Origin: Oscillospiraceae bacterium | GTDB lineage: Bacteria > Bacillota > Clostridia > Oscillospirales > UBA929 | Length of the DNA stretch: 64,000 nt | Direction of reading: 5' to 3' | Assembly: GCA_009782385.1 (NCBI GenBank) | Contig: WRJE01000002.1 | Coordinates: 2,663-66,662, forward strand | Shown here: positions 1 to 64,000 of the stretch, in pieces | Layout: each line of letters opens with the position of its first letter | Numbering within the stretch: the stretch's first letter is position 1 | Notes under the pieces: model-generated | Seen by the model: the letters and a program-made list of their open reading frames with translations, nothing else | Databases searched by the model: none | Told to the model about the DNA's origin: nothing | Translations under genes and position numbers: made by a program

Positions 1-1
1 A

Positions 2-709
2 ATTTCAAGCGGGCTTATTACAGAGGGTGACAACTGGAAGACATTTGTAGATATTCAAGGCGTTGAGGACTTCTACGGCGACATGGACTTTAAGGTTGCC
101 GGAACGAAAACGGGTATTACCGCGATTCAAATGGACTTGAAGATTGACGGGCTTACTCCGGAAATTATCAAGAGCGCGTTTGACATAACTCGTGACGCGA
201 GATATAAGATACTCGATGAAATTATGCTTGACTGCATACCCGAATCGCGCGATGAAGTCTCCCCCTACGCGCCGAAGATGATTCAGACGCAGATTGATGT
301 TGACAAGATACGCGATGTTATCGGCAAGGGCGGCAGTGTTATACAGAAAATCGTTGCCGACACGGGCGCGAAAATTGACATCGAGGACGATGGGCGCGTG
401 TTTATATCTTCATCGAACCGCGATAACTGCTCTAAAGCACTTAAAATAATAGAATCCATTGTGCTTGACCCGCAGATAGGCGATGTGTTCTACGGCAAGG
501 TTACGCGCATTATGACATTTGGTGTGTTTGTTGAGTTTGCGCCCGGCAAAGAGGGTATGGTGCATATCTCAAAGCTGGCTAAAGAGCGTGTTGCCAAGTG
601 TGAAGATGTGGTTAATATCGGAGATATGACATGGATTAAGTTCATCGAGAAGGACGACAAGGGAAGAATCAATATGTCGAGGAAAGACTGCGAACAGAAT
701 TTTCAGTGA
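2..709 (+). CDS. pnp: Polyribonucleotide nucleotidyltransferase (PNPase), C-terminal part; the 5' end lies outside the window
   Basis: The frame is open from the window edge (ISSGLITEGDNWKTFVDIQGVEDFYGDMDFKVAGT). It continues into a KH module (GKGGSVIQKI) and an S1 module (GDVFYGKVTRIMTFGVFVEF). Confidence 0.9.
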   Translation: MSSGLITEGDNWKTFVDIQGVEDFYGDMDFKVAGTKTGITAIQMDLKIDGLTPEIIKSAFDITRDARYKILDEIMLDCIPESRDEVSPYAPKMIQTQIDVDKIRDVIGKGGSVIQKIVADTGAKIDIEDDGRVFISSSNRDNCSKALKIIESIVLDPQIGDVFYGKVTRIMTFGVFVEFAPGKEGMVHISKLAKERVAKCEDVVNIGDMTWIKFIEKDDKGRINMSRKDCEQNFQ

Positions 710-719
710 TTTATGTGAA

Positions 720-751
720 GTAGGGACACCGCTCGTGAGCGGTGTCCCTAC
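720..751. terminator. Perfect 13-bp hairpin GTAGGGACACCGC-tcgtga-GCGGTGTCCCTAC between convergent genes
   Basis: The palindrome was read directly. It sits 11 nt after the pnp stop and shares the GTAGGG/CCCTAC termini of the repeat family listed below. Confidence 0.6.
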
Positions 752-777
752 CAGAATAGCTTCTGATGTTCATTAAA

Positions 778-1803
778 TCACAACTTCTTTTTATTTTCTA
801 TAATTCTCTTTATAAATTCCGATTTACCGTCTATATAAGCGTCTATATCGTTTCCATGTTTCACGGCAAGCTGCTGTTTCAACTTTCCGTATTCATCTGC
901 GGCTGCTTTATCGCCGCGCAGATAATTCCGAAATTTCAAGTGCCTAATCATTTCCGCGCTGTCTGAGGGGCAAACGTAAAGGTGATGCCGCATAAAATCA
1001 AATTGCTTTATGGGATTGAACGCTTCACGTTCTGCAATACCGTAATCCCCATCATGCCGCCAGCCTGCCACAGCGAGTTTTTCGCAGACTTGCGGGAATA
1101 CTTCATACAACGCAATTTCAATGTCGATGTCAATTATCGGTTTTGCGGCAAGCCCGGTTACAGACGTACTGCCGACATGATGAATGGCGACAGCTAAATA
1201 TCCGAGGTTAGACGCAAGATACTCGCGTATACGCTCGAACTCCCGCGCCCATTGCGGATTATATGGCTCAACGACAATCGGACTTAGCCATTTCCCACGC
1301 CTATAAATGGAAGTATATGTTAGCTTCCCGTTAATCCGCTCCGATTTCATAAGGTCAATCGTGCCAATCGTTTCATTAAACGGCTCAATAACCCACGGTT
1401 TTATATCTGTCACAACTTCACGCCCAAGCGTGATATGCGGTTTGTACTCACGTTTTTCGAGCGCAAATCCCGCAACGTTCAGCTTGTCGGTCAACTCCCG
1501 CTGTAAATCCAATAACGGCTTGCTCCCATGCAGACCTGCCCACCATATATCGCCGCCGTCACGTTTGAAGCGACCAACGCAATCAATCGTTATGTTGAAC
1601 AATTCAAAACTGACGGTATCCAGTACAGATTTCACGGCGGCGGTTTGCTTATCGTCACACTCGCCGAGAAAAGCGAGGGTTAGGTGCAGATTTTCCGGCG
1701 CGGAGAAGTTGCCGCGCTGTGATTTGCCGCGCAGTTCATCACGCAAGGCGAGCAAGCGCGAACGGGTTTCATTATTGAAGTTGACGGCGATAAACAAACG
1801 CAT
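778..1803 (-). CDS. Fusion protein: N-terminal 2H phosphoesterase (RNA 2',3'-cyclic phosphodiesterase ThpR/LigT-like) plus C-terminal GrpB-family nucleotidyltransferase-fold domain
   Basis: It has the two H-x-T-x motifs of the 2H family (HLTLAFLG and HITLGRE). A GrpB-like segment follows (VEPYNPQWAREFERI...HHVGSTSV...KPIIDIDI). The start codon abuts the stop of the upstream gene. Confidence 0.7.
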   Translation of the reverse strand: MRLFIAVNFNNETRSRLLALRDELRGKSQRGNFSAPENLHLTLAFLGECDDKQTAAVKSVLDTVSFELFNITIDCVGRFKRDGGDIWWAGLHGSKPLLDLQRELTDKLNVAGFALEKREYKPHITLGREVVTDIKPWVIEPFNETIGTIDLMKSERINGKLTYTSIYRRGKWLSPIVVEPYNPQWAREFERIREYLASNLGYLAVAIHHVGSTSVTGLAAKPIIDIDIEIALYEVFPQVCEKLAVAGWRHDGDYGIAEREAFNPIKQFDFMRHHLYVCPSDSAEMIRHLKFRNYLRGDKAAADEYGKLKQQLAVKHGNDIDAYIDGKSEFIKRIIENKKKL

Positions 1804-1992
1804 CTATTTCCCACGATCCCTTATCAAGCGGGATAGACTTCTATCATAAGATGCCTCCGCCTCTTTAGAAAAGAAGCACGCCGGGAACTCGCCGCCTTTT
1901 AGGTGGTAGGCTATGCACTCGCAGCATTTCCCACGGCGAGGGCAGGAGTATGTACACGGACATTTCATGGACTTGTTGTTTTCACAGGACAT
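1804..1992 (-). CDS. Small cysteine-rich protein (DUF6485-like)
   Basis: It is 62 aa with a CPCTYSCPRRGKCCECIAYH...PACFF pattern. It is translationally packed between the yjbQ-like and LigT-GrpB genes. Confidence 0.55.
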   Translation of the reverse strand: MSCENNKSMKCPCTYSCPRRGKCCECIAYHLKGGEFPACFFSKEAEASYDRSLSRLIRDRGK

Positions 1993-1996
1993 TTCG

Positions 1997-2392
1997 TCAC
2001 GCTCCTATTATTTTCACATAAAATTTTCGATTCCTCGGCGGGTCGAACTCGCAAAAGTAAATTCCCTGCCAAGTTCCCAAAACCAGTTTACCGCCATCTA
2101 TTATCACCGTTGCGCTCGAACCCATCGCCGATGCTTTCAAATGAGCAGCACTATTACCCTCGCCATGCCGGAACTCCGCACGGTCGGGAAACGCCTTGTT
2201 AAGCCCGATGAGCAAATCGTGGATCACATCCGGGTCTGCGTTTTCATTAATCGTAATCCCCGCCGTTGTATGCGGGCAGTAGACCACGGCTATACCGCTC
2301 GTTATACCGCTATTGGCAACGGCTTCACGGACTTGTGTGGTAATGTTATATAAATCCTCGCGCTGTGCGGATAGAGTGTATTTGTAGAGCAT
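1997..2392 (-). CDS. yjbQ: YjbQ/UPF0047 family protein (secondary thiamine-phosphate synthase enzyme family)
   Basis: Family motifs are present: HTTAGITINENADPDV, HGEGNSAAHLKAS and LGTWQGIYFCEFD. Confidence 0.75.
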   Translation of the reverse strand: MLYKYTLSAQREDLYNITTQVREAVANSGITSGIAVVYCPHTTAGITINENADPDVIHDLLIGLNKAFPDRAEFRHGEGNSAAHLKASAMGSSATVIIDGGKLVLGTWQGIYFCEFDPPRNRKFYVKIIGA

Positions 2393-2599
2393 AATTTATC
2401 TCCTATATTTCGCTTTATCTATAAACATTATATCATAATTATTAGTTGATGCAATATACCAGACGCATATTAGGTTTAATTTTTCTTGTTACAAACGAAC
2501 CAATAATTATTGCCTGCCGGGGGTTGCGCCCCGGCGGGTTTTGTGTTAGAATATACAGGGTAATAATGCGCGAATTTTCATCTTTAAGGAGATATTTAT

Positions 2600-2941
2600 A
2601 TGAAACTGTCGGACGTTAAAACCATTCTGGACGCGAAGATTTTCTGCCACGATGATCTGCTTGACGAGGAGGTTAACTCGGCTTGCGGCTCTGATTTGAT
2701 GAGCGATGTTTTGGCGTTCGTTAAAAACCAGAGCATACTTTTGACAGGTCTTAACAATCAGCAGGTCGTGCGGACAGCCGAAATGATGGACATGAGCTGC
2801 ATTGTTTTCGTGCGAGGGAAAGCACCGGAGGCATCTGTCATTAACCTTGCGGAGGCTCGTGGGCTTGCGCTTATGGCGACTGAGCTTACTATGTATCAAG
2901 CGTGCGGGAAGCTGTATGCCGCCGGATTGGGTGATACATAA
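2600..2941 (+). CDS. DRTGG domain protein (copy 1), hydrogenase-associated regulator module
   Basis: It is 113 aa with GSDLMSDVLAF...LLTGL...VRTAEMMD, and is a paralogue of 5673-6008. Its stop overlaps the next start (TAATG). Confidence 0.65.
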   Translation: MKLSDVKTILDAKIFCHDDLLDEEVNSACGSDLMSDVLAFVKNQSILLTGLNNQQVVRTAEMMDMSCIVFVRGKAPEASVINLAEARGLALMATELTMYQACGKLYAAGLGDT

Positions 2942-3360
2942 TGGAAGCTCTCAGATTAGAGTTTAACATAGACGGCGATGATTTCCAAGCCGCCGGAGAG
3001 GCTTCGTCAAAGACTAAACGCGCCCTTAAAAAACTGGGGCTGCCTCCTGATACCATACGCCGGGTGGCTATTTGTATGTATGAGGGCGAGATTAACATGG
3101 TAATCCACGCGAACGGAGGCACTGTCACGGTCGAAGTGGACGAAACCGCCGTAAAAATTACTCTTGCCGACCGCGGTCCGGGCATCCCGGATATATCCTC
3201 CGCGCTGACGGAAGGATTCTCGACCGCCACGAACCAAATACGCGAACTGGGATTCGGCGCGGGCATGGGGCTTCCCAATATGAGAAAGTATTGCGATGAT
3301 ATGGATATAAAAACGGAGCTGAACGTTGGAACAACGGTAACTATGACGGTTAATTTTTAG
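2941..3360 (+). CDS. GHKL/HATPase_c ATP-binding protein, SpoIIAB-like serine-kinase fold
   Basis: It shows an N-box-like EGEINMVIHANGG and a G-box DRGPGIPD...GFGAGMGLPNM. Confidence 0.65.
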   Translation: MEALRLEFNIDGDDFQAAGEASSKTKRALKKLGLPPDTIRRVAICMYEGEINMVIHANGGTVTVEVDETAVKITLADRGPGIPDISSALTEGFSTATNQIRELGFGAGMGLPNMRKYCDDMDIKTELNVGTTVTMTVNF

Positions 3361-3382
3361 AAGAGATTTCAGAGGGTTTGAT

Positions 3383-4663
3383 ATGCCGATTTCGGTGCGA
3401 TTGGACAAAGAAAAATGCAAAGGCTGCACACGTTGTGTAAAGCAATGTCCTGTTGAAGCCATTCGTGTGCGGTTCGGTCATGCCAAAATATTGGAAAATA
3501 AGTGTATAGACTGCGGGCAATGCGTTAGGGCTTGCCCCCAACGGGCAAAAAAAGCCGTTGCTGATCCGCTTGAGAGAATGGATGATTTCAAGCACACGAT
3601 TGTGCTGCCCGCGCCCGCCCTCTATGGGCAATTCCACAATCTTGACAACATAAATGTTGTTCTTCAGGCGTTGTTGGACATGGGTTTTGACGAGGTGTTT
3701 GAGGTTGCCGCCGCCGCCGACATGATATCGGATTTGACGGCGCGAGAGCTTTATGAAAGAGCCTTTGAAAAGCCCGTAATATCTTCTGCCTGCCCCGCTG
3801 TCGTAAGGCTTATAAGGCAGAGATTTCCTAACCTTATACCGCATATCTCGCGGCATATCGCACCTGTTGAGCTTGCGGCGAAAATCGCGCGTGAACGCGC
3901 CGTTCTCAGAACGGGGCTTTCCGACAGCGACATCGGGGTTTTCTTTGTAACGCCTTGTCCCGCCAAGGTGACGGAGGCGCATAATCCTATCGGGCTGGAT
4001 GAACCCGTTATTAACTATGCCGTATCAATGGCGGATGTTTATAAGCGGTTGCTGCCGCTTATGAAGAAGTCAGATAATCTGCCGGAATTACGTACATCCG
4101 GGCTTGTGGGCGTTGGATGGGCTGTCGCCGGAGGCGAATCCGCGCCGCTTAAAAAATATAACGCTATCGCCTGCGATGGGCTTGACAACGTTATCAAACT
4201 TTTGGATTCCATTGAGGACGGGCAGCTGCCGGAGGTAGACTACATAGAGCTTTCTGCCTGTGTGCCGGGCTGTGTTGGAGGCTGTTTCACGGTGGAAAAC
4301 CCGTTCGCGGCTCGTTCGCGGATTGTAAGGTTCACGGGGTCTGAGACGGCGAACACGCCCGTGGATATAAATGACGTTCACAGATTCTGGCGCACGAAGC
4401 GCATTAAGCATATACCGTCTACTATACTTGACGAGGATTTTGGAAAGGCTATACAGAAGCTGAAACAAATTGATATGCTGACATTAAAACTGCCGGGATT
4501 GGACTGCGGTTCGTGCGGAACGCCGGGCTGTCACGCGCTGGCTCAGGACGTTATATTGGGTTATGCCGATGAATCGGACTGCATCTTCAACGCAAGAGAC
4601 AGCATGGACGGCACGGATTATTTGCCGCCGCCGTTCAGAAGGCAGGGGACAGAGAACAGTTAA
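3383..4663 (+). CDS. [FeFe]-hydrogenase-like protein, putative sensory type (HydS-like, no PAS domain)
   Basis: The N-terminus has 2x CxxCxxCxxxCP ferredoxin motifs. H-cluster motif variants are SSACP (L1), TPCPAKVTE (L2) and SACVPGCVGG (L3). The C-terminus has a CGSCGTPGC Fe-S motif. Confidence 0.7.
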   Translation: MPISVRLDKEKCKGCTRCVKQCPVEAIRVRFGHAKILENKCIDCGQCVRACPQRAKKAVADPLERMDDFKHTIVLPAPALYGQFHNLDNINVVLQALLDMGFDEVFEVAAAADMISDLTARELYERAFEKPVISSACPAVVRLIRQRFPNLIPHISRHIAPVELAAKIARERAVLRTGLSDSDIGVFFVTPCPAKVTEAHNPIGLDEPVINYAVSMADVYKRLLPLMKKSDNLPELRTSGLVGVGWAVAGGESAPLKKYNAIACDGLDNVIKLLDSIEDGQLPEVDYIELSACVPGCVGGCFTVENPFAARSRIVRFTGSETANTPVDINDVHRFWRTKRIKHIPSTILDEDFGKAIQKLKQIDMLTLKLPGLDCGSCGTPGCHALAQDVILGYADESDCIFNARDSMDGTDYLPPPFRRQGTENS

Positions 4664-4678
4664 CAGAGAACAACGGAC

Positions 4679-4836
4679 GGCGCGTCAAGAATGCCGCGCC
4701 CTACGTAGGGGCGGTCGTCCCGTCCGCCCGCGTTAAATATATAATGTGCCGTTTTTTACCAACGGGACGACCAAGGGTGTCCCCTACAGGAGAAATTTGC
4801 GGACTTGACAACAACCCCGTCCCTACAAGGGGATAC
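4679..4836. repeat. Composite GTAGGGG...CCCCTAC palindromic intergenic element (REP-like), copy 1
   Basis: It contains the hairpin GGCGCGtcaagaatgcCGCGCC. Then come GTAGGGGCGGTCGTCCCGTCCGCCCGCGTTAAA, an AT-rich core and GGGTGTCCCCTAC, followed by a second CCCTACAAGGGGA. The left arm is near-identical to 13724-13760. Confidence 0.75.
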
Positions 4837-4869
4837 AATTTGTGAGCAAACAAAGAAAATGAATCATAT

Positions 4870-5481
4870 TTACCAAGATGTGATTGTTAGGGAAGGCCAA
4901 GTTTGAATCCATTTTTGAACTTTCTTATCATAGATTTCTTTCGTAATCTTCGCTTTGTTAGGTCGGACTATCTGTGAAAACAAGTCGTTCAGCCCAAAAG
5001 GAGCGTAAACTTGAAACCGGTTGTTCATGAGCCTAACACCTACAGATGTCGCTGTCGTAGGCCAAGTGTTTATTGCGGATTCGATAGAGTTATAAGGTGC
5101 GATGTCGTATCCAAAGTGATTTCCGTACCACAGATGAACCCTTGCTTGATTTTTCACATCTATTTTGAGTGGGCAATCTGAAAACTTATTTTGAATTGTC
5201 TGAATTACCATATTTTCTGATTCCAATGATAAATCGCAATCAAAATAAACGAAATCAATATCGTTGATTCCTTTTAACGGAGGATTACCGTTTTGGTAGT
5301 TCCACACAGTTTGTGCGATACATCCGGCGCCGATATAGTATTCAGGTAAGTTTAGGGTCTGACTTTCTTCGATGATTTGGTAAAGAAGTCTATTATCACA
5401 GAGGATTTTGTGCAATATCTCGGCTTGATTTGATAATTGAGCGTTTTTTCCTATCATTCCATCACGTCCGTTTATTAACAT
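4870..5481 (-). CDS. Nucleotidyltransferase family protein (PF06042/DUF925-like)
   Basis: It has GAGCIAQTVWN and DIDFVYFD motifs. The gene is visibly more AT-rich than its flanks. Confidence 0.55.
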   Translation of the reverse strand: MLINGRDGMIGKNAQLSNQAEILHKILCDNRLLYQIIEESQTLNLPEYYIGAGCIAQTVWNYQNGNPPLKGINDIDFVYFDCDLSLESENMVIQTIQNKFSDCPLKIDVKNQARVHLWYGNHFGYDIAPYNSIESAINTWPTTATSVGVRLMNNRFQVYAPFGLNDLFSQIVRPNKAKITKEIYDKKVQKWIQTWPSLTITSW

Positions 5482-5672
5482 TATTATTGCAATGCCGCAG
5501 AGCCTTAGAGTTAGACTTCACCTTCTGCCTGCCACGCTTATTATCCCATATTCATTACAGGATAACAAGTTTTTTGATACAGGATAATGAAATATTTTCT
5601 AACGGAGAGCCTCTATGTTTAATGCTGTGTTTTACGTTTTGTACAAACTTAATAGAATAAGCAGGTGTAATT

Positions 5673-6008
5673 ATGATAGTTAAGGACTTGATAAACGCGC
5701 TGGGATGTGATATGCTGTCGGGGACGGAGGATACTCTGTCACGCGAAGTCACGGGCGGGTACTGCGGCGACCTGTTGAGTTGGGTCATGGGACGCGCCGG
5801 AGAGGGTGAAGCATGGGTCACGATTATGCCCAACGTCAACGTTGCGGCCGTTGCGTCACTGACCGATGTATCATGCGTCATTCTGGCGGAGGGCGTTAAG
5901 CCCGACGCGGTTCTCTTGGAACGCGCGATAAGGGAGGAGCTTCCGCTGCTTGCGAGTAAACTGTCGGCGTTTGAGCTATGCGTGAAAATCGGTGATTCTC
6001 TTAAATGA
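5673..6008 (+). CDS. DRTGG domain protein (copy 2)
   Basis: It has GGYCGDLLSWVM...NVNVAAVASL, and is a paralogue of 2600-2941. It overlaps the next gene by 4 nt. Confidence 0.65.
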   Translation: MIVKDLINALGCDMLSGTEDTLSREVTGGYCGDLLSWVMGRAGEGEAWVTIMPNVNVAAVASLTDVSCVILAEGVKPDAVLLERAIREELPLLASKLSAFELCVKIGDSLK

Positions 6009-6703
6009 GAGCTTTTTACGATTTGCATATTCACTCGTGCCTCTCTCCCTGCGGCGACACGGATATGACCCCCGGTAATATCGCGGGTATGGCGGCTCTC
6101 TGCGGTCTGCAAATTATAGCCGTTGCCGACCATAACACCTGCCGGCATTGCCCCGCAGTAGTTGCGGCGGCGCGTGAACACGGATTACTCGCCGTTCCGG
6201 CGATGGAGCTTACAACAGCGGAAGAGGCGCACATTTTGTGTCTGCTGCCTGATTTAGACGCGGCGGCGGCGTTTTCGGACTATGTGTACGCCAGATTGCC
6301 GGACATAAAAAACAGGGCGGATATCTTCGGTGAACAGACTATACTCGGCGAAGGTGACGAGCCTGTCGGAGTTGAGGAGAGGTTGCTGCTCTCCGCCACG
6401 TCAATAAGCGTCTATGACACCGCGCCGCTCTTGAAAAGTTTCGGAGGTGTCGCGATCCCGGCGCATATCGACCGTTCATCGTTTTCCGTTATGTCGAACC
6501 TTGGTATGTGGGACGACAGTTGGGGATTTGCCGCGTATGAGGTTTACAATCGGGGAAAAGACTATCCGGAATTGAACGAGCTAAAACGCATATCAAACTC
6601 CGACGCACATAACCTAGAATCCATGCGTGACGCGGAAAATGAACTGGAAATTAAAACAATGAGCGCAAAATCAGTTATTGAACAGTTGAGAGTGGAGAAT
6701 TGA
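6005..6703 (+). CDS. PHP-domain phosphoesterase
   Basis: The N-terminal DLHIHSCLSPCGD and the later AVADHNT, IPAHIDR and NSDAH histidine clusters are typical of PHP domains. Confidence 0.7.
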   Translation: MRAFYDLHIHSCLSPCGDTDMTPGNIAGMAALCGLQIIAVADHNTCRHCPAVVAAAREHGLLAVPAMELTTAEEAHILCLLPDLDAAAAFSDYVYARLPDIKNRADIFGEQTILGEGDEPVGVEERLLLSATSISVYDTAPLLKSFGGVAIPAHIDRSSFSVMSNLGMWDDSWGFAAYEVYNRGKDYPELNELKRISNSDAHNLESMRDAENELEIKTMSAKSVIEQLRVEN

Positions 6704-6770
6704 GAATTGAGAATTATGGCGGCAAATAAAAACATAATAACTCTCAATTCTCAACTCTCAATTCTTAATT
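6689..6770. repeat. Imperfect inverted repeat built from GAGAATT heptamers (GAGAATTGAGAATTGAGAATT ... AATTCTCAACTCTCAATTC)
   Basis: Read directly. The left arm overlaps the last codons of the PHP gene. The element lies between the PHP gene and nuoE/hydC. Confidence 0.7.
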
Positions 6771-6792
6771 AAATAAAGGAGGTTTAGGCGGT

Positions 6793-7290
6793 ATGCCCAA
6801 TCAAAAAACCAAGATACCCTTCAAAGGCACACCCGAGCAAGAGAAGAAACTGCGTGAGGTGATTGAAAAGCATAAGGACGGCAAAGGCTCTACAATGATT
6901 ATCCTGCAAGAGGCGCAGGGGATTTACGGCTATCTGCCCGAGGAAGTGCAGCTTATCATTGCCGAATCTATGGATATGTCATTATCCGAGGTTTACGGCG
7001 TGGTGTCGTTCTATTCACAGTTCTCGCTGAATCCAAAGGGGGAACACGTTGTCGCAGTCTGTATGGGTACGGCGTGTTACGTCAAGGGTGCGGGAGATAT
7101 TCTGGAAAGAATAGAGAAAAAACTTAACTGCAAGGCCGGAGAGGTCACTCCCGACGGCAAGTTCTCAGTTGATGCCGTGCGCTGTATCGGCGCGTGCGGG
7201 CTTGCTCCGGTTATCACCATCGGCGACAATGTTCACGGCAGGCTTGAGGCAGATCAGGTTGACGGCATTTTAGAGCAGTATATGAAATAA
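6793..7290 (+). CDS. hydC: NuoE-like [2Fe-2S] subunit of bifurcating hydrogenase (HydC)
   Basis: Its thioredoxin-like 2Fe-2S motifs are VCMGTACYVKG and CIGACGLAP. A strong AAGGAGG ribosome-binding site precedes it. Confidence 0.85.
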   Translation: MPNQKTKIPFKGTPEQEKKLREVIEKHKDGKGSTMIILQEAQGIYGYLPEEVQLIIAESMDMSLSEVYGVVSFYSQFSLNPKGEHVVAVCMGTACYVKGAGDILERIEKKLNCKAGEVTPDGKFSVDAVRCIGACGLAPVITIGDNVHGRLEADQVDGILEQYMK

Positions 7291-7823
7291 TGACAGAGCT
7301 AAGTCTTTATGTGCTGGACATAGTGCAGAACAGCATAACGGCGGATGCGTCGCGCATTGATGTCAATCTGGTCGAGCGTTTAGGCACATTAACATTTGAG
7401 GTAAAAGACAACGGGCGCGGCATGAGCGCGGAAATGGCGGAGAAGGTCACCGACCCGTTTACCACATCGCGGACGACAAGGCGTGTCGGACTGGGACTGC
7501 CGTTCCTAAAACTGGCGGCGGAACAGACCGGCGGGAGCTTAGAACTCTCCAGTGAGTTGGGCGTTGGCACAAGCCTTTCGGCGTTGTTTCAGACGGAACA
7601 CATCGACATGGTGCCGCTCGGGGATTTTGCCGGAACGGTCGTAACGCTGATACAGGGTGCGCCTGATATACGCTTTGTTATAAAGCGCGGGCGTGATGAC
7701 AAAGAGTATACCCTTGACACGGACGAGCTGCGCGAGGTGTTGGGCGGCGATGTGCCGCTGAATGAACCGGATGTTTTGACATGGATAAACGATTATGTGA
7801 CAGAAAATGAATTGTCGCTGTAG
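7290..7823 (+). CDS. GHKL/HATPase_c ATP-binding protein (copy 2)
   Basis: It has VLDIVQNS, DNGRGMS and GLGLPFL motifs. Its start overlaps the hydC stop. Confidence 0.65.
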   Translation: MTELSLYVLDIVQNSITADASRIDVNLVERLGTLTFEVKDNGRGMSAEMAEKVTDPFTTSRTTRRVGLGLPFLKLAAEQTGGSLELSSELGVGTSLSALFQTEHIDMVPLGDFAGTVVTLIQGAPDIRFVIKRGRDDKEYTLDTDELREVLGGDVPLNEPDVLTWINDYVTENELSL

Positions 7824-7881
7824 GGCGCGACGACCCCGGCGCGCCATATATAAACCACGGGCGGCCGATGACCGCCCCTAC
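7820..7881. repeat. GTAGGG...CCCCTAC palindromic element, copy 2
   Basis: The sequence is GTAGGGCGCGacgaccccgGCGCGCC, an AT core, then GGGCGGccgatgaCCGCCCCTAC. It overlaps the stop of the preceding gene. Confidence 0.7.
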
Positions 7882-7917
7882 AAATGCTAACATAATATTA
7901 TAAGGGAGGAATATATC

Positions 7918-8289
7918 TTGAAATCCTTGGAAGAACTTAAAGCTATCCGCGAAAAGACGCGCGGTCAGATGCACCTTAGAAAAGAGGACGGTCCAGACAA
8001 CACGCGGATAGTCGTGGGTATGGCGACTTGCGGCATTGCCGCCGGAGCGCGTCCCGTTTTGGCGGCGGCTGTCGAGCAGGTATCACGCCGCAGTCTTGAA
8101 CACGTAGCTGTCACGCAGACCGGATGTATCGGCGTTTGCCGCCTTGAACCTATTGTCGAGGTTTATGTTCCGGGGAGCGAAAAGGTGACATACGTGGATA
8201 TGAACCCGGAGAAAATGGAGAAAGTTATCGCGGAGCATATAGTCAATGGGCGTATTGTTACGGAATATACTATAGGCGCGAACGAATAG
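7918..8289 (+). CDS. Thioredoxin-like [2Fe-2S] ferredoxin domain protein
   Basis: It has a TTG start 8 nt after AAGGGAGGA. The cluster motifs are MATCGIAAG and GCIGVCRLEP. Confidence 0.7.
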   Translation: MKSLEELKAIREKTRGQMHLRKEDGPDNTRIVVGMATCGIAAGARPVLAAAVEQVSRRSLEHVAVTQTGCIGVCRLEPIVEVYVPGSEKVTYVDMNPEKMEKVIAEHIVNGRIVTEYTIGANE

Positions 8290-8302
8290 GAGGTTCAAAT
8301 AT

Positions 8303-10093
8303 ATGGAGTTTGTCAGAAGTCACATTTTGGTGTGCGCGGGTACAGGCTGCACGGCATCGAAATCTCACGAGGTTTTTGATGAGCTGGTTAAGCAGCTTGA
8401 ATCAAACGGTCTTGATAAGGAAGTCAAGGTCATAAAAACCGGGTGCTTCGGGCTGTGTGAACTGGGTCCCGTTGTAGTCGTATATCCCGAGGGTTCATTC
8501 TATTCGCGTGTTACTCCCGACAACGTAAAAAGGATTGTCGAGGAGCATATCTTAAAAGGGCGTATCGTCAGGGATTTACTTTACCATGAGACGGTTAAGA
8601 AAGATAATATCAGTTCGATAAACGAGACGGGCTTTTATAAAAAACAGCTCCGTATCGCGCTTCGCAACTGCGGTATTATTAACCCCGAGAACATTGACGA
8701 GTATATCGCGTATGACGGCTACGCCGCTCTAGCGCGGGCACTCACCGAGCAGAAGCCGGAAGAGATAATCGAAATAGTCCAGAAATCCGGGCTGCGCGGG
8801 CGCGGAGGCGCGGGCTTCCCCACCGGAAGAAAGTGGGAGTTTGCCGCAAAGGCGCAGGGCGAGGAAAAATATGTCGCGTGTAACGCGGACGAGGGTGACC
8901 CCGGCGCGTTTATGGATCGCTCGATTTTGGAGGGCGACCCGCACAGTGTACTCGAGGCGATGGCAATAGCGGGCTATTGCATCGGAGCTGAAAACGGCGT
9001 TATTTATATACGCGCGGAGTATCCCATTGCCGTTCACAGACTTGAAGTTGCCATCGGACAGGCTAAAGAATACGGATTCCTTGGAAAAGGCATTTTCGGT
9101 ACGGACTTTAATTTTGACATCGAGATACGGCTCGGCGCGGGCGCGTTTGTCTGCGGCGAAGAGACCGCCCTCATCTCATCGGTCGAGGGCAGGCGCGGCG
9201 AACCGCGTCCGCGTCCGCCGTTCCCCGCCGTAAAAGGCATATTCGGTATGCCTACATTGCTTAACAATGTCGAAACTTACGCCAACATCCCTTGGATTCT
9301 CCAAAACGGCTGGGAGGCTATGGCGAAAATCGGCACGGAGGGCGCGAAAGGTACTAAGGTCTTCGCGTTGGGCGGCAAGATTACCAACACGGGGCTTGTC
9401 GAAGTGCCGATGGGTACTACCATACGCGACATAGTCGAAGTAATCGGCGGCGGTATTCCCGGAGGGAAGAAGTTTAAGGCGGCACAGACAGGCGGTCCGT
9501 CGGGCGGCTGCATACCCGCTTCGCACATCGACACTCCGATTGATTATGAAACGCTTACTTCCATAGGCTCGATGATGGGTTCGGGCGGACTTATCATCAT
9601 GGACGAAGACAACTGCATGGTTGACATTGCCAAATACTTCCTTGATTTTACCGTTGAGGAATCGTGCGGCAAGTGCGTACCGTGCCGTATCGGTACGCGC
9701 CGTATGTATCAGCTGCTCGAAAAGATAACCGAGGGCAACGGCACGATGGAAGACTTAGACACGCTTGAGGAGCTCTGCGAACATATCAAGCAGAACAGTC
9801 TCTGCGCGTTGGGCGGCAGCGCGCCCAACCCCGTGCTGTCCACGATAAAGCATTTCCGTGAGGAATACGTTGCTCACGTCAGGGACAAAAAATGCCCTTC
9901 GGGCATATGCAAAAATCTGCTGACATATAAGATTCTCGATAACTGCAAAGGCTGTACGGCTTGTACCAGAGTTTGCCCGGTAAACGCTATCACGGGCAAG
10001 GTCAAGGAAGTACACGTCATCGACCCCGCGAAGTGCATTAAATGTAACGCTTGCGTGGAAAAATGCAAGTTCAACTCGATTATAAAGGAATAG
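8303..10093 (+). CDS. hydB: NuoF-like flavin/NAD(H)-binding subunit of bifurcating hydrogenase (HydB)
   Basis: FMN/NADH motifs are GLRGRGGAGFPTG and NADEGDPGAF. An ESCGKCVPCR 4Fe-4S motif and two C-terminal ferredoxin CxxCxxCxxxC motifs are present. Confidence 0.9.
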   Translation: MEFVRSHILVCAGTGCTASKSHEVFDELVKQLESNGLDKEVKVIKTGCFGLCELGPVVVVYPEGSFYSRVTPDNVKRIVEEHILKGRIVRDLLYHETVKKDNISSINETGFYKKQLRIALRNCGIINPENIDEYIAYDGYAALARALTEQKPEEIIEIVQKSGLRGRGGAGFPTGRKWEFAAKAQGEEKYVACNADEGDPGAFMDRSILEGDPHSVLEAMAIAGYCIGAENGVIYIRAEYPIAVHRLEVAIGQAKEYGFLGKGIFGTDFNFDIEIRLGAGAFVCGEETALISSVEGRRGEPRPRPPFPAVKGIFGMPTLLNNVETYANIPWILQNGWEAMAKIGTEGAKGTKVFALGGKITNTGLVEVPMGTTIRDIVEVIGGGIPGGKKFKAAQTGGPSGGCIPASHIDTPIDYETLTSIGSMMGSGGLIIMDEDNCMVDIAKYFLDFTVEESCGKCVPCRIGTRRMYQLLEKITEGNGTMEDLDTLEELCEHIKQNSLCALGGSAPNPVLSTIKHFREEYVAHVRDKKCPSGICKNLLTYKILDNCKGCTACTRVCPVNAITGKVKEVHVIDPAKCIKCNACVEKCKFNSIIKE

Positions 10094-10099
10094 GAGGGA

Positions 10100-11848
10100 A
10101 TGGCTTTGGATACAGTTAAACTTAAAATTAACGGCAGAGAGGTGGACGCGCCGAAAGGCTCGACTATCCTTGAGGCGGCTCGTCTTGCGGGTATTCAGAT
10201 ACCCACGCTTTGCTATATGAGAAACCTTAACGAAATAGGCGCGTGCCGTATTTGCGTCGTCGAGATTAAAGGCGCAAGAAACAATGTCGCCGCTTGCGCC
10301 TATCCGGTCAGCGAGGGCATGGAGGTGTTTACGAACACCGATAACATCGTTAAATCGCGCAAGGCTACTCTTGAGCTTATACTCTCCAACCACCGCATGG
10401 ACTGCCTGACTTGCCTTCGCAACACGAACTGCGAGCTTCAGAAGTTGGCGGCGGATTTCGGGATTCAGCACGTTCGCTACAGCACGGACAAGACCGACCC
10501 GGAGATTGAAGCGTCTGAAATGCACCTTGTACGCGATAACTCGAAGTGCATTCTCTGCCGCCGCTGTGTGGCGGTTTGCAAGAAGAATCAAGTAGTCGCC
10601 GTCATCGGTCCGAACGACAGGGGCTACGAGACACACATCTCCTGCGCGTTTGACCGCAATCTGGCGGAAGTGCCGTGCGTGTCAGACGGACAGTGCATGG
10701 TTGCCTGCCCCACGGGCGCGTTAACGGAAAAAGACGACACGGAAAAAGTCTGGAAAGCTCTCGGAGACCCGTCAAAACACGTTGTTGTCGGTGTCGCGCC
10801 GTCAATCCGCGTGACTTTGGGCGAATGCTTCGGCAACCCCATCGGCACGAACGTTGAGGGTAAGATGGTAGCCGCCCTTTACAGGCTCGGTTTCGACAAT
10901 GTATTTGACATTAACCACACCGCCGACCTTACAATCATGGAGGAGGGACCGGAGTTCCTTAAACGCCTTGAAAAAGGCGAGAGACTGCCGATGATTACCT
11001 CCTGCTCTCCGGCGTGGATTCGGTTCTGCGAAAAATTCTATCCCGACTTCATCCCCAATCTGTCCACCTGCAAGTCGCCGCAGCAGATGTTCGGGGCTGT
11101 CACCAAGACGATGTACGCCAAAGACAAGGGCATCGACCCCAAAGACATCGTGACCGTTTCCATAATGCCATGCACCGCCAAGAAATTCGAGATTCACAGG
11201 GAGAACCAACAGGCGGTTGACGGTCTTGACGATGTGGATGTCGCGCTGACAACAAGAGAGCTTGCGCGTATGATTTCACGCGCCGGAATTATGTTCAACG
11301 AGTTGCCGGAGGAGAGCTTTAACGAGACCGCCAGCACTGCCGGGCTTATATTCGGCACGACCGGAGGGGTCATGGAGGCCGCGCTCAGAACGGTTTGCGA
11401 ACTTGCCACAGGGCAGTCGCCCAAGAGCCTTGACTTCCTTGAGGTACGCGGGATAGGCGGCATTAAAGAGGCGGAATATGACATTGGCGGCAAAACCGTC
11501 AGATGCGCGACTGCTTCCGGGCTTGCCAACGTGAAGAAACTGCTTGATATGATTAAGCGCGGTGAGAAGGAATATGATTTCATCGAAATGATGGCGTGTC
11601 CGGGCGGGTGCGTCAACGGCGGCGGACAGCCAATACAGCCCGCGTCTGTACGCAACAATGTTGACTTACGCAAAGAACGCGCCGAGGCAATCTATGTTGC
11701 CGACAAGCGGTCAAATATGCGTAAATCTCACGTAAACCCGTTTATCAAGCGGCTATATGACGAGTATTTTGACGCACCCGGCAGCGAAAAGGCGCACAAG
11801 GCGTTACACACAAGTTATAAAGCGCAACCGAGATATAAACTGGATTAA
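10100..11848 (+). CDS. hydA: [FeFe]-hydrogenase catalytic subunit (HydA)
   Basis: The N-terminus has 2Fe-2S and ferredoxin domains. H-cluster motifs are MPCTAKKFE (L2) and EMMACPGGCVNGGGQP (L3). The L1 motif reads TSCSPAW (see findings). Confidence 0.9.
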   Translation: MALDTVKLKINGREVDAPKGSTILEAARLAGIQIPTLCYMRNLNEIGACRICVVEIKGARNNVAACAYPVSEGMEVFTNTDNIVKSRKATLELILSNHRMDCLTCLRNTNCELQKLAADFGIQHVRYSTDKTDPEIEASEMHLVRDNSKCILCRRCVAVCKKNQVVAVIGPNDRGYETHISCAFDRNLAEVPCVSDGQCMVACPTGALTEKDDTEKVWKALGDPSKHVVVGVAPSIRVTLGECFGNPIGTNVEGKMVAALYRLGFDNVFDINHTADLTIMEEGPEFLKRLEKGERLPMITSCSPAWIRFCEKFYPDFIPNLSTCKSPQQMFGAVTKTMYAKDKGIDPKDIVTVSIMPCTAKKFEIHRENQQAVDGLDDVDVALTTRELARMISRAGIMFNELPEESFNETASTAGLIFGTTGGVMEAALRTVCELATGQSPKSLDFLEVRGIGGIKEAEYDIGGKTVRCATASGLANVKKLLDMIKRGEKEYDFIEMMACPGGCVNGGGQPIQPASVRNNVDLRKERAEAIYVADKRSNMRKSHVNPFIKRLYDEYFDAPGSEKAHKALHTSYKAQPRYKLD

Positions 11849-11867
11849 ATTTTGCGGACAGGAGATT

Positions 11868-11900
11868 GAAAAACCCCCGCCAATCGGCGAGGGTTTTTTG
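11868..11900 (+). terminator. Rho-independent terminator after hydA
   Basis: The sequence is AAAACCCCCGCCaatcGGCGAGGGTTTTTTG, a GC stem followed by a T-tract. Confidence 0.7.
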
Positions 11901-11927
11901 CGTGGGACGGGCGAACCGTCCCCTACA
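11901..11927. repeat. Half-copy of the GGGACGG...CCGTCCCCTAC element, copy 3
   Basis: The sequence CGTGGGACGGGCGAACCGTCCCCTAC overlaps the stop codon of the LPxTG gene. Confidence 0.55.
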
Positions 11928-13542
11928 ATTTCATCACACGTAATCTTGCGTATACGCCGAACAGTAACAGGCTTCCGGCAAACAATGCCAGTGTCAGTGA
12001 AATATATAGCATTTTGCCGCCTGTCTGCGGTAAATCTCCAAGCGGAACATCTTCGTTGAAGTCATCGAATATCCATTCTCCGTCGTCGTCATTCCAACTC
12101 CACTCGCCGAGCGGTACGTCAAAGTCGTCAAACTCGATGAAAGTCGTCTGCTCCGTAACCGGGTCGAACCGAGGTTCTAGCTTGTTCTGCGGTAAGGTCG
12201 GCACGGGGGGTGCGCTGCGGTTAGTGCCGCCGGGAATTTCGGGATTTGGCTGTCTCTGGGTAAAGTCGATGTCGGGGAAGTCTTCGTGAGTTAAATCTTC
12301 GGGAATTGTTATATTTGTGGGTGTCACTTCTTCCGGCGTTGTACCGGGGTCACCGGGAGGGTTGCCGTTATCTTCGCCGCCTTCGTCATCAACGCCCGGT
12401 GAGGTTGTCGGGTCTGTTGTTGGGTCTGACGAGGGAGATATAGAAGGTGACGCAGAGGGAGACGCGGACGGAGACGCTGTCGATTCGGGCGGGTATCCCG
12501 GCGGGGGTGTTGGCGGTGGCGGCGGTGGCGGCGGTGGTGGCGGTGGTGAATCCGGTGGTTGAGTTGTGTTGTTAACGGTTATATAATAAGTCACGTTAGC
12601 TGCGAATGTTACCACGTCACCGTCTTCGTGCGGAGTAATTCCGTCATAAACTCCGCCGTCAATGTATATCGCGCCAAAATCGTACCCATCGGGCATATCT
12701 TTTTCTGATACTTCGTATGTACCGGGTTCAACAGACCATGTATCAATCCAGTCATCGAAATGGTCAGTGTGTTGGTCAAGATGCGCTTGTATATGATAAT
12801 TTTGACCATCTACGGCATCCAAGTCAACTTCAAACGTAACGTTGAGATTACCGGGAGCATTACCGTTTACGGTCTTTTCTATTATGACGGTTGCGAAATC
12901 ATCGTCATCGGGAATAACGTGCATAGGGTTCGGGGGGGGAGGTACTATACTGGTACTCGAGGCTTTCTTATTTTTGCCGGGGTTTTCGGGGTCAGGCACA
13001 TCTGTTTCTACAATGATATCCAACTTTTCTAATTCATCTTCAATTTCCGGCGGGTATGTATCTTTCCCATCCCATGTTTTTTTAAGGTCTTCCCATATAT
13101 CCGGCGGCAAATCATGTACAGTAAACTGTATATTTTTAATTTGTCCGCCGTTATTGCTGAAGCTGTACCATTTATCACTGCCGCATTTCGGGCATACATA
13201 TGTGTTCCAATTATTGTCAACCACATATACGTCAACTCCGGAACCGGATGACGGAGTGGTCGTGCCTAAGAACAGAATATGTACATTTTTCTCGTTGAGA
13301 ACCTTCTGCCCGCCGACAATACCGCCGCCGCAGTGAAAGCCTGCTTTGTCCACGTTGTATTCCCATAATTCACATCCGGAACTATAGTTTTTTGTGCTAT
13401 AACAATCCGGTGTATGATTTCCGCAGAATTTGCTTGTCAGTTGATCGTCATTGAAAGGTCCGATGTGCGCCGCTGTCGGTGTCGGAATAAATAACATTAT
13501 TAGGAACATCATCATTATAGTCAAGGATAGTTTGCGTTTCAT
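11923..13542 (-). CDS. LPxTG-anchored cell-surface protein with a Cys-rich N-terminal domain, a prealbumin/Cna-B-like domain and a Pro/Ser-rich stalk
   Basis: The start was moved to MKRKLSL (GAGGGGG ribosome-binding site), which begins a signal peptide. The C-terminus has LPQTGG, a hydrophobic span and RLRVMKL. A 13-residue poly-Pro run and SPSASPSASPSISPSS are present. Confidence 0.8.
   Translation of the reverse strand: MKRKLSLTIMMMFLIMLFIPTPTAAHIGPFNDDQLTSKFCGNHTPDCYSTKNYSSGCELWEYNVDKAGFHCGGGIVGGQKVLNEKNVHILFLGTTTPSSGSGVDVYVVDNNWNTYVCPKCGSDKWYSFSNNGGQIKNIQFTVHDLPPDIWEDLKKTWDGKDTYPPEIEDELEKLDIIVETDVPDPENPGKNKKASSTSIVPPPPNPMHVIPDDDDFATVIIEKTVNGNAPGNLNVTFEVDLDAVDGQNYHIQAHLDQHTDHFDDWIDTWSVEPGTYEVSEKDMPDGYDFGAIYIDGGVYDGITPHEDGDVVTFAANVTYYITVNNTTQPPDSPPPPPPPPPPPPTPPPGYPPESTASPSASPSASPSISPSSDPTTDPTTSPGVDDEGGEDNGNPPGDPGTTPEEVTPTNITIPEDLTHEDFPDIDFTQRQPNPEIPGGTNRSAPPVPTLPQNKLEPRFDPVTEQTTFIEFDDFDVPLGEWSWNDDDGEWIFDDFNEDVPLGDLPQTGGKMLYISLTLALFAGSLLLFGVYARLRVMKL
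12500..12560. repeat. GGY trinucleotide run (GGCGGTGGCGGCGGTGGCGGCGGTGGTGGCGGTGGT) encoding poly-Pro on the minus strand
   Basis: Read directly. It lies in frame inside the LPxTG gene. Confidence 0.8.
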
Positions 13543-13723
13543 AATAATAACCCCCTCAAAATAAAGTTTTCCCATGTTTATCTTCCTTTTGCATTATATA
13601 ACATTTTCTGGAAAAAAGCAAGAAAAACTTTAACAAACCGACATATTTTTCCGATATGCACATATATTGATTATATTCGGCGCGACTATACCACCACTAG
13701 TTTTTTATTATGCACCCCCGTTC

Positions 13724-13823
13724 GTAGGGGCGGCCGTCCCGTCCGCCCGCGTTAAAAATAACGCCCCGTTTTTTATCAACGGAACGCGCGTTTTTATTAA
13801 AGGGGCGGGCGAGCCGTCCCCTA
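13724..13823. repeat. GTAGGGG...CCCCTAC palindromic element, copy 4
   Basis: GTAGGGGCGGCCGTCCCGTCCGCCCGCGTTAAAAATA is followed by an AT core and then GGGGCGGGCGAGCCGTCCCCTAC. The left arm matches 4704-4740 with one or two mismatches. Confidence 0.75.
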
Positions 13824-13834
13824 CAAAAATCCCC

Positions 13835-14701
13835 TTAAAACAGGGACATTTGAGGTTCTTTCGGCTCAATCCTATATATATCCGCATATACATCCTTGGA
13901 TTTATAAAAAATACCGTTTTTTCGGCACACATCCCGATAAATATCCCATAATCGGTCATTGTTCGGGCTTTTGCACTCGTAACTGTTGCCGAATGTTTGA
14001 ATGTACCGCTGTTTCATGCCGGGAAAATGCTCATCCAGTTTGCGGTAGAAATACTCTCGGTCACCCTCCCGCATTGTTGTGCCGAAGCTGAAGTTTATAA
14101 TCCCGCGCACCTTGGCGCGTATGCAGTAATCCAACAATCCCCGAAGATTTTCCTCCGTATCATTTATAAAAGGCAGTATAGGAGAAAACCACACAACCGT
14201 GGGAATCTCCGCGTCACGCATTGCTTCCAACACGGCAAACCGTTCCGCCGTAGTTGATACATCCGGCTCAACGATACGGCACAAATCTTCATCGTATGTG
14301 GTAAGAGTAATTTGAACTACGCACTTATAGTTGCCGTGTATCTTTTTAAGCAAGCCCGTGTCCCGCAGGATACGGGCGGATTTCGTTTGTATTGCCAGCC
14401 CGAATCCGTACTGTTCGATTACTTGAAGGCATTGCCGGGTAATTTGAAGTTCTTCCTCAAGGTGGATATACGGGTCGCTCATAGCTCCGGTACTGATTAT
14501 ACAGGGCTTGCGTTTGCGGCGAAGCTGCAATTCAAGAATTTTTGCGGCATCTCGCTTAATTTCTATGTCTTCAAAGGCGTGTTTCATCTGATAACACACG
14601 CTGCGGCTGTCACAGTAAATACAGCCGTGGGTGCAGCCACGGTAGAGATTCATGCCGTTTTGTGGTGAGAGTATAGTTTTATAATCGGCATAATGGTGCA
14701 T
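13835..14701 (-). CDS. Radical SAM protein (SplB/COG1533-like)
   Basis: It has the CTHGCIYCDS CxxxCxxC motif. The start was moved to MHHYADY (ATG at 14701), directly after the GNAT stop. Confidence 0.75.
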   Translation of the reverse strand: MHHYADYKTILSPQNGMNLYRGCTHGCIYCDSRSVCYQMKHAFEDIEIKRDAAKILELQLRRKRKPCIISTGAMSDPYIHLEEELQITRQCLQVIEQYGFGLAIQTKSARILRDTGLLKKIHGNYKCVVQITLTTYDEDLCRIVEPDVSTTAERFAVLEAMRDAEIPTVVWFSPILPFINDTEENLRGLLDYCIRAKVRGIINFSFGTTMREGDREYFYRKLDEHFPGMKQRYIQTFGNSYECKSPNNDRLWDIYRDVCRKNGIFYKSKDVYADIYRIEPKEPQMSLF

Positions 14702-14702
14702 T

Positions 14703-15164
14703 TCAAGCACCCTCTTTTTTCTTTTCCATATGTATAAACGACAAATTAGGCGATATTTTTTCCTCTTCACCGTAAACCGAATAACCCAGTTTAGAATACA
14801 GTGCAATATTTTTGTCGTCTAAATGCCCTGTAAAAAGCCGGAATACCGTAGTGTTAAACTCTTGCTCAATAGCGGTCATGAGCTTTCGCCCTATTCCCAG
14901 ATTTTGATAATCGGGGTGTACAAACAGGCGTTCAATTACCGCACAGCCGTCTTCTTCGCGACCTCTGACAGAACCGATGATAATGCCGCCGTCAACGGCC
15001 TTTAGAATGATATGGCTCTTTGCCTGTTCAATAATATTGTCTAAAGTCTCCGCCAGCGGCGGGATATTGTTGTCATCATAACGCGCCGCGTTTTCCTGAT
15101 ACGCCAACTTTTGCAGGGTCAATATCTCGTCTAAGTCGTTTATGTTCGCGTGTTGTATTGTCAT
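14703..15164 (-). CDS. GNAT family N-acetyltransferase
   Basis: It has the acetyl-CoA motif HPDYQNLGIGRKLM. The start was chosen at MTIQHANI because AAAGGA lies 8 nt upstream. The longer ORF starts at 15182. Confidence 0.75.
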   Translation of the reverse strand: MTIQHANINDLDEILTLQKLAYQENAARYDDNNIPPLAETLDNIIEQAKSHIILKAVDGGIIIGSVRGREEDGCAVIERLFVHPDYQNLGIGRKLMTAIEQEFNTTVFRLFTGHLDDKNIALYSKLGYSVYGEEEKISPNLSFIHMEKKKEGA

Positions 15165-15248
15165 AAATGCCAATCCTTTCAATTATTTGTCTGCCTTTGT
15201 CACCCGTTGCCTTTATATGAATTGGTTACATATAAAGGAGGAACAATA

Positions 15249-15956
15249 ATGAAAATAGTAATATCAAGCGGACACGGCAAACACGTTGCCGGAGCGTCCG
15301 GGTACATAGACGAAGTGACGGAAGCCCGCCGTGTCGTTCCCAAGGCTGCGGAGTATATGCGGCAAATGGGCGCGGTCGTGACAGAATACAACGAGGATAC
15401 CGCGAAAAACAAAACGGACAACCTAAACACGATAATCAAATTCCACAACTCATGCAGCCGTGATTTCGATGTTTCCATACACTTCAACGCGGTTGAGGGT
15501 TTGCGCGATGCCGGAATAGGCGTTGAAACACTGTACTTTGACGGTAACACACAGACAAAAGCAATAGCCTCACGGGTCAGTAAAGCTATATCTAAAGCCG
15601 GAGGACTGATTCTGCGGCGCGGTGACGGTACGCTTGCTTCAACTTTGGGATTCATGCGGCTTACAAACAAGCCCGCGATACTTGTTGAGGTGTGTTTTGT
15701 CAACTCAAAGGCAGACGTTGACCTCTACAAAAAGAACTTTGACGCAATATGCCGCGCAATCGCGTCCGCCGTCATAGGGAGTGACGGCGCACAAGCGTCC
15801 GGCAAAACACCCGAAGAAATTACCGTTGATAACGCCGTTGCGGACGGTATTGTATCAGACAGAGACTACTGGCTCGGCGTACTGAGAGGCACGATACAGC
15901 CCAAGCCGGAATATGTTAAGATTGTACTTGACAGATACCGCGAAAAATCGCGGTGA
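15249..15956 (+). CDS. N-acetylmuramoyl-L-alanine amidase (Amidase_3) with a C-terminal putative wall-binding domain
   Basis: The start is MKIVISSGHGKHV after AAAGGAGGA. Motifs are SIHFNA and AILVEVCFV. Confidence 0.75.
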   Translation: MKIVISSGHGKHVAGASGYIDEVTEARRVVPKAAEYMRQMGAVVTEYNEDTAKNKTDNLNTIIKFHNSCSRDFDVSIHFNAVEGLRDAGIGVETLYFDGNTQTKAIASRVSKAISKAGGLILRRGDGTLASTLGFMRLTNKPAILVEVCFVNSKADVDLYKKNFDAICRAIASAVIGSDGAQASGKTPEEITVDNAVADGIVSDRDYWLGVLRGTIQPKPEYVKIVLDRYREKSR

Positions 15957-15959
15957 TTG

Positions 15960-17360
15960 CTATACACCTATGAACGATTTCATCAACTCATAGAGACTGT
16001 CCGACAACTCTTGGCTTTCCGTCTCGCCGATAAGCCGCAGAAGCGGCTCTGTTCCCGAAAAGCGGACACTCAGCCACCCGCCGTTTTCAAAGAGAACCTT
16101 GCATCCGTCTAAATAGGAAACATCCGAAACTTTCAGAGGAAACTCCGGCAAGCACTTTTCGCGCATAATCAGCCGGAGTATTTCCTCTTTTTTCTCGTTG
16201 CTGAACCGGAAATCCGCTTCGGTGACATACAGCTTCCCGGTCTGCGCGGTGATGTCCGCCCACACCTCCGACAGTCTGCGTCCCGTAACGGCAATCATCT
16301 CCACCAGCAGTGACGCGGCGTAAATGCCGTCCTTGCCCGCGATATGCCCCCTCACCGTCATGCCGCCGGAGCTTTCGCCGCCGATAATCGCGTCTGTCTC
16401 CGCCATCTTTGCCGAAATGTGCTTGAACCCGACAGGGACTTCATAGCACTTCTCTCCAAAGAGCGCGGCGACCCGATCTAGTAAATGCGTTGTGGTAAGG
16501 TTGCGAACGACCGCGCCTTTCCAGCCTTTGAACTTCAGAAGGTAGTAATAGAGCAGCACCAAAATATCATTCGGATGTAAGAATCTCCCCTTCTCGTCAA
16601 CGACCCCCAGACGGTCGGCATCACCGTCTGTCGCAATGCCGATGTCGCAGTGGTTGTCCTGCACATAATTTTGCAGCGCGCCTAATGTCTTGACGTTCGG
16701 CGCGGGCAGTCTGCCGCCGAAGAGGGTATCCCTCCGCTCATGGATGACATCAACGTTGCACCTAGTCGTAATCAAAATCGTTTGCAGGCTTGTGCGTCCG
16801 ACACCGTACATCGGGTCAAGGGCGATATTCAGTCCGGCGTTGCGTATCGCCTCTTGATTGACCGCTGAAAGGATACTGTCAACATACTCATTCTGCGGGT
16901 TAATTTCGGATATAAGACCGCTTGCCAACCCGTCCGCGTAAGGTATCGTTTTCGGCTTTTCAACCCGCTCAAGGCATTCTTCCAGTTCTTTTGTAAACAC
17001 TTCGTTAGCGTCTCGTCCCCCGGAAGTAAAAATCTTAACGCCGTTGTAGACGGCGGGGTTATGCGAAGCTGTGATTGCAATGCCGTAAGGAAAACCTGTC
17101 CGCTTGACCTCAAACATAATCAGTGGTGTTGGCGCGGCTCTCGTTATCAGGCGCACAGGCACGTCATACGCGGCAAAAACCTCAGCCGCCCACTCCGCCG
17201 CAACGTCCGAGAGAAAACGGCGGTCAAACCCGATGACAACGCCTTTTTTTTCTTCGTTTGAAAGTTTCTCCACCAGTGCGGCTGCCAACAGCTGCACATT
17301 TTCTCTTGTAAACTCGTCCGCAATGATGGCTCGCCATCCGCCCGTTCCAAATTTAATCAT
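15960..17360 (-). CDS. Phosphohexomutase (phosphoglucomutase/phosphomannomutase family)
   Basis: It has the active-site TASHNPAVYNG, the metal loop DGDADR and the sugar loop GGESSGG. Confidence 0.85.
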   Translation of the reverse strand: MIKFGTGGWRAIIADEFTRENVQLLAAALVEKLSNEEKKGVVIGFDRRFLSDVAAEWAAEVFAAYDVPVRLITRAAPTPLIMFEVKRTGFPYGIAITASHNPAVYNGVKIFTSGGRDANEVFTKELEECLERVEKPKTIPYADGLASGLISEINPQNEYVDSILSAVNQEAIRNAGLNIALDPMYGVGRTSLQTILITTRCNVDVIHERRDTLFGGRLPAPNVKTLGALQNYVQDNHCDIGIATDGDADRLGVVDEKGRFLHPNDILVLLYYYLLKFKGWKGAVVRNLTTTHLLDRVAALFGEKCYEVPVGFKHISAKMAETDAIIGGESSGGMTVRGHIAGKDGIYAASLLVEMIAVTGRRLSEVWADITAQTGKLYVTEADFRFSNEKKEEILRLIMREKCLPEFPLKVSDVSYLDGCKVLFENGGWLSVRFSGTEPLLRLIGETESQELSDSLYELMKSFIGV

Positions 17361-19744
17361 CCCATTATTACCTCCACAACGCTGATTGCCCCGTTCGGGA
17401 TACTTTGTATAGCGTCAACCGCCTTGCCGTCCTGTATGACGGACACAACGCCCTTTTCCACGCCGTCCGGGTTTTTAACCGTTATTTTATACTCCGCGCC
17501 GCGCCAACGGCGATTGACCGTGAAACCTTTCCAGTCCGCCGGGATGCACGGGTCAACGCGCAGACATTCATAATCCGGGCGAATACCAAGCATATACTGA
17601 GTGGCGGCAAAATATGCCCATCCGGCAGTACCTGTCATCCACGGGTGATTAGCCTGCCCGTGCAGCTCGTGGTCGCGTCCCATAACAAACTGGCAGTAGC
17701 TGTACGGTTCGGCTTTCCGCAAATCTATAATATCGTTCTGTTTCGCGGGACACAGAGCGTCATAGAACTTCATCGCGCGTGAACCTCTGCCCAGTAAGCA
17801 CTCCGCAACCCATGCCCACGGGTTGGGGTGAGAGAAAACCGCGCCGTTCTCTTTAACACCGGGATAAACCCTGCCGATAAAGCCAAGTTCATCATCGGGT
17901 TTCGAGAAGCTCGGAGCGTTGAGCATAAGGCCGTAATCGGTGTAAAGGAAGCGGTCAACGGCATCCATCGCGCTCCGCGCCCGGTCGGGTTGGGCGGTTT
18001 CGGAAACGACAGCCCATGTGTTGCTCTCCATGAATACTTTTCCCTCGGAATTCTGATCCGATCCAATCACGCGCCCCGAAGCCGTATATCCCCGGCGATA
18101 CCATTCGCCGTCCCACAGAACGTCTTCACAGGTTTTTATGGTTTTTTCTCTTATCTCGCGATATGTATCCGCATCGTCTTGTATTCCAAGCCATTCGGCA
18201 AGCTCAATAAAATGCCCCAACGCCCAGACGTGCAGAAACGACACCATCGCGCTCTCTCCGCCGCCCAAGTTCAGGCAGTCATTCCAGTCGGCGCGAAGTC
18301 CCAACGCGATACCGTTCTGACCTGTCTGCGAAGCGGTGAAGTCAAGACTGCGCTTGAGATGTTTGTATACCGTTGCCTCCCCTCCGTCCGCAAACGGTAC
18401 GGATAATCCGCAAAAGTCACGGTCGCCCGTTTCCCGTACATACTCGCACACCGCCGGAATCAGCCAGAGCGCGTCATCGGCGCATACGTCCTCAATGCCG
18501 TGTATCATCGTTTGCTTGTCAAAACCCGGTATGACGGTCGGTGATTTGAAAGCGGGTTTTTCGTCATCTTTCGGCTCAAACCACATGGGGTCAAATAAGT
18601 GCAATCCATAGCCCGCCGCCGTCTGCCCGTTGAGAAGCTGTAACAGTCGGTTACGGCAGCCCTCCGGTTCCGCCGAAGGAATGCACATTGCGTCTTGCGC
18701 CGTGTCGCGGTAACCCAGTCCGGTACGCCCCCCAACCTCGATAAAAGACGCGAAACGGGAGAACAGCACGTTAATTTCAGCCTGATAGAGCGTCCAACTG
18801 TTGAGCATAAGGTTCATTTCTTCATGCGGCGTGTCAATTTGCATGACAGATATCTTGTCGTCCCAATATTTTTGCAGTTTCTTAAACGCTACGTCAACAG
18901 CACCGGGTTTGGCGTATTTGTCTCTGACAGTCTGTGCGACCGGCATCCCGCCTTCACCCAAGATGAACAGTAACCGTGTGCTTTGCCCCGCTTCCAGTTT
19001 GACGGTTTTCATCAACGCGCCGCAGTGATTTCCGGTCGTGCCTTGAGATGAAGAACACTGCCCCGCCTCCACGGCGGCCGGGTTGGTCTCCGTCTGCCAA
19101 TTACCGATGAAAGTGTCGCGCAAAGCGTCAAAGCCGTCCGGTGTAAAATCAGCTGTAAAAAACTGATAACCGTCGGCTTCGTAATGAAGTTTATATTCGA
19201 TAATACCGTCAGCTTGCCTGCTTCCGGCGCAGTAAAGGCTCATTTGCAAGTTCTGGTTGTCGATGTCGATATGGCGGAAAGAAAACTCACAGTAACCGAA
19301 GACAGACAGATTGCGTGGCTTTCCCGATTTGTTCTCCAGTGTCACGTCCCAGAGTTCGCAGCTGTCGCCCAACGGCACAAAGAGTGTCTGCTGACCGAGG
19401 ATACCGCCGCGTTCGCAAAGAAAACGGCTGTATGACAGTCCGTGCCGCGCTTCATAGCGGTGCTTGGACAAATCCCCGCCCACAGGCTGCCATGACAGCG
19501 ACCAATACTCGCCCGTGTCGTTGTCACGGACATAGATATAGTGTCCCGGTCTGTCTTTAGGTACGCCATTTGGACGGAAACGAGTAATTCTGTGATACTG
19601 CGGAGTTTTGTAAAAACTGTAACCTCCCGCGTTATGGGAGATAACAGTTACGAAGTCCTCCAACCCAAGATAGTTGGTAAAACTTACAGGGGCATCGGGT
19701 CGTGTAACCACATACTCCCTGCCGCAAAAATGGCCGTACTGCAT
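17357..19744 (-). CDS. GH94 disaccharide phosphorylase (cellobiose / N,N'-diacetylchitobiose phosphorylase family)
   Basis: It is about 795 aa. The start was moved to MQYGHFCGREYVV (GGAAGGA ribosome-binding site). The length and conserved blocks (RPGHYIYVRD, GLGYRDTAQD, HPWMTGTAGW) match the family. Confidence 0.75.
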   Translation of the reverse strand: MQYGHFCGREYVVTRPDAPVSFTNYLGLEDFVTVISHNAGGYSFYKTPQYHRITRFRPNGVPKDRPGHYIYVRDNDTGEYWSLSWQPVGGDLSKHRYEARHGLSYSRFLCERGGILGQQTLFVPLGDSCELWDVTLENKSGKPRNLSVFGYCEFSFRHIDIDNQNLQMSLYCAGSRQADGIIEYKLHYEADGYQFFTADFTPDGFDALRDTFIGNWQTETNPAAVEAGQCSSSQGTTGNHCGALMKTVKLEAGQSTRLLFILGEGGMPVAQTVRDKYAKPGAVDVAFKKLQKYWDDKISVMQIDTPHEEMNLMLNSWTLYQAEINVLFSRFASFIEVGGRTGLGYRDTAQDAMCIPSAEPEGCRNRLLQLLNGQTAAGYGLHLFDPMWFEPKDDEKPAFKSPTVIPGFDKQTMIHGIEDVCADDALWLIPAVCEYVRETGDRDFCGLSVPFADGGEATVYKHLKRSLDFTASQTGQNGIALGLRADWNDCLNLGGGESAMVSFLHVWALGHFIELAEWLGIQDDADTYREIREKTIKTCEDVLWDGEWYRRGYTASGRVIGSDQNSEGKVFMESNTWAVVSETAQPDRARSAMDAVDRFLYTDYGLMLNAPSFSKPDDELGFIGRVYPGVKENGAVFSHPNPWAWVAECLLGRGSRAMKFYDALCPAKQNDIIDLRKAEPYSYCQFVMGRDHELHGQANHPWMTGTAGWAYFAATQYMLGIRPDYECLRVDPCIPADWKGFTVNRRWRGAEYKITVKNPDGVEKGVVSVIQDGKAVDAIQSIPNGAISVVEVIMG

Positions 19745-19927
19745 AAAATATGCTCCTTCCAAAATCAGTTGTCCGCGTTTTTTCGCGATCTCTAAATACA
19801 CTTTAATCAGTCCGAAAATGTGTAAATAGAGCAAGGAAAGGCAACTATACATGAGAATAAAAAAAATGTCAATAGCTCAAGCGTGTATCACGCGAATCGT
19901 GTGTTTTTCTCGTTTCAGAATAAAAAA

Positions 19928-19957
19928 TTGCAATTATCGTTCATGGTGTGTTATAAT
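19928..19957 (+). promoter_or_regulatory. Sigma-A-type promoter TTGCAA-N18-TATAAT with TGn extension
   Basis: TTGCAAttatcgttcatggtgTGtTATAAT lies 50 nt upstream of the PIG-L gene. Confidence 0.5.
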
Positions 19958-20006
19958 TTAGTTTCCGGTCGAGCCTATAAACATCGATACGAAAGAGGGT
20001 TTTTGT

Positions 20007-20855
20007 ATGAAACTTGTCAACGCCGCGGCCGAGCTGCATATCCCGGGCAATGTCCCGGTTCAAAACGCCCTAAGCCGTACCACCGCGCTGTGTATCGCCG
20101 CGCACCAAGACGACATTGAGATTATGGCATACGGACCAATCTCCGAATGTTACGACCGCTCTGACAAATGGTTCACCGGCGTGATTGTGACCGATGGCGG
20201 CGGCTCTCCCCGCAGCGGCGTTTACGCCGATTACACCGATGAAGATATGAAACGTATAAGAGCAAACGAGCAAAAATCAGCCGCCGATATCGGCGGATAT
20301 TCCGCGCAGTTTTTGCTGGCATATAAAAGCGGCGAAGTAAAAGCCGCCGACAACCGCACTTTGATTGACGAGTTGAAGAATGTTATAATCCGGTGCGCCC
20401 CGGAAACTGTCTACACACACAACTTAGCCGATAAGCACGACACTCATGTGGCGGTGGCGTTGAACGTAATCCGCGCTCTGCGTGAAATTCCGGCGGAACA
20501 GCGACCTAAAAAAGTGATGTCCCTTGAGGTATGGCGCGCCCTTGACTGGTTGTGCGATGAGGATAAGACCGTATTCGACACAAGCGGTCACCCTAACATC
20601 GCGGCGGCTTTATTAGGGGTGCATGACAGCCAGATTATCGGCGGCAAGCGTTACGATTTGGCGGCAATAGGCCGCCGTCTCGCCAACGCGACATTTTTCG
20701 CGAGCCATGATGTGGATGATTCCGACAGCCTTACATTCGGTCTGGATATTACCGAGCTGGTAAACAGCGATATGTCACCCGCCGAGTACATAGGCAAATA
20801 TATTGACAATTTCAAAAACGATGTCGGCAAGCGCATAGCCGCACTATCGTTGTAG
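20007..20855 (+). CDS. PIG-L/LmbE family deacetylase
   Basis: The N-terminal AAHQDDIEI matches the family's HPDD-like motif. Downstream HNLADKHDTH histidines are present. Confidence 0.7.
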   Translation: MKLVNAAAELHIPGNVPVQNALSRTTALCIAAHQDDIEIMAYGPISECYDRSDKWFTGVIVTDGGGSPRSGVYADYTDEDMKRIRANEQKSAADIGGYSAQFLLAYKSGEVKAADNRTLIDELKNVIIRCAPETVYTHNLADKHDTHVAVALNVIRALREIPAEQRPKKVMSLEVWRALDWLCDEDKTVFDTSGHPNIAAALLGVHDSQIIGGKRYDLAAIGRRLANATFFASHDVDDSDSLTFGLDITELVNSDMSPAEYIGKYIDNFKNDVGKRIAALSL

Positions 20856-20880
20856 GGCGCGGCATCCTTGACGCGCCGTT
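20852..20880. repeat. GTAGGGCGCGgcatccttgaCGCGCC element, copy 5 (inverse orientation of the hairpin at 4679-4700)
   Basis: Its reverse complement differs from 4679-4700 by one base. It overlaps the PIG-L stop codon. Confidence 0.7.
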
Positions 20881-20902
20881 TTACAAAATAGGAGGAAGCA
20901 AT

Positions 20903-22261
20903 ATGAATTATCTTGGAGTTGAAATTGATATTAAAAACACCCCCATATTGGATCGTCAGTTTATTCCGATGTCCCTGTTTTGCAAGGAATATCTGAAATC
21001 GGCAAAAAAACCTGTTTCCATATGCGTGGAACGCAACGGCGGAATGTGTTCTGTGTATGACACCTTCATCACCGGAGAAAATGAGGCGGCCGACCGCTTC
21101 TATATCGAGCGGACGGTCAAATTCCTGCTGTGGATGAAAGGCGGCTATAAGGTCACAATATGCGGTGATGACGGAATCGCGGCATATATCAAAGAGCAGT
21201 ACGGCGCGAGCGGAAAACGCGCCTTTGACAACACTTTTATGGCGCGTGTCTATGAACATCCGTTTGAAACGGAGGCTCTTGCGCTCACGGATAAACCTAT
21301 CGAGAACGAGTGTCCTATGCAGGTTGGTGGCAACCAAAAGGGCTGCCGCATTGGGTTTGACGCGGGAGGAAGCGACCGCAAGGTGTCGGCGGTGATTGAC
21401 GGTGAGGCAGTTTATAGCGAGGAGGTTGTGTGGCATCCCAAAGTCACCGCCGACCCGGACTATCACTATAACGGGATTGTAAGCGCGTTTAAGACAGCCG
21501 CCGAAAAAATGCCGCGCGTGGACGCGATTGGTGTCAGCTCCGCCGGCATATATATAAATAACCGCACCATGGTTGCGTCGCTGTTCTTAAAGGTGTCCCC
21601 GGAAGATTTTGACGGCAAGGTCAAGGATATCTACATCCGTGCCGCGAAAGAGATTGACGATGTGCCGCTGTGCGTTGTCAATGACGGCGATGTGACCGCG
21701 TTGGCGGGCGCGATGGAACTGGATGACGGCAGTGTGTTGGGTATAGCGATGGGTACAAGCGAGGCCGTTGGTTATGTCGATGAAAACGGCTGTGTTACCG
21801 GATGGCTCAACGAACTGGCGTTCGCGCCTGTGGATGCCAATAAAAACGCCATGGAGGACGAATGGTCGGGTGACATAGGCTGCGGTGTAAAATATTTTTC
21901 GCAGGACGGCGTAATCAAGCTCGCGCTCAATGCCGGAATCGCGCTTGACGCGGCTGCGACCCCCGGCGAAAAGCTGAAAGCCGTGCAGGGGATGCTGTCT
22001 GACGGCGACAGCCGCGCGGCGGACGTGTTCCGCTCGATTGGGTGCTATCTCGGTCACACACTGCCGTATTATTGGAGCTTCTACCGCTTCCGGCACGTAC
22101 TTCTTCTGGGGCGCGTCATGTCGGGCGAGGGCGGTAACATAATCATCGAAACGGCGAAAGCTGTGTTGGCGGAGGAATATCCCGATTGCGGCTTCAATTT
22201 GCATATCCCGGACGAGCAGAATCGCCGGATTGGACAGAGCGTTGCGGCGGCTAGTTTGTAG
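20903..22261 (+). CDS. ROK family sugar kinase/regulator-like protein with an N-terminal extension of about 150 aa of unknown function
   Basis: ROK/ASKHA motifs are GFDAGGSDRK, NDGDVTALAG and GIAMGTSEAVG. The preceding 150 aa match nothing I recognise. Confidence 0.65.
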   Translation: MNYLGVEIDIKNTPILDRQFIPMSLFCKEYLKSAKKPVSICVERNGGMCSVYDTFITGENEAADRFYIERTVKFLLWMKGGYKVTICGDDGIAAYIKEQYGASGKRAFDNTFMARVYEHPFETEALALTDKPIENECPMQVGGNQKGCRIGFDAGGSDRKVSAVIDGEAVYSEEVVWHPKVTADPDYHYNGIVSAFKTAAEKMPRVDAIGVSSAGIYINNRTMVASLFLKVSPEDFDGKVKDIYIRAAKEIDDVPLCVVNDGDVTALAGAMELDDGSVLGIAMGTSEAVGYVDENGCVTGWLNELAFAPVDANKNAMEDEWSGDIGCGVKYFSQDGVIKLALNAGIALDAAATPGEKLKAVQGMLSDGDSRAADVFRSIGCYLGHTLPYYWSFYRFRHVLLLGRVMSGEGGNIIIETAKAVLAEEYPDCGFNLHIPDEQNRRIGQSVAAASL

Positions 22262-22295
22262 GTATGTCTGAAATATATAAGTGAGGATGGACAAG

Positions 22296-23486
22296 ATGTT
22301 GGAAAACAAAGGAAATTTCGGCGAATATGGCGGTCAGTATATTCCGGAGGAGTTAATGGGCGCGGTGTCGGAGCTTGAAAGAGCTTATGAGCAGTACAAA
22401 AACGATGCTTCATTTCAGAGAGAACTGACATATTTGCTGAACAATTACGCGGGCAGACCGTCACCGCTCTACTACGCGGCTAAAATGACGGAAAAGCTCG
22501 GCGGCGCGAAGATATACTTTAAGCGCGAGGATTTGAACCACACGGGTTCGCATAAAATCAACAATGTTCTCGGGCAGGCGTTACTTGCAAAAAGGATGGG
22601 TAAAAAACGGCTAATAGCCGAAACGGGCGCGGGACAGCACGGCGTGGCGACAGCCACCGCCGCCGCGCTTATGGGCATGGAATGTGAGATATACATGGGC
22701 AAGGAAGATACCGAACGCCAAGCCCTGAACGTTTACCGCATGGAACTGCTGGGCGCGAAGGTGCATTCCGTCACGAGCGGCACACAAACGCTCTCCGATG
22801 CCGTTGACGCGGCTATCGGCGCGTGGGTTCTGCGCTCGGACGACACGCATTATCTTCTCGGTTCTGCCGTTGGACCGCATCCGTTCCCGCTTATTGTCCG
22901 CGATTTTCAAAAGATTATAGGAAAAGAAGTCAAGGAAAAGGTTCTGGAGTTGGAGAATCGTCTCCCCGATGCGGTGCTTGCGTGTGTGGGCGGCGGCAGT
23001 AACGCAATCGGCGCGTTTTATGAGTTCATAGATGATAAATCTGTACGGCTTATCGGCTGCGAAGCCGCCGGGCGCGGCATTGATTCACCTGATAACGCCG
23101 CTACAATGACACTTGGTAAGGTCGGCACTTTTCACGGCATGAAGACGTACTTCTGCCAAGATAAGGACGGACAGCTCGCTCCCGTGTACTCCATCTCGGC
23201 GGGATTGGACTATCCCGGTGTCGGACCGGAACACGCTTATCTCAAGGATATTAAACGCGCGGAATATGTACCCGTCACCGATGATGAGGCCGTTGCGGCG
23301 TTTGAGTATCTCTCGCGTACAGAGGGCATTATTCCGGCAATCGAGAGTTCACACGCTGTCGCGCACACGATAAAGATTGCGCCTGAAATGGGAAAAGATA
23401 AAATTCTTGTTGTAAATCTGTCCGGCAGAGGAGACAAAGACGTGGCGCACATCGCAAGATACAGAGGTGTTGATATATCCGAGTAG
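22296..23486 (+). CDS. trpB: Tryptophan synthase beta chain
   Basis: It has [19 protein letters not shown] (the PLP lysine) and [11 protein letters not shown] at 22296 is preferred because GAGGA lies upstream. The ORF track starts at GTG 22281. Confidence 0.85.
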
Positions 23487-23540
23487 GGGCGGCATATATG
23501 CCGCCCGCAGACACAGGATATGCCGCCCGCATTCCCCTAC
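23483..23540. repeat. GTAGGGGCGGCATATATGCCGCCC...CCCCTAC palindromic element, copy 6
   Basis: Read directly between the convergent trpB and spoVAE ends. Confidence 0.7.
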
Positions 23541-23896
23541 TACGCCTTATCCCCGGATTTGCACATTAACGCAATGCCGAAACCGAAAAAAATCGCGGCG
23601 GTAATACCTGCGGCAGTGCCTGTAACGCCGCCTGTCAGAACTCCGAGCAAGCCGTTTTCACTAACGGCTTTTTCAACGCCTTTGGCAAGCGCGTAACCAA
23701 AGCCCGACAGCGGCACGGTCGCGCCCGCGCCCGCCCAGTCGGCGAGCGGCTTGTAAACACCGATGGCGGTCAGCAGAACCCCGGCGGTAACAAAGCCGAC
23801 AAGTATTCTTGCGGGCGTTAGTTTTGTGCGGTCAATTAAAATCTGTCCAATGGCGCAAAACGCGCCGCCGATTAAGAACGCTTTCAGATAATCCAT
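23540..23896 (-). CDS. spoVAE: Stage V sporulation protein AE (SpoVAC/SpoVAEB family membrane protein)
   Basis: It is a 118-aa polytopic protein with FLIGGAFCAIGQIL and VPLSGFG blocks. Confidence 0.8.
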   Translation of the reverse strand: MDYLKAFLIGGAFCAIGQILIDRTKLTPARILVGFVTAGVLLTAIGVYKPLADWAGAGATVPLSGFGYALAKGVEKAVSENGLLGVLTGGVTGTAAGITAAIFFGFGIALMCKSGDKA

Positions 23897-23906
23897 AAAT
23901 ATCCCC

Positions 23907-24914
23907 TTACTTCTCGTTGGAAATCCTTACCGCGTGGCATACTGACGGTATGCTCGCGCCCTGTGCCGATGATACGGGCGACAACAGCGCACCCGTGCCG
24001 CAAAACAAAATGCTGTTATGCGTGCCGTCACGCAAAAGCGGCAGTAAATGAGAGCATAGCACAAGAGCGGAACAGGCACAGCCTGAGCCGCCCGCGTGTA
24101 CGTCCTGTTTTTTAGCGTCAAATATCAGCTCGCCGCAGTCCGTGACGCTGATATACAGCCCGTCACGGCGTAGAAGCTCCTCGGCGAGCGCACGCCCCAC
24201 ACTGCCTAAATCGCCCGTTACAATAAGGTCGGTATTTATACTGTTGTTCGTGTCGGTAAAATACGCCTTGATAGTTTCATACGCGGCGGGAGCCATCGCC
24301 GCTCCCATATTATTCGGGTCTGTGATACCCGCGTCTGTTATCACTCCTGTTGTTACGTGCGTGACATACGGGCCGTCACCGTTCGCCGACAATACCACCG
24401 CGCCCGAACCTGTCACAGTCCACTGCGCTGTCGGCGTTCGCTGACCGCCGTATTCAAGCGGAAGGCGGTACTGCCGCTCCGCTGAACAAAAATGTGACGA
24501 TGTCATTGCGGCGGCGTTATCCGCGAAACCGCCGTCAATCGTCATCGCGGCAAGCGAAATACTCTCCGCCATCGTTGAACACGCGCCGTAAAGCCCGAAA
24601 AACGGGCGCACGTAATCTAGTATGCCGAATGTCGTGCCTATACACTGGTTCAAAAGGTCGCCCGCAAAAATGTAATTGACGTTTTCCATAGCGATTCCGG
24701 CGTTCTCAGCCGCGCGGCGAAGCGTCTCTTTTTGCATCAGCGATTCAGATTTTTCCCACGTCTTCTCGCCCAGAGTGGTGTCGTTATAAATTACATCGAT
24801 TTTTTTACCCAGAGGGCCTTCGCCCTCTTTTTTGCCGCCAACGCAGGCCGCGCCCGCGATATTCGGCGCGTTCGGCAATAATACCGTTTGCGCCCCTAAG
24901 CGTTTTGTCGTCAT
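23907..24914 (-). CDS. spoVAD: Stage V sporulation protein AD (thiolase-like fold)
   Basis: It is 335 aa, with GKKEGEGPLG, GDLLNQC and ACS...MAES blocks typical of SpoVAD. Confidence 0.85.
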   Translation of the reverse strand: MTTKRLGAQTVLLPNAPNIAGAACVGGKKEGEGPLGKKIDVIYNDTTLGEKTWEKSESLMQKETLRRAAENAGIAMENVNYIFAGDLLNQCIGTTFGILDYVRPFFGLYGACSTMAESISLAAMTIDGGFADNAAAMTSSHFCSAERQYRLPLEYGGQRTPTAQWTVTGSGAVVLSANGDGPYVTHVTTGVITDAGITDPNNMGAAMAPAAYETIKAYFTDTNNSINTDLIVTGDLGSVGRALAEELLRRDGLYISVTDCGELIFDAKKQDVHAGGSGCACSALVLCSHLLPLLRDGTHNSILFCGTGALLSPVSSAQGASIPSVCHAVRISNEK

Positions 24915-24971
24915 ACCTAAAGCTCCGTTTCAGGTTTTGAGCTTAGTATATGCCGGTTACAAAGTTTTATC

Positions 24972-25418
24972 CTATCTTTTGCTCTCAAAGAACTCTTTCA
25001 GCACCAAAGCGCATTCATCCTCCATAATACCGCCTATAATCTCCGGTTTATGATTCAGACCGTGTAAATTCAAGTCCAGTAATCCGCCGAACGCGCCGCC
25101 CTTGGCATCATACGCGCCGAACACAACGCGCGGAATCCGCGCGTTAACAATAGCGCCCGCGCACATAACGCAGGGTTCAAGCGTTACATACAGGGCGCAT
25201 TCGCTAAGTCTCCAAGTATTCAGTTTCTTACACGCCTCATTTACGGCGATAATTTCCGCGTGATTCAGCGCGTTTCCGTCACGCTCGCGGCGGTTACAAC
25301 CCTTGGCTATAACCTCATCGCCGCGCGTGATAACGCAGCCGACAGGCACATCGCCGCCAACGGCGGCTTCACGCGCCAGCTCAAGAGCCATTCTCATAAA
25401 TTTATTGTTGCTCGTCAT
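24972..25418 (-). CDS. tadA: tRNA-specific adenosine deaminase
   Basis: Its zinc motifs are HAEIIA and PCVMCAGA. The start was moved to MTSNNKFMRMALELA, which overlaps the upstream gene by 17 nt. Confidence 0.85.
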   Translation of the reverse strand: MTSNNKFMRMALELAREAAVGGDVPVGCVITRGDEVIAKGCNRRERDGNALNHAEIIAVNEACKKLNTWRLSECALYVTLEPCVMCAGAIVNARIPRVVFGAYDAKGGAFGGLLDLNLHGLNHKPEIIGGIMEDECALVLKEFFESKR

Positions 25419-25848
25419 GTTCCTCAAGGTATGATAAAAATGCCTGCGGTCGGTACAGTCTTTTGCCGAACTCGGACATACCGCTCGGTTCTTCATTTTC
25501 GGGGAAAGCTATGTAATGAGCATCGTTGAGCTTAAAACAGCGTTTCTCAATTCCCTCGCTGAGTTTCCAAACATCAAGCAGAGCATCGCTGTCCGTCAGC
25601 TTGTAAAAGCACCACTGCTTCTGATTCTTGTCGCCCAACAACGCGACTACCATCGCGCCGCCTTTGCCGAAAAAAGCTGATATTTCTACGGCACCGGTAT
25701 TTATACCCATCTCTTTAAGAGTAGTTTTAACCAGCTTCCGCGCGGTATTCTCGTTAAGCTCAACGTTACCCATCTGAGCTAAATCATCAGCATCCAGAAA
25801 AAGTGTCAGGCCGTTTTCGCCTGTTGTATGTATCGTCAACATCATCAC
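25402..25848 (-). CDS. MecA-like adaptor protein (short form)
   Basis: The C-terminal part (FYKLTDSDALLDV...YIAF...EFGKRL...LEEH) resembles the MecA C-terminal domain as I remember it. Confidence 0.45.
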   Translation of the reverse strand: MMMLTIHTTGENGLTLFLDADDLAQMGNVELNENTARKLVKTTLKEMGINTGAVEISAFFGKGGAMVVALLGDKNQKQWCFYKLTDSDALLDVWKLSEGIEKRCFKLNDAHYIAFPENEEPSGMSEFGKRLYRPQAFLSYLEEHDEQQ

Positions 25849-26031
25849 ACTCCCTTATGTATTATAATATATCACAAGATAAAAATCCAGTATAAAAAAA
25901 TGGATGTTGAAATTACATTGGAGCAACAACTAATATTTATGCCGTCCGCTATGCGATTAGAGCAATTTAGGATAAGCGGGAGGCTCTTTCTGTGTTATAA
26001 TGAAATCACCGTGCGGGAAAGAGGTGATTTA

Positions 26032-26979
26032 ATGAATCACACAGACACCATGCAGGCTGTGCTTGAATACATCGATGACAACATTACAAATGAAATAAGC
26101 ATGAACATGATAGCGGAGAAAGCCGGATATTCCGTATATCACTTCAGCCGAATATTCACAGAGACAATCGGTATTACTGTAATGTCGTATGTAACTTGGC
26201 GTAAATTGCAATATGCGCTGTACGATTTAACTCGCGGTAAGAAGGTAATTGATGCCGCGATGGACTACGGCTTTGAAACTCATGCGGGATTTACAAAAGC
26301 CTTTGTTCATTGGTTTGGGTTTCCGCCTTCCCTGTGCAGGTTGCGCTTAATTGCAGACCCGCCCATGAAACCGAACGTCAAAATGCTAACAAACAAATTT
26401 TTAGGAGGTAACGCAATGTATCCACACATTATCGAATTGACACCTTTCGCCGCTGTTGGCTATCCAAGCCGCCACAAGTCGGAAAACATGAAAGAGAATG
26501 TCAACGCCCCCACGTTTTGGGAAAAAATCAACTTAGACTACGGCACAATCTTAACAAAGCTGCATGACACATTTACAAAGTCGAAGCATTTTGAAATCTG
26601 TATGTGCTACGACATTGACGAAAGCGCGGGAGAGTTTACCTATATCATGGGCAGGGGTATCGACAATCCCGATGACCTTGCGAATATACAACCCGATATG
26701 ATAAAGGTTGACATTGCCGGCGGTTTGTATGCTATCTTCTCAACACCGCCCGCCGCCGATTCGTTTATTCAAACCGCGCAGGACACATGGAATGAGATAT
26801 TTTTGCATTGGCTTCCTCAATCCGAGTTTGAATATGACGATACACGGCGAGATTTTTCGTATCACGACCTTAGAGACCACGGGTGGTATTTCGGCGGCAA
26901 GTTACAAATCGACATTTGTATCCCTATCCGTCACAGAGAAGAAGAAATGCGAAAGTCGCAATTAAGAGCAAATCGGTAA
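26032..26979 (+). CDS. AraC family transcriptional regulator with a GyrI-like effector-binding domain
   Basis: The start is MNHTDT after GAAAGAGGTGA. The HTH_18 block is AEKAGYSVYHFSRIFTE...GFETHAGFTKAF. The C-terminal half is GyrI-like. Confidence 0.8.
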   Translation: MNHTDTMQAVLEYIDDNITNEISMNMIAEKAGYSVYHFSRIFTETIGITVMSYVTWRKLQYALYDLTRGKKVIDAAMDYGFETHAGFTKAFVHWFGFPPSLCRLRLIADPPMKPNVKMLTNKFLGGNAMYPHIIELTPFAAVGYPSRHKSENMKENVNAPTFWEKINLDYGTILTKLHDTFTKSKHFEICMCYDIDESAGEFTYIMGRGIDNPDDLANIQPDMIKVDIAGGLYAIFSTPPAADSFIQTAQDTWNEIFLHWLPQSEFEYDDTRRDFSYHDLRDHGWYFGGKLQIDICIPIRHREEEMRKSQLRANR

Positions 26980-26992
26980 TTAAAGAATCATC

Positions 26993-27018
26993 AAGCCCAC
27001 GCTGTTTAGCGCGGGCTT
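26993..27018. terminator. Hairpin between convergent genes (AAGCCCaCGC-tgttta-GCGCGGGCTT)
   Basis: It is a 10-bp stem with one mismatch and has no clear T-tract. Confidence 0.4.
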
Positions 27019-27057
27019 GACTTATGTCGGTGCGCCGATAACGGCGCACTCTAATAC

Positions 27058-27228
27058 TTATCTCGCTTTAGGAGCGTCTACCGGGCATACGCCGGAACAG
27101 GCACCGCAGTCAATGCACGCTTCTTCATCAATAACAAATTTGTCATCGCCCGCTGAAATGCACGAAACCACGCACTCAGGCTCACAAGCTCCGCAGTTTA
27201 TGCAGTCATCATTAATGTAATATGCCAT
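27058..27228 (-). CDS. fdx: 2x[4Fe-4S] ferredoxin, 56 aa (below the ORF-track cutoff)
   Basis: Hand translation gives MAYYINDDCINCGACEPECVVSCISAGDDKFVIDEEACIDCGACSGVCPVDAPKAR. A GGAGGTG ribosome-binding site lies 5 nt upstream. Two CxxCxxCxxxC(P) motifs are present. Confidence 0.85.
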   Translation of the reverse strand: MAYYINDDCINCGACEPECVVSCISAGDDKFVIDEEACIDCGACSGVCPVDAPKAR

Positions 27229-27361
27229 TATTACACCTCCATGTTATTTTTTCTATTTATCCAAAGCAAGTATAAACAAAAAAACTTAAAAAAGCAATAG
27301 GTTATAAAAATTTTCTGACGGCAATATAATTATTTATTACGTTTTTATGGAGGAATTAACC

Positions 27362-28060
27362 GTGACAATAGCCGTAATCGCCGCCCAAGCCCCCGTTAAC
27401 TATATAGCCGCCCTTGGAAGAGCCGGCTTCGTCCCCAAAACATATATCGTACCGGATAAGCTGTCATGGCACGAAGCGGGTCGGACGGCGCGGGAAATTG
27501 CGGACAGTCACGATGCGCTTCTGCTTCCGGGCGGCGGTGATATGCGCCCCGAGTTTTACGGGCAGGAACTCAACGGCTCGAGAGACATCAACCTTAACCG
27601 CGATATTTTGGAGTTGTGCGCGTTGGATGCGTTCATAGCGCGGCGCAAGCCAGTACTGGGTATATGCAGGGGTTTGCAGACGATAAATGTTTACTTCGGC
27701 GGCACGCTTTTTCAAGATATGAACGGACACGGTCAAATAGACGGCAACGACAGCTTTCATACGGTCGAATGGGGCGGGAAGCAAACCGAAGTCAATTCCG
27801 CGCACCATCAGGCGATTGACAGCTTGGGGAACGGACTTTTTATGACAGCCGTGAGCGGAGACGGTATAATCGAAGCTGTCGCGCATGAATCACTGCCTGT
27901 TGCCGCATATCAATGGCATCCTGAGCGGCACAGTCCAACGTGTGAAACGGTTTTTGACAGGTTTATGGGTTTATGCAAACAATATACCACACCCCTACTT
28001 GGCGGGAGTTGTGACTATGCCCTGCGGGGTCTTTGTGAAGCGGATATATTTATGAATTGA
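27362..28060 (+). CDS. Class-I glutamine amidotransferase / peptidase C26 (gamma-glutamyl-GABA hydrolase family)
   Basis: It has the nucleophile elbow GICRGLQ, HHQAI and WHPE. GTG at 27362 is preferred because GGAGGA lies 7 nt upstream. The ORF-track ATG at 27347 lies inside that ribosome-binding site. Confidence 0.75.
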   Translation: MTIAVIAAQAPVNYIAALGRAGFVPKTYIVPDKLSWHEAGRTAREIADSHDALLLPGGGDMRPEFYGQELNGSRDINLNRDILELCALDAFIARRKPVLGICRGLQTINVYFGGTLFQDMNGHGQIDGNDSFHTVEWGGKQTEVNSAHHQAIDSLGNGLFMTAVSGDGIIEAVAHESLPVAAYQWHPERHSPTCETVFDRFMGLCKQYTTPLLGGSCDYALRGLCEADIFMN

Positions 28061-29395
28061 GGGGAGTACATATCGCGCTGAACCTATGACGATATGAGAA
28101 CCCTCGGTTATAACACCTTCAACAATGACTGTGCCGAAGCCGGAAGTTTTCATGCTCTCCTCTATCTCTTCCCACTCGCTCTGAAGTTCGGCGAGATTAC
28201 TCTTCAGCACGTTCATCGTGTTTTTGACAGCTTCATACTCTATTATTTTATCTACCGTGAGCTGTCCGCGTTTTTCCCTGTCCGCGAAAATATTGTAAAT
28301 CATTTCAAGGCTTCGCAGTTTCTTTTCCGCTTCGGCCGCCTCTTTGGGATTGTTCATTTTACGCTGAATGAGTTCGGGGTCTGAGCCTACTTCTAAAACA
28401 ACCGGCTTAGATTGTCCGGAAGTCCCGGCGTTAACGCATTTTATCGTATTCCGAGCAGACAGCGATGAGTTGTAAATCTGTGATTTCGCGCCCGCAACGG
28501 TAAGCGTATCGCCACTACGCACGGTACATCCGATAATAAGTGAAGTGTAAATATTTCCTTTTGCGCTGACTTTGCCGTTTTGCAGATATTTACAACTTAA
28601 ATCGCCGCCGGAAATAATCTCACCCGATGATATGCCGTTAAAGCCGTTGTCTACAATGATACTTCCGCCGGCCTCGACAGAGCCGCCGTCCAACATACCG
28701 TGTACGGTGACGCTTCCCGAGGCTTTAACTTTATAGCCAATCATCACGTTGCCGTTTACCTTGACACTGCCGATAAAATCTATGTTTCCGGTTTCTACGC
28801 CGACATTCTGCTCTATTGTCAAAAGATTGCTGACCGTCACGCGCTTATTAACGACAGCTATATTGCCGTCAACAGCCGCGTAAAGGGCGAGCCCGTCATC
28901 CGATGCTTTCGTACCCGCGCCTATTGGCAGGGGTACATCCTTGCCGGATATACCCGGCAGTTCCGCGCCCAATACATTTTTACCCGGCATTCCCGATGTG
29001 GCGGGCTTTTTGGTGCATAGCAATCCGCCCGCGTTTACATTGCTGACCAGACCCAAATCTTTATAATCGACCGAACCGTCCTCGCGCTCGCGCGGCTTGA
29101 GTTCCTTCTCTGTCGCAAAATGATACTCTATTACCGCGTCATCGCCCCGCGTTGGTTTTTGGGCGGACGCGATAACTTCCTGACGGTTATACGGGGGTTC
29201 TTCACCCGTAAGCCATTTGATTGAATCCGCGCTTATACCGTAGACAACGCCCGCGGCTCTTATAGCCGCGTTCAGTCCATCGGCGGTTACGGGATTTCCG
29301 CCGTTCTGCGGCGGAGTTAGGGTAGCAAAGGCGTTCATTTTATCTGCGGAGACCGCAATAGTGACTTTCGAGTCGATTGGAGTTTTAACGTCCAT
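27995..29395 (-). CDS. FapA/DUF342 family protein
   Basis: It has an N-terminal FapA_N-like segment and a long beta-helix-like repeat region (GNI..G.V.V.G.V). The C-terminus is a coiled coil. Confidence 0.7.
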   Translation of the reverse strand: MDVKTPIDSKVTIAVSADKMNAFATLTPPQNGGNPVTADGLNAAIRAAGVVYGISADSIKWLTGEEPPYNRQEVIASAQKPTRGDDAVIEYHFATEKELKPREREDGSVDYKDLGLVSNVNAGGLLCTKKPATSGMPGKNVLGAELPGISGKDVPLPIGAGTKASDDGLALYAAVDGNIAVVNKRVTVSNLLTIEQNVGVETGNIDFIGSVKVNGNVMIGYKVKASGSVTVHGMLDGGSVEAGGSIIVDNGFNGISSGEIISGGDLSCKYLQNGKVSAKGNIYTSLIIGCTVRSGDTLTVAGAKSQIYNSSLSARNTIKCVNAGTSGQSKPVVLEVGSDPELIQRKMNNPKEAAEAEKKLRSLEMIYNIFADREKRGQLTVDKIIEYEAVKNTMNVLKSNLAELQSEWEEIEESMKTSGFGTVIVEGVITEGSHIVIGSARYVLPSIHKYIRFTKTPQGIVTTPAK

Positions 29396-29410
29396 ATTAA
29401 CCGCCCTTTC

Positions 29411-31681
29411 CTATCTCTGCGCGAACTCCAGTTCATCCAGTATTTCCTGCGGAGCTTTTTTGCCCATCTGCGTAACTCTCTGAATAACGCGCTGTATATA
29501 TTTTACGCGCTGCTGACGTTTTATACCGTTTCGGGTCAGCAACTCCGTGTATCGCGGGTTTTTCATTAGGTTCTCACGTATATCGGCTGAAAACGGGCAG
29601 TAAGTCAGCATAAATTTCAAAACGATTCTGTTGAGGTGAGGCGAGCCGTTCGATTCGTTGAGCAGCCACTTTGAATATTCCATTACAAACGCCGTTTTGT
29701 AGTTCTTGTTCGCGCGTGACATCATACTCTTGACAAGTTCTCTGGCTTCCGGTGAAAGCTCTTTGTTGTTCTTATAAAATTGCAGATAATCGCTGTATTC
29801 ACTGGTGAGCGACGGTTCTGTGATGTCGTTCCAACGCAGTCCCTGAACGCGCTTGCACATCTCCCAGCGGAACTCGCCCGTAAGTTTTATTGCAAGAGCC
29901 TTCAAGTCGGTTTCAAGGAATATAGATATAAACATTCTCGCGGGAGTGGAGCGTTTTCTGCCCTCAATATCCTGCCACATCGCGCCCCTAACGCCGATGT
30001 TCGGCATAATAATTATATTGGGCAGCACTTCAATATGTGTGGTTTCGTTGTTTATCTCAAGTTCGGGATTCGTGTACAATATTTCGCGGTAGTATGCCGA
30101 GAAGTCAATACTGCGGATATCATCGAACGTTTTTTTCAGCAGTTCGGGATTGACAAACGATGCCTCCAATTTCCGCTGAACGACATGGTCGCTGAATACC
30201 GGGCAGAAAGTGGTTATGCGCCCGAATGTTATTTTATTTGCCACAGGGAACACATTATCCATCTCAAAGCGCAATTTCGCCATATTGTCTTTCAAAAGGG
30301 CGGCTTCTTCCTTGTCATCTATCTTCCGCTCTTTTTTTAAGGAATGGAGATGTTCGGGATAATCCATATCATATTCATTGCGGCAGGGTTCTACTTTGCC
30401 CTCGTAAACCGCCGTAAGCCAATCGCGGAGCAGATATATACCGTTGTCCGGATCGCCTTTTAACGAGTCGGCAATCGAATACAGATAGTCCGCGTTTTCG
30501 TGACCCGCGAGAGCCGCGTCAACATATCCGAAATTGAGGAACATTTTGATTATGGTTGGCGGCGCGGGGTCTTCAAGAGTTTTAATAAAGACAGGTTGAT
30601 ATATTTGGTAGAAAAGATCGGTTAACTCTCTCCGCAAACCGCGCACAACATCACTGGAGTCTGACCTGTCGGAAACCATAGTAAAGTTACGCACCAAATG
30701 CTTGAATTTATTGCACATCTCCTCTGGACATTCGGAATATTCAAGTATGACATCCAGTGAATCCGACAGATTTTGTTTCGCTTCACCTTCCGCCGGAGCG
30801 TCCGTCAGCACCTGTTCCGACCGCCGTGATTCCAACTGCTCCTGATATGCGGTCAGTCGATTCTTAAAGATGTCGGGGTCGATGTCCGTCATGCCGAACA
30901 GCAGTACCGTTAAGCGCGACACGAGGGCCTCTACTATAGCGTCCGCACCTTTTATATTGATTGAGCTTATGTGCAAATCCGCAACCAGAGAGAATAAATC
31001 ATGTCCTTCACTGTTGAGCAATATTTCGGACAGCTCCCGCAAGTTATTCTGATAACCGCCGCAAGACTGATATACATTAAGTATATCTTCCGCGCTTTTG
31101 CGTAAAAATCCCGATGAAATCCCGAGTTTGCAATAGAAGAAGCCCTTATATGTCGTTGGGTCAAGTCCTTTAATTTCCGAATAATAGTTGTGCATCCAGT
31201 CGCTTATCGGGTCGGATTCCGAAAACCGTTTAATTTCAGACACGCCGGGGAGCTTCTTAGGCGTGAGCGCGTATAACGCGCACAGCCGCTCGTATTCCGG
31301 GTACAGTTCTTCAATCGTCTCATACGCGCCATCGGCCTCATGCTTGAGCGCGGCTCGGTATTGAAGAACGCCCGCTATTTGACGGCACATAGAGTTAATC
31401 AGGCGGAACGCCACATCGGCGTTGTCGCGCAGCAACGATTCTAAAGCATCGAAGCTCTCGCAGGCGTATGTCAAAATGGTAACGTCTGAAGCGGCGGTGT
31501 ATGTATGGCTGTGGATACCCGCGCTGAGGTCGCATACTCCGATTACATCACCTTTCCCCAAACGGAAAGGATGTCCGCTGAATGAAGCCTCAACACTTCC
31601 GTTCGTTATAAAGGAAATATGCTTTAGGTGTTCGCCCTGCTGGCATAAGACCGAGCCTTGCTTAAATTCTGATAACGGCAT
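29411..31681 (-). CDS. Large cyclic-nucleotide-binding-domain protein (about 756 aa; remainder uncharacterised)
   Basis: The start is MPLSEFKQG after GGAGGT. The N-terminal cNMP-binding beta-barrel reads FKQGSVLCQQGEHLKHISFITNGSV...PFRLGKGDVIG. The remaining 600 or so aa have no motif I recognise. Confidence 0.65.
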   Translation of the reverse strand: MPLSEFKQGSVLCQQGEHLKHISFITNGSVEASFSGHPFRLGKGDVIGVCDLSAGIHSHTYTAASDVTILTYACESFDALESLLRDNADVAFRLINSMCRQIAGVLQYRAALKHEADGAYETIEELYPEYERLCALYALTPKKLPGVSEIKRFSESDPISDWMHNYYSEIKGLDPTTYKGFFYCKLGISSGFLRKSAEDILNVYQSCGGYQNNLRELSEILLNSEGHDLFSLVADLHISSINIKGADAIVEALVSRLTVLLFGMTDIDPDIFKNRLTAYQEQLESRRSEQVLTDAPAEGEAKQNLSDSLDVILEYSECPEEMCNKFKHLVRNFTMVSDRSDSSDVVRGLRRELTDLFYQIYQPVFIKTLEDPAPPTIIKMFLNFGYVDAALAGHENADYLYSIADSLKGDPDNGIYLLRDWLTAVYEGKVEPCRNEYDMDYPEHLHSLKKERKIDDKEEAALLKDNMAKLRFEMDNVFPVANKITFGRITTFCPVFSDHVVQRKLEASFVNPELLKKTFDDIRSIDFSAYYREILYTNPELEINNETTHIEVLPNIIIMPNIGVRGAMWQDIEGRKRSTPARMFISIFLETDLKALAIKLTGEFRWEMCKRVQGLRWNDITEPSLTSEYSDYLQFYKNNKELSPEARELVKSMMSRANKNYKTAFVMEYSKWLLNESNGSPHLNRIVLKFMLTYCPFSADIRENLMKNPRYTELLTRNGIKRQQRVKYIQRVIQRVTQMGKKAPQEILDELEFAQR

Positions 31682-31690
31682 ACTAACCTC

Positions 31691-31755
31691 CAGATAACAA
31701 TTAACAGATAACAATTAACAATTATAATTGATAATTAACAATTATGATTATAACA
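31691..31755. repeat. AT-rich tandem/palindromic repeat (CAGATAACAATTAA x2, then CAATTATAATTGATAATTAACAATTATGATTATAA)
   Basis: Read directly. It fills the gap between the giant-kinase stop and the ribosome-binding site of the cNMP-binding gene. Confidence 0.7.
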
Positions 31756-31771
31756 TCCGATATTGTTAAAA

Positions 31772-34700
31772 TCAAGGTAAACTTGTCAATCGTTCAATAA
31801 TATCCGCCGCGTGACCGTAGTTCATTATTTGCACCGCTTCTTTAAGGTTAACAATCTCGTCCGTCAGCGTTCCGCCTGTCTCCACACCGTCCAGTAAATC
31901 GAGTTCATCAAATAAAGCCGAATAATCCGTGTTTGCCATAGCGTCCGTTATCCTGCCCAGAATCGGGAGCAGTTTCGGAGGCAATTCCGGGACACTCTGC
32001 CTCTCTCGCAAATCCGAAAAAGCGTTGTTCAGTTCAGCATATAACGTAGTCAGCTCGGCGATAAAATTCGGAAGCCGCAAGCCGCATAACTCAATGTTAT
32101 CCTCCATTGAAGCATTCTCCAGTTTGAGTGCTTCCGATGACATTCCCAACGCGCCTACGAGAGATAACGAACCCTTTATTCCGTGTACCTCTGTGCGGAA
32201 GCTCTTCATATCTTTATCCGCCAGAAATTTAGTCAGATTATCAATGCTCTCTCTCATCTCCCGCGTAAATATTTCCAATGTGTTCTTATATACGCTCACT
32301 TGCCCGGCGGCAGTATCAAGTCCTATATCCGCAGAAAGTCCCTTTATGCCGTATATTTTATGCCAAAAATCTTTATCATTCTCGTTCATGTCCGCCGCGC
32401 CGTTATCGGGCGTATTCGGATTATCAACGAACTTATCCTCGGGAATCCATTCCTTCAACACGCGGTACAGCTCCGCTTTATCTATGGGCTTTGAAAGAAA
32501 ATCATCCATACCGGAGGACAGCAGCAGTTCCCTCGCGCCTGAAACGGCGTTGGCGGTCAGAGCTATAATCGGAATCCCAACGCCCATATCGCGCAGGATT
32601 TTAGTCGCCTCAATGCCGTCCATCTCCGGCATCATGTGATCCATAAATATCAAATCATATTGATTGTTCGCGGTCATTTCGATGGACAATGCGCCGGAAA
32701 TTGCTTTGTCCGCGTCAATAAGACACTGATTCAGCAGCCCGCATATAACGTTTAAGTTTGTCTCCCTGTCGTCTACAACCAGAACTTTCGCAGTTGGCGC
32801 GTAGACGATATCGGCATCGGAGTCCATGTGCTTGATTAAGTTCTTATCTCCCGGAACAAACGGCAGTGTTATGGTAAACGTTGAACCCTCGCCGTATACG
32901 CTCTCTACCGAAATACTGCCGCCCATCAGGTCAACCAGTGATTTGGTGATTGCCAAGCCAAGACCCGTTCCCTCTTGATAGCGATTATTATTCACATCAG
33001 CCTGCTCAAAAGCGTTGAACAAAATCGGCAAGTCCTCCTCCGGTATTCCCATTCCGGTATCGCTGACTGTTATCATCATATTTGAACCGTCAACACCGAT
33101 AGTCAGAGCGATACCGCCCTTTTTAGTATACTTTACGGCGTTGTTCAGCAGATTCAGAAGTATCTGGCGCAGTCGCACATCGTCTCCGTACAGGCATTCC
33201 GGCAGCTCTGATTGTATATCCACATCGAAAAACAGCTTTTTATCCTTATCTTTTATTAAAAATATTATCATTGAACCGATGTGGTCTATGAGCATTTTAA
33301 TATTGTAATGCACGGGCAGCAAGCTCAGTTTAGCCGTCTGTATCTTGGACAAATCCAAGATACTGTTGATAATGTCAATCAGCGCGAGACCGGATATCCT
33401 AATGTCTTCGGCATAACGGTGCTGACGTATGTTCAAGTCCTCAGACAGCAAGAGGTCGGACATACCGATAATAGCGTTCATCGGCGTGCGTATTTCATGA
33501 GACATATTTGCCAAAAACTGTGTTTTCGCATCGCTCGCCGCCTGAGCCGCTTGTCTTTGGATTTCTAAGTCCTTTTCGCGTTCCATGCTTCTCAGCATTT
33601 CCTGTATCATTTCGTGGCGCAGAAGGGTGTTGGCAATCATAAGCGCACAGGAGCGCAATATGTCCAGCTCAGTTTCGTCAAATATCCGCCCCTCGCCATG
33701 GCAGTGGTCAAGACCCATATACCCCCAAAAATGACCTCGCAAAAATAGCGGTATCACACAGAGGGATTGAATGCCTTGCACTGAGAGCTGCCGCTGTTCC
33801 GCCGCGGACATATCCCGCACAAATTTATTTATACAGTGTCCGTTTTTCAGCGTCTCTTCCCATCCCGGTATGACATCGTCATACGACACCTCTTTTGTCA
33901 AATCTTTATTGATTTGAGATTCAACGCCCTCCGCCCATTCATAGATTTGTGTGCAATACAGCCGCCCGTCCCTAACGCTATTGGTCCAAACAGTGGCGCG
34001 GTCGGCGTTCACGGTTTTGCCAAATATTTCCATGCAGTGAACCAAATCGCTGTCGAAATTTTCCGTTTCCGATTGGAGCAGAACGCCCGCCACTTGATTC
34101 GACATATTCATCAATTTGTCCCGCCGCTCTATCGCGCTGCTCATTTTCTGCTGTTCACGCAAATCGCGCAGGTATCCCGCGACCGCGTAATCATCCTCAT
34201 AAGCGACGCGTAAAAGAGAAATATGACATGGTATGGGTGTCCCGTCAATCGTTTGGTGCATCCACTCAAAGTCACATCCGCCCGTATCAAATGCCGTTTG
34301 AACCATCGCCGTTATTTTGTCTGCCGAAAGACACCCATCGGGCTGCCGCTCGGGGCTGAGTTCATGGTGACGCTCTATAAACTCGTTGATGTTTTTTAAG
34401 TTAAAAAGCCTTACGTATGCTTCGTTGCAATCAAATAAGCGGCTTTGCCTGTCCCATAGCGTTGTGCCAATCGGCGATACATCCATGATGGCTTTTGCGC
34501 GTTCATGTGCCTCATTCAGCTTTGCGTCTTGCTCATTACGGTAAATGGCGGTAACAAGCATTAAGCCGGCGGAACGCAGTATGCCCGCTTCGTCTTCCGA
34601 GAAAAAGTATTCCCTTCTGCAATCGTCAACGCAGAATATTCCCCAAAATTCTTCCTCAAAGAACAGCGGGATGGTAATCGTAGACTTAATGGGGTCGAAC

Positions 34701-37684
34701 AGCTCTTGTTCCTCTTGCGGAAGAAGGGAAACAGGCCCGTTTATGCACTCGCCCCTCAAAAACAATTCCTTCCATCTGTCGGGATAAGGGACTGCCGTTC
34801 CAACGACAGATTGCGAATCCTGCCGCCCGGGTTCAGATGTCCATGAATGGTTAAGGGCAAAATGTAAAACCCCGTCATGTGTCTCGTTTCGGCAGATTTG
34901 AACAAAATCCGCATCCTGACACCGCCCAATCAGTTCCATGCTATTGAACAGCGACTCGTTAAGATTCTCTCCATACGCTGTTGTAATCAACTCAACCGCA
35001 ACTTGGTTTATAACATTGAGCAGCTTATCACGCTGCTCGATTTCACGCATCATTTTTTTATGCTCGCGCAAATCCTGAATATACGCTATCACGGCATAGT
35101 CATCCTTGTATTCCACGCGGACAAGCACGACTTCCGCAGGAATCAGAGTGCCGTCAAGACTTCGATGCACCCATTCATGAACATGATCAAATCCCTCAAA
35201 AGCGTTTTTGATGCGGTTAAACAATGTCTCGTCCGAACGCTGACCGTTAGGTTGAAACTCAGGCGAAAAATCAAAGAAATTATCCAAGAACTGCTGTTTG
35301 TTCTCAACACCGAAAAGTCTCACACAAGCCTCGTTGCAATCAATGACGTTTATACTGCTGTCCCATATCATGCAGCCTCGCGGAGAAGAATCCAACATAA
35401 GTTTAACGAGCTTTTCGGATTCAAGCAGGCTCTGCTCCAGTTCCTTCATTTCGGTTATATCCGTGCTGAACTGTATGTGAGCTTTCCGACCGTCAGGCCA
35501 ATCAACATAGCGGTCAATATTTTTATAATGGCAGCTTGTCAGGGTGCTGTGTTCTTCCCAAATGACTGTTTTATCAGGTTCTTTGTCAAGCTGATAACAC
35601 GGACACCAATCGCATCTTTTATCCAATCCGTTAAATACACTATAACAATACTGCCCTATCACATCTCCCTCGATATTGTAGTGCCGTTTCATGCTGTCCG
35701 TTATAAACAATAACCTATCGGTGCTAATCTCGGTGACATAAATCATAACTTCCGATTTGTTTAGTATATTCTCCATAATATCGAGCGTTTCGTTTGACTC
35801 GCGCAGCGCGTCTTCAATCATCAGCTGCATATCTTCGCGTATAAAAGCGTTCGCGAAAATATGCGCCGCCGATAACAAAAGTTCAGCTTTCGCCGTGTCA
35901 TAATAACGTTCGTAATCTGAATATTTAGTAAAAACGACCGCGCCCCATAAATCGCCGTACATAATCGCGGGAGCTATAAATACCCACTTGATTCCCGCCG
36001 CGCTGAGAACAGCCGCCTCATCCTCGGGCATATCACAGACGCGGCTGTTGATAAAGACACCCTTTGATAATATCTCAACCCATTTGCTTACTATATCGGT
36101 TTCCGCGAGTATGGGCAAATTAGCGTCCGCTGGCGTGGTGCCGCCTTCAGACCTATCCCACAGATAAATCATCCGGGATTCTCCGGATCCTTTTTTCGCA
36201 AACCGGAAGATACCAACGCGATCAAGTGACAAAGCATCCGCAACCGGTCGGATACCGTTTGTCATAACATCATCGAAATTTTTCTCTTCGTATGAACAAA
36301 AAACGCTGATTGACTTATTATTCGCGTTAACAATTTCAGCGCGAATCCTAAGCGATTCCTCCATGCGCGTCTTTTCGTCTATGTCCTCCAACGCGCCCGC
36401 CGCGCGCAGCGGAAACCCCGATTTATCACGCATTGTATCGCCAAACGCGCGAAAATATCTGTATTCGCCGGTTTTCATTTTTAAGCGATAGACTAAATCA
36501 TATGGAGTTTTTCCGGTGCAATCGGTTATGTGTGCCTTAAAAGCGTTAAGCGTACTCTCCTTGTCATCGGGGTGGAGGCGGTCGCTCCAACTCGACAGGA
36601 CATTCGGAAAATCTTCTTCATCGGAAAAGCCGAGCATTGTTCGGAACTCCTGTGACCAATTAAAGCTATTATTTGGATTTATCGGATCGCCGCGCACGAT
36701 ATGCAAATCCCAGAGTGCTATGTTCAGCGCGTCGTTCGTGAGTTTATATTTCATGAAGTCATATTCCGTATCGGTTATATCAATCACGTACTGCACATGA
36801 GCTTTTTTACCGCCGGGCCAGTCTATGTATCTGTCGGTTCTTCTGTAAATACGGTTATTTCTGGCATTATGATCCTGCCATATAATTGTCTTGTTCGGTT
36901 CTTTGTCAAGTTGGTGGCAGGGGCAGAAATCGCATATGCCGTCCATATCGTCTTGAAACACTTTATAACAAGGCTGTCCTATGACATCTCCCGTAATATT
37001 GAAGCTGCGCTTAATAGCCTCATTCGCGAACAATATCTCTCCGGTTTCGGGTACTGTCACATAAATCATCGCGCTCGAACCCTCTAGCACCCGCGATGTT
37101 ATTTCATGGGCTTCATCGGCTTTCCTCGCGTTTTCCTCGCGGATTATCGTCCCGGCGCACAACCGCGCAATCGCGCGGTACATTTCGGTGTCTTCCGCAA
37201 AAAATCTCTCACGGGTATAATCCTCAAACGAGATAACTCCCCACAGTTTTCCGTATGTAAAGATAGGGACTAAGAAAAGGGACTTTACATCAAACGCGCT
37301 CAAAAAAGCAAACTCGTCCGCAGACATTTCACTTTCGCGCAAATCAATGCAAATGTCTTTAGAGACGAGTTCAATCCATCGGTCTATTATTTTAAGTTCG
37401 GGAAGTATCAGCAGCTCACTGTCCAAGGACGTAGTGCCGCCCGCTTTCTTTTTCCAACGGTATGTCTGCCCGAAGCGCGAAACTCCGGCTATGTCAAAAA
37501 GACGGTAAATCGCGATACCGCCAAAATCAGCCGCGTCCGCGAACGGCCACAGGCCGTTTTCTAAAACATCTTCGAGCGTTTTCTCGTTATAGGCAACAAA
37601 TATTTCAACGGCCTTTTGCAAGGCGTTGACCATCGCGGTCTGCCGTCCGATTCCACTGTTATTATTTACGGCATCATCAGGCAT
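31772..37684 (-). CDS. Giant hybrid sensor histidine kinase (1970 aa): 4 GAF, about 5 PAS, HisKA, HATPase_c, REC, Hpt
   Basis: It has the H-box SHEIRTPMNAIIGM, an N/G-box (LNNAVKYT, DTGMGI, GTGLGLAI), REC (VLVVDD...DLIFMDHMMPEMDG...ALTANA) and Hpt (HGIKGSLSLVGA). Sensor modules are internally duplicated. Confidence 0.85.
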   Translation of the reverse strand: MPDDAVNNNSGIGRQTAMVNALQKAVEIFVAYNEKTLEDVLENGLWPFADAADFGGIAIYRLFDIAGVSRFGQTYRWKKKAGGTTSLDSELLILPELKIIDRWIELVSKDICIDLRESEMSADEFAFLSAFDVKSLFLVPIFTYGKLWGVISFEDYTRERFFAEDTEMYRAIARLCAGTIIREENARKADEAHEITSRVLEGSSAMIYVTVPETGEILFANEAIKRSFNITGDVIGQPCYKVFQDDMDGICDFCPCHQLDKEPNKTIIWQDHNARNNRIYRRTDRYIDWPGGKKAHVQYVIDITDTEYDFMKYKLTNDALNIALWDLHIVRGDPINPNNSFNWSQEFRTMLGFSDEEDFPNVLSSWSDRLHPDDKESTLNAFKAHITDCTGKTPYDLVYRLKMKTGEYRYFRAFGDTMRDKSGFPLRAAGALEDIDEKTRMEESLRIRAEIVNANNKSISVFCSYEEKNFDDVMTNGIRPVADALSLDRVGIFRFAKKGSGESRMIYLWDRSEGGTTPADANLPILAETDIVSKWVEILSKGVFINSRVCDMPEDEAAVLSAAGIKWVFIAPAIMYGDLWGAVVFTKYSDYERYYDTAKAELLLSAAHIFANAFIREDMQLMIEDALRESNETLDIMENILNKSEVMIYVTEISTDRLLFITDSMKRHYNIEGDVIGQYCYSVFNGLDKRCDWCPCYQLDKEPDKTVIWEEHSTLTSCHYKNIDRYVDWPDGRKAHIQFSTDITEMKELEQSLLESEKLVKLMLDSSPRGCMIWDSSINVIDCNEACVRLFGVENKQQFLDNFFDFSPEFQPNGQRSDETLFNRIKNAFEGFDHVHEWVHRSLDGTLIPAEVVLVRVEYKDDYAVIAYIQDLREHKKMMREIEQRDKLLNVINQVAVELITTAYGENLNESLFNSMELIGRCQDADFVQICRNETHDGVLHFALNHSWTSEPGRQDSQSVVGTAVPYPDRWKELFLRGECINGPVSLLPQEEQELFDPIKSTITIPLFFEEEFWGIFCVDDCRREYFFSEDEAGILRSAGLMLVTAIYRNEQDAKLNEAHERAKAIMDVSPIGTTLWDRQSRLFDCNEAYVRLFNLKNINEFIERHHELSPERQPDGCLSADKITAMVQTAFDTGGCDFEWMHQTIDGTPIPCHISLLRVAYEDDYAVAGYLRDLREQQKMSSAIERRDKLMNMSNQVAGVLLQSETENFDSDLVHCMEIFGKTVNADRATVWTNSVRDGRLYCTQIYEWAEGVESQINKDLTKEVSYDDVIPGWEETLKNGHCINKFVRDMSAAEQRQLSVQGIQSLCVIPLFLRGHFWGYMGLDHCHGEGRIFDETELDILRSCALMIANTLLRHEMIQEMLRSMEREKDLEIQRQAAQAASDAKTQFLANMSHEIRTPMNAIIGMSDLLLSEDLNIRQHRYAEDIRISGLALIDIINSILDLSKIQTAKLSLLPVHYNIKMLIDHIGSMIIFLIKDKDKKLFFDVDIQSELPECLYGDDVRLRQILLNLLNNAVKYTKKGGIALTIGVDGSNMMITVSDTGMGIPEEDLPILFNAFEQADVNNNRYQEGTGLGLAITKSLVDLMGGSISVESVYGEGSTFTITLPFVPGDKNLIKHMDSDADIVYAPTAKVLVVDDRETNLNVICGLLNQCLIDADKAISGALSIEMTANNQYDLIFMDHMMPEMDGIEATKILRDMGVGIPIIALTANAVSGARELLLSSGMDDFLSKPIDKAELYRVLKEWIPEDKFVDNPNTPDNGAADMNENDKDFWHKIYGIKGLSADIGLDTAAGQVSVYKNTLEIFTREMRESIDNLTKFLADKDMKSFRTEVHGIKGSLSLVGALGMSSEALKLENASMEDNIELCGLRLPNFIAELTTLYAELNNAFSDLRERQSVPELPPKLLPILGRITDAMANTDYSALFDELDLLDGVETGGTLTDEIVNLKEAVQIMNYGHAADIIERLTSLP

Positions 37685-37697
37685 AGATTTTCAACTC

Positions 37698-38687
37698 CTA
37701 ATTCACTTCATCCATGTATTTTCTGGCTTTAACCAGCAGATTCACGTGATTTGACGGCTTGACGATAAAATCACTGATGCCTATGCTTATGCCTTTCTCG
37801 ATATTTTCCCTTGATGCGTTTCCCGTTAGGAACAGTATCGGGGTATCCGCGTATTTGCTGTCGGCGCGAATACGCCGCGCCAACTCAAACCCGTCCATTT
37901 CAGGCATTTCGATATCGAGATAGAATAGGTCAATTTTTTGGCGTGTCATGATTTCCAGAGCCTGTTTGCCGCCCGGAGCTCCAAGAACCTTATAGTGTCC
38001 TCTTAAAGCGGCGTTTACATTGGACAGTATTTCCGGCCTGTCGTCAACTGCCATTACTGTTTTTAGGGTCTTAGCCGTGCTTTTACGCTGAATAAGCTCG
38101 ATGTGTTCTTTCTCCACTGTGTCCGCCAACTCGCCCGCCTTGCCGTATTGCCCGGTCTTGAGTATGTTGTGCAGTTTAACGAACGCGCCGTCCGTCTTTT
38201 GCATATCGAGAGCCAGACTTTGCGCCTTTTCATAATCTCGGATGTCAATCATCCTTTTAATCGCTGAAAGACCGCGCACTATCTCTTCATTTTTTTCAAC
38301 CTGCTTGTACTTAATCGGCTGAGACGTGCCTATCATTTGAGCTTTCTGCATTTCAATGGAGAGCAGCAATAAATCCGCGATAGCTTGCTGAAGCAGCCGT
38401 TGGCAATAAGCTATGCCGCGTGTGTTCGCGGCGTTTATAAGCGCGTTAATATATGATACGCACTGCTTTGCGTACACGGATTGCAGCATGGACTGTATTG
38501 TTTCAAGCGTATCTATGAAAGTCTTTGTATCCTTGCGGTTAAAGCTGTCCTCCAAGCGTTCCGTGTACAGTTCAATTCTGCTGATGTAATCGTCTATATC
38601 TTTTTCAATCGACATCGGCGTTTGGAACGGTACGAACAGACCCTTAACCCTATAGCAATATGAACTGCTATTACTGTTTTTCGGCAT
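37698..38687 (-). CDS. Response regulator: N-terminal helical domain of about 200 aa with unknown function, plus C-terminal REC
   Basis: The REC block is VMAVDDRPEIL...LFYLDIEMPEMDG...ILFLTGN...DFIVKP. Confidence 0.75.
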   Translation of the reverse strand: MPKNSNSSSYCYRVKGLFVPFQTPMSIEKDIDDYISRIELYTERLEDSFNRKDTKTFIDTLETIQSMLQSVYAKQCVSYINALINAANTRGIAYCQRLLQQAIADLLLLSIEMQKAQMIGTSQPIKYKQVEKNEEIVRGLSAIKRMIDIRDYEKAQSLALDMQKTDGAFVKLHNILKTGQYGKAGELADTVEKEHIELIQRKSTAKTLKTVMAVDDRPEILSNVNAALRGHYKVLGAPGGKQALEIMTRQKIDLFYLDIEMPEMDGFELARRIRADSKYADTPILFLTGNASRENIEKGISIGISDFIVKPSNHVNLLVKARKYMDEVN

Positions 38688-38727
38688 ATTAAATCAATCC
38701 CGTTTCTTTATTTGATTTTGGAGACTA

Positions 38728-40560
38728 TTATTCTCCGTAATTTCCCGCGGCGGGAAGCGCGCCTCCGATTTTACGGGGCATCGCGATTTGTTTGCCGTCC
38801 GCGCCGTGAGACGGGGCGGACAAACCGCTCCGTATATGTTTCGCGTCTCCCCTCAGCTTGAACTGAGCGACCATTTCTTCAAGCACAGCTGCCTGACCGC
38901 TCATCTCTTCGGATGACGCGGCACTCTGCTCCGATGTCGCGCTGTTTGCCTGCACGACTTGCGCTACTTGGCTGATGCCCTGATTAATCTGATGTATTCC
39001 AAGCAGCTGCTGTTCGGATGATTCCGCTATATCATGGACAATCTGAGTGCTTTCATTAATGCCGGACACGATAGCTTCAAGGCTCGCGGCGGTATCTTGA
39101 GCAATGCGTGAACCCAGTTCCGCTTTTTCTATGGAGTTGGCAATAAGACCGCCGGTATCCCGAGCCGCCGCCGCGCTTTTGCTGGCGAGATTGCGAACTT
39201 CTTCCGCTACAACCGAGAAACCTTTACCGTGCTGTCCCGCTCTCGCCGCCTCCACAGCGGCGTTAAGGGCGAGGATATTTGTCTGGAATGCTATATCGTC
39301 TATTACATGGATAACCTTATCTATGCTCTGGCTTGCTTGATTTATTTCATGAACCGCTGTCATCATTTCGTTCATCTTGAGACTGCCCTTTTCAGCGGCA
39401 TCTTTAATCGTGTTGGCAAGCGCGGCGGCTCGTCCCGCTTTATCGTTGGTTTCCCGCGTCTGATTCGCTATTTCACTGACGGAAGCCGACAGCTGCTGAA
39501 CCGAGGCGGCCTGCTGAGTCGAGCCTTGCGCCAACGCCTGAGAGCCGTCAGCGATTTGCCTTGATCCCACCGCGACTTGCGCGGAGGCGTTATTCATTTC
39601 CGTAAATATTTTATTTAAGTTTTCGGTCAAATATTTTACCGACCGACCCATCGTATCGGTGCTTGAAATAACCTCTATTTCTGTTGTAAGGTCGCCGCCC
39701 GCCAAAGAATCTAATTCATGTGATATATGGGATATATGCTGCATGAAGTGGTCGATGTCCACAATCATCCTGCCGATTTCATCTTTAGCCTGACCGTATT
39801 TTTCAAGGGAGCGGGTCTCTTCGTCACTGTGGGAAATATCTCCCGTGTCTCCGGCTCTTCTCATGAAAGCTGACAGCACTAAAAGCGGCTTGCTGATGTG
39901 GCTTGACAGATAAACGGCAAGCATAACGGCGAGAATTACACAGACCGCCACCAACGCTATGATAATCGCCGTCAGCAGTTGTGCCCTACTGTCCATATTT
40001 TCAGATTCGCTCTCCACCATTTCGATAGAGGGTGTCAGCATCGCGGCTAACAGACTGTTTATATCGCCCGTTAGAGGGATGACATCCCTAAGCATTTTAG
40101 TGGCTTCCGATCCGTTGCCGGAGAGCGCGAGGTCTCTGACCTTGTCGGCTTCCAGACGGAACTGTTCCACAAGGTTTTTCAATTTATCGGCATTTGCCGC
40201 GCCTTGGGCTTTATCCGCCGAATCTATTTTAGTGTCGTTATCATAGCTGTGAACATACCTGTTCAGATTTTCGGTAAATGCCGCGTAAGCCGCTTGGAAC
40301 TGAGGCGTTAGAGTTCCGGTGATAATGTCGGGATTCTCGTATTCCATGGCGTAGTTAGCAACTCTGTACCTCATCATGGTAAAGTTAAGCTGCATATCAC
40401 GCAAATCGCGCTCCCTTTCGACCGTGTTTTCCAATAAGTGAGTATAGTTGCTGTGCGTTGACATTCCCAGATAGATTCCGACACCGGCTATAAAAATAGC
40501 CAATGAGGTGATAATGAGAAAACTAATAATGAGCTTCATCAAAATCCTCATATTTTTCAT
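38728..40560 (-). CDS. Methyl-accepting chemotaxis protein (4HB-like sensor, HAMP, MA domain)
   Basis: The start is MKNMRIL after GGAG. The highly conserved signalling hairpin [37 protein letters not shown] is present. Confidence 0.9.
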
Positions 40561-40716
40561 TACTACATCTCCATTTATACTAATATATGAATACCACTCA
40601 AGCACAATCAGAGCATACTCTGTTGGCTAGAATTTATTCCGCTCCCTGCTACTCGCCCCACTGCTTTTATCATTTCCCTTTTTTCTTGTGACTACTATAT
40701 TTTGGCACTACCTGAA

Positions 40717-40977
40717 TTAATGTCTGGGCGATGTTTTTATTTTCTCGATGGCCGCTGTTATGGCTGAAATAATATCCACCTTGTTTTGGTTGTCAAACTC
40801 ACTCAGCTTGGCATACATATTGCCCGCCTCTGACACTACATAATGAGGTTTCAGGGCGTTGAGGGACAGAGCCATAACGTCAAGCCTGCATTTATCGCAT
40901 TTGCAAATGCCGGATTCTTGAATCAGCACACCCATATTTTGCGCTACAGCGTCTTCCATATAGTTTTTCAGAACCAC
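40717..40977 (-). CDS. comFB: ComFB family protein
   Basis: It is 86 aa, with a GTG start after AGGGGGG. The pattern NYMEDAV...CKCDKCRLDVMALSLNALKPHYV is typical of ComFB. Confidence 0.7.
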   Translation of the reverse strand: MVLKNYMEDAVAQNMGVLIQESGICKCDKCRLDVMALSLNALKPHYVVSEAGNMYAKLSEFDNQNKVDIISAITAAIEKIKTSPRH

Positions 40978-41147
40978 AAGACGACCCCCCTAAATATTGT
41001 GCTTTTTTCACATTATACCACCGCTTAAATATTTTGTAAACCGTTTCTTTCTCATTTTAGTAATTCACTCACCGCTCAATGCCAGTATCCCGCTCTATCT
41101 GACCTCCCGTCCGGTCGCCGGGCGTGTTACATTGCGCGAAGGTCGGT

Positions 41148-44100
41148 TTAGTCCGCTAAAAAGTCGTCAATGGCATTTTTTGCTTCATCGAAATCACTGT
41201 ACAGCAAGAGTTCGGCGAGCTTGCCCAACAGCTCTTTCTCCGCCGCCGTCCATACCTTTTCGCGCAGTTCCGCCAGAGCCGCATCGGCGGTATTGCCGTC
41301 ATATTCATCGCACGCATCTTTGATTACACGCAGTTTCTCTTTAAGCAACTCTGTATTTTCAGCGGTTTGCTCCCCGGCAGTTTCGTCTTCTTCCGGTGTA
41401 AGCCTGTCAATAACCTCTTGAAGCGATATAAGGAATCCGGGTGTGTCGGATTCCGCCAGCTTTAGATTTCCATCGCGCCCCGCAGCCTCCAACTTCTGAG
41501 CGACCGCCGACAAATCGGCTTCCCCGATGTTGGCGAGCGCGGATTTAATGCCGTGGACATTGATGACATAGGTTCGCATATCCTCTTCATAGCTGTTATT
41601 CTTTGTGATGGTGTCGAGAGTATTAAGTGCTTTGGCGGCATCGCGCACGAATATTTCCGCAAATCGGGGGTCGATTGACGATGTGCCGTTGGGGGAGGAC
41701 GGCGTGTCAGGGATGCCGTGCCCTGCGGCGTTACGCGCCGCTTCCAAAACTTCAGGCGGCTGTTTGTCGCGGATTAGTTTATTCAAGACAGCGTTGAGCT
41801 GGCGTACATCTATCGGTTTTGAGATGAAGTCTGTAAATCCGTTGGCTATGAATATGTCGGCTTGACCGACCACGGCGTTGGCGGTCAGCGCGACTATGGG
41901 GTGAGAGTAACCCATACCTCTGATGAGCTGTGTTGCTTCGATACCGTCCATTTTGGGCATCATGTGATCCATGAAGATTATATCGTATTCGTTTCCCGCT
42001 TTGACTTTATCGATTGCCTCATAACCGCTTGACGCGGTATCTATTGATAAGCCGTAAGGGGTCATAAGCCCTTGGGCGACATATACATTCGTCTCGACAT
42101 CGTCTACCACTAAAACCTTGCCGTATGGCATCGGCTCATGGGTGAATTGGAAATTCTTCATTTGCGACCTTCTGTCCATACGGAACTGTTGGAGGTTATC
42201 CGCCGTCTCCTTGCCAAGCACGTCTTCACCAACTCTGCCCTGCGACAGCCGCACAACGAACACCGACCCTTTGCCCGGCTCGCTCTCTATGATAATCTCG
42301 CCGTCCATCATGCGTATGAGGTTGCGCGTAATGCTCATTCCAAGTCCCGTACCCTCGGTTGTACGGTTGGCTTCCATGTTGAACCGCGCGTACTCATCGA
42401 ACAGCTTCTCTACCTGTTCCTTTGACATACCCTGCCCTGTATCGCTGACGCTGACGACCAGAGTAATCTCGCCGTCATTTTTGCCATCGTCAAAAGATAC
42501 CGAAAGTGTAACCTTGCCCTCGTCCGTATACTTGAAAGCGTTGGAGAGCAGATTGTTAAGGATTTGTTTAACGCGGAGTTCATCGCCCAGCATCTTAACG
42601 GGAAGGTTTTCATCTACATTAAGTAAAAACTCGATGGGCTTGCTGCCGATACGCATCATATTCAACTGAGCCGTATCGCCGATAAGTCCCGCCAATTCGT
42701 AGTTTGCCTCTATAAGCTCGAGTTTGCCCGCCTCAATCTTAGACAGGTCAAGTATATCGTTTATAATGCCGAGCAGCATATTACCGGAGGCGTGTATTTT
42801 TTCAAGTCCGACACGGATGTTTCCATCCATGTTTTCGCTTTGGAGCTGGATGTCAGTTATGCCGAGGATTGCGTTCATCGGAGTGCGTATCTCATGGCTC
42901 ATTGTGCTGAGGAACGCGCTCTTTGCCTTGTTCGCCTCGGTAGCTTCTTCAAGCGCATCGGTGAGTTTTTCATTCATTTTGTTGAGCTGTATGGACTGCT
43001 CATGGCGGATAATCGCGTTTACCAGCATCAAACCCGAGGATGTCAGCATATTAACCTCATCATCCGGAAAAACGCGCTCCTGTTTGCAGTCGTCAATGCA
43101 GACTATACCCCAAAACTCGCCGTGAGAGAACAGCGGGATTGTGAGTGTGGATTTCAAGCCGATGGATTCCATGGCTTCCCGGTCTTCGGTTTCAAGTTTT
43201 GAAACGGGACCGTTTATTGTGCCGCCATCGGCGAGCAGCCCTTGCCACGATTTGCTGTATTTAAGTCTTGTTCCTATCGGTATGGGATTGCTGTCAGATA
43301 CCGTGTTGTCCCAGTTATGTTTGAGGGTGTAATGGAGGATGCCGCCGATTGTTTCGTTCTGCCAGATTTGAACGCGGTCGGCGTTCATGTTGCCCCCTAT
43401 CAATTTCATGCACCCCATCAGTGATTCTTTGAAAATATCTTCACTAACGGGCGTGAGCAGCGCGGACGCGACCCTGTTCGTAATCCCAATCAGTTCGCTG
43501 TGATGCGCGGTTTTTCTCTCCATTTTTTTATGTTCGCGCGACAGCAATAGTCCCACAATGGAGATAATTATGCTTGCCACCAATGTTATAATAAAATCCG
43601 TGCGTTTAATACGCTCTATATCCGCAACGGTCTTGTCAATATCCTCGTAATAATTTCCGGTGCTGATATACCATCCGTAAGGCTCATATATCAAAGTGTA
43701 ACCTCTTTTTTGATATGAACCGCTTTCATCACCTGGCTTTCCGAAGTAAAAATCTGAAAATCCGCCGCCTTCATTCCCACGCGCGATGAAGTTGCGGATT
43801 AGATATGTACCTTCCTGATCCTGCACGTCCCAACGCATAGTACCCTCGTTCGCGGGGTTATAGTGAACCACGCAATATCCATCGGACATATCGGCCCAGA
43901 AGTAACCATCGTCTATTTTGTCAGGCGCGCTGTTGTAGCGCGTGTCACGAACCAGTTTTTTAGCGTTTTCTATCGCGGTTTCTTCCGAAATATCACCGTC
44001 AAGATACATCTTGCGGTTTATTTCCAAGGTGCTGATTAGCGTTTCGACCGCGATTCTTATGTTGTTGTCAAACCCGTCTTTAACATACATGACTTCCTGT

Positions 44101-44234
44101 TTTAGAGCCACGTTTAGGTTAATAAGCGACAGCGTTGAAAGGATAACGACAAAGACAATTATAATCGCTCCGATTGGAAGCCGCATTTTCCGCTGCATAA
44201 CATCACACCCACTCACTCTATTTGCGTTAATCAT
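41148..44234 (-). CDS. Hybrid sensor histidine kinase: sCache_2-like periplasmic domain, TM, GAF, HisKA, HATPase_c, REC, Hpt
   Basis: It has the Cache motif DDGYFWADMSDGYCVVH and the H-box SHEIRTPMNAILG. G-boxes are present, with REC (VLVVDD...FMDHMMPKMDG) and Hpt (HGIKSALANIG). An alternative start is MQRKMRLP at 44198. Confidence 0.85.
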   Translation of the reverse strand: MINANRVSGCDVMQRKMRLPIGAIIIVFVVILSTLSLINLNVALKQEVMYVKDGFDNNIRIAVETLISTLEINRKMYLDGDISEETAIENAKKLVRDTRYNSAPDKIDDGYFWADMSDGYCVVHYNPANEGTMRWDVQDQEGTYLIRNFIARGNEGGGFSDFYFGKPGDESGSYQKRGYTLIYEPYGWYISTGNYYEDIDKTVADIERIKRTDFIITLVASIIISIVGLLLSREHKKMERKTAHHSELIGITNRVASALLTPVSEDIFKESLMGCMKLIGGNMNADRVQIWQNETIGGILHYTLKHNWDNTVSDSNPIPIGTRLKYSKSWQGLLADGGTINGPVSKLETEDREAMESIGLKSTLTIPLFSHGEFWGIVCIDDCKQERVFPDDEVNMLTSSGLMLVNAIIRHEQSIQLNKMNEKLTDALEEATEANKAKSAFLSTMSHEIRTPMNAILGITDIQLQSENMDGNIRVGLEKIHASGNMLLGIINDILDLSKIEAGKLELIEANYELAGLIGDTAQLNMMRIGSKPIEFLLNVDENLPVKMLGDELRVKQILNNLLSNAFKYTDEGKVTLSVSFDDGKNDGEITLVVSVSDTGQGMSKEQVEKLFDEYARFNMEANRTTEGTGLGMSITRNLIRMMDGEIIIESEPGKGSVFVVRLSQGRVGEDVLGKETADNLQQFRMDRRSQMKNFQFTHEPMPYGKVLVVDDVETNVYVAQGLMTPYGLSIDTASSGYEAIDKVKAGNEYDIIFMDHMMPKMDGIEATQLIRGMGYSHPIVALTANAVVGQADIFIANGFTDFISKPIDVRQLNAVLNKLIRDKQPPEVLEAARNAAGHGIPDTPSSPNGTSSIDPRFAEIFVRDAAKALNTLDTITKNNSYEEDMRTYVINVHGIKSALANIGEADLSAVAQKLEAAGRDGNLKLAESDTPGFLISLQEVIDRLTPEEDETAGEQTAENTELLKEKLRVIKDACDEYDGNTADAALAELREKVWTAAEKELLGKLAELLLYSDFDEAKNAIDDFLAD

Positions 44235-44372
44235 ATCACAGCGGCGGGAGCTTTACAAGTCCGTTGACGAAAAGACGAAAAAGTAAAGTGCATGAAAAAG
44301 CCGTTATGCCTGCTGCAACGGGCAAAACGGCGGACACTGCCGCTCACCCCTGCACAAACTGCACCACAAGTT

Positions 44373-45314
44373 TTACATATGTATTTTTCTATCTTTCAAA
44401 TATGCAGACAACTCTTCCGGGTTATTGAATGTTTCATCGAAGTGTTTATCAATATCCAATTTGCCTCTTTGCAGATTCCCAACTATCGAATCGGAAAAAT
44501 TTCTAAAATCTTCATTTTCTTCGGACAATCTGTCTATTGTGTTCCAATCTAAATTATCATTGATTTTTGCCGAAAGGATTATTTCGCTTTGGAAATAATC
44601 TTCAATATTCAGTTTTATAAATCCTATCCCAAACGCATTGTTAAGCCGTCTGATTTCATCTTTGAACTCCGGGTCTTGATCATATTTAAGCGCAACCAAA
44701 TATCCCTCATTTGCCCAACTCGAATTTGATACAGACTGGAAATAGTACTCGCGCAAAGTTGAGAAATTAAGCTCAATTTTCATTTCAAACGAAAATATCT
44801 TACAAGTATTGATTGACATAGAATTCATCAACTGTCTTGTTTCGTCTCCATAATCAGAAAAAGGGAATCTTACACCAACAATATCAGGGTGCAGCCAACT
44901 GTTTTGACCCTTCATTTTCCTCTTGGATTTTTCATGAAATATGGTTGTTGTGTGGCAATTAAAATGCGGGTCAGAAAACACATATGACGAGAGTATTTTA
45001 TGTAAATCCCGTTCTTTGAATAATTCCTTGCGCTCTTTTTTTAACTGCGGCTCGCTTACAGTCAAATTAGGACGTTCTCTTAACGTGAACAAAGCAGGTC
45101 TATTTGAAACCTTTATAAAAACGCTGTTTTCTCCGCTGTTTTTGACATCAACATACATTCTCGCACCCAATGTAGCCTCCGGTGTCTGCCCGGTGCTTGA
45201 CAGTTTGCTGACAAGATTCATGTCAACGGCTCTTTTCCATATTTCACTTACTGATAATGGCTGTGTAGCAACACTTAATACCTCTTTAGCTAATTCCAAA
45301 AATGTATATCTCAT
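44373..45314 (-). CDS. HARE-HTH (winged-helix) plus PD-(D/E)xK nuclease-fold protein (HrgA/COG2958-like), possible solitary restriction-type enzyme
   Basis: The N-terminal FLELAKEVLSVATQPLSVSEIWKRAV...GQTPEATLGARMY is HARE-HTH-like. A nuclease motif follows as HPDIVGV ... FSFEMK. An AGGAGG ribosome-binding site is present, and the gene is AT-rich. Confidence 0.6.
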   Translation of the reverse strand: MRYTFLELAKEVLSVATQPLSVSEIWKRAVDMNLVSKLSSTGQTPEATLGARMYVDVKNSGENSVFIKVSNRPALFTLRERPNLTVSEPQLKKERKELFKERDLHKILSSYVFSDPHFNCHTTTIFHEKSKRKMKGQNSWLHPDIVGVRFPFSDYGDETRQLMNSMSINTCKIFSFEMKIELNFSTLREYYFQSVSNSSWANEGYLVALKYDQDPEFKDEIRRLNNAFGIGFIKLNIEDYFQSEIILSAKINDNLDWNTIDRLSEENEDFRNFSDSIVGNLQRGKLDIDKHFDETFNNPEELSAYLKDRKIHM

Positions 45315-45492
45315 AATGGTTACCTCCTATGAAGTTCAGCTTGTCTCATTAGGTATATTGTACCATATATGTTAATAACTTGCAAACACAATAAGTTGCA
45401 AGGGAGTGGACATCTACGCGCACGAGTTCCAGACATCACAGGCGCGGGCGTGTGAAGCGGTGAGTAATGCCCTGCCACTGAACCTTGCCACG

Positions 45493-45531
45493 CAAGGGAC
45501 ATAAAGGGCAACAAGGGACAAACAAGGGACA
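45493..45531. repeat. Three direct copies of CAAGGGACA (spacings of 19 and 11 nt)
   Basis: Read directly, with copies at 45493, 45512 and 45523. Confidence 0.7.
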
Positions 45532-45602
45532 AAGGCAGGTTTTCAAGGCAAAATAAAAATCGCGTAACCCTTGCAGTACAAACGTTACACGATTTAGGAA
45601 GT

Positions 45603-45634
45603 TGGTCCGAGTGACAGGAGTTGAACCTGCGGCC
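45603..45634 (-). other. Orphan tRNA 3' fragment (T-arm, acceptor 3' strand and CCA); possible att-site remnant
   Basis: The minus strand reads GCAGG-TTCAACT-CCTGT-CACTCGG-A-CCA. No matching 5' acceptor strand (CCGAGTG), D-arm or anticodon arm lies upstream. Confidence 0.6.
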
Positions 45635-45700
45635 TCTTGAACCCCATCTAGTTGTTCATTAGCCTCAACACATTGGTATCACTGGGCTTGTTAGTTCCTA

Positions 45701-45722
45701 TGGTTGCAAATTGGTTGCAAAT
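45701..45722. repeat. Tandem 11-mer TGGTTGCAAAT x2
   Basis: Read directly. Related TTGCAA-containing words occur at 45386-45413. Confidence 0.7.
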
Positions 45723-45804
45723 CACTTAAAACCACCCGGTACGATTCGGGACTAAATAATACATGGAATCACTCACACGGTTTATAGCTGATCTTATACA
45801 TAAA

Positions 45805-46212
45805 CTATTTCCCTGATACAGAATAAATCTGTATTGGTGTTTCGTCTTGTACAAGTTTTGGAGGATTTGCTGTCCTTTTCAATCGCAGCTCACCTTTGTC
45901 GTAGTCTATTTCACGATTAAAATACTTCAAAATATCGCTCCCAAACAGACTGCGCATCCCTGAACCAAGGGCGAAGAATATCCGGCAGCCTTGCAACTCA
46001 CGATCTCCGAATTTTATCGAAACATTCTCTATGTACTGTAATACTACCTCGCCGGATGTTGCTGTATACGCCTTACCGTGGATTTTGCACGACTGTAAAC
46101 ATTCATCTGAATAACCGAGGTTATCCAAATCATCACAGCTCAACGTAGTAAAATCAGAACCGGAATCGAGTTTGAATCTGACAGTATCAAAGGATTTCTT
46201 ATCACCTGTCAT
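45805..46212 (-). CDS. Retropepsin-like (clan AA) aspartic protease, 135 aa
   Basis: It has the catalytic-type motif LDSGSDFTTL, and its size fits a single retropepsin lobe. Confidence 0.55.
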   Translation of the reverse strand: MTGDKKSFDTVRFKLDSGSDFTTLSCDDLDNLGYSDECLQSCKIHGKAYTATSGEVVLQYIENVSIKFGDRELQGCRIFFALGSGMRSLFGSDILKYFNREIDYDKGELRLKRTANPPKLVQDETPIQIYSVSGK

Positions 46213-46291
46213 AACCTCGGCTAAAAACTCAACTCGCCCTAAAGAAGACGGAGTAAAAGGTATCTATTTTGATATGTCTCTGTCTGTTTAT

Positions 46292-46320
46292 ATTATACCC
46301 TATTAGGAATGAAAACGCAA
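46292..46320 (-). promoter_or_regulatory. Sigma-A-type promoter TTGCGT-N17-TATAAT for the retropepsin-like gene
   Basis: The reverse complement reads TTGCGTtttcattcctaatagggTATAAT. Confidence 0.45.
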
Positions 46321-46351
46321 CTGTTTTGACGACCAACGAATTCAAAAGTCA

Positions 46352-47053
46352 TCATCGGTAACCCTCCGGCAGCGTGGTAGCCGGGTCAAACTTCTGCCCG
46401 TCGCGAAATCCCTGTTGTGCGAACTCAAACCGCCAACCATCGTAGTTGACCTTCCCGTATGAACCTCCGTCTTTTATACCAACAGCAGCGTCAATGACAG
46501 CCTGCGGAGTTGCTAAAACCAATCCATATTCGTGATGATCGGCATCCTGTTTTTTTTAAGCCTGTTTTACTCCCTCACAGAAACCGTAACCATAGGCATT
46601 CTCTATCTGCCTGATTGTTGATGGGGCGCAATCATTACGGTGTTGTCTCCTTATCCGCCTGCACTCAGAAACCACACAGTCAAAAGCATATTCTATTATT
46701 CGTTCGCAAATATCAATATCATCTTCCAGACCGATGAGACCAATAGTCACTTTCTTTGCCCGTTTCATACGGTTATAGTAAGACTTACAGCAGTAATTCT
46801 CAGCTATAATGACCGACAAGCGGGTAACCCAAGCATTGATTATCTTAGTGCAGGTTATCCGAGTCAAACGGTCTATGACTTTCGCGGTATCAGACCGTTC
46901 AACATCGGTTTGCCTCAGTTTATGTTTTGCCATCAGTTCCCTTGCTTTCAGCAGTGCGGCACGGGCTTCGTTCTCATTTGGACTGCTTGCCAACGCCAGC
47001 AGTTTTGTTATTGTATCCTTTATACTATTTGGAGTTGCAATACTCTCAATCAT
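46352..47053 (-). pseudogene. DUF2786-family gene interrupted by an in-frame TAA (46556-46558); the frame stays open for 67 more codons
   Basis: The N-terminus KLLALASSPNENEARAALLKARELMAKH is DUF2786-like. After the TAA the same frame reads KKQDADHHEYGLVLATPQAVIDAAVGIKDGGSYGKVNYDGWRFEFAQQGFRDGQKFDPATTLPEGYR and then reaches a stop. Confidence 0.55.
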
Positions 47054-47690
47054 TTTGTATCTGTTCCTTTTCTCCGGTTTCCGCCTGCTTCACAGCTTCC
47101 TCGCACGGTACTCCGGTACATTCATACTCCAAGTGTTCAAGTACCTCAATCGGCATCTCACCGCTCAACCACGCTTCTAGTTGGTCTGTCCGTAGCATAA
47201 CAGGCATCCTGTCATGTATATCTCTTATCTGCCCGGTAGGTTCTTTCGTAATAACAACAAACTCCCTGCCATCCTTACCGTCACGGTATAATCCAGCCAT
47301 AAAAAGCAAGTTACCATGCTTATCTTTGATTAAGTGCTTAATCTTCTTACCTTCATCTTTCCGCTCATAATAACCGGATGCCGGAACAACACAACGCCCT
47401 CTCCCTGCAAGATGCTTGAACATTGTCTTCTCTCTTATCGTCTCAGAGCGGGCATTGATAATCACACCTTTACCATCCCACTTCTCAAAACCGAACTGCC
47501 CAAGCTCAAACGCCAACTCGTCACCGTTACTGGTAACAATAGGCGCGTGATTGGTCGGGAACACCTCTTGTTGTTGTGTAACCTCGTAATTATCGAGTTC
47601 ATCTCTCGCTAATCTGAGAGATACGTTTCGTATTATCTCTCTAACCGCGATTATCTCTTCCTCTGTTAACACCGAATATCTTCCGCACAT
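47046..47690 (-). CDS. SOS-response-associated peptidase (SRAP/YedK family, abasic-site processing)
   Basis: It starts MCGRY (Cys2 nucleophile) with GGAGGTG 6 nt upstream. The family signature continues (NARSETI, PASGYYE). Confidence 0.8.
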   Translation of the reverse strand: MCGRYSVLTEEEIIAVREIIRNVSLRLARDELDNYEVTQQQEVFPTNHAPIVTSNGDELAFELGQFGFEKWDGKGVIINARSETIREKTMFKHLAGRGRCVVPASGYYERKDEGKKIKHLIKDKHGNLLFMAGLYRDGKDGREFVVITKEPTGQIRDIHDRMPVMLRTDQLEAWLSGEMPIEVLEHLEYECTGVPCEEAVKQAETGEKEQIQND

Positions 47691-47959
47691 TGCTGCCACC
47701 TCCCCAACGCACCCGCGCTTTCCACTTCCAGTTTACCGAATCTCTCGGTCAACGCTTTTAATCTGCTGCTTATATCTACCATAATAACATACTCATCGGT
47801 ATTAAATAAAGAGGTTTGTGTACTGTCGATGAGATTAGCAGCTCGAACTCCAACAGAACGCAATGTGTCCCGAATCGTCTCACAGCCCATCTCACACACT
47901 CTGCGATATATTTCTCGCTCAATGCTATTGAATTCTACCGCCTTTTCTGTTACGCTCAT
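47666..47959 (-). CDS. Hypothetical protein; the N-terminus resembles the start of UPF0236/ISLre2-type transposases (possible truncated remnant)
   Basis: The segment FNSIEREIYRRVCEMGCETIRDTLRSV recalls the conserved N-terminus of that family. The rest is unrelated and short. Confidence 0.3.
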   Translation of the reverse strand: MSVTEKAVEFNSIEREIYRRVCEMGCETIRDTLRSVGVRAANLIDSTQTSLFNTDEYVIMVDISSRLKALTERFGKLEVESAGALGRWQQCAEDIRC

Positions 47960-48080
47960 CTTGCATACGCCTTTCATAATGGTTTCTTGACAATCCCATT
48001 TTACTGATTTCCTGTATGCAAGGGAAATAGTTCTTACTGCTTCCCTCTTCTTTTTCCCCTCTTATTTTATACTAAGTTTA

Positions 48081-48118
48081 GGAGACGGCGGACTTTATCG
48101 TCCAGCGTCTCCTTTGTT
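48081..48118 (+). terminator. Orphan terminator-like hairpin GGAGACGgcggactttatcgtccagCGTCTCC plus TTTGTT
   Basis: Read directly. No plus-strand gene lies upstream. Confidence 0.35.
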
Positions 48119-48313
48119 ACCCTTTGTCAAGGGGGTAAATCACGCGCAGTCTGAGTATTAGAAAATTCTCTTGGGCGGTTCTTTATGCGGCAATGCGTTT
48201 TTGATATACATCATTTCACATATACATCAATTTTATCAAATATTACAATTCGATGGATATTTCGGGCATTCCTCCCATAACGACGATAAATCCCATAATT
48301 TTCAACGGGCATA

Positions 48314-48342
48314 TTGACACTTTCTTTATCATAGTGTACAAT
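48314..48342 (+). promoter_or_regulatory. Sigma-A-type promoter TTGACA-N17-TACAAT for the zinc-ribbon/lipoprotein cluster
   Basis: TTGACActttctttatcatagtgTACAAT lies 82 nt upstream of the first start codon. Confidence 0.6.
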
Positions 48343-48423
48343 GCAAAGTGTTAAGGAAAGACGTTTCAACAGCCTTGAGCATTGGCTAAAACAGCGATTA
48401 AAATTAAAGGCAGGAGGTATACT

Positions 48424-48903
48424 ATGGCATTTTGCAACGACTGTGGGGCGAATATCCCCGAAGGTAAAAAGTTTTGTACAGGGTGCGGTAAGCCTGTTAC
48501 CGGAGCAAAACCACCAGCGCAGGAATCGGCGCAGGCAGCAGCGGTACATACGCCTTCTCCCGTGGCGGCGGCGGTCGCCGCGCCGCCGATTGTCACACCA
48601 GTACAACCCGCGCCCATCACGCCCGTTCACGCGGACGAACAACCGCCGCTTCAAGGAAGTCCCTATGCCGTCATAAGCACAGGCGGTTTTTTCGGTTCGA
48701 TTATCCTTATGAATATTCCGATTATCGGCTGGCTAATCTGCATAATTTGGGCTTGCGGCGGCTGTAAAAACCGCAACAGGCGAAATTTTGCGCGCGCCAA
48801 TTTGATTTTTCTGGCAATTTGGGCGGTTCTCGCTTTGACCGGTTATTTGATGATGAATTGGATAGTACGCTTGATTGTGGATTATTTCCAACAGTTCATG
48901 TAA
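48424..48903 (+). CDS. Zinc-ribbon membrane protein (N-terminal zinc ribbon, Pro/Ala-rich linker, C-terminal TM domain)
   Basis: The start is MAFCNDCGANIPEGKKFCTGCGKPV after AGGAGG. The C-terminus has hydrophobic spans (FFGSIILMNIPIIGWLICIIWA, LIFLAIWAVLALTGYLM). Confidence 0.75.
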   Translation: MAFCNDCGANIPEGKKFCTGCGKPVTGAKPPAQESAQAAAVHTPSPVAAAVAAPPIVTPVQPAPITPVHADEQPPLQGSPYAVISTGGFFGSIILMNIPIIGWLICIIWACGGCKNRNRRNFARANLIFLAIWAVLALTGYLMMNWIVRLIVDYFQQFM

Positions 48904-48936
48904 CATCGGTTGCTATTTTGAAACGGAGGAAAGAAT

Positions 48937-49530
48937 ATGGCAATTCTTGACAAGGTGAGCGAATTTGCTAAAAACTTAGGTGACAAAACCGGAAGTGCGA
49001 TTGAAACATCAAATCTGAACTCAAAAATAAGCACCGAGCAAAACGCGATAAACGCAGTGATGACAAAAATCGGCGAGTTCTACTACAACAAGTATGCCGA
49101 AGAGAAAACCGCCGATGACGGCATAGCCGAATTTTGCAAGACAATAGACGGACACAACGCGGCAATAGCCGAAGCGAAAGCGGAAATTGAGCGCATCAAG
49201 GCTGCGGAAGCGGCGGCGGTTGCCGCTCCTGTCGCGGCAGGCGGCTTGGTTTGTACCGTTTGCGGCGCGGCAAACGCGGACGGCAGGAAATTCTGCTCCG
49301 AATGCGGCGGCAAATTAGAGGAGAAAAAGCCAACTGTTACGGCGGTTGGATTGGTCTGCTCCGCTTGCGGCGCGGCAAACGCGGCAGACAAAAAGTTTTG
49401 CGGCGATTGCGGGGGCAAATTGGAAGCCATTACGGAAACTAAAAAGCGCGTCTGCGCTTGCGGCGCGGAGGTCGCGCCCGGCGAGAAATTCTGCGGCGAT
49501 TGCGGCGCAAAATACGAGGAAGGAGAATAA
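48937..49530 (+). CDS. Soluble protein with an N-terminal helical domain and three tandem zinc ribbons
   Basis: The three modules are CTVCGAANADGRKFCSECGGKL, CSACGAANAADKKFCGDCGGKL and CACGAEVAPGEKFCGDCGAKY. Confidence 0.75.
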   Translation: MAILDKVSEFAKNLGDKTGSAIETSNLNSKISTEQNAINAVMTKIGEFYYNKYAEEKTADDGIAEFCKTIDGHNAAIAEAKAEIERIKAAEAAAVAAPVAAGGLVCTVCGAANADGRKFCSECGGKLEEKKPTVTAVGLVCSACGAANAADKKFCGDCGGKLEAITETKKRVCACGAEVAPGEKFCGDCGAKYEEGE

Positions 49531-49535
49531 TTATA

Positions 49536-50600
49536 ATGAAACCGAGGGAAGTCTATTCCAAAACAATGCCCTTTGTGTGGGCAAAACTGCTGTTGGGGCT
49601 TGCGACTATTGTCATATCCATAGTTCTTTTCGCAATTTTAATGGGTATTGCGTTTCTGTTCAAAAGCGGAGGAGCGGCCTTTTTCATGTTTATTATTTGG
49701 CTGGCCGCAACGGGAGCTGTGAATTTTATTATCAATCACTGGTTCGGCTATTTGGTAAAGGCCGGGCATATCGCGGTTATTACCGAAGCGGTCACCACCG
49801 GGCGTGTACCCGACAATCAGGTGGAATATGGCAAGCAAATGGTTAAAGACCGTTTTGCCACGTCCAATGTGTATTTTATGGTGGATAAACTGGTTTCCGC
49901 CGCGGTAAAACAGCTTCAAAACGGGTTTGAGAAAGTGGGAGGAGCGTTGGGCAACATCGTCCCCGGTATGAACGCGGTAGTGAGTATCGGTAAATTATTT
50001 ATCGGTATCGCTCTGGGGTACATAGACGAGTGTTGTTTGGGTTATACCTTCTTGAAAAAAGAGCAGGGTGCTTTTAAGAGCGCGGCGGACGGCGTTGTTA
50101 TATACGCTCAGAATTGGAAAAAACTATTGAAAGACGCTGCTAAAACCACAGCGACCGTTGTTGGTCTTATGATAGCGGCTACGCTGGTTTCACTGCTGTT
50201 TTTCGGACTTATCTTCCGTGTACTCGGTTTGAGCGGCATATGGGGCTTTGTGGCGTTCGCGTTCGCGTGTTTCATCGCGTGGCTGATAAAATCCGTTTTT
50301 ATAGACAGCTATATGATGGTCAAGATGATGGTTTCCTATATGCAGGAAGCACCGACAACCGTTATCACGTTTGACTTGTACGGCAAGCTGTGCGGTCTGT
50401 CAAGGAAATTCAAGGAACTGTTCAACAAGGGACAGCAGGAAGATCCGACACCGCAGCCCGCTTACGCGGCGGCAGGGGCGGCCGGAACGGTACAGTCATC
50501 TGCGTCCGCCGGAGACAAACCTGTATTCTGCGGTGAGTGTGGCGCGAAAAACAAGAGCGGAACAAGGTTCTGCGGCGAGTGCGGTAAGCCTATTACGTAA
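49536..50600 (+). CDS. Polytopic membrane protein with a C-terminal zinc ribbon
   Basis: The start is MKPREVYSK after GGAAGGAG. Several long hydrophobic spans are present. The C-terminus is FCGECGAKNKSGTRFCGECGKPI. Confidence 0.75.
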   Translation: MKPREVYSKTMPFVWAKLLLGLATIVISIVLFAILMGIAFLFKSGGAAFFMFIIWLAATGAVNFIINHWFGYLVKAGHIAVITEAVTTGRVPDNQVEYGKQMVKDRFATSNVYFMVDKLVSAAVKQLQNGFEKVGGALGNIVPGMNAVVSIGKLFIGIALGYIDECCLGYTFLKKEQGAFKSAADGVVIYAQNWKKLLKDAAKTTATVVGLMIAATLVSLLFFGLIFRVLGLSGIWGFVAFAFACFIAWLIKSVFIDSYMMVKMMVSYMQEAPTTVITFDLYGKLCGLSRKFKELFNKGQQEDPTPQPAYAAAGAAGTVQSSASAGDKPVFCGECGAKNKSGTRFCGECGKPIT

Positions 50601-50615
50601 ACAAGACCGCGAAAT

Positions 50616-50640
50616 TCGGGGCGGGGCAAATCTGCCCCGA
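50616..50640 (+). other. Intercistronic GC hairpin (GGGGCAaatcTGCCCC, alternative outer stem TCGGGG/CCCCGA) with no U-tract
   Basis: Read directly. It is homologous to the hairpin at 51334-51353. Confidence 0.6.
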
Positions 50641-50664
50641 TATAAAAGAAGGAGAGAAACTAAC

Positions 50665-51321
50665 ATGAAAACAACTGTTATTCAACCCCACAAGTCATCT
50701 TTTGGTGTAGATGCCAATATAATTTCGATGGTTATTTTTATCGCTATGGGAATCATCTTTTGGCTTCCGTTTGGTTACGGCGGATATTTAGGATGGGGGG
50801 CATGGGTGGCATGGATTGTGCCGCTTGTGTTTTTCTTTTTAGAAAAAGAGAGCAAATTTATTAAGTTTCAAGCCGGAACGGCTCTTGTCATCGGGGTTAT
50901 CGGCGCGATACTATACGGCGTGGTGCGAATCATAGCCTCGATACTGACACCCAGCTATAAGAATGTTACGATTTTCAATTATGAATCCGTCTGGCGCAGA
51001 GCGGAGGCCGCGTTGGGTTTTCTGAGAGCTACAACATTTATCGGTATTGCCGTTGTGTTGCTTGCCGCGTATCTCGCCTTCATGGCTTTTAGTTATAAAC
51101 AAGTCGAACTGCCCCTTATCGGGGCAATAGCGAGAAAAGCGAGCGGAAAACTTGAAAAAGTCAATATCAATATCAATCAGCAGACAGATAGCACTCAGGT
51201 AAATCAGACTGTTGCCGAAGAGACTGTCATTGAGAACAAACCTGTATTCTGCGGCGAGTGCGGCGCGAAAAACGAGAGCGGGAAGAAATTTTGCGGCAGC
51301 TGCGGCAAGCCTTTAGCATAA
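50665..51321 (+). CDS. Membrane protein (DUF4870-like N-terminal TM bundle) with a C-terminal zinc ribbon
   Basis: The start is MKTTVIQPH after AGGAGAG. It has four hydrophobic spans. The C-terminus is FCGECGAKNESGKKFCGSCGKPL. Confidence 0.7.
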   Translation: MKTTVIQPHKSSFGVDANIISMVIFIAMGIIFWLPFGYGGYLGWGAWVAWIVPLVFFFLEKESKFIKFQAGTALVIGVIGAILYGVVRIIASILTPSYKNVTIFNYESVWRRAEAALGFLRATTFIGIAVVLLAAYLAFMAFSYKQVELPLIGAIARKASGKLEKVNININQQTDSTQVNQTVAEETVIENKPVFCGECGAKNESGKKFCGSCGKPLA

Positions 51322-51333
51322 GCCGCTAACTTT

Positions 51334-51353
51334 GGGGCAGGGCAACCTGCCCC
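51334..51353 (+). other. Intercistronic hairpin GGGGCAGG-GCAA-CCTGCCCC (perfect 8-bp stem, GNRA loop), followed by an A-run rather than a U-run
   Basis: Read directly. Confidence 0.65.
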
Positions 51354-51378
51354 AAAAAATTAAAAAGGGGAGACAGAA

Positions 51379-52296
51379 ATGATAAGAAGATTCGCTGCAA
51401 TTTTTATTGCGGCTGTATTATTACTGAGCATAGCGGCGTGTACCCGTATAGAGGACGCGATTAAGGACGCGGTTTCCGATGGCGGCTCACAAACGGACAG
51501 CCTGCCAACGAGCAATCCGGCAACCGACAATTCGCCAACCAATCCGCCGGAAAGCAATTCCACGGCAGACAATGCGCTTGAACCCGATGGCAATAGTTCT
51601 GACGACCCGAGTGACGCTTTTGCCGCGCAGTCGGATGTAACATCAAATGATGACAACGGTAATGATGACGGTAATAACGATGGTAATGATGACGGTACAT
51701 CCGGTAATGCGGACGACATCGCTGTTTCCGGGACGACAGCCGCCCCTATCCGGTGGCTGATTGACGGTACTTACAGCTTTGACTATGTGATGATGATGTT
51801 TTTTGAAGGCTTTGACGATGGTATGGAAATGTCCGGCAGTATAGCGGTAGACGGCGATAAAATGGCAAGCACGAGCAGAATGAGCATAGAAGGTATAGCC
51901 GTCGAAGCGCGAGCCGTCCACAAAGACGGAAAAATATATGTGGTTGACAACGCCAACAAGTTTATCATGGAAGTGCCGCCCGAACTCGAGGATGATTACG
52001 CGGAGAGTATGCAAACGGATTACAGCGGAATTGTGAAAACCGGGGAAGGCACGGGCGAAATCAACGGAAGGACTTTACCCTATGAGGAGTATGCGGAAAA
52101 CGGAGGCTTACCCTCCCGCTTTTATCTGGACGGCGGCAGTCTCTACGCGATTGAAACCGCATCCGATGGAATTAAAATCATCATTCTTATCTCAAATATG
52201 TCCGGCAGCGTTCCGCCCGGGACGTTCGATTTGCCGTCCGGTTATATGACTATAGATTTGGGTGAGATAAACAGCATGATGGACTTTATGAATTGA
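51379..52296 (+). CDS. Lipoprotein, leader family member 1 (Asn/Asp-rich linker plus domain A)
   Basis: The signal peptide and lipobox read MIRRFAAIFIAAVLLLSIAAC. Domain A (IRWLIDGTYSFDY...DYSGIVKTGEGTGEINGRTLPYEEY...RFYLDGG) is paralogous to the N-terminal half of 52636-53967. Confidence 0.75.
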   Translation: MIRRFAAIFIAAVLLLSIAACTRIEDAIKDAVSDGGSQTDSLPTSNPATDNSPTNPPESNSTADNALEPDGNSSDDPSDAFAAQSDVTSNDDNGNDDGNNDGNDDGTSGNADDIAVSGTTAAPIRWLIDGTYSFDYVMMMFFEGFDDGMEMSGSIAVDGDKMASTSRMSIEGIAVEARAVHKDGKIYVVDNANKFIMEVPPELEDDYAESMQTDYSGIVKTGEGTGEINGRTLPYEEYAENGGLPSRFYLDGGSLYAIETASDGIKIIILISNMSGSVPPGTFDLPSGYMTIDLGEINSMMDFMN

Positions 52297-52309
52297 AAGG
52301 GGTTATAGT

Positions 52310-52612
52310 ATGCTTAAAAGTTTTGGAAGAGGTCTTGGTTTGGGTGCCGGAATGGGCATCGGCAGTGAGTTAGCAAAAGGCTTAATGAATAAACAGAAAA
52401 CAGCACCCGCCGCGCAGAGTGCCGCCGTACCCGCGCAGAGCGTTGGCGCGGGAATCGCGTGTGTATGCGGCGTAATAAATGAAGAGAACCGAAAGTTTTG
52501 CAGTGAGTGCGGAGCGAAGTTAGAAGAAGCAAAAGCAAACGTCTGCGGGTGCGGAGCGGAAATAGAAACAGGTAAAAAGTTTTGCGGCGCGTGCGGTAAG
52601 CCTGTCGCGTAA
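52310..52612 (+). CDS. Small protein with a Gly-rich N-terminus and two zinc ribbons
   Basis: The N-terminus is GRGLGLGAGMGIG. The two modules are CVCGVINEENRKFCSECGAKL and CGCGAEIETGKKFCGACGKPV. Confidence 0.7.
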   Translation: MLKSFGRGLGLGAGMGIGSELAKGLMNKQKTAPAAQSAAVPAQSVGAGIACVCGVINEENRKFCSECGAKLEEAKANVCGCGAEIETGKKFCGACGKPVA

Positions 52613-52635
52613 TGCTTTTAAGGGAGAAAGCGAAT

Positions 52636-53967
52636 ATGATAAGAAGATTTGCCGCCATTATTTTGGTATTGGCGTTGGCGTTGAGTTTTGCGGCGTGTAA
52701 TCGTATTGATGACACGGTTAAGGACGCGCTTTCCGGCGAGGGCGGGACGGCTTTAAGCGATACGCCGAATGAAACATCCAACACAACGCCCGATGTTGAC
52801 CCCGTTGATACCGATAAAGATATTATTCCCTCTATCCAATGGCTGCTGGACGGCACATACAGCTTCGACTTCACAAGGATAATTGAAGCGTCCGGCTTGT
52901 GGGTTGATAACAACGGCAGCTTGGCGGCGGACGGCGGGAATGTCGCCATAAGCGGCAAAACACAAGTTGAAGGTATAGTTACCGATGTACGGGTCATTTA
53001 CAAAGACGGCAAGTCATATTCGGTTGACGATGAACACAAAATCGTCATGGAATCATCGGACGGAAGCGATTTGATGGCATACATAATAACCGACTACAGC
53101 GGCATGGTAAAAACCGGAGAAGGTACGGGTGAATTTAACGGGATAACTTTACCTTATGAGGAATATTCCGGCGGCTATGCGGGTATAACCGCGCGATTTT
53201 ACCTTGATAACGGCGTTGTCTGCGGTATCGAAAACGATGGAAACGAACTCCTGCTGAGCGTAAGAAACATAACGAACAATATTCCCGCCGGGACATTCGA
53301 TTGGCCGGCGGATTATGCGATGGTAGACGACTTTGATTATTGGGAACTTTACGGCCCCGGCGGAAATACGTCTTGTGCGGTCGGTGATGTCATTCAGTTT
53401 GGCGGGTACGACTGGCGGGTGCTTGACGTGCGGGACGGCAAGGTGCTACTTTTAAGCGATAAAGTCTTGGAACTAAAGCAACTTCATCACGAGCGCAACG
53501 CAGTTATAACTTGGGCTAACAGCGATATTCGGCAGTATTTGAACGGAGAGTTTTACAATAGCATACCTACGAGCGAGAGCGCGAAAATAGCCGAAATAAC
53601 AATCGTGAACAACGACAATCCTTGGTATGGGACGAGCGGTGGCAGCGACACAAGTGACAAAATTTTCCTGTTAAGCCTTGATGAAGTCGTGGGATACTTT
53701 GGAGACAGCGGGAAGTTAACGCCGAGTAGACCTGCGGGTACGACCGGCATAAGCGACGAATATAACTCCGCGCGCGCTGCCGCGGATATAGGCGGCGACG
53801 CTCGCCCTTGGTGGCTTCGGTCGCCCGCCCAAGTCCAATCCAATGGCTGGACGACTTTCACCTACGTCGAACGAACTGGCGTTATCAATGTGAGCGGTAT
53901 CGGCAATTCTATTAACTCGCTTGGCGGTGTGCGCCCCGCTTTGTGGCTGAATTTGGAGGATTACTAA
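52636..53967 (+). CDS. Lipoprotein, leader family member 2 (domain A plus DUF6273-like domain)
   Basis: The leader reads MIRRFAAIILVLALALSFAAC. The C-terminal domain has GDVIQFGGYDWRVLDV, KIFLLSLDEV, WWLRSP and GVRPALWLNL. Confidence 0.75.
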   Translation: MIRRFAAIILVLALALSFAACNRIDDTVKDALSGEGGTALSDTPNETSNTTPDVDPVDTDKDIIPSIQWLLDGTYSFDFTRIIEASGLWVDNNGSLAADGGNVAISGKTQVEGIVTDVRVIYKDGKSYSVDDEHKIVMESSDGSDLMAYIITDYSGMVKTGEGTGEFNGITLPYEEYSGGYAGITARFYLDNGVVCGIENDGNELLLSVRNITNNIPAGTFDWPADYAMVDDFDYWELYGPGGNTSCAVGDVIQFGGYDWRVLDVRDGKVLLLSDKVLELKQLHHERNAVITWANSDIRQYLNGEFYNSIPTSESAKIAEITIVNNDNPWYGTSGGSDTSDKIFLLSLDEVVGYFGDSGKLTPSRPAGTTGISDEYNSARAAADIGGDARPWWLRSPAQVQSNGWTTFTYVERTGVINVSGIGNSINSLGGVRPALWLNLEDY

Positions 53968-54717
53968 ATGATAAAAAGATTTACGGCAATTATTTTGGCG
54001 GTGCTGGTGTTGGGTTTATCGGCGTGTAACAGTATTGAGGACGCAGTCAAGGACGCGGTTTCAGACAGCGGCTTGCAGACGGATAACCCGCAAGCAAGCG
54101 AGCCGCCAAGCGAAACGCCTAACCCCGGGACAGGCTTTGCAGCGGTAGGCAATGTCATACAATTTGCCGGGTACGATTGGCGGGTACTTGACGTACAGGA
54201 TGGCAAGGCTCTGATTTTGAGCGATAAGGTTTTGGAACAAAGGAAGTTTCACACCGAAAATAACGCAGACCTGACATGGGCGGACAGCAGTATCCGTCAG
54301 TATTTGAACGGCGAGTTTTTTGACAGCTTACCCGCAGACGAAAGAATCAAAATCACCGAAACAAGAGTGGAGAATAACGACAACCTGCGGTACGAAACAA
54401 GCGGCGGCAGCGATACAAACGATAAAATATTCCTGTTAAGCCTTGAGGAGGTTGTGCGGTACTTCGGCGACAGCGGGCAGTGGGAAAACAGCCCCGAAAG
54501 CGCGTCCACCATAAACGATGAATATAATTCAGCGCGTACTGCCGCGACATTAACCAACAGCCAAAGTGCTTGGTGGCTTCGGACACCGGGTCAAAGAATG
54601 TCAAACAGAATGAGTTTCGTCCATATCCCCGTTGACGGTACTATCATCGTTGGCGGCTATTCAACAGGGAACGTTATAGGCGTTCGCCCCGCTCTGTGGT
54701 TGGATTTGGAGGATTAA
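53968..54717 (+). CDS. Lipoprotein, leader family member 3 (DUF6273-like domain only)
   Basis: The leader reads MIKRFTAIILAVLVLGLSAC. The domain has GNVIQFAGYDWRVLDV, KIFLLSLEEV, WWLRTP and GVRPALWLDL. The start directly follows the previous stop. Confidence 0.75.
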   Translation: MIKRFTAIILAVLVLGLSACNSIEDAVKDAVSDSGLQTDNPQASEPPSETPNPGTGFAAVGNVIQFAGYDWRVLDVQDGKALILSDKVLEQRKFHTENNADLTWADSSIRQYLNGEFFDSLPADERIKITETRVENNDNLRYETSGGSDTNDKIFLLSLEEVVRYFGDSGQWENSPESASTINDEYNSARTAATLTNSQSAWWLRTPGQRMSNRMSFVHIPVDGTIIVGGYSTGNVIGVRPALWLDLED

Positions 54718-54720
54718 TAA

Positions 54721-55569
54721 ATGATAAAAAGATTTGCGGCAATTATTTTGGCGGCGGTACTATTACTGAGCGTAACGGCGTGTAATCGTATTGAGAACGC
54801 GGTCAAGGACGCGATTGGCGATAGCGGCACAACCTCACGCGCAACGAACACGCCAAGTGGCGGAAACAACGGCGCAAGTACGCCGGGCGGCGGCGCAGGG
54901 GAAAACCTGTCATCTACGGGAGGGAGTACCACAAACGATGGTAATATGTCGTCCTTTGACGATTCAAGATACCGCTTTTGGGATGTCTTTGACGAAGTTC
55001 GGGATAAGGTGTACGCCGCTCTGGACGACCCCGACAATAACGTGGAAGAAAGTTATTATTACAGCATATTATTAACGTCTTTCTCGTCAATGAATTTGAT
55101 GTTTATTCCCATTTACTATATTGATAACGATGAATATTTTGAAAACGGGGGGAAAGACGGCTGGACAAACATAGAGAGGGAGCAAAAAGGGAATTTGCGT
55201 ACCGTCAGTTTTATAAAGCCGGATAGCAGCGGGACAAACGCATATACAGCAGAATATGACGGCACTTTGGATTCCCTGAAAATCACCTTTACGTTCAATG
55301 ATTTCAATATGTTTTGGGAATATGTACGGGTTGGCGACAGCTATGTGTCACAAATGTATCAGGGTTCACCGGAAAGCGAACGGGGAGTAGTTTATAAGGT
55401 GTTTTTCGATGAACAGAATATTACATTCATGAATGCTTCTGACTCCCCAATGCCCGCATCCATATATCAAAATAAAGGGCTATCAAGTTCATTCGTGCAA
55501 GTACCGACAACAATGTTCAGTACATATATTTCTTATATGAACGGGACATTGGAAATAACGAGCAATTAA
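54721..55569 (+). CDS. Lipoprotein, leader family member 4 (unrelated C-terminal domain)
   Basis: The leader reads MIKRFAAIILAAVLLLSVTAC. A Gly/Ser/Thr linker is followed by about 200 aa with no recognised motif. Confidence 0.7.
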   Translation: MIKRFAAIILAAVLLLSVTACNRIENAVKDAIGDSGTTSRATNTPSGGNNGASTPGGGAGENLSSTGGSTTNDGNMSSFDDSRYRFWDVFDEVRDKVYAALDDPDNNVEESYYYSILLTSFSSMNLMFIPIYYIDNDEYFENGGKDGWTNIEREQKGNLRTVSFIKPDSSGTNAYTAEYDGTLDSLKITFTFNDFNMFWEYVRVGDSYVSQMYQGSPESERGVVYKVFFDEQNITFMNASDSPMPASIYQNKGLSSSFVQVPTTMFSTYISYMNGTLEITSN

Positions 55570-55612
55570 CTAACCTTGTTAAAATGGAGTGTACCCATCC
55601 TTAAAACATAAA

Positions 55613-55652
55613 AATCGGGGTTGTCATAGGCTGACTTCCCCGATTTTCTTTT
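55613..55652 (+). terminator. Rho-independent terminator closing the cluster
   Basis: The sequence is AATCGGGGttgtcataggctgacttCCCCGATTTTCTTTT. Confidence 0.65.
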
Positions 55653-55702
55653 ACGCTTTGCCGCTTCCGCTTTCGTTGGCTCGGCGGCTTTCCGATTGGG
55701 AA

Positions 55703-56746
55703 TCACATTTGTTTTGTCGTTTCTCTGTTAATCAACTCCGGCAGAGTTGTGTATGTTTGTACTTGCAATGTCGGGTTTTTAATTTTTCGCATCAGCGACT
55801 TAACCGATTGTACGCCAAGGTCATATAAATCAATATTTACAACTGTTGGCGTTGGAGTAATAATCTGAGAATAAGGATAATCGTCAATCATGATAACTCC
55901 CATATCCGATGGTACGGATATTTTTTTATCTTCCAACACTTTGCACACGCCGACAGCGATAAGATTGCTTCCGCATACAATAGCGTCAGGGAGATTTTTC
56001 ATGTTTAACAGTGCAATCACAGCTTTATTAATCTCATTAATATCGTGATTTGTTCGGAATAAACACTGCTCGTCAATTTCTGTGCCGCGACTATTTAGAA
56101 ATGATTGCATACCGCGAAGATGACTTGAGGCCATAACATCTTCTTCTCTTCCGCAAATACACGAAATTCGGCTGTATCCGTATTGGAAAAGATGCTGTGC
56201 GGCTATTTCGCCTACCAAAACATGGTTGACATCTATCCAACTTACTCTGTGTTCAAAATCAGGTTTTCCGATAACTATATGAGGGAACTCTTTCTTCACG
56301 AAAAAATCGGCGGTGCTTATGTTTAACGGTTCGCCCTGTATAATGATACCGTCCGAGCTTTTTTGCAAAATAATTTTCTTCGCTTTTTCGCCGTCTCTCT
56401 CTTCATGGCTTATATCAACTAAAGTGAGAGTGTAGCCAATGCGCTCCAGTTCATTTTGTGCGCCGCAAATGATTTCAAACATATGCGGGTTACCGTAAAC
56501 CTTTCCTTTATGTAACCTTGCGAGAAACGCGATGTTTTTTGAGGAAGCGCGTGACAAATTAGCCGCAAGCTGGTTTGGCACATACTCCAAACGCTTCATA
56601 ACCGCGTGAACATTATTTATTGTCGTCTGCGATATCGTAGGCGACTTATTTATTACCTTGCTGACTGTAGCCGTAGACACCCCTGCTTCCCGTGCGACAT
56701 CTTTTATCGTAACCGCCAATTTCAGACCACCTCGCTTAAATGCCAT
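55703..56746 (-). CDS. LacI family transcriptional regulator
   Basis: The HTH reads TIKDVAREAGVSTATVSKVIN, followed by a periplasmic-binding-fold body. The true start may be TTG at 56719, which has GAGGTGG upstream. Confidence 0.85.
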   Translation of the reverse strand: MAFKRGGLKLAVTIKDVAREAGVSTATVSKVINKSPTISQTTINNVHAVMKRLEYVPNQLAANLSRASSKNIAFLARLHKGKVYGNPHMFEIICGAQNELERIGYTLTLVDISHEERDGEKAKKIILQKSSDGIIIQGEPLNISTADFFVKKEFPHIVIGKPDFEHRVSWIDVNHVLVGEIAAQHLFQYGYSRISCICGREEDVMASSHLRGMQSFLNSRGTEIDEQCLFRTNHDINEINKAVIALLNMKNLPDAIVCGSNLIAVGVCKVLEDKKISVPSDMGVIMIDDYPYSQIITPTPTVVNIDLYDLGVQSVKSLMRKIKNPTLQVQTYTTLPELINRETTKQM

Positions 56747-56803
56747 TGTGTTTTTTTATTATAGCATAAAACGGAAAGCAAGTAAAGGCGGTTTACTGCA
56801 AAA

Positions 56804-56817
56804 TAAGTTAACCGATT
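56804..56817. promoter_or_regulatory. 14-nt word TAAGTTAACCGATT, copy 1 (candidate operator)
   Basis: It is identical to 56924-56937 and lies 36 nt upstream of the -35 box. Confidence 0.4.
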
Positions 56818-56852
56818 ACCTAAATAATTATTATCAAATTCCATATTATATA

Positions 56853-56881
56853 TTGACAAGACAATGCAATAGTGGTATTAT
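56853..56881 (+). promoter_or_regulatory. Sigma-A-type promoter TTGACA-N17-TATTAT for the maltodextrin operon
   Basis: The sequence is TTGACAagacaatgcaatagtggTATTAT. Confidence 0.55.
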
Positions 56882-56923
56882 AAAAACATAGCCATAAAAA
56901 TAACACTTCATTCTAAGTTAACC

Positions 56924-56937
56924 GATTTCTCATTTGA
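56924..56937. promoter_or_regulatory. 14-nt word TAAGTTAACCGATT, copy 2 (candidate operator in the leader)
   Basis: It is identical to copy 1 and lies 43 nt downstream of the -10 box. Confidence 0.4.
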
Positions 56938-56994
56938 TATGTTATATGTCGGGCATACGGGAAATTTATGATTAGAGATTCGGAGGCGCGTATA

Positions 56995-58764
56995 ATGAAT
57001 ATTGCCGCGTTATATCATCGGTCGGACAGTGAGTTTGCTTATTTATACTCACCGGATAAATTTCATATTAGGCTCAGAACCGCTAAAGATGATATACGCG
57101 AAGTATCGCTTGTTAATGGCGACCCTTATAGGCTATGGGGAGAGTGGCATATAGATTTATTTAACGAAAAGCTACCTATGAAAATTATAGCAAGTACAGA
57201 CGCAAACGATTATTGGATGGTTGAAATGAGTGCGAAGCATAAACGCTTACACTATTCGTTCCTAATAGTCGGGAACGATGGGAAAGAAATGTTTTTCTGT
57301 GAAAAAGGGGTATATCCTGTAAGAAAACCGTACATTTCAAACCACAATTATTACTTTCGTTTTCCGTATTTGCATGAGATAGATATGATAAAAACACCCG
57401 ATTGGGTTAGAAATACAGTTTGGTATCAGATTTTTCCGGAGAGATACCGGAACGGTGATGTGAGCAACGACCCCGTTGGCACGCTTGTCTGGAACAGCAA
57501 AGAGCCGAAATTAAATGATTTCTTTGGCGGTGATTTACAAGGCATAATCGACAAGCTAGGTCATATTAAGAGTCTGGGTTTCAACGGTATATACCTGTGT
57601 CCGATTTTCAAATCGCCGTCTAACCACAAGTATGATACGACCGATTATTTCGAGATCGACCCCGCGTTTGGGACAAAAGAGACGTTGAAAAAACTGGTAA
57701 ACGAATGTCATAAACATGGAATTAAGGTGATGTTGGACGCTGTGTTCAACCATATTGGGGACAGCTCTGAACAGTGGCGGGATATAGTGAAAAACGGAAC
57801 TGCGTCAAAGTACGCATCATGGTTTCACATTAAAGAGTTTCCGGTTTCATACGCCGAAACTGACATTGTCGGTGTGGCAGATCTTACATATGATTCCTTC
57901 GCTTTTACACACCATATGCCTAAATTGAACACCGCAAACCCCGAAGTTCAGGAATATCTGCTTAGTGTTGCCAGATTTTGGATTGAAGAATGTGAAATAG
58001 ATGCTTGGCGGCTTGATGTGGCAAACGAAGTCGATCATCACTTTTGGAAAAGATTCCGCAAAGAGATAACGGACTTAAAGAATGAAATATTTATTCTCGG
58101 TGAGATATGGCAATCTCCACAGTCGTGGCTCCGAGGCGACGAGATTCACGCGGTGATGAACTATTCGTTAACAGAAGCTATTCTGGAATATTTCATACGC
58201 GGAAATATCAGCGCAAGTGAAATGATAACAACTATGAACCGGCAGTTTATGCTATACGCCCAACAAACCAATGAAGTGATGCTAAACTTGCTGGACTCTC
58301 ATGATACGCCAAGGTTGATGACTGTCGCAAACGGCAATGGGGAACTGGTAAAATCAGTATTGGCTTTTATGTTTTTGCAAACTGGCTCTCCTTGCATTTA
58401 TTACGGTACGGAAATTGGTATGTTCGGGGGCGAGGAGCCGGGATGCCGCGGATGTATGGAATGGGATGAAAACAAATGGGATAAAGATATGTACTCGTTT
58501 ATTGCCTCATTAGTCGCGTTCAGACGGAAATATTCGGATATTATCTCGTTTTCTAACACAAAATGGGAAACAGACGATGAGCGGAATATCATAAAACTGG
58601 AAAAGGAGCATAACGGCAGTATTCTGGTTGGCATTTTTAACAACGGAACGGCTGATTTGAAAATCGCATTTGAAACACCGTTATTATCATCGGAAACCCG
58701 TATAGAGAAGAACAATACCGTAATCGGTGCCGGTGGTTTTTATATCGGAATAAATAATTTTTAG
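56995..58764 (+). CDS. GH13 alpha-glucosidase of the neopullulanase / cyclomaltodextrinase / maltogenic amylase type
   Basis: The start is MNIAALYHR after GGAGG. GH13 regions are DAVFNHIG, AWRLDVANEV, GEIW and LLDSHD. Confidence 0.85.
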   Translation: MNIAALYHRSDSEFAYLYSPDKFHIRLRTAKDDIREVSLVNGDPYRLWGEWHIDLFNEKLPMKIIASTDANDYWMVEMSAKHKRLHYSFLIVGNDGKEMFFCEKGVYPVRKPYISNHNYYFRFPYLHEIDMIKTPDWVRNTVWYQIFPERYRNGDVSNDPVGTLVWNSKEPKLNDFFGGDLQGIIDKLGHIKSLGFNGIYLCPIFKSPSNHKYDTTDYFEIDPAFGTKETLKKLVNECHKHGIKVMLDAVFNHIGDSSEQWRDIVKNGTASKYASWFHIKEFPVSYAETDIVGVADLTYDSFAFTHHMPKLNTANPEVQEYLLSVARFWIEECEIDAWRLDVANEVDHHFWKRFRKEITDLKNEIFILGEIWQSPQSWLRGDEIHAVMNYSLTEAILEYFIRGNISASEMITTMNRQFMLYAQQTNEVMLNLLDSHDTPRLMTVANGNGELVKSVLAFMFLQTGSPCIYYGTEIGMFGGEEPGCRGCMEWDENKWDKDMYSFIASLVAFRRKYSDIISFSNTKWETDDERNIIKLEKEHNGSILVGIFNNGTADLKIAFETPLLSSETRIEKNNTVIGAGGFYIGINNF

Positions 58765-58776
58765 GAGGAAAACAAC

Positions 58777-60087
58777 GTGAAAAAGCTAGTCGTACTGTTT
58801 CTAATCGCCGCATTATTGCTCTCGCTCGCAGCCTGCGGAAACGAAACCGCGCCGCCACCGAGCGGAATAAATACTCCCACACCCACGTCTACAACCAACG
58901 ATTCCTCCGCTGCTAGCGGAACAGAGGATCAACCCGATGTCGAAATCAGTGGGGATCTGTATGTCTGGATTGGCTTTGAACCTTTGGCCGAAGCGATAAT
59001 CGAGGGGTTTAACAATATATACCCTAACGTTAACGTTCGGTACGACATTGTCGGTTTGGATGTCGATGCTAAACTCGCACTTGACGGTCCCAGCGGAGTC
59101 GGCCCCGATGTGTTTTCCGTAGGTCATACAGCTATCAGTCTTTTAGTTGCCGATGGACTTGCAGAGCCTTTCCCCGCCTCTTTACAAGATATGGTTAAGG
59201 ATGTTATGATTGACTCAACAGTCTCCACCGGAACAGTCAACGGAACAGTTTACGGAGTACCTTACTCGGTAGAACCCGTGATTCTACTTTATAACAAAGA
59301 TTTGATTGACGCGCCGCCCGCAACCATGGAAGAAATCATCGAGACTGCGAAAACCTACAACGATCCTGCCGCCGGAAAATATTTTATGCGTTGGGCTCTT
59401 GACGGTTACCACAATTATATATTCCCATCCGCTTTCGGCTTCAAAGTTTTTGGTCCAAACGGAGACGATTGGAAGAATCCGGGTCTTGACAGTCCTGAAA
59501 TGGCTAAGGGGCTTGCGTATTATGCCTCTATGAGATCTGTCTTTGATGTGAATTACGGGGATGCCGATTGGAATACTACTATTGCCGCGTTTCACCGGGG
59601 CGAGACTCCGCTTTGCATCAGCGGACCTTGGGGAATCGCAGGTTGTAAAGATGCCGGCTTAAACTTCGGCACTTCCAAGATTCCGACAATCAATGGCGTT
59701 CAGCCCAACTCTTTATCCGGCATAATGCTGGCTGCGGTTTCCAGCTACGCCAAGAACTTTGATGCCGCGTTCGCGTTTGTCGAGTATATGGCATCGGTCG
59801 AGGTCGCTAATATGATATACGGCGTTTACGGTTCAGTCCCTGCCTTAAAAGACCTCACCGGCGTTAAAGGTATTGCGGAAGACGAATGGATTGTGGGCAT
59901 GGCGGATCAGGCTCAGTATACCGATGCGGCACCCACAATCCCCGAAGTTAAATACCTTTGGGAGCCTTGGGGAGAAATGAGTACATTCGTTTGGGACGGT
60001 GTGCTTTCTATTGAAGAAGCTCAAGATAGAGCCATGGAGATGTATGAAATCCTGTTAAACGCCGGGGGATTATCTAGGTTCGATTGA
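58777..60087 (+). CDS. ABC transporter sugar-binding lipoprotein (maltodextrin-binding type)
   Basis: It has a GTG start after TAGGAGG and the lipobox LLSLAAC. The body is a family-1 substrate-binding protein. Confidence 0.8.
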   Translation: MKKLVVLFLIAALLLSLAACGNETAPPPSGINTPTPTSTTNDSSAASGTEDQPDVEISGDLYVWIGFEPLAEAIIEGFNNIYPNVNVRYDIVGLDVDAKLALDGPSGVGPDVFSVGHTAISLLVADGLAEPFPASLQDMVKDVMIDSTVSTGTVNGTVYGVPYSVEPVILLYNKDLIDAPPATMEEIIETAKTYNDPAAGKYFMRWALDGYHNYIFPSAFGFKVFGPNGDDWKNPGLDSPEMAKGLAYYASMRSVFDVNYGDADWNTTIAAFHRGETPLCISGPWGIAGCKDAGLNFGTSKIPTINGVQPNSLSGIMLAAVSSYAKNFDAAFAFVEYMASVEVANMIYGVYGSVPALKDLTGVKGIAEDEWIVGMADQAQYTDAAPTIPEVKYLWEPWGEMSTFVWDGVLSIEEAQDRAMEMYEILLNAGGLSRFD

Positions 60088-60183
60088 TAAACATATGGCT
60101 GTGTCTATTCGGGTAAAATAACTCCGTACAGATACAGCCTGCTTTCATTTTTAGCGGAAAAGCCTAAAGAATGGAATGATAAT

Positions 60184-61512
60184 ATGAAAATCATTTGCGC
60201 GTTATGCTCCGCTGTAATATGGGGCGGCGGTCAGGTTATAAACAAGCAGCGATTAAAGGGTTTGGTATTCTTTTTAATACAAGGAGTCCTTGTATTTGTC
60301 GAACTTTCAACCGGAACATTAGACGTGCTGACCGGCAAGGTTGAGGCGACTTTCCGTAATTGCGGTTATTTTACCAAGGGGTTATGGGGGCTTGTCACCT
60401 TAGGTGAAATACCAAGAGCGAGTTCCTCCACATTAGTTTACGACCACTCCGTTATGCTTATGATTACCGGTATTATTTCCACAGTCATACTGCTGTTCTT
60501 TGTTCTTATATGGATTTGGAATATTAAGGATGCTTACCTTACCAGAACACAAATTGAACAAGGGAAAAAAGTAAGCAGTGTTGATTATGTTAAAAACTTG
60601 TGGAATAAATCATTTGAATACATTATGATTACACCGGGTGCAATCCTCGTGTTGTTTATCTCTGTAATACCGGTTATGTTTTCCATGCTCGTTGCGTTTA
60701 CGAATTATAACCACAACGCGATTCCGCCAAGATACATTGTAGACTGGGTTGGGTTTAAGAGCTTTACCGATCTTGTGATGATACCGATTTGGGGGTCAAC
60801 CTTTGTCAAGGTTCTAATTTGGACTGTTTCGTGGGCTTTTATCGCCACGTTTACAGCTTATGGCTTTGGGCTTTTACAAGCGGTCTTAATAAACGCAGAA
60901 GGTATTCGCTTCAAGAAAGCGTGGCGAAGCATTCTTATTTTGCCGTGGGCTATGCCGGCATTGGTTTCTCTGCTTGTTTTCAGGGTTCTGTTTAAAAATA
61001 CGGGTGCTTTTAACAATATGCTTCTGCGCGCGGGTATCATAAATGATGCCATTCCGTTTTTAAGCAGTACGGGTTGGGCCAGAACGTCTATTGTACTTGT
61101 TAATATGTGGTTGAGTTTTCCGTTTTTTATGGCTTTAATATCAGCGGCAATGACTTCGATTTCTCCCGAGCTGCATGAAGCCGTTGAGATTGACGGCGGC
61201 AATGGCTGGCATAAGTTCAGATACATCTCATTACCCACAATACTGACGGTCACCGCGCCGATGATTGTCATGAGCGTTGCCAATAATTTTAACAACTTCG
61301 GCGCGGTGTACTTCCTTACCGGGGGTAAGCCGCTAGATCCCGGTTTGCAAATGGCGGGAACAACCGATATACTGATTACATGGATTTTCAAACTCACCCT
61401 CGACTATCGAATGTACAACATCGCAGCCGCTGTTTCCATTCTGATTTTTATTTTGATCGCTACCGTTAGCGGGATTAACATGATGAGGACGCGATCATTT
61501 AAGGAGGACTAA
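60184..61512 (+). CDS. ABC sugar transporter permease (MalF-like)
   Basis: It is polytopic, with an EAA-loop-like EAVEIDGGNGWHKFRYISLP. Confidence 0.8.
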   Translation: MKIICALCSAVIWGGGQVINKQRLKGLVFFLIQGVLVFVELSTGTLDVLTGKVEATFRNCGYFTKGLWGLVTLGEIPRASSSTLVYDHSVMLMITGIISTVILLFFVLIWIWNIKDAYLTRTQIEQGKKVSSVDYVKNLWNKSFEYIMITPGAILVLFISVIPVMFSMLVAFTNYNHNAIPPRYIVDWVGFKSFTDLVMIPIWGSTFVKVLIWTVSWAFIATFTAYGFGLLQAVLINAEGIRFKKAWRSILILPWAMPALVSLLVFRVLFKNTGAFNNMLLRAGIINDAIPFLSSTGWARTSIVLVNMWLSFPFFMALISAAMTSISPELHEAVEIDGGNGWHKFRYISLPTILTVTAPMIVMSVANNFNNFGAVYFLTGGKPLDPGLQMAGTTDILITWIFKLTLDYRMYNIAAAVSILIFILIATVSGINMMRTRSFKED

Positions 61513-61515
61513 GGA

Positions 61516-62379
61516 ATGAAAATAAAAACAAATAAACGGGCAAAAGCAAAGTCGATTCTTGCGCGGACATTGATTTACATTGAGCTAATAATTGCGGTGA
61601 TAATTGTTTTATACCCGATTTTATGGATTATCGGCTCGTCTTTTGACCCTATAAACAACTTCGGAAGAACGGGTATATTTCCCAAAAATGTGACATTAAA
61701 CAATTATTTCAGATTGTTCCAAAAATACGATTATTCCAAATGGTATCTTAACACCGCATATTTGGCGGTTATGACTATGCTTTTTTCGGTCTTTGTCAAT
61801 ACTATAACAGCGTTTGTTTTTGCGCGTTTTAATTTCAAGGGTAAAAAAGCCGGAATGTTATCCGCTACAATCTTACAAATGTTCCCTAGTTTTATGGCTC
61901 TTACCGCCCTTTATATGATTGCCTTGAACTTCGGTATGCTCGACAACTTAAATATGCTTGTAATTATTTACGTGGCCGGCTCAATTCCCATTAATATTTG
62001 GCTTGTAAAAGGAAATATGCAAAATCTGCCAAAATCCATTGATGAAGCCGCGTATATTGACGGCGCGTCGAAACTTCAGGTTTTACTAAAGATAATATTT
62101 CCGCTATCGTTTCCCATTATAACATTCATAGCTTTTATGTCCTTCATGACACCATGGATGGATTATATGCTACAGCGCTTCTTAATAAATAGCAGCGATA
62201 AAAGAACTCTTGCTCTCGGGATGTTTGAATTATCAGACCATAATACGGCAACACCGTCTGATTTTACCGCCTTCAGTGCCGGAGCGGTGCTAATTGCCGC
62301 ACCCATTACAATTCTGTATATAGTTTTTCAAAAGTATCTGATTACGGGTATCGCCTCCGGCACGAACAAGGGTGAATAA
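61516..62379 (+). CDS. ABC sugar transporter permease (MalG-like)
   Basis: It is polytopic, with the EAA loop DEAAYIDGASKLQVLLKIIFP. Confidence 0.8.
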   Translation: MKIKTNKRAKAKSILARTLIYIELIIAVIIVLYPILWIIGSSFDPINNFGRTGIFPKNVTLNNYFRLFQKYDYSKWYLNTAYLAVMTMLFSVFVNTITAFVFARFNFKGKKAGMLSATILQMFPSFMALTALYMIALNFGMLDNLNMLVIIYVAGSIPINIWLVKGNMQNLPKSIDEAAYIDGASKLQVLLKIIFPLSFPIITFIAFMSFMTPWMDYMLQRFLINSSDKRTLALGMFELSDHNTATPSDFTAFSAGAVLIAAPITILYIVFQKYLITGIASGTNKGE

Positions 62380-63107
62380 TGAACCGTAAGGACTATCTTT
62401 ATACAGCGGTGTTATGGTTGGGGAAACCGTATCCCTTTATTAAGTCGGCCGTTGGCATGAAAAAGAGATACGCATTTATCCACTTCTTGCTCATTTTTTG
62501 CCTGCTGTTTATCCCGATATTTATTTTAGTGTTGAGGACGCAGCCCGATGAGCTGTATACGAGAATATTTTTTCAAGACTTTGAAAACGCGGTCATAGAA
62601 GATTATCAAACGGAACGCTATTCAAAGGAAGTGGTGACAAACGTTCGTCCTGTCATTTATGTGTTCAGTGATTTTGTGGTTTACGCCGACTCGAATATGG
62701 TTTTGTCCGCACCATCTGAGTTCTTTGACGAACTGCCGCATCCTTTTGGCGAAGTTTTCAGCATGATAGCGGTCTACAATATGTATATCCCGCAATTTCT
62801 ATTGCCATTGTTGATGATAGCCTTTTTTATCTTGCTTGTCTTGCAGCTCTTCTTTTATCTCATATCGGCGGCTTTTCTCGGAGTCGCTCGCTTAGCCTCA
62901 ACACGGTTTACATTTGGAGGGAGGGTAAAAACCGTAATTATGAGTTCGCTTTTTCCGGCTTTGTTATGTGCGGGAATCGGTTTCATTCTCCCGACCGTGC
63001 ATATCGTCTTGTTTCAGATGTTGAATTTGCTACTGCTGTTTTATCTGTCAAAAAAATATGATCGAAAAGAAAGAGAGTTGCTTTTATCAGAAGAAAATGA
63101 AGAATAA
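62379..63107 (+). CDS. Membrane protein, DUF1189-like (often found in maltodextrin operons)
   Basis: It has hydrophobic spans at both the N- and C-terminal ends, and its start overlaps the malG-like stop. The family assignment is from memory. Confidence 0.45.
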   Translation: MNRKDYLYTAVLWLGKPYPFIKSAVGMKKRYAFIHFLLIFCLLFIPIFILVLRTQPDELYTRIFFQDFENAVIEDYQTERYSKEVVTNVRPVIYVFSDFVVYADSNMVLSAPSEFFDELPHPFGEVFSMIAVYNMYIPQFLLPLLMIAFFILLVLQLFFYLISAAFLGVARLASTRFTFGGRVKTVIMSSLFPALLCAGIGFILPTVHIVLFQMLNLLLLFYLSKKYDRKERELLLSEENEE

Positions 63108-63127
63108 CAAACACAAGGAGAATAGAT

Positions 63128-63928
63128 ATGAAAATCAGTTTAGACAGATTTCCGGGAGGAAAATTAAAAGCACTTACAATGAGCTACGATGATGGAGTAC
63201 AACAAGACATCAGGTTAATCGAAATATTTAACCGATACGGAATCAAAGGGACTTTCCATATTAACGGCGGACTATTCGGTAAAGAGTCGTGGTCAAGGTT
63301 AAACGAAAATGAGATAAAAAAAGTATACGAGGGTCATGAAATATCCGCTCACGGATATACACATCTGGGGTTAAGCGAGATTTCCGATGAAGGCATAATA
63401 TCTGAGATTATGCGCGACAGGGAAAAGCTGGAAAAAATAACGGGTGAACCCATACGCGGAATGTCTTACGCATTTGGCTCAGTGAACAGCCATGTAGCAA
63501 AAATAGTGGGTATGCTTGGGATAGAATACGCCCGCGTGGTATCAACGACAGGCGAGTTCGGATTTCCCGATGATTTCTTGCAATGGCGCGGCACATGCCA
63601 CCATAATGACAATCTTCTTGAGTATGCTGACAAATTCTTGTCGCAGAATTGGCATCAGTTGATGTATGTGTGGGGACACAGCTATGAGTTTGACGGTGAT
63701 GATAACTGGGAACATATTGAAGAGTTTTGTAAAAAAATAGGCGGACAAGACGACATATGGTATGCCACGAATATCGAAATCTGCGACTATATAAAAGCAT
63801 TGCGCGGTTTGAAGTTTACTGTTAAGCAAGATGTTGTGTTGAATCAATCGGCAATTAATGTATGGATAACAGTCAACGGCAATCCCTTGGAAATCAAAGG
63901 CGGAAAGACGGTGCGGTTAGCGCAATAA
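63128..63928 (+). CDS. Polysaccharide deacetylase (CE4) family protein
   Basis: CE4 motifs are TMSYDDG, GTFHING and SAHGYTH. Confidence 0.7.
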   Translation: MKISLDRFPGGKLKALTMSYDDGVQQDIRLIEIFNRYGIKGTFHINGGLFGKESWSRLNENEIKKVYEGHEISAHGYTHLGLSEISDEGIISEIMRDREKLEKITGEPIRGMSYAFGSVNSHVAKIVGMLGIEYARVVSTTGEFGFPDDFLQWRGTCHHNDNLLEYADKFLSQNWHQLMYVWGHSYEFDGDDNWEHIEEFCKKIGGQDDIWYATNIEICDYIKALRGLKFTVKQDVVLNQSAINVWITVNGNPLEIKGGKTVRLAQ

Positions 63929-63948
63929 TAAAAGTGAGGTGCGTCAGA

Positions 63949-64000
63949 ATGAAAAATCAAGCTATACAAGATAAAATGCAGAATATGCTCGATGAAATCA
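63949..64000 (+). CDS. 5' end of an unidentified ORF that runs off the window
   Basis: An ATG follows GTGAGGTG, and MKNQAIQDKMQNMLDEI is open to the window end. Confidence 0.35.
   Translation, partial: MKNQAIQDKMQNMLDEI

Follow-up and report, generated by a model that had tools for sequence, protein, structure and literature searches.

A two-module operon in an Oscillospiraceae bacterium joins an instance of a widespread zinc-ribbon membrane-protein neighbourhood to a local lipoprotein array

Short four-cysteine zinc ribbons (ZnR) serve for docking at the cytoplasmic end of membrane proteins in the ZnR/ZnR-GYF switch modules, where the Zn ribbon of Myxococcus GltJ binds MglB and that of Caulobacter ZitP binds PopZ, and where ZnR and GYF_2 are alternative terminal modules (PMC11135422). 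Another described system, the pspA-ydjGHI operon of Bacillus subtilis, mixes Zn-ribbon integral membrane proteins with soluble proteins at the inner membrane face. YdjG has two Zn ribbons and a TM segment, while YdjI combines a band-7 domain with a C-terminal Zn ribbon (PMC11237479). YdjG, YdjH and YdjI are all required for the placement of PspA at the membrane (PMC8581546, PMC11237479), and the membrane partners of the system are needed to localise its soluble ones (PMC8581546). Among lipoproteins and their carriers, LolA, LolB and mycobacterial LprG, which works with the Rv1410 transporter, share an open beta-barrel fold. DUF6273 is a C-type-lectin-like domain of phage receptor-binding proteins and a DGR target in phages (PMC10743442, PMC11792537), with the 'tentaclins' and Faecalibacterium prophage targets as examples. 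Here we analysed a gene cluster that resembles each of these systems in part.

The cluster lies in a 64-kb window (64,000 nucleotides of one Oscillospiraceae contig, analysed as a whole). Gene calling gave nine co-directional ORFs on the + strand between 48424 and 55569, with intergenic gaps of 33, 5, 64, 57, 13, 23, 0 and 3 nt in order from p1 to p9. Independent calls on a near-identical metagenome contig, L090, yielded products of equal length (159, 197, 354, 218, 305, 100 and 443 aa). The first-pass annotation had described nine tightly packed genes between a promoter and a hairpin/T-tract terminator, and this layout was confirmed by the gene calls, by a promoter that matches 11 of 12 consensus positions and by the RNA fold of the 96-nt stretch 55570-55665, which includes the terminator hairpin (MFE -24.3 kcal/mol, z = -3.0). 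The nine-gene operon is real and consists of two joined modules, with p1, p2, p3, p4 and p6 in module 1 and p5, p7, p8 and p9 in module 2. Its features are as follows.

48314..48342, + strand: sigma-70-type promoter, TTGACA-N17-TACAAT, the best site of the region
48424..48903, + strand: p1, N-terminal Zn ribbon, Pro/Ala-rich linker and C-terminal two-segment hydrophobic domain (p1_TM family)
48937..49530, + strand: p2, soluble protein with N-terminal amphipathic helix, helical region and three Zn ribbons
49536..50600, + strand: p3, core polytopic membrane protein with four long TM helices, a helical insert and a C-terminal Zn ribbon
50665..51321, + strand: p4, four-TM membrane protein with C-terminal Zn ribbon, probable remote DUF4870/MamF_MmsF relative
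51379..52296, + strand: p5, lipoprotein (lipobox present) with low-complexity linker and domain A (predicted LolA/LprG-like fold)
52310..52612, + strand: p6, small soluble protein, Gly-rich at the N-terminus, with two Zn ribbons whose first knuckle is C-x-C
52636..53967, + strand: p7, lipoprotein with domain A and DUF6273 (C-type-lectin-like); start backed by paralogue alignment and the L090 gene call
53968..54717, + strand: p8, lipoprotein with DUF6273
54721..55569, + strand: p9, orphan lipoprotein with the shared leader
55611..55652, + strand: intrinsic terminator, 10-bp G+C-containing stem with inner helix (hairpin 55611-55647), then CUUUU
53926..54001, + strand, second copy 54679-54754: junction cassette that links the end of a DUF6273 gene to the following lipoprotein leader, 91% identity over 76 nt

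Zn ribbons were assigned to Zn_Ribbon_1/DZR (PF13240, PF12773) when four Cys, arranged in two knuckles, lay within about 20 residues and the score exceeded the Pfam gathering threshold. By this measure the five module 1 proteins carry eight predicted ribbons, one each in p1, p3 and p4, two in p6 and three in p2, with Zn_Ribbon_1 scores of 26.3 (p1), 49.3 (p2), 25.6 (p3), 26.9 (p4) and 43.5 bits (p6) against a cut-off of 25. The p2 protein reached 64 bits with DZR and showed three Zn_Ribbon_1 stretches, and the p6 score covers two. An earlier count of eight copies of C-x2-C-G-x(6,8)-[KR]-F-C-x2-C-G in five proteins was therefore right as to copies and proteins, but the strict pattern fits only five of them; in three of the eight ribbons (the third of p2 and both of p6) the first knuckle is C-x-C-G. 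When the whole window was translated in six frames, all eight motif matches fell within the cluster; shuffling the region 200 times produced no Zn-ribbon motif match.

The p3 family comprises four-TM proteins of about 300 aa. Its homologues number more than 1,400 and form 636 clusters at 50% identity, and it is 50-80% identical between phyla. Its core matches no Pfam model and has no sequence-level match among PDB chains. The AF2 model of p3 (mean pLDDT 79.7) found its best Foldseek matches in CTL1 and PNS1 (SLC44/choline-transporter-like) at E = 0.07 and 0.25; these are weak, with TM of 0.31-0.42 and rmsd of 12-13 Å, and the modelled fold appears to have no convincing structural relative. Conserved residues of the family are T10, H78, D164, D/E185, K195, K252, D257 and S289. 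The polar ones in or next to TM helices (H78, K195, K252 and D257) suggest that p3 is the working part, possibly a transporter- or channel-like protein or a sensor of membrane state.

Predicted topology places the Zn ribbons of p3 and p4 in the cytoplasm, as had been proposed for the membrane-tethered ribbons, and leaves both proteins with nothing outside the membrane but short loops, from a few residues to about 15. With almost no extracytoplasmic surface on p3 and p4, there is no evident way for them to contact the lipoproteins, and the idea of a trans-envelope assembly, raised by the first-pass annotation, has no structural basis in these two proteins. Two hydrophobic segments of p1 (residues 86-114 and 121-152) are separated by a KNRNRR loop. 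Residues 3-20 of p2 have a hydrophobic moment (muH) of 0.50; this helix resembles those of ApoC-I and antimicrobial peptides at sub-threshold level, and the N-terminal domain (p2_N) has no Pfam or PDB relative. Furthermore, profile-profile alignment (hhalign) of the p4 family with ZnR-DUF4870 proteins encoded beside p3 elsewhere gave a probability of 95% (E = 4e-8, 87 columns). Those neighbouring proteins fall short of the cut-off for the Pfam DUF4870/MamF_MmsF model (PF09685), with E = 6e-5 to 3e-3, and p4 itself does not match it at E < 0.1. By this profile comparison p4 is probably a remote DUF4870/MamF_MmsF relative. To our knowledge, the only members of that family with a described function are magnetosome proteins, which have no bearing on this cluster.

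We then compared 80 p3-centred loci from Bacillota, Bacteroidales, Treponema, Desulfovibrio and Synergistaceae, a set that is phylogenetically non-independent and includes about 15 near-identical Oscillospiraceae contigs. In these loci the density of Zn-ribbon ORFs was 3.5 per 10 kb within 1.5 kb of p3 and 0.21 per 10 kb at 5-10 kb, an approximately 17-fold difference, and that of lipoprotein ORFs was 2.5 per 10 kb near p3 versus 0.5 far from it. At least one partner Zn-ribbon family occurred within 5 kb in 22 of the 30 well-flanked loci (Bacillota, Bacteroidales, Treponema and Desulfovibrio/Adiutrix), always co-directional with p3; in the other eight no recognised partner was found. Homologues of p1_TM lay within 5 kb of p3 in 18 of the 30, all co-directional. 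Homologues of p2_N adjoin p3 in 18 of 80 loci (blastp), and a soluble Zn-ribbon gene is the immediate upstream neighbour of p3 in 23 of 70. Orthologues of p4 are present in L001, L003 and L005, and p6_N-like genes lie directly 3' of p3 in L001, L081 and L085. Chance juxtaposition of Zn-ribbon genes, an explanation that had been left open, is ruled out by this co-directional co-occurrence of the p1, p2, p3, p4 and p6 families near p3 homologues in at least four phyla. The gene neighbourhood that module 1 exemplifies is widespread yet uncharacterised, and it occurs in gut anaerobes of several phyla. In haloarchaea and Rhodobacterales, distant homologues of p3 have neither a Zn ribbon nor Zn-ribbon neighbours.

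Gene order within the neighbourhood varies (p1-p3-p6-p2-p4 in L001, p4..p1-domA-p2-p3 in L003, ZnR-ZnR-p3 in Parabacteroides), which favours selection on proximity over simple shared ancestry. A competing explanation holds that the genes are co-located yet functionally independent: an island of small membrane proteins and lipoproteins, in which ribbon and leader cassettes were duplicated and shuffled locally so that neighbours came to look alike, would share a promoter and form no complex or pathway. DNA-level ribbon repeats inside the cluster fit this explanation (p3 versus p4, 80% identity over 86 nt; p2 ribbons, 76-77%), as do leader and junction cassettes of 63-91% identity and a neighbourhood composition that is fluid even between close relatives. 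The ribbon also changes position, being N-terminal in the p4 of L003 and in some p3-family members, and in other p3-family members it is replaced by GYF_2, another cytoplasmic adaptor domain. On the other hand, each family keeps its own ribbon signature across phyla (e.g., GLVCSACG..AAD[KR]KFC.ECGGKL in p2 of the window, L001 and L003), so the ribbons were inherited with their genes and not homogenised locally. Moreover, the same four or five distinct families re-associate in distant phyla in differing order; they never depart from a common direction, and most lie next to one another or at a distance of a few kb. We consider functional independence somewhat unlikely.

We tentatively favour, at a little below an even chance, a two-module operon that encodes a membrane complex held together at the cytoplasmic face by Zn ribbons, together with co-expressed surface binding proteins. 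The small integral membrane proteins (p3 core, p1-type and DUF4870-like) and the soluble helical p2 and p6 share the same short cytoplasmic ribbon and would assemble around p3, with p2-p3 as the centre and the amphipathic helix of p2 keeping that soluble protein on the membrane. Like those of GltJ and ZitP, and as has been proposed for the ribbons of YdjG and YdjI, the ribbons may act as protein-protein docking tags. The likeness to GltJ and ZitP is that a membrane protein ends on its cytoplasmic side in a short four-Cys ribbon, and that ZnR and GYF_2 replace one another, as they also do in the p3 family. Unlike in that class, several separate proteins carry the ribbon here, motility and polarity genes are absent, and the ligands MglB and PopZ, which are specific to other lineages, are not encoded in the cluster.

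The resemblance to pspA-ydjGHI raises the possibility of a membrane-stress or repair module in which Zn-ribbon membrane proteins anchor p2 and p6 to damaged membrane, as YdjG/YdjH do for YdjI/PspA. The amphipathic N-terminal helix of p2, followed by a helical region, would suit such a role, and Zn ribbons have been tied to Psp contexts (PMC11237479). In one locus, L082, a YdjG/H/I-like triad (Zn-ribbon protein, TPM and Band_7_1) abuts the p3 cluster, and the C-terminus of its Band_7_1 protein aligns to the C-terminal Zn-ribbon region of a p2-like protein; such an adjacency, however, occurred in just this 1 of about 90 loci. The nine proteins contain no PspA, PspC, LiaF/Toastrack, band-7, TPM or NTF2-like domain, and p2_N does not match PspA_IM30. 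The membrane proteins of the cluster belong to other families (p3 core, p1_TM and DUF4870-like), and five proteins carry the ribbon. We hold a Psp-like function to be quite improbable.

The four lipoproteins of module 2 have a common lipobox leader, MI[RK]RF.AI...AC, and a conserved xIEDAVKDAVSD after the Cys. Their leader sequences form a 113-nt DNA repeat of 63-81% identity, and the repeated junction cassette marks a tandem array of lipoprotein genes. Between p5 and p7, domain A is 41% identical. The p7 and p8 proteins match DUF6273 (PF19789) end to end, over profile positions 1-171 of 172, with 115.8 and 122.4 bits against a cut-off of 23.5, and p9 has no Pfam, NCBIfam or PADLOC match and a single homologue (70% identity) among 5.8 billion proteins. 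The passengers first read from the sequence (domain A, domain A with DUF6273, DUF6273, and an unassigned one) were thereby borne out. The AF2 model of p5 domain A (pLDDT 85.2, 11-12 strands) is an unclosed antiparallel beta-barrel with a helical plug, the fold of LolA, LolB and LprG. Foldseek retrieved these three at E down to 1e-7 (TM 0.45-0.53); its 69 PDB matches at E <= 1e-3 had a top 50 that was almost entirely LolA, LprG, LprF, LolB, ependymin-related or VioE (TM 0.33-0.55). The model thus gives domain A a LolA/LprG-like fold and marks it as a putative lipid binder, although sequence identity to these proteins is only 9-16%. With this fold, the C-type-lectin-like DUF6273 and the remote affinity of p4 in hand, the earlier statement that no component has a known function proved too strong.

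Module 2 does not share the wide distribution of module 1. Neither DUF6273 nor p9 was found beside p3 in any of the 80 loci, and domain A, the only part of module 2 that recurs there, accompanies p3 in approximately 10%. The full nine-gene layout recurs in L090 alone; in relatives whose p3 is about 80% or about 73% identical, the available sequence shows only p1-p3-p6 or p3-p6. A metagenome scan returned just five p8-related loci, none with Zn-ribbon genes on the available sequence, although three of these contigs are shorter than 2 kb. Related lipoprotein arrays likewise have no Zn-ribbon genes on the available sequence, both contigs being short or cut near the array. The nine genes, first viewed as one system, are not a single conserved unit, and the four lipoprotein genes are a local add-on. 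Within the two-module reading, the array would be a strain-level tandem set that displays lipid-binding (LolA/LprG-fold) and glycan-binding (DUF6273) domains on the surface. Its predicted co-transcription with module 1 here, and the recurrence of LolA-fold lipoproteins by p3 elsewhere, point to membrane or envelope homeostasis, or lipid/glycolipid handling, as the likeliest role. The two-module reading also draws support from a reciprocal search, which set out from domain A and returned to a Zn-ribbon cluster (L087).

A more specific proposal is envelope lipid or lipoprotein trafficking in the manner of LprG-Rv1410 or Lol, in which p3 would move a lipid or glycolipid across the membrane or out of it, p5 and p7 would receive it and DUF6273 would bind wall glycan. 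The match of domain A to LolA, LolB and LprG, the last solved with PIM and triacylglyceride, speaks for it (E 1e-7 to 1e-4, probability 1.0). So does gene position: like LprG, domain A is a lipoprotein domain encoded beside a polytopic membrane protein, and domain-A genes immediately adjoin p3 in Treponema, Eubacteriales, Synergistaceae and other loci. The best structural matches of p3, though weak, are choline-transporter-like proteins and the TM domains of ABC exporters, but they are non-significant (E >= 0.07, TM <= 0.42). The operon encodes no ATPase or other energising component; no ABC ATPase or permease domain was detected in the nine proteins, and neither LolCDE nor an MFS partner is present. 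Furthermore, the association of domain A with p3 is confined to a minority of loci, the lipoproteins that flank p3 come from several sequence-unrelated families, and domain-A arrays occur without p3 on available sequence. Trafficking of this kind is distinctly unlikely in our view.

DUF6273 and the surroundings of the cluster bear on a last alternative, an anti-phage defence or conflict system, or a DGR-diversified surface system, on a mobile island. The SRAP, DUF2786/DUF7168 and HARE-HTH neighbours are phage- or plasmid-flavoured, G+C dips to 40-44% just upstream of the cluster, DUF6273 is a phage DGR target (PMC10743442, PMC11792537), and the divergence between p7 and p8 peaks in the C-terminal part, where DGR variable regions map (PMC11792537). 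However, a DGR combines a reverse transcriptase with a template repeat that shares about 80-90% identity with the variable region. The 64-kb window contains no reverse transcriptase motif in its ORFs, no template repeat and no second copy of the C-terminal regions of p7 and p8, and DUF6273 is found here on bacterial lipoproteins rather than phage tail or head proteins. Defence, as initially suggested, received no backing from PADLOC-DB v2 (zero matches at E <= 0.1 for the nine proteins) or from 50,697 phage records, which held no p3 homologue. No nuclease, NTPase, protease or other effector domain was found in the nine proteins, and the conservation of p3 across phyla is unusually high for an arms-race gene. 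We regard this alternative as highly improbable. The neighbours of the cluster, among which is also an Asp-protease-like protein, are plausibly mobile-element debris.

The cluster comprised nine plus-strand genes, p1 to p9, running from 48424 to 55569 in the ORF listing, with intergenic gaps of 33, 5, 64, 57, 13, 23, 0, and 3 nt from p1 to p9. An independent gene call on L090, a near-identical metagenome contig (ENA ERZ27257320), returned identical products of 159, 197, 354, 218, 305, 100, and 443 aa, followed by a partial gene. The nine genes were bounded by the following signals:
48314-48342, plus strand: promoter-like site TTGACA-N17-TACAAT, agreeing at 11 of 12 positions and the top site of the region
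55611-55647, plus strand: terminator hairpin after p9, then CUUUU (surrounding 96 nt: -24.3 kcal/mol, z = -3.0)
No convincing terminator was found on the plus strand between the nine genes. A riboswitch or leader-RNA reading was rejected, as Rfam returned no match at E ≤ 0.1 over 47600-56900. The nine-gene cluster of the first-pass annotation was thus confirmed, with one correction to its ribbons (below).

Upstream, the minus strand encodes an SRAP peptidase, a DUF2786/DUF7168 protein, an aspartyl-protease-like protein, and a HARE-HTH protein (40-44% G+C). This block may plausibly derive from a mobile element, and the SRAP junction is also present in L090. The 335 nt directly 5' of the promoter (47978-48313) are non-coding and contain a strong inverted repeat (ggagacgcggac…gtccagcgtctcc, about 48081-48113), which may terminate the divergent minus-strand genes or mark the edge of an element. 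Downstream, the cluster is followed by genes for a LacI regulator and an amylase. Farther away, at 31772-44234 on the minus strand, are in a row multi-domain hybrid histidine kinases (1,970 and 1,028 aa), a methyl-accepting chemotaxis protein, and a response regulator, with functions assigned by eye from the translations; this stretch is unrelated to the Zn-ribbon cluster.

Pfam assigned Zn_Ribbon_1/DZR copies to p1 (one), p2 (three), p3 (one), p4 (one), and p6 (two), and searches of the nine proteins against NCBIfam and PADLOC added nothing beyond Pfam. In the six-frame translation of the 64-kb window, all eight occurrences of the ribbon motif fell within the cluster, and the motif did not occur in 200 shuffles of the region. 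The claim of one short module in eight copies therefore held for the copy number and for confinement to the cluster, but only five of the eight fitted the strict pattern proposed for it, C-x2-C-G-x(6,8)-[KR]-F-C-x2-C-G. A first knuckle of C-x-C-G, not C-x2-C-G, was found in three ribbons:
49453-49506, plus strand: third ribbon of p2
52460-52513, plus strand: ribbon of p6
52544-52597, plus strand: ribbon of p6
The variant is kept at the matching position of p2-like proteins in other genomes (e.g., RICACGAEV in locus L083). Ribbon signatures were family-specific and kept across phyla, so the ribbons were inherited with their genes, without local homogenisation.

Among the Zn-ribbon proteins, p3 belongs to a large family. 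A word-indexed search found more than 1,400 homologues, the best 120 of them all 59-81% identical, and an exhaustive search with the 310-aa core gave 636 clusters at 50% identity. Pfam and NCBIfam contained no model that matched this core, and HMM searches with two profiles found nothing among PDB sequences. A known family for the core was also rejected when 20 members were searched against Pfam at E ≤ 10, yielding only Zn-ribbon models and scattered noise (FA_desaturase, TraG_N). Many members of about 300 aa are ribbon-free, and others have the ribbon at the N-terminus or GYF_2 instead of a ribbon; the longer homologues offered no informative fusion, only Zn ribbons, GYF_2, and one collagen-like repeat. 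A scan of 185,579 representative genomes, one per species, detected at least 542 stretches encoding p3 relatives, of which the best 80 belonged to Clostridia, Treponema, Bacteroidales, Desulfovibrio/Adiutrix, and Synergistaceae. Remote, ribbon-free relatives (about 29% identity) were present in a haloarchaeon and on Rhodobacterales megaplasmids.

The AF2 model of p3 was all-helical (pLDDT 79.7, pTM 0.70), with one pair of long TM helices towards the N-terminus and another towards the C-terminus; the pairs are separated by a helical insert (residues ~70-200) with a hydrophobic helix in it, and a disordered linker leads to the ribbon. According to hydropathy and charge counts, the N-terminus, the insert, and the C-terminal ribbon are predicted to be cytoplasmic. 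T10, H78, D164, D/E185, K195, K252, D257, and S289 were kept across 48 diverse homologues; the vicinal Cys pair in IDECC was kept in close relatives only. The best Foldseek matches of the model in the PDB were CTL1 and Pns1 (E = 0.07-0.25, TM 0.31-0.42), a weak resemblance, which is a lead and not a result.

Gene contexts were taken from homologues of p3. When ribbon-free domain queries were compared by blastp with the 80 p3 loci, which are phylogenetically non-independent and include about 15 near-identical Oscillospiraceae contigs, the membrane part of p1 was found in 32, the N-terminal part of p2 in 18, domain A (the domain common to lipoproteins p5 and p7) in 6, p4 in 3, and the N-terminal part of p6 in 1. 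Locus maps revealed further recurrent partners, namely p2b, a second soluble family whose members have a Gly-rich N-terminus along with a coiled coil and two ribbons, as well as Zn-ribbon-DUF4870, Zn-ribbon-DUF805, and Zn-ribbon-UPF0259 proteins and a 254-aa multi-Cys family. Across the 80 loci, the density of Zn-ribbon ORFs depended on distance: it was 3.5 per 10 kb in the innermost bin (up to 1.5 kb from p3) and 0.93, 0.50, and 0.21 per 10 kb in the outer bins, a roughly 17-fold enrichment near p3. That of lipoprotein ORFs went from 2.5 to 0.5 per 10 kb with growing distance. Thirty loci had flanks of 3 kb or more on both sides of p3; 22 of these had one or more partner families within 5 kb of it, and all partner genes in this subset were co-directional with p3; the immediate upstream neighbour of p3 was a soluble Zn-ribbon gene in 23/70 loci. 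The neighbourhood check proposed in the first-pass annotation thus bore out the recurrence of Zn-ribbon genes beside p3 elsewhere, in several phyla.

Gene order varied: p1-p3-p6-p2-p4 in a Defluviitaleaceae locus (L001), p4..p1-domainA-p2-p3 in Treponema (L003), and ZnR-ZnR(DUF4870)-p3 in L045, L056, and Parabacteroides distasonis. The main rival explanation is that these genes are co-located but do not work together. It is favoured by the shifting make-up of the neighbourhoods and by the cassette-like DNA repeats. Against it stands the re-association of the families across phyla, in variable order and with every partner gene co-directional. The data support an association of several Zn-ribbon-tagged membrane and soluble proteins around p3 that is real, conserved, and undescribed.

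Among these partners, p4 is probably a distant relative of DUF4870 (95% probability by hhalign) and is predicted to have four TM helices with both ends inside. For p1, a simple N-in, two-TM model is at odds with the KNRNRR loop. The N-terminal helix of p2 is amphipathic (muH 0.50), with sub-threshold likeness to ApoC-I and antimicrobial-peptide helices; its N-terminal domain had no relative in Pfam or PDB and could not be linked to p2b (hhalign probability just 18%), nor was the N-terminal part of p6 related to that of p2b. A 94-aa Cys-rich protein (…DCPYADGEDKTCGTC…), not of p2 type, lies directly upstream of p3 in 13 Oscillospiraceae/Acutalibacteraceae loci (L022-L036 and relatives), and 22 loci have, near p3, a LuxR-type regulator whose N-terminal domain has 10 TM segments.

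The four lipoproteins, p5, p7, p8, and p9, have in common the leader and the first ~15 mature residues, and the leader is visible in the DNA as a 113-nt repeat (63-81% identity). A 76-nt junction, made up of the final ~40 nt of a DUF6273 gene and the opening ~36 nt of the lipoprotein leader that follows, occurs in two copies, 91% identical, at 53926-54001 and 54679-54754. It looks like the cassette through which a tandem lipoprotein array recombines or duplicates. The passenger domains between its copies differ. The 'xxDAVKDAV' helix after the lipobox was dismissed as a general docking signal, being confined to close relatives (3/835 ORFs in the loci). Pfam identified DUF6273 in p7 and p8 and gave no match for p5 or p9. 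DUF6273 has been described as a C-type-lectin-like domain and a DGR target in gut phages (PMC10743442, PMC11792537). Over the first 120 residues of the domain, the p7 and p8 copies share about 62% identity, which falls to about 30% from WWLR.P to GVRPALWL, the part that forms the DGR variable region in phage DUF6273 proteins:
53700-53925, plus strand: divergent DUF6273 segment of p7
54465-54678, plus strand: divergent DUF6273 segment of p8
A DGR was nevertheless rejected, the window having neither a reverse transcriptase motif nor a template repeat.

Domain A, 41% identical between p5 and p7, forms a small family of 11 proteins in a word-indexed search, with a divergent branch, domA2, in 7 loci (hhalign probability 100%). 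Its AF2 model (pLDDT 85.2) matched the folds of LolA, LprG, LprF, LolB, and ependymin-related proteins (E down to 1.3e-7, TM about 0.5). Genes for domain A adjoin p3 in Treponema, Eubacteriales, Synergistaceae, and several Clostridia loci, and a search begun at domain A led to another Zn-ribbon cluster (L087). Two further domain-A arrays, in L089 (64-1062) and L091 (398-1090), were without Zn-ribbon genes on the sequence available, both contigs being short or cut near the array; the first lies beside a GGGtGRT-family protein (PF14057) and the second beside a Cys-rich protein. By hhalign, p9 and the lipoprotein families flanking p3 elsewhere (B/D, C, and E) were unrelated to domain A, and p9 had one homologue in 5.8 billion proteins. 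Relatives with p3 about 80% or about 73% identical had just p1-p3-p6-like or p3-p6-like genes on the sequence available, so the nine-gene layout is specific to this strain or species. The first-pass interpretation, in which all nine genes form one system, was thus supported in part: the association recurs for the core around p3, but not for the strain-specific lipoprotein array as a whole (DUF6273 and p9 in 0 of the 80 loci by blastp). This array is an add-on, and its sole recurrent link to the core is the LolA-fold member.

The trans-envelope, defence, and DGR readings received no positive evidence. For the trans-envelope assembly suggested at first pass, the external loops of p3 and p4 measure a few to about 15 residues. 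The suggested defence role fared no better: PADLOC gave 0 matches, PHROGs was matched through Zn ribbons and DUF6273 only, and no p3 homologue occurred in phage records. A Psp-like reading rests mainly on the single locus L082, the only one where a YdjG/H/I-like triad abuts a p3 cluster; there, the C-terminus of a Band_7_1 protein aligns with the C-terminal Zn-ribbon region of a p2-like protein. This triad (9098-12214, minus strand, beside the p3 gene at 8001-9080) consists of a YdjH-like TPM protein, a 410-aa multi-Zn-ribbon protein, and the Band_7_1 protein, back to back with a DUF805 / ZnR-DUF4870 / ZnR-UPF0259 / p2 / p3 row.

Ribbons act as adaptors elsewhere: that of GltJ binds MglB and that of ZitP binds PopZ, and membrane receptors combine ZnR and GYF as switch modules at their termini (PMC11135422). 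In B. subtilis, placement of PspA on the membrane requires YdjG (Zn ribbons and a TM segment), YdjH, and YdjI (band-7 and a C-terminal ribbon) (PMC8581546, PMC11237479). The closest known kind to our cluster is a Zn-ribbon-adaptor membrane assembly, with that principle alone in common; the cluster belongs to none of the named systems. In the best-supported mechanism, the Zn-ribbon proteins would assemble at the cytoplasmic face of the membrane, and the ribbons would serve as docking tags in a p3-centred assembly; we infer complex formation, ribbon ligands, and physiological role alike. The most economical guess at a role is membrane or lipid homeostasis, in view of the polar residues conserved in p3 and of the LolA-fold neighbour that recurs beside it. 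A wider reading, which we put forward tentatively and consider rather doubtful, is that p1-p4 and p6 form a so far unrecognised membrane module that has spread horizontally among anaerobic gut bacteria, reaching five or more major groups in four or five phyla and at least 542 of the 185,579 representative genomes. At its centre would be a new family of four-TM proteins of ~300 aa. The common cytoplasmic ribbon would then be an assembly code joining unrelated small membrane proteins and soluble helical adaptors in one complex, which would act with LolA/LprG-fold surface lipoproteins in lipid/envelope homeostasis.

Small membrane proteins fused to short Zn ribbons are very common in Bacillota and Bacteroidota genomes and, to our knowledge, nearly all are annotated just as 'zinc ribbon domain-containing protein'. 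If the ribbon were a common docking tag by which a defined membrane complex assembles, a single rule would supply many hypothetical proteins with a testable function, among them the Pfam-less 636-cluster p3 family. It would also extend the adaptor principle of GltJ, ZitP, and YdjG/YdjI to monoderm anaerobes, and could hint at a role for LolA/LprG-fold lipoproteins in them. If the genes were merely co-located, it would still be of use to have separated the conserved core of the apparent nine-gene 'system' from its strain-specific lipoprotein array. The new conserved family and its neighbourhood are testable because they are present in cultured gut bacteria, the p3 family occurring in Parabacteroides distasonis, Bacteroides timonensis, and Anaerovorax odorimutans (DSM 5092). 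Fusibacter ferrireducens is another cultured carrier. In P. distasonis, which is cultured and genetically tractable, two ZnR proteins (171 and 195 aa) and a p3 homologue (351 aa, WP_005857108.1) are encoded in a row (L096, NZ_OY725834.1, 4840-7056), all three annotated merely as zinc-ribbon domain-containing proteins.
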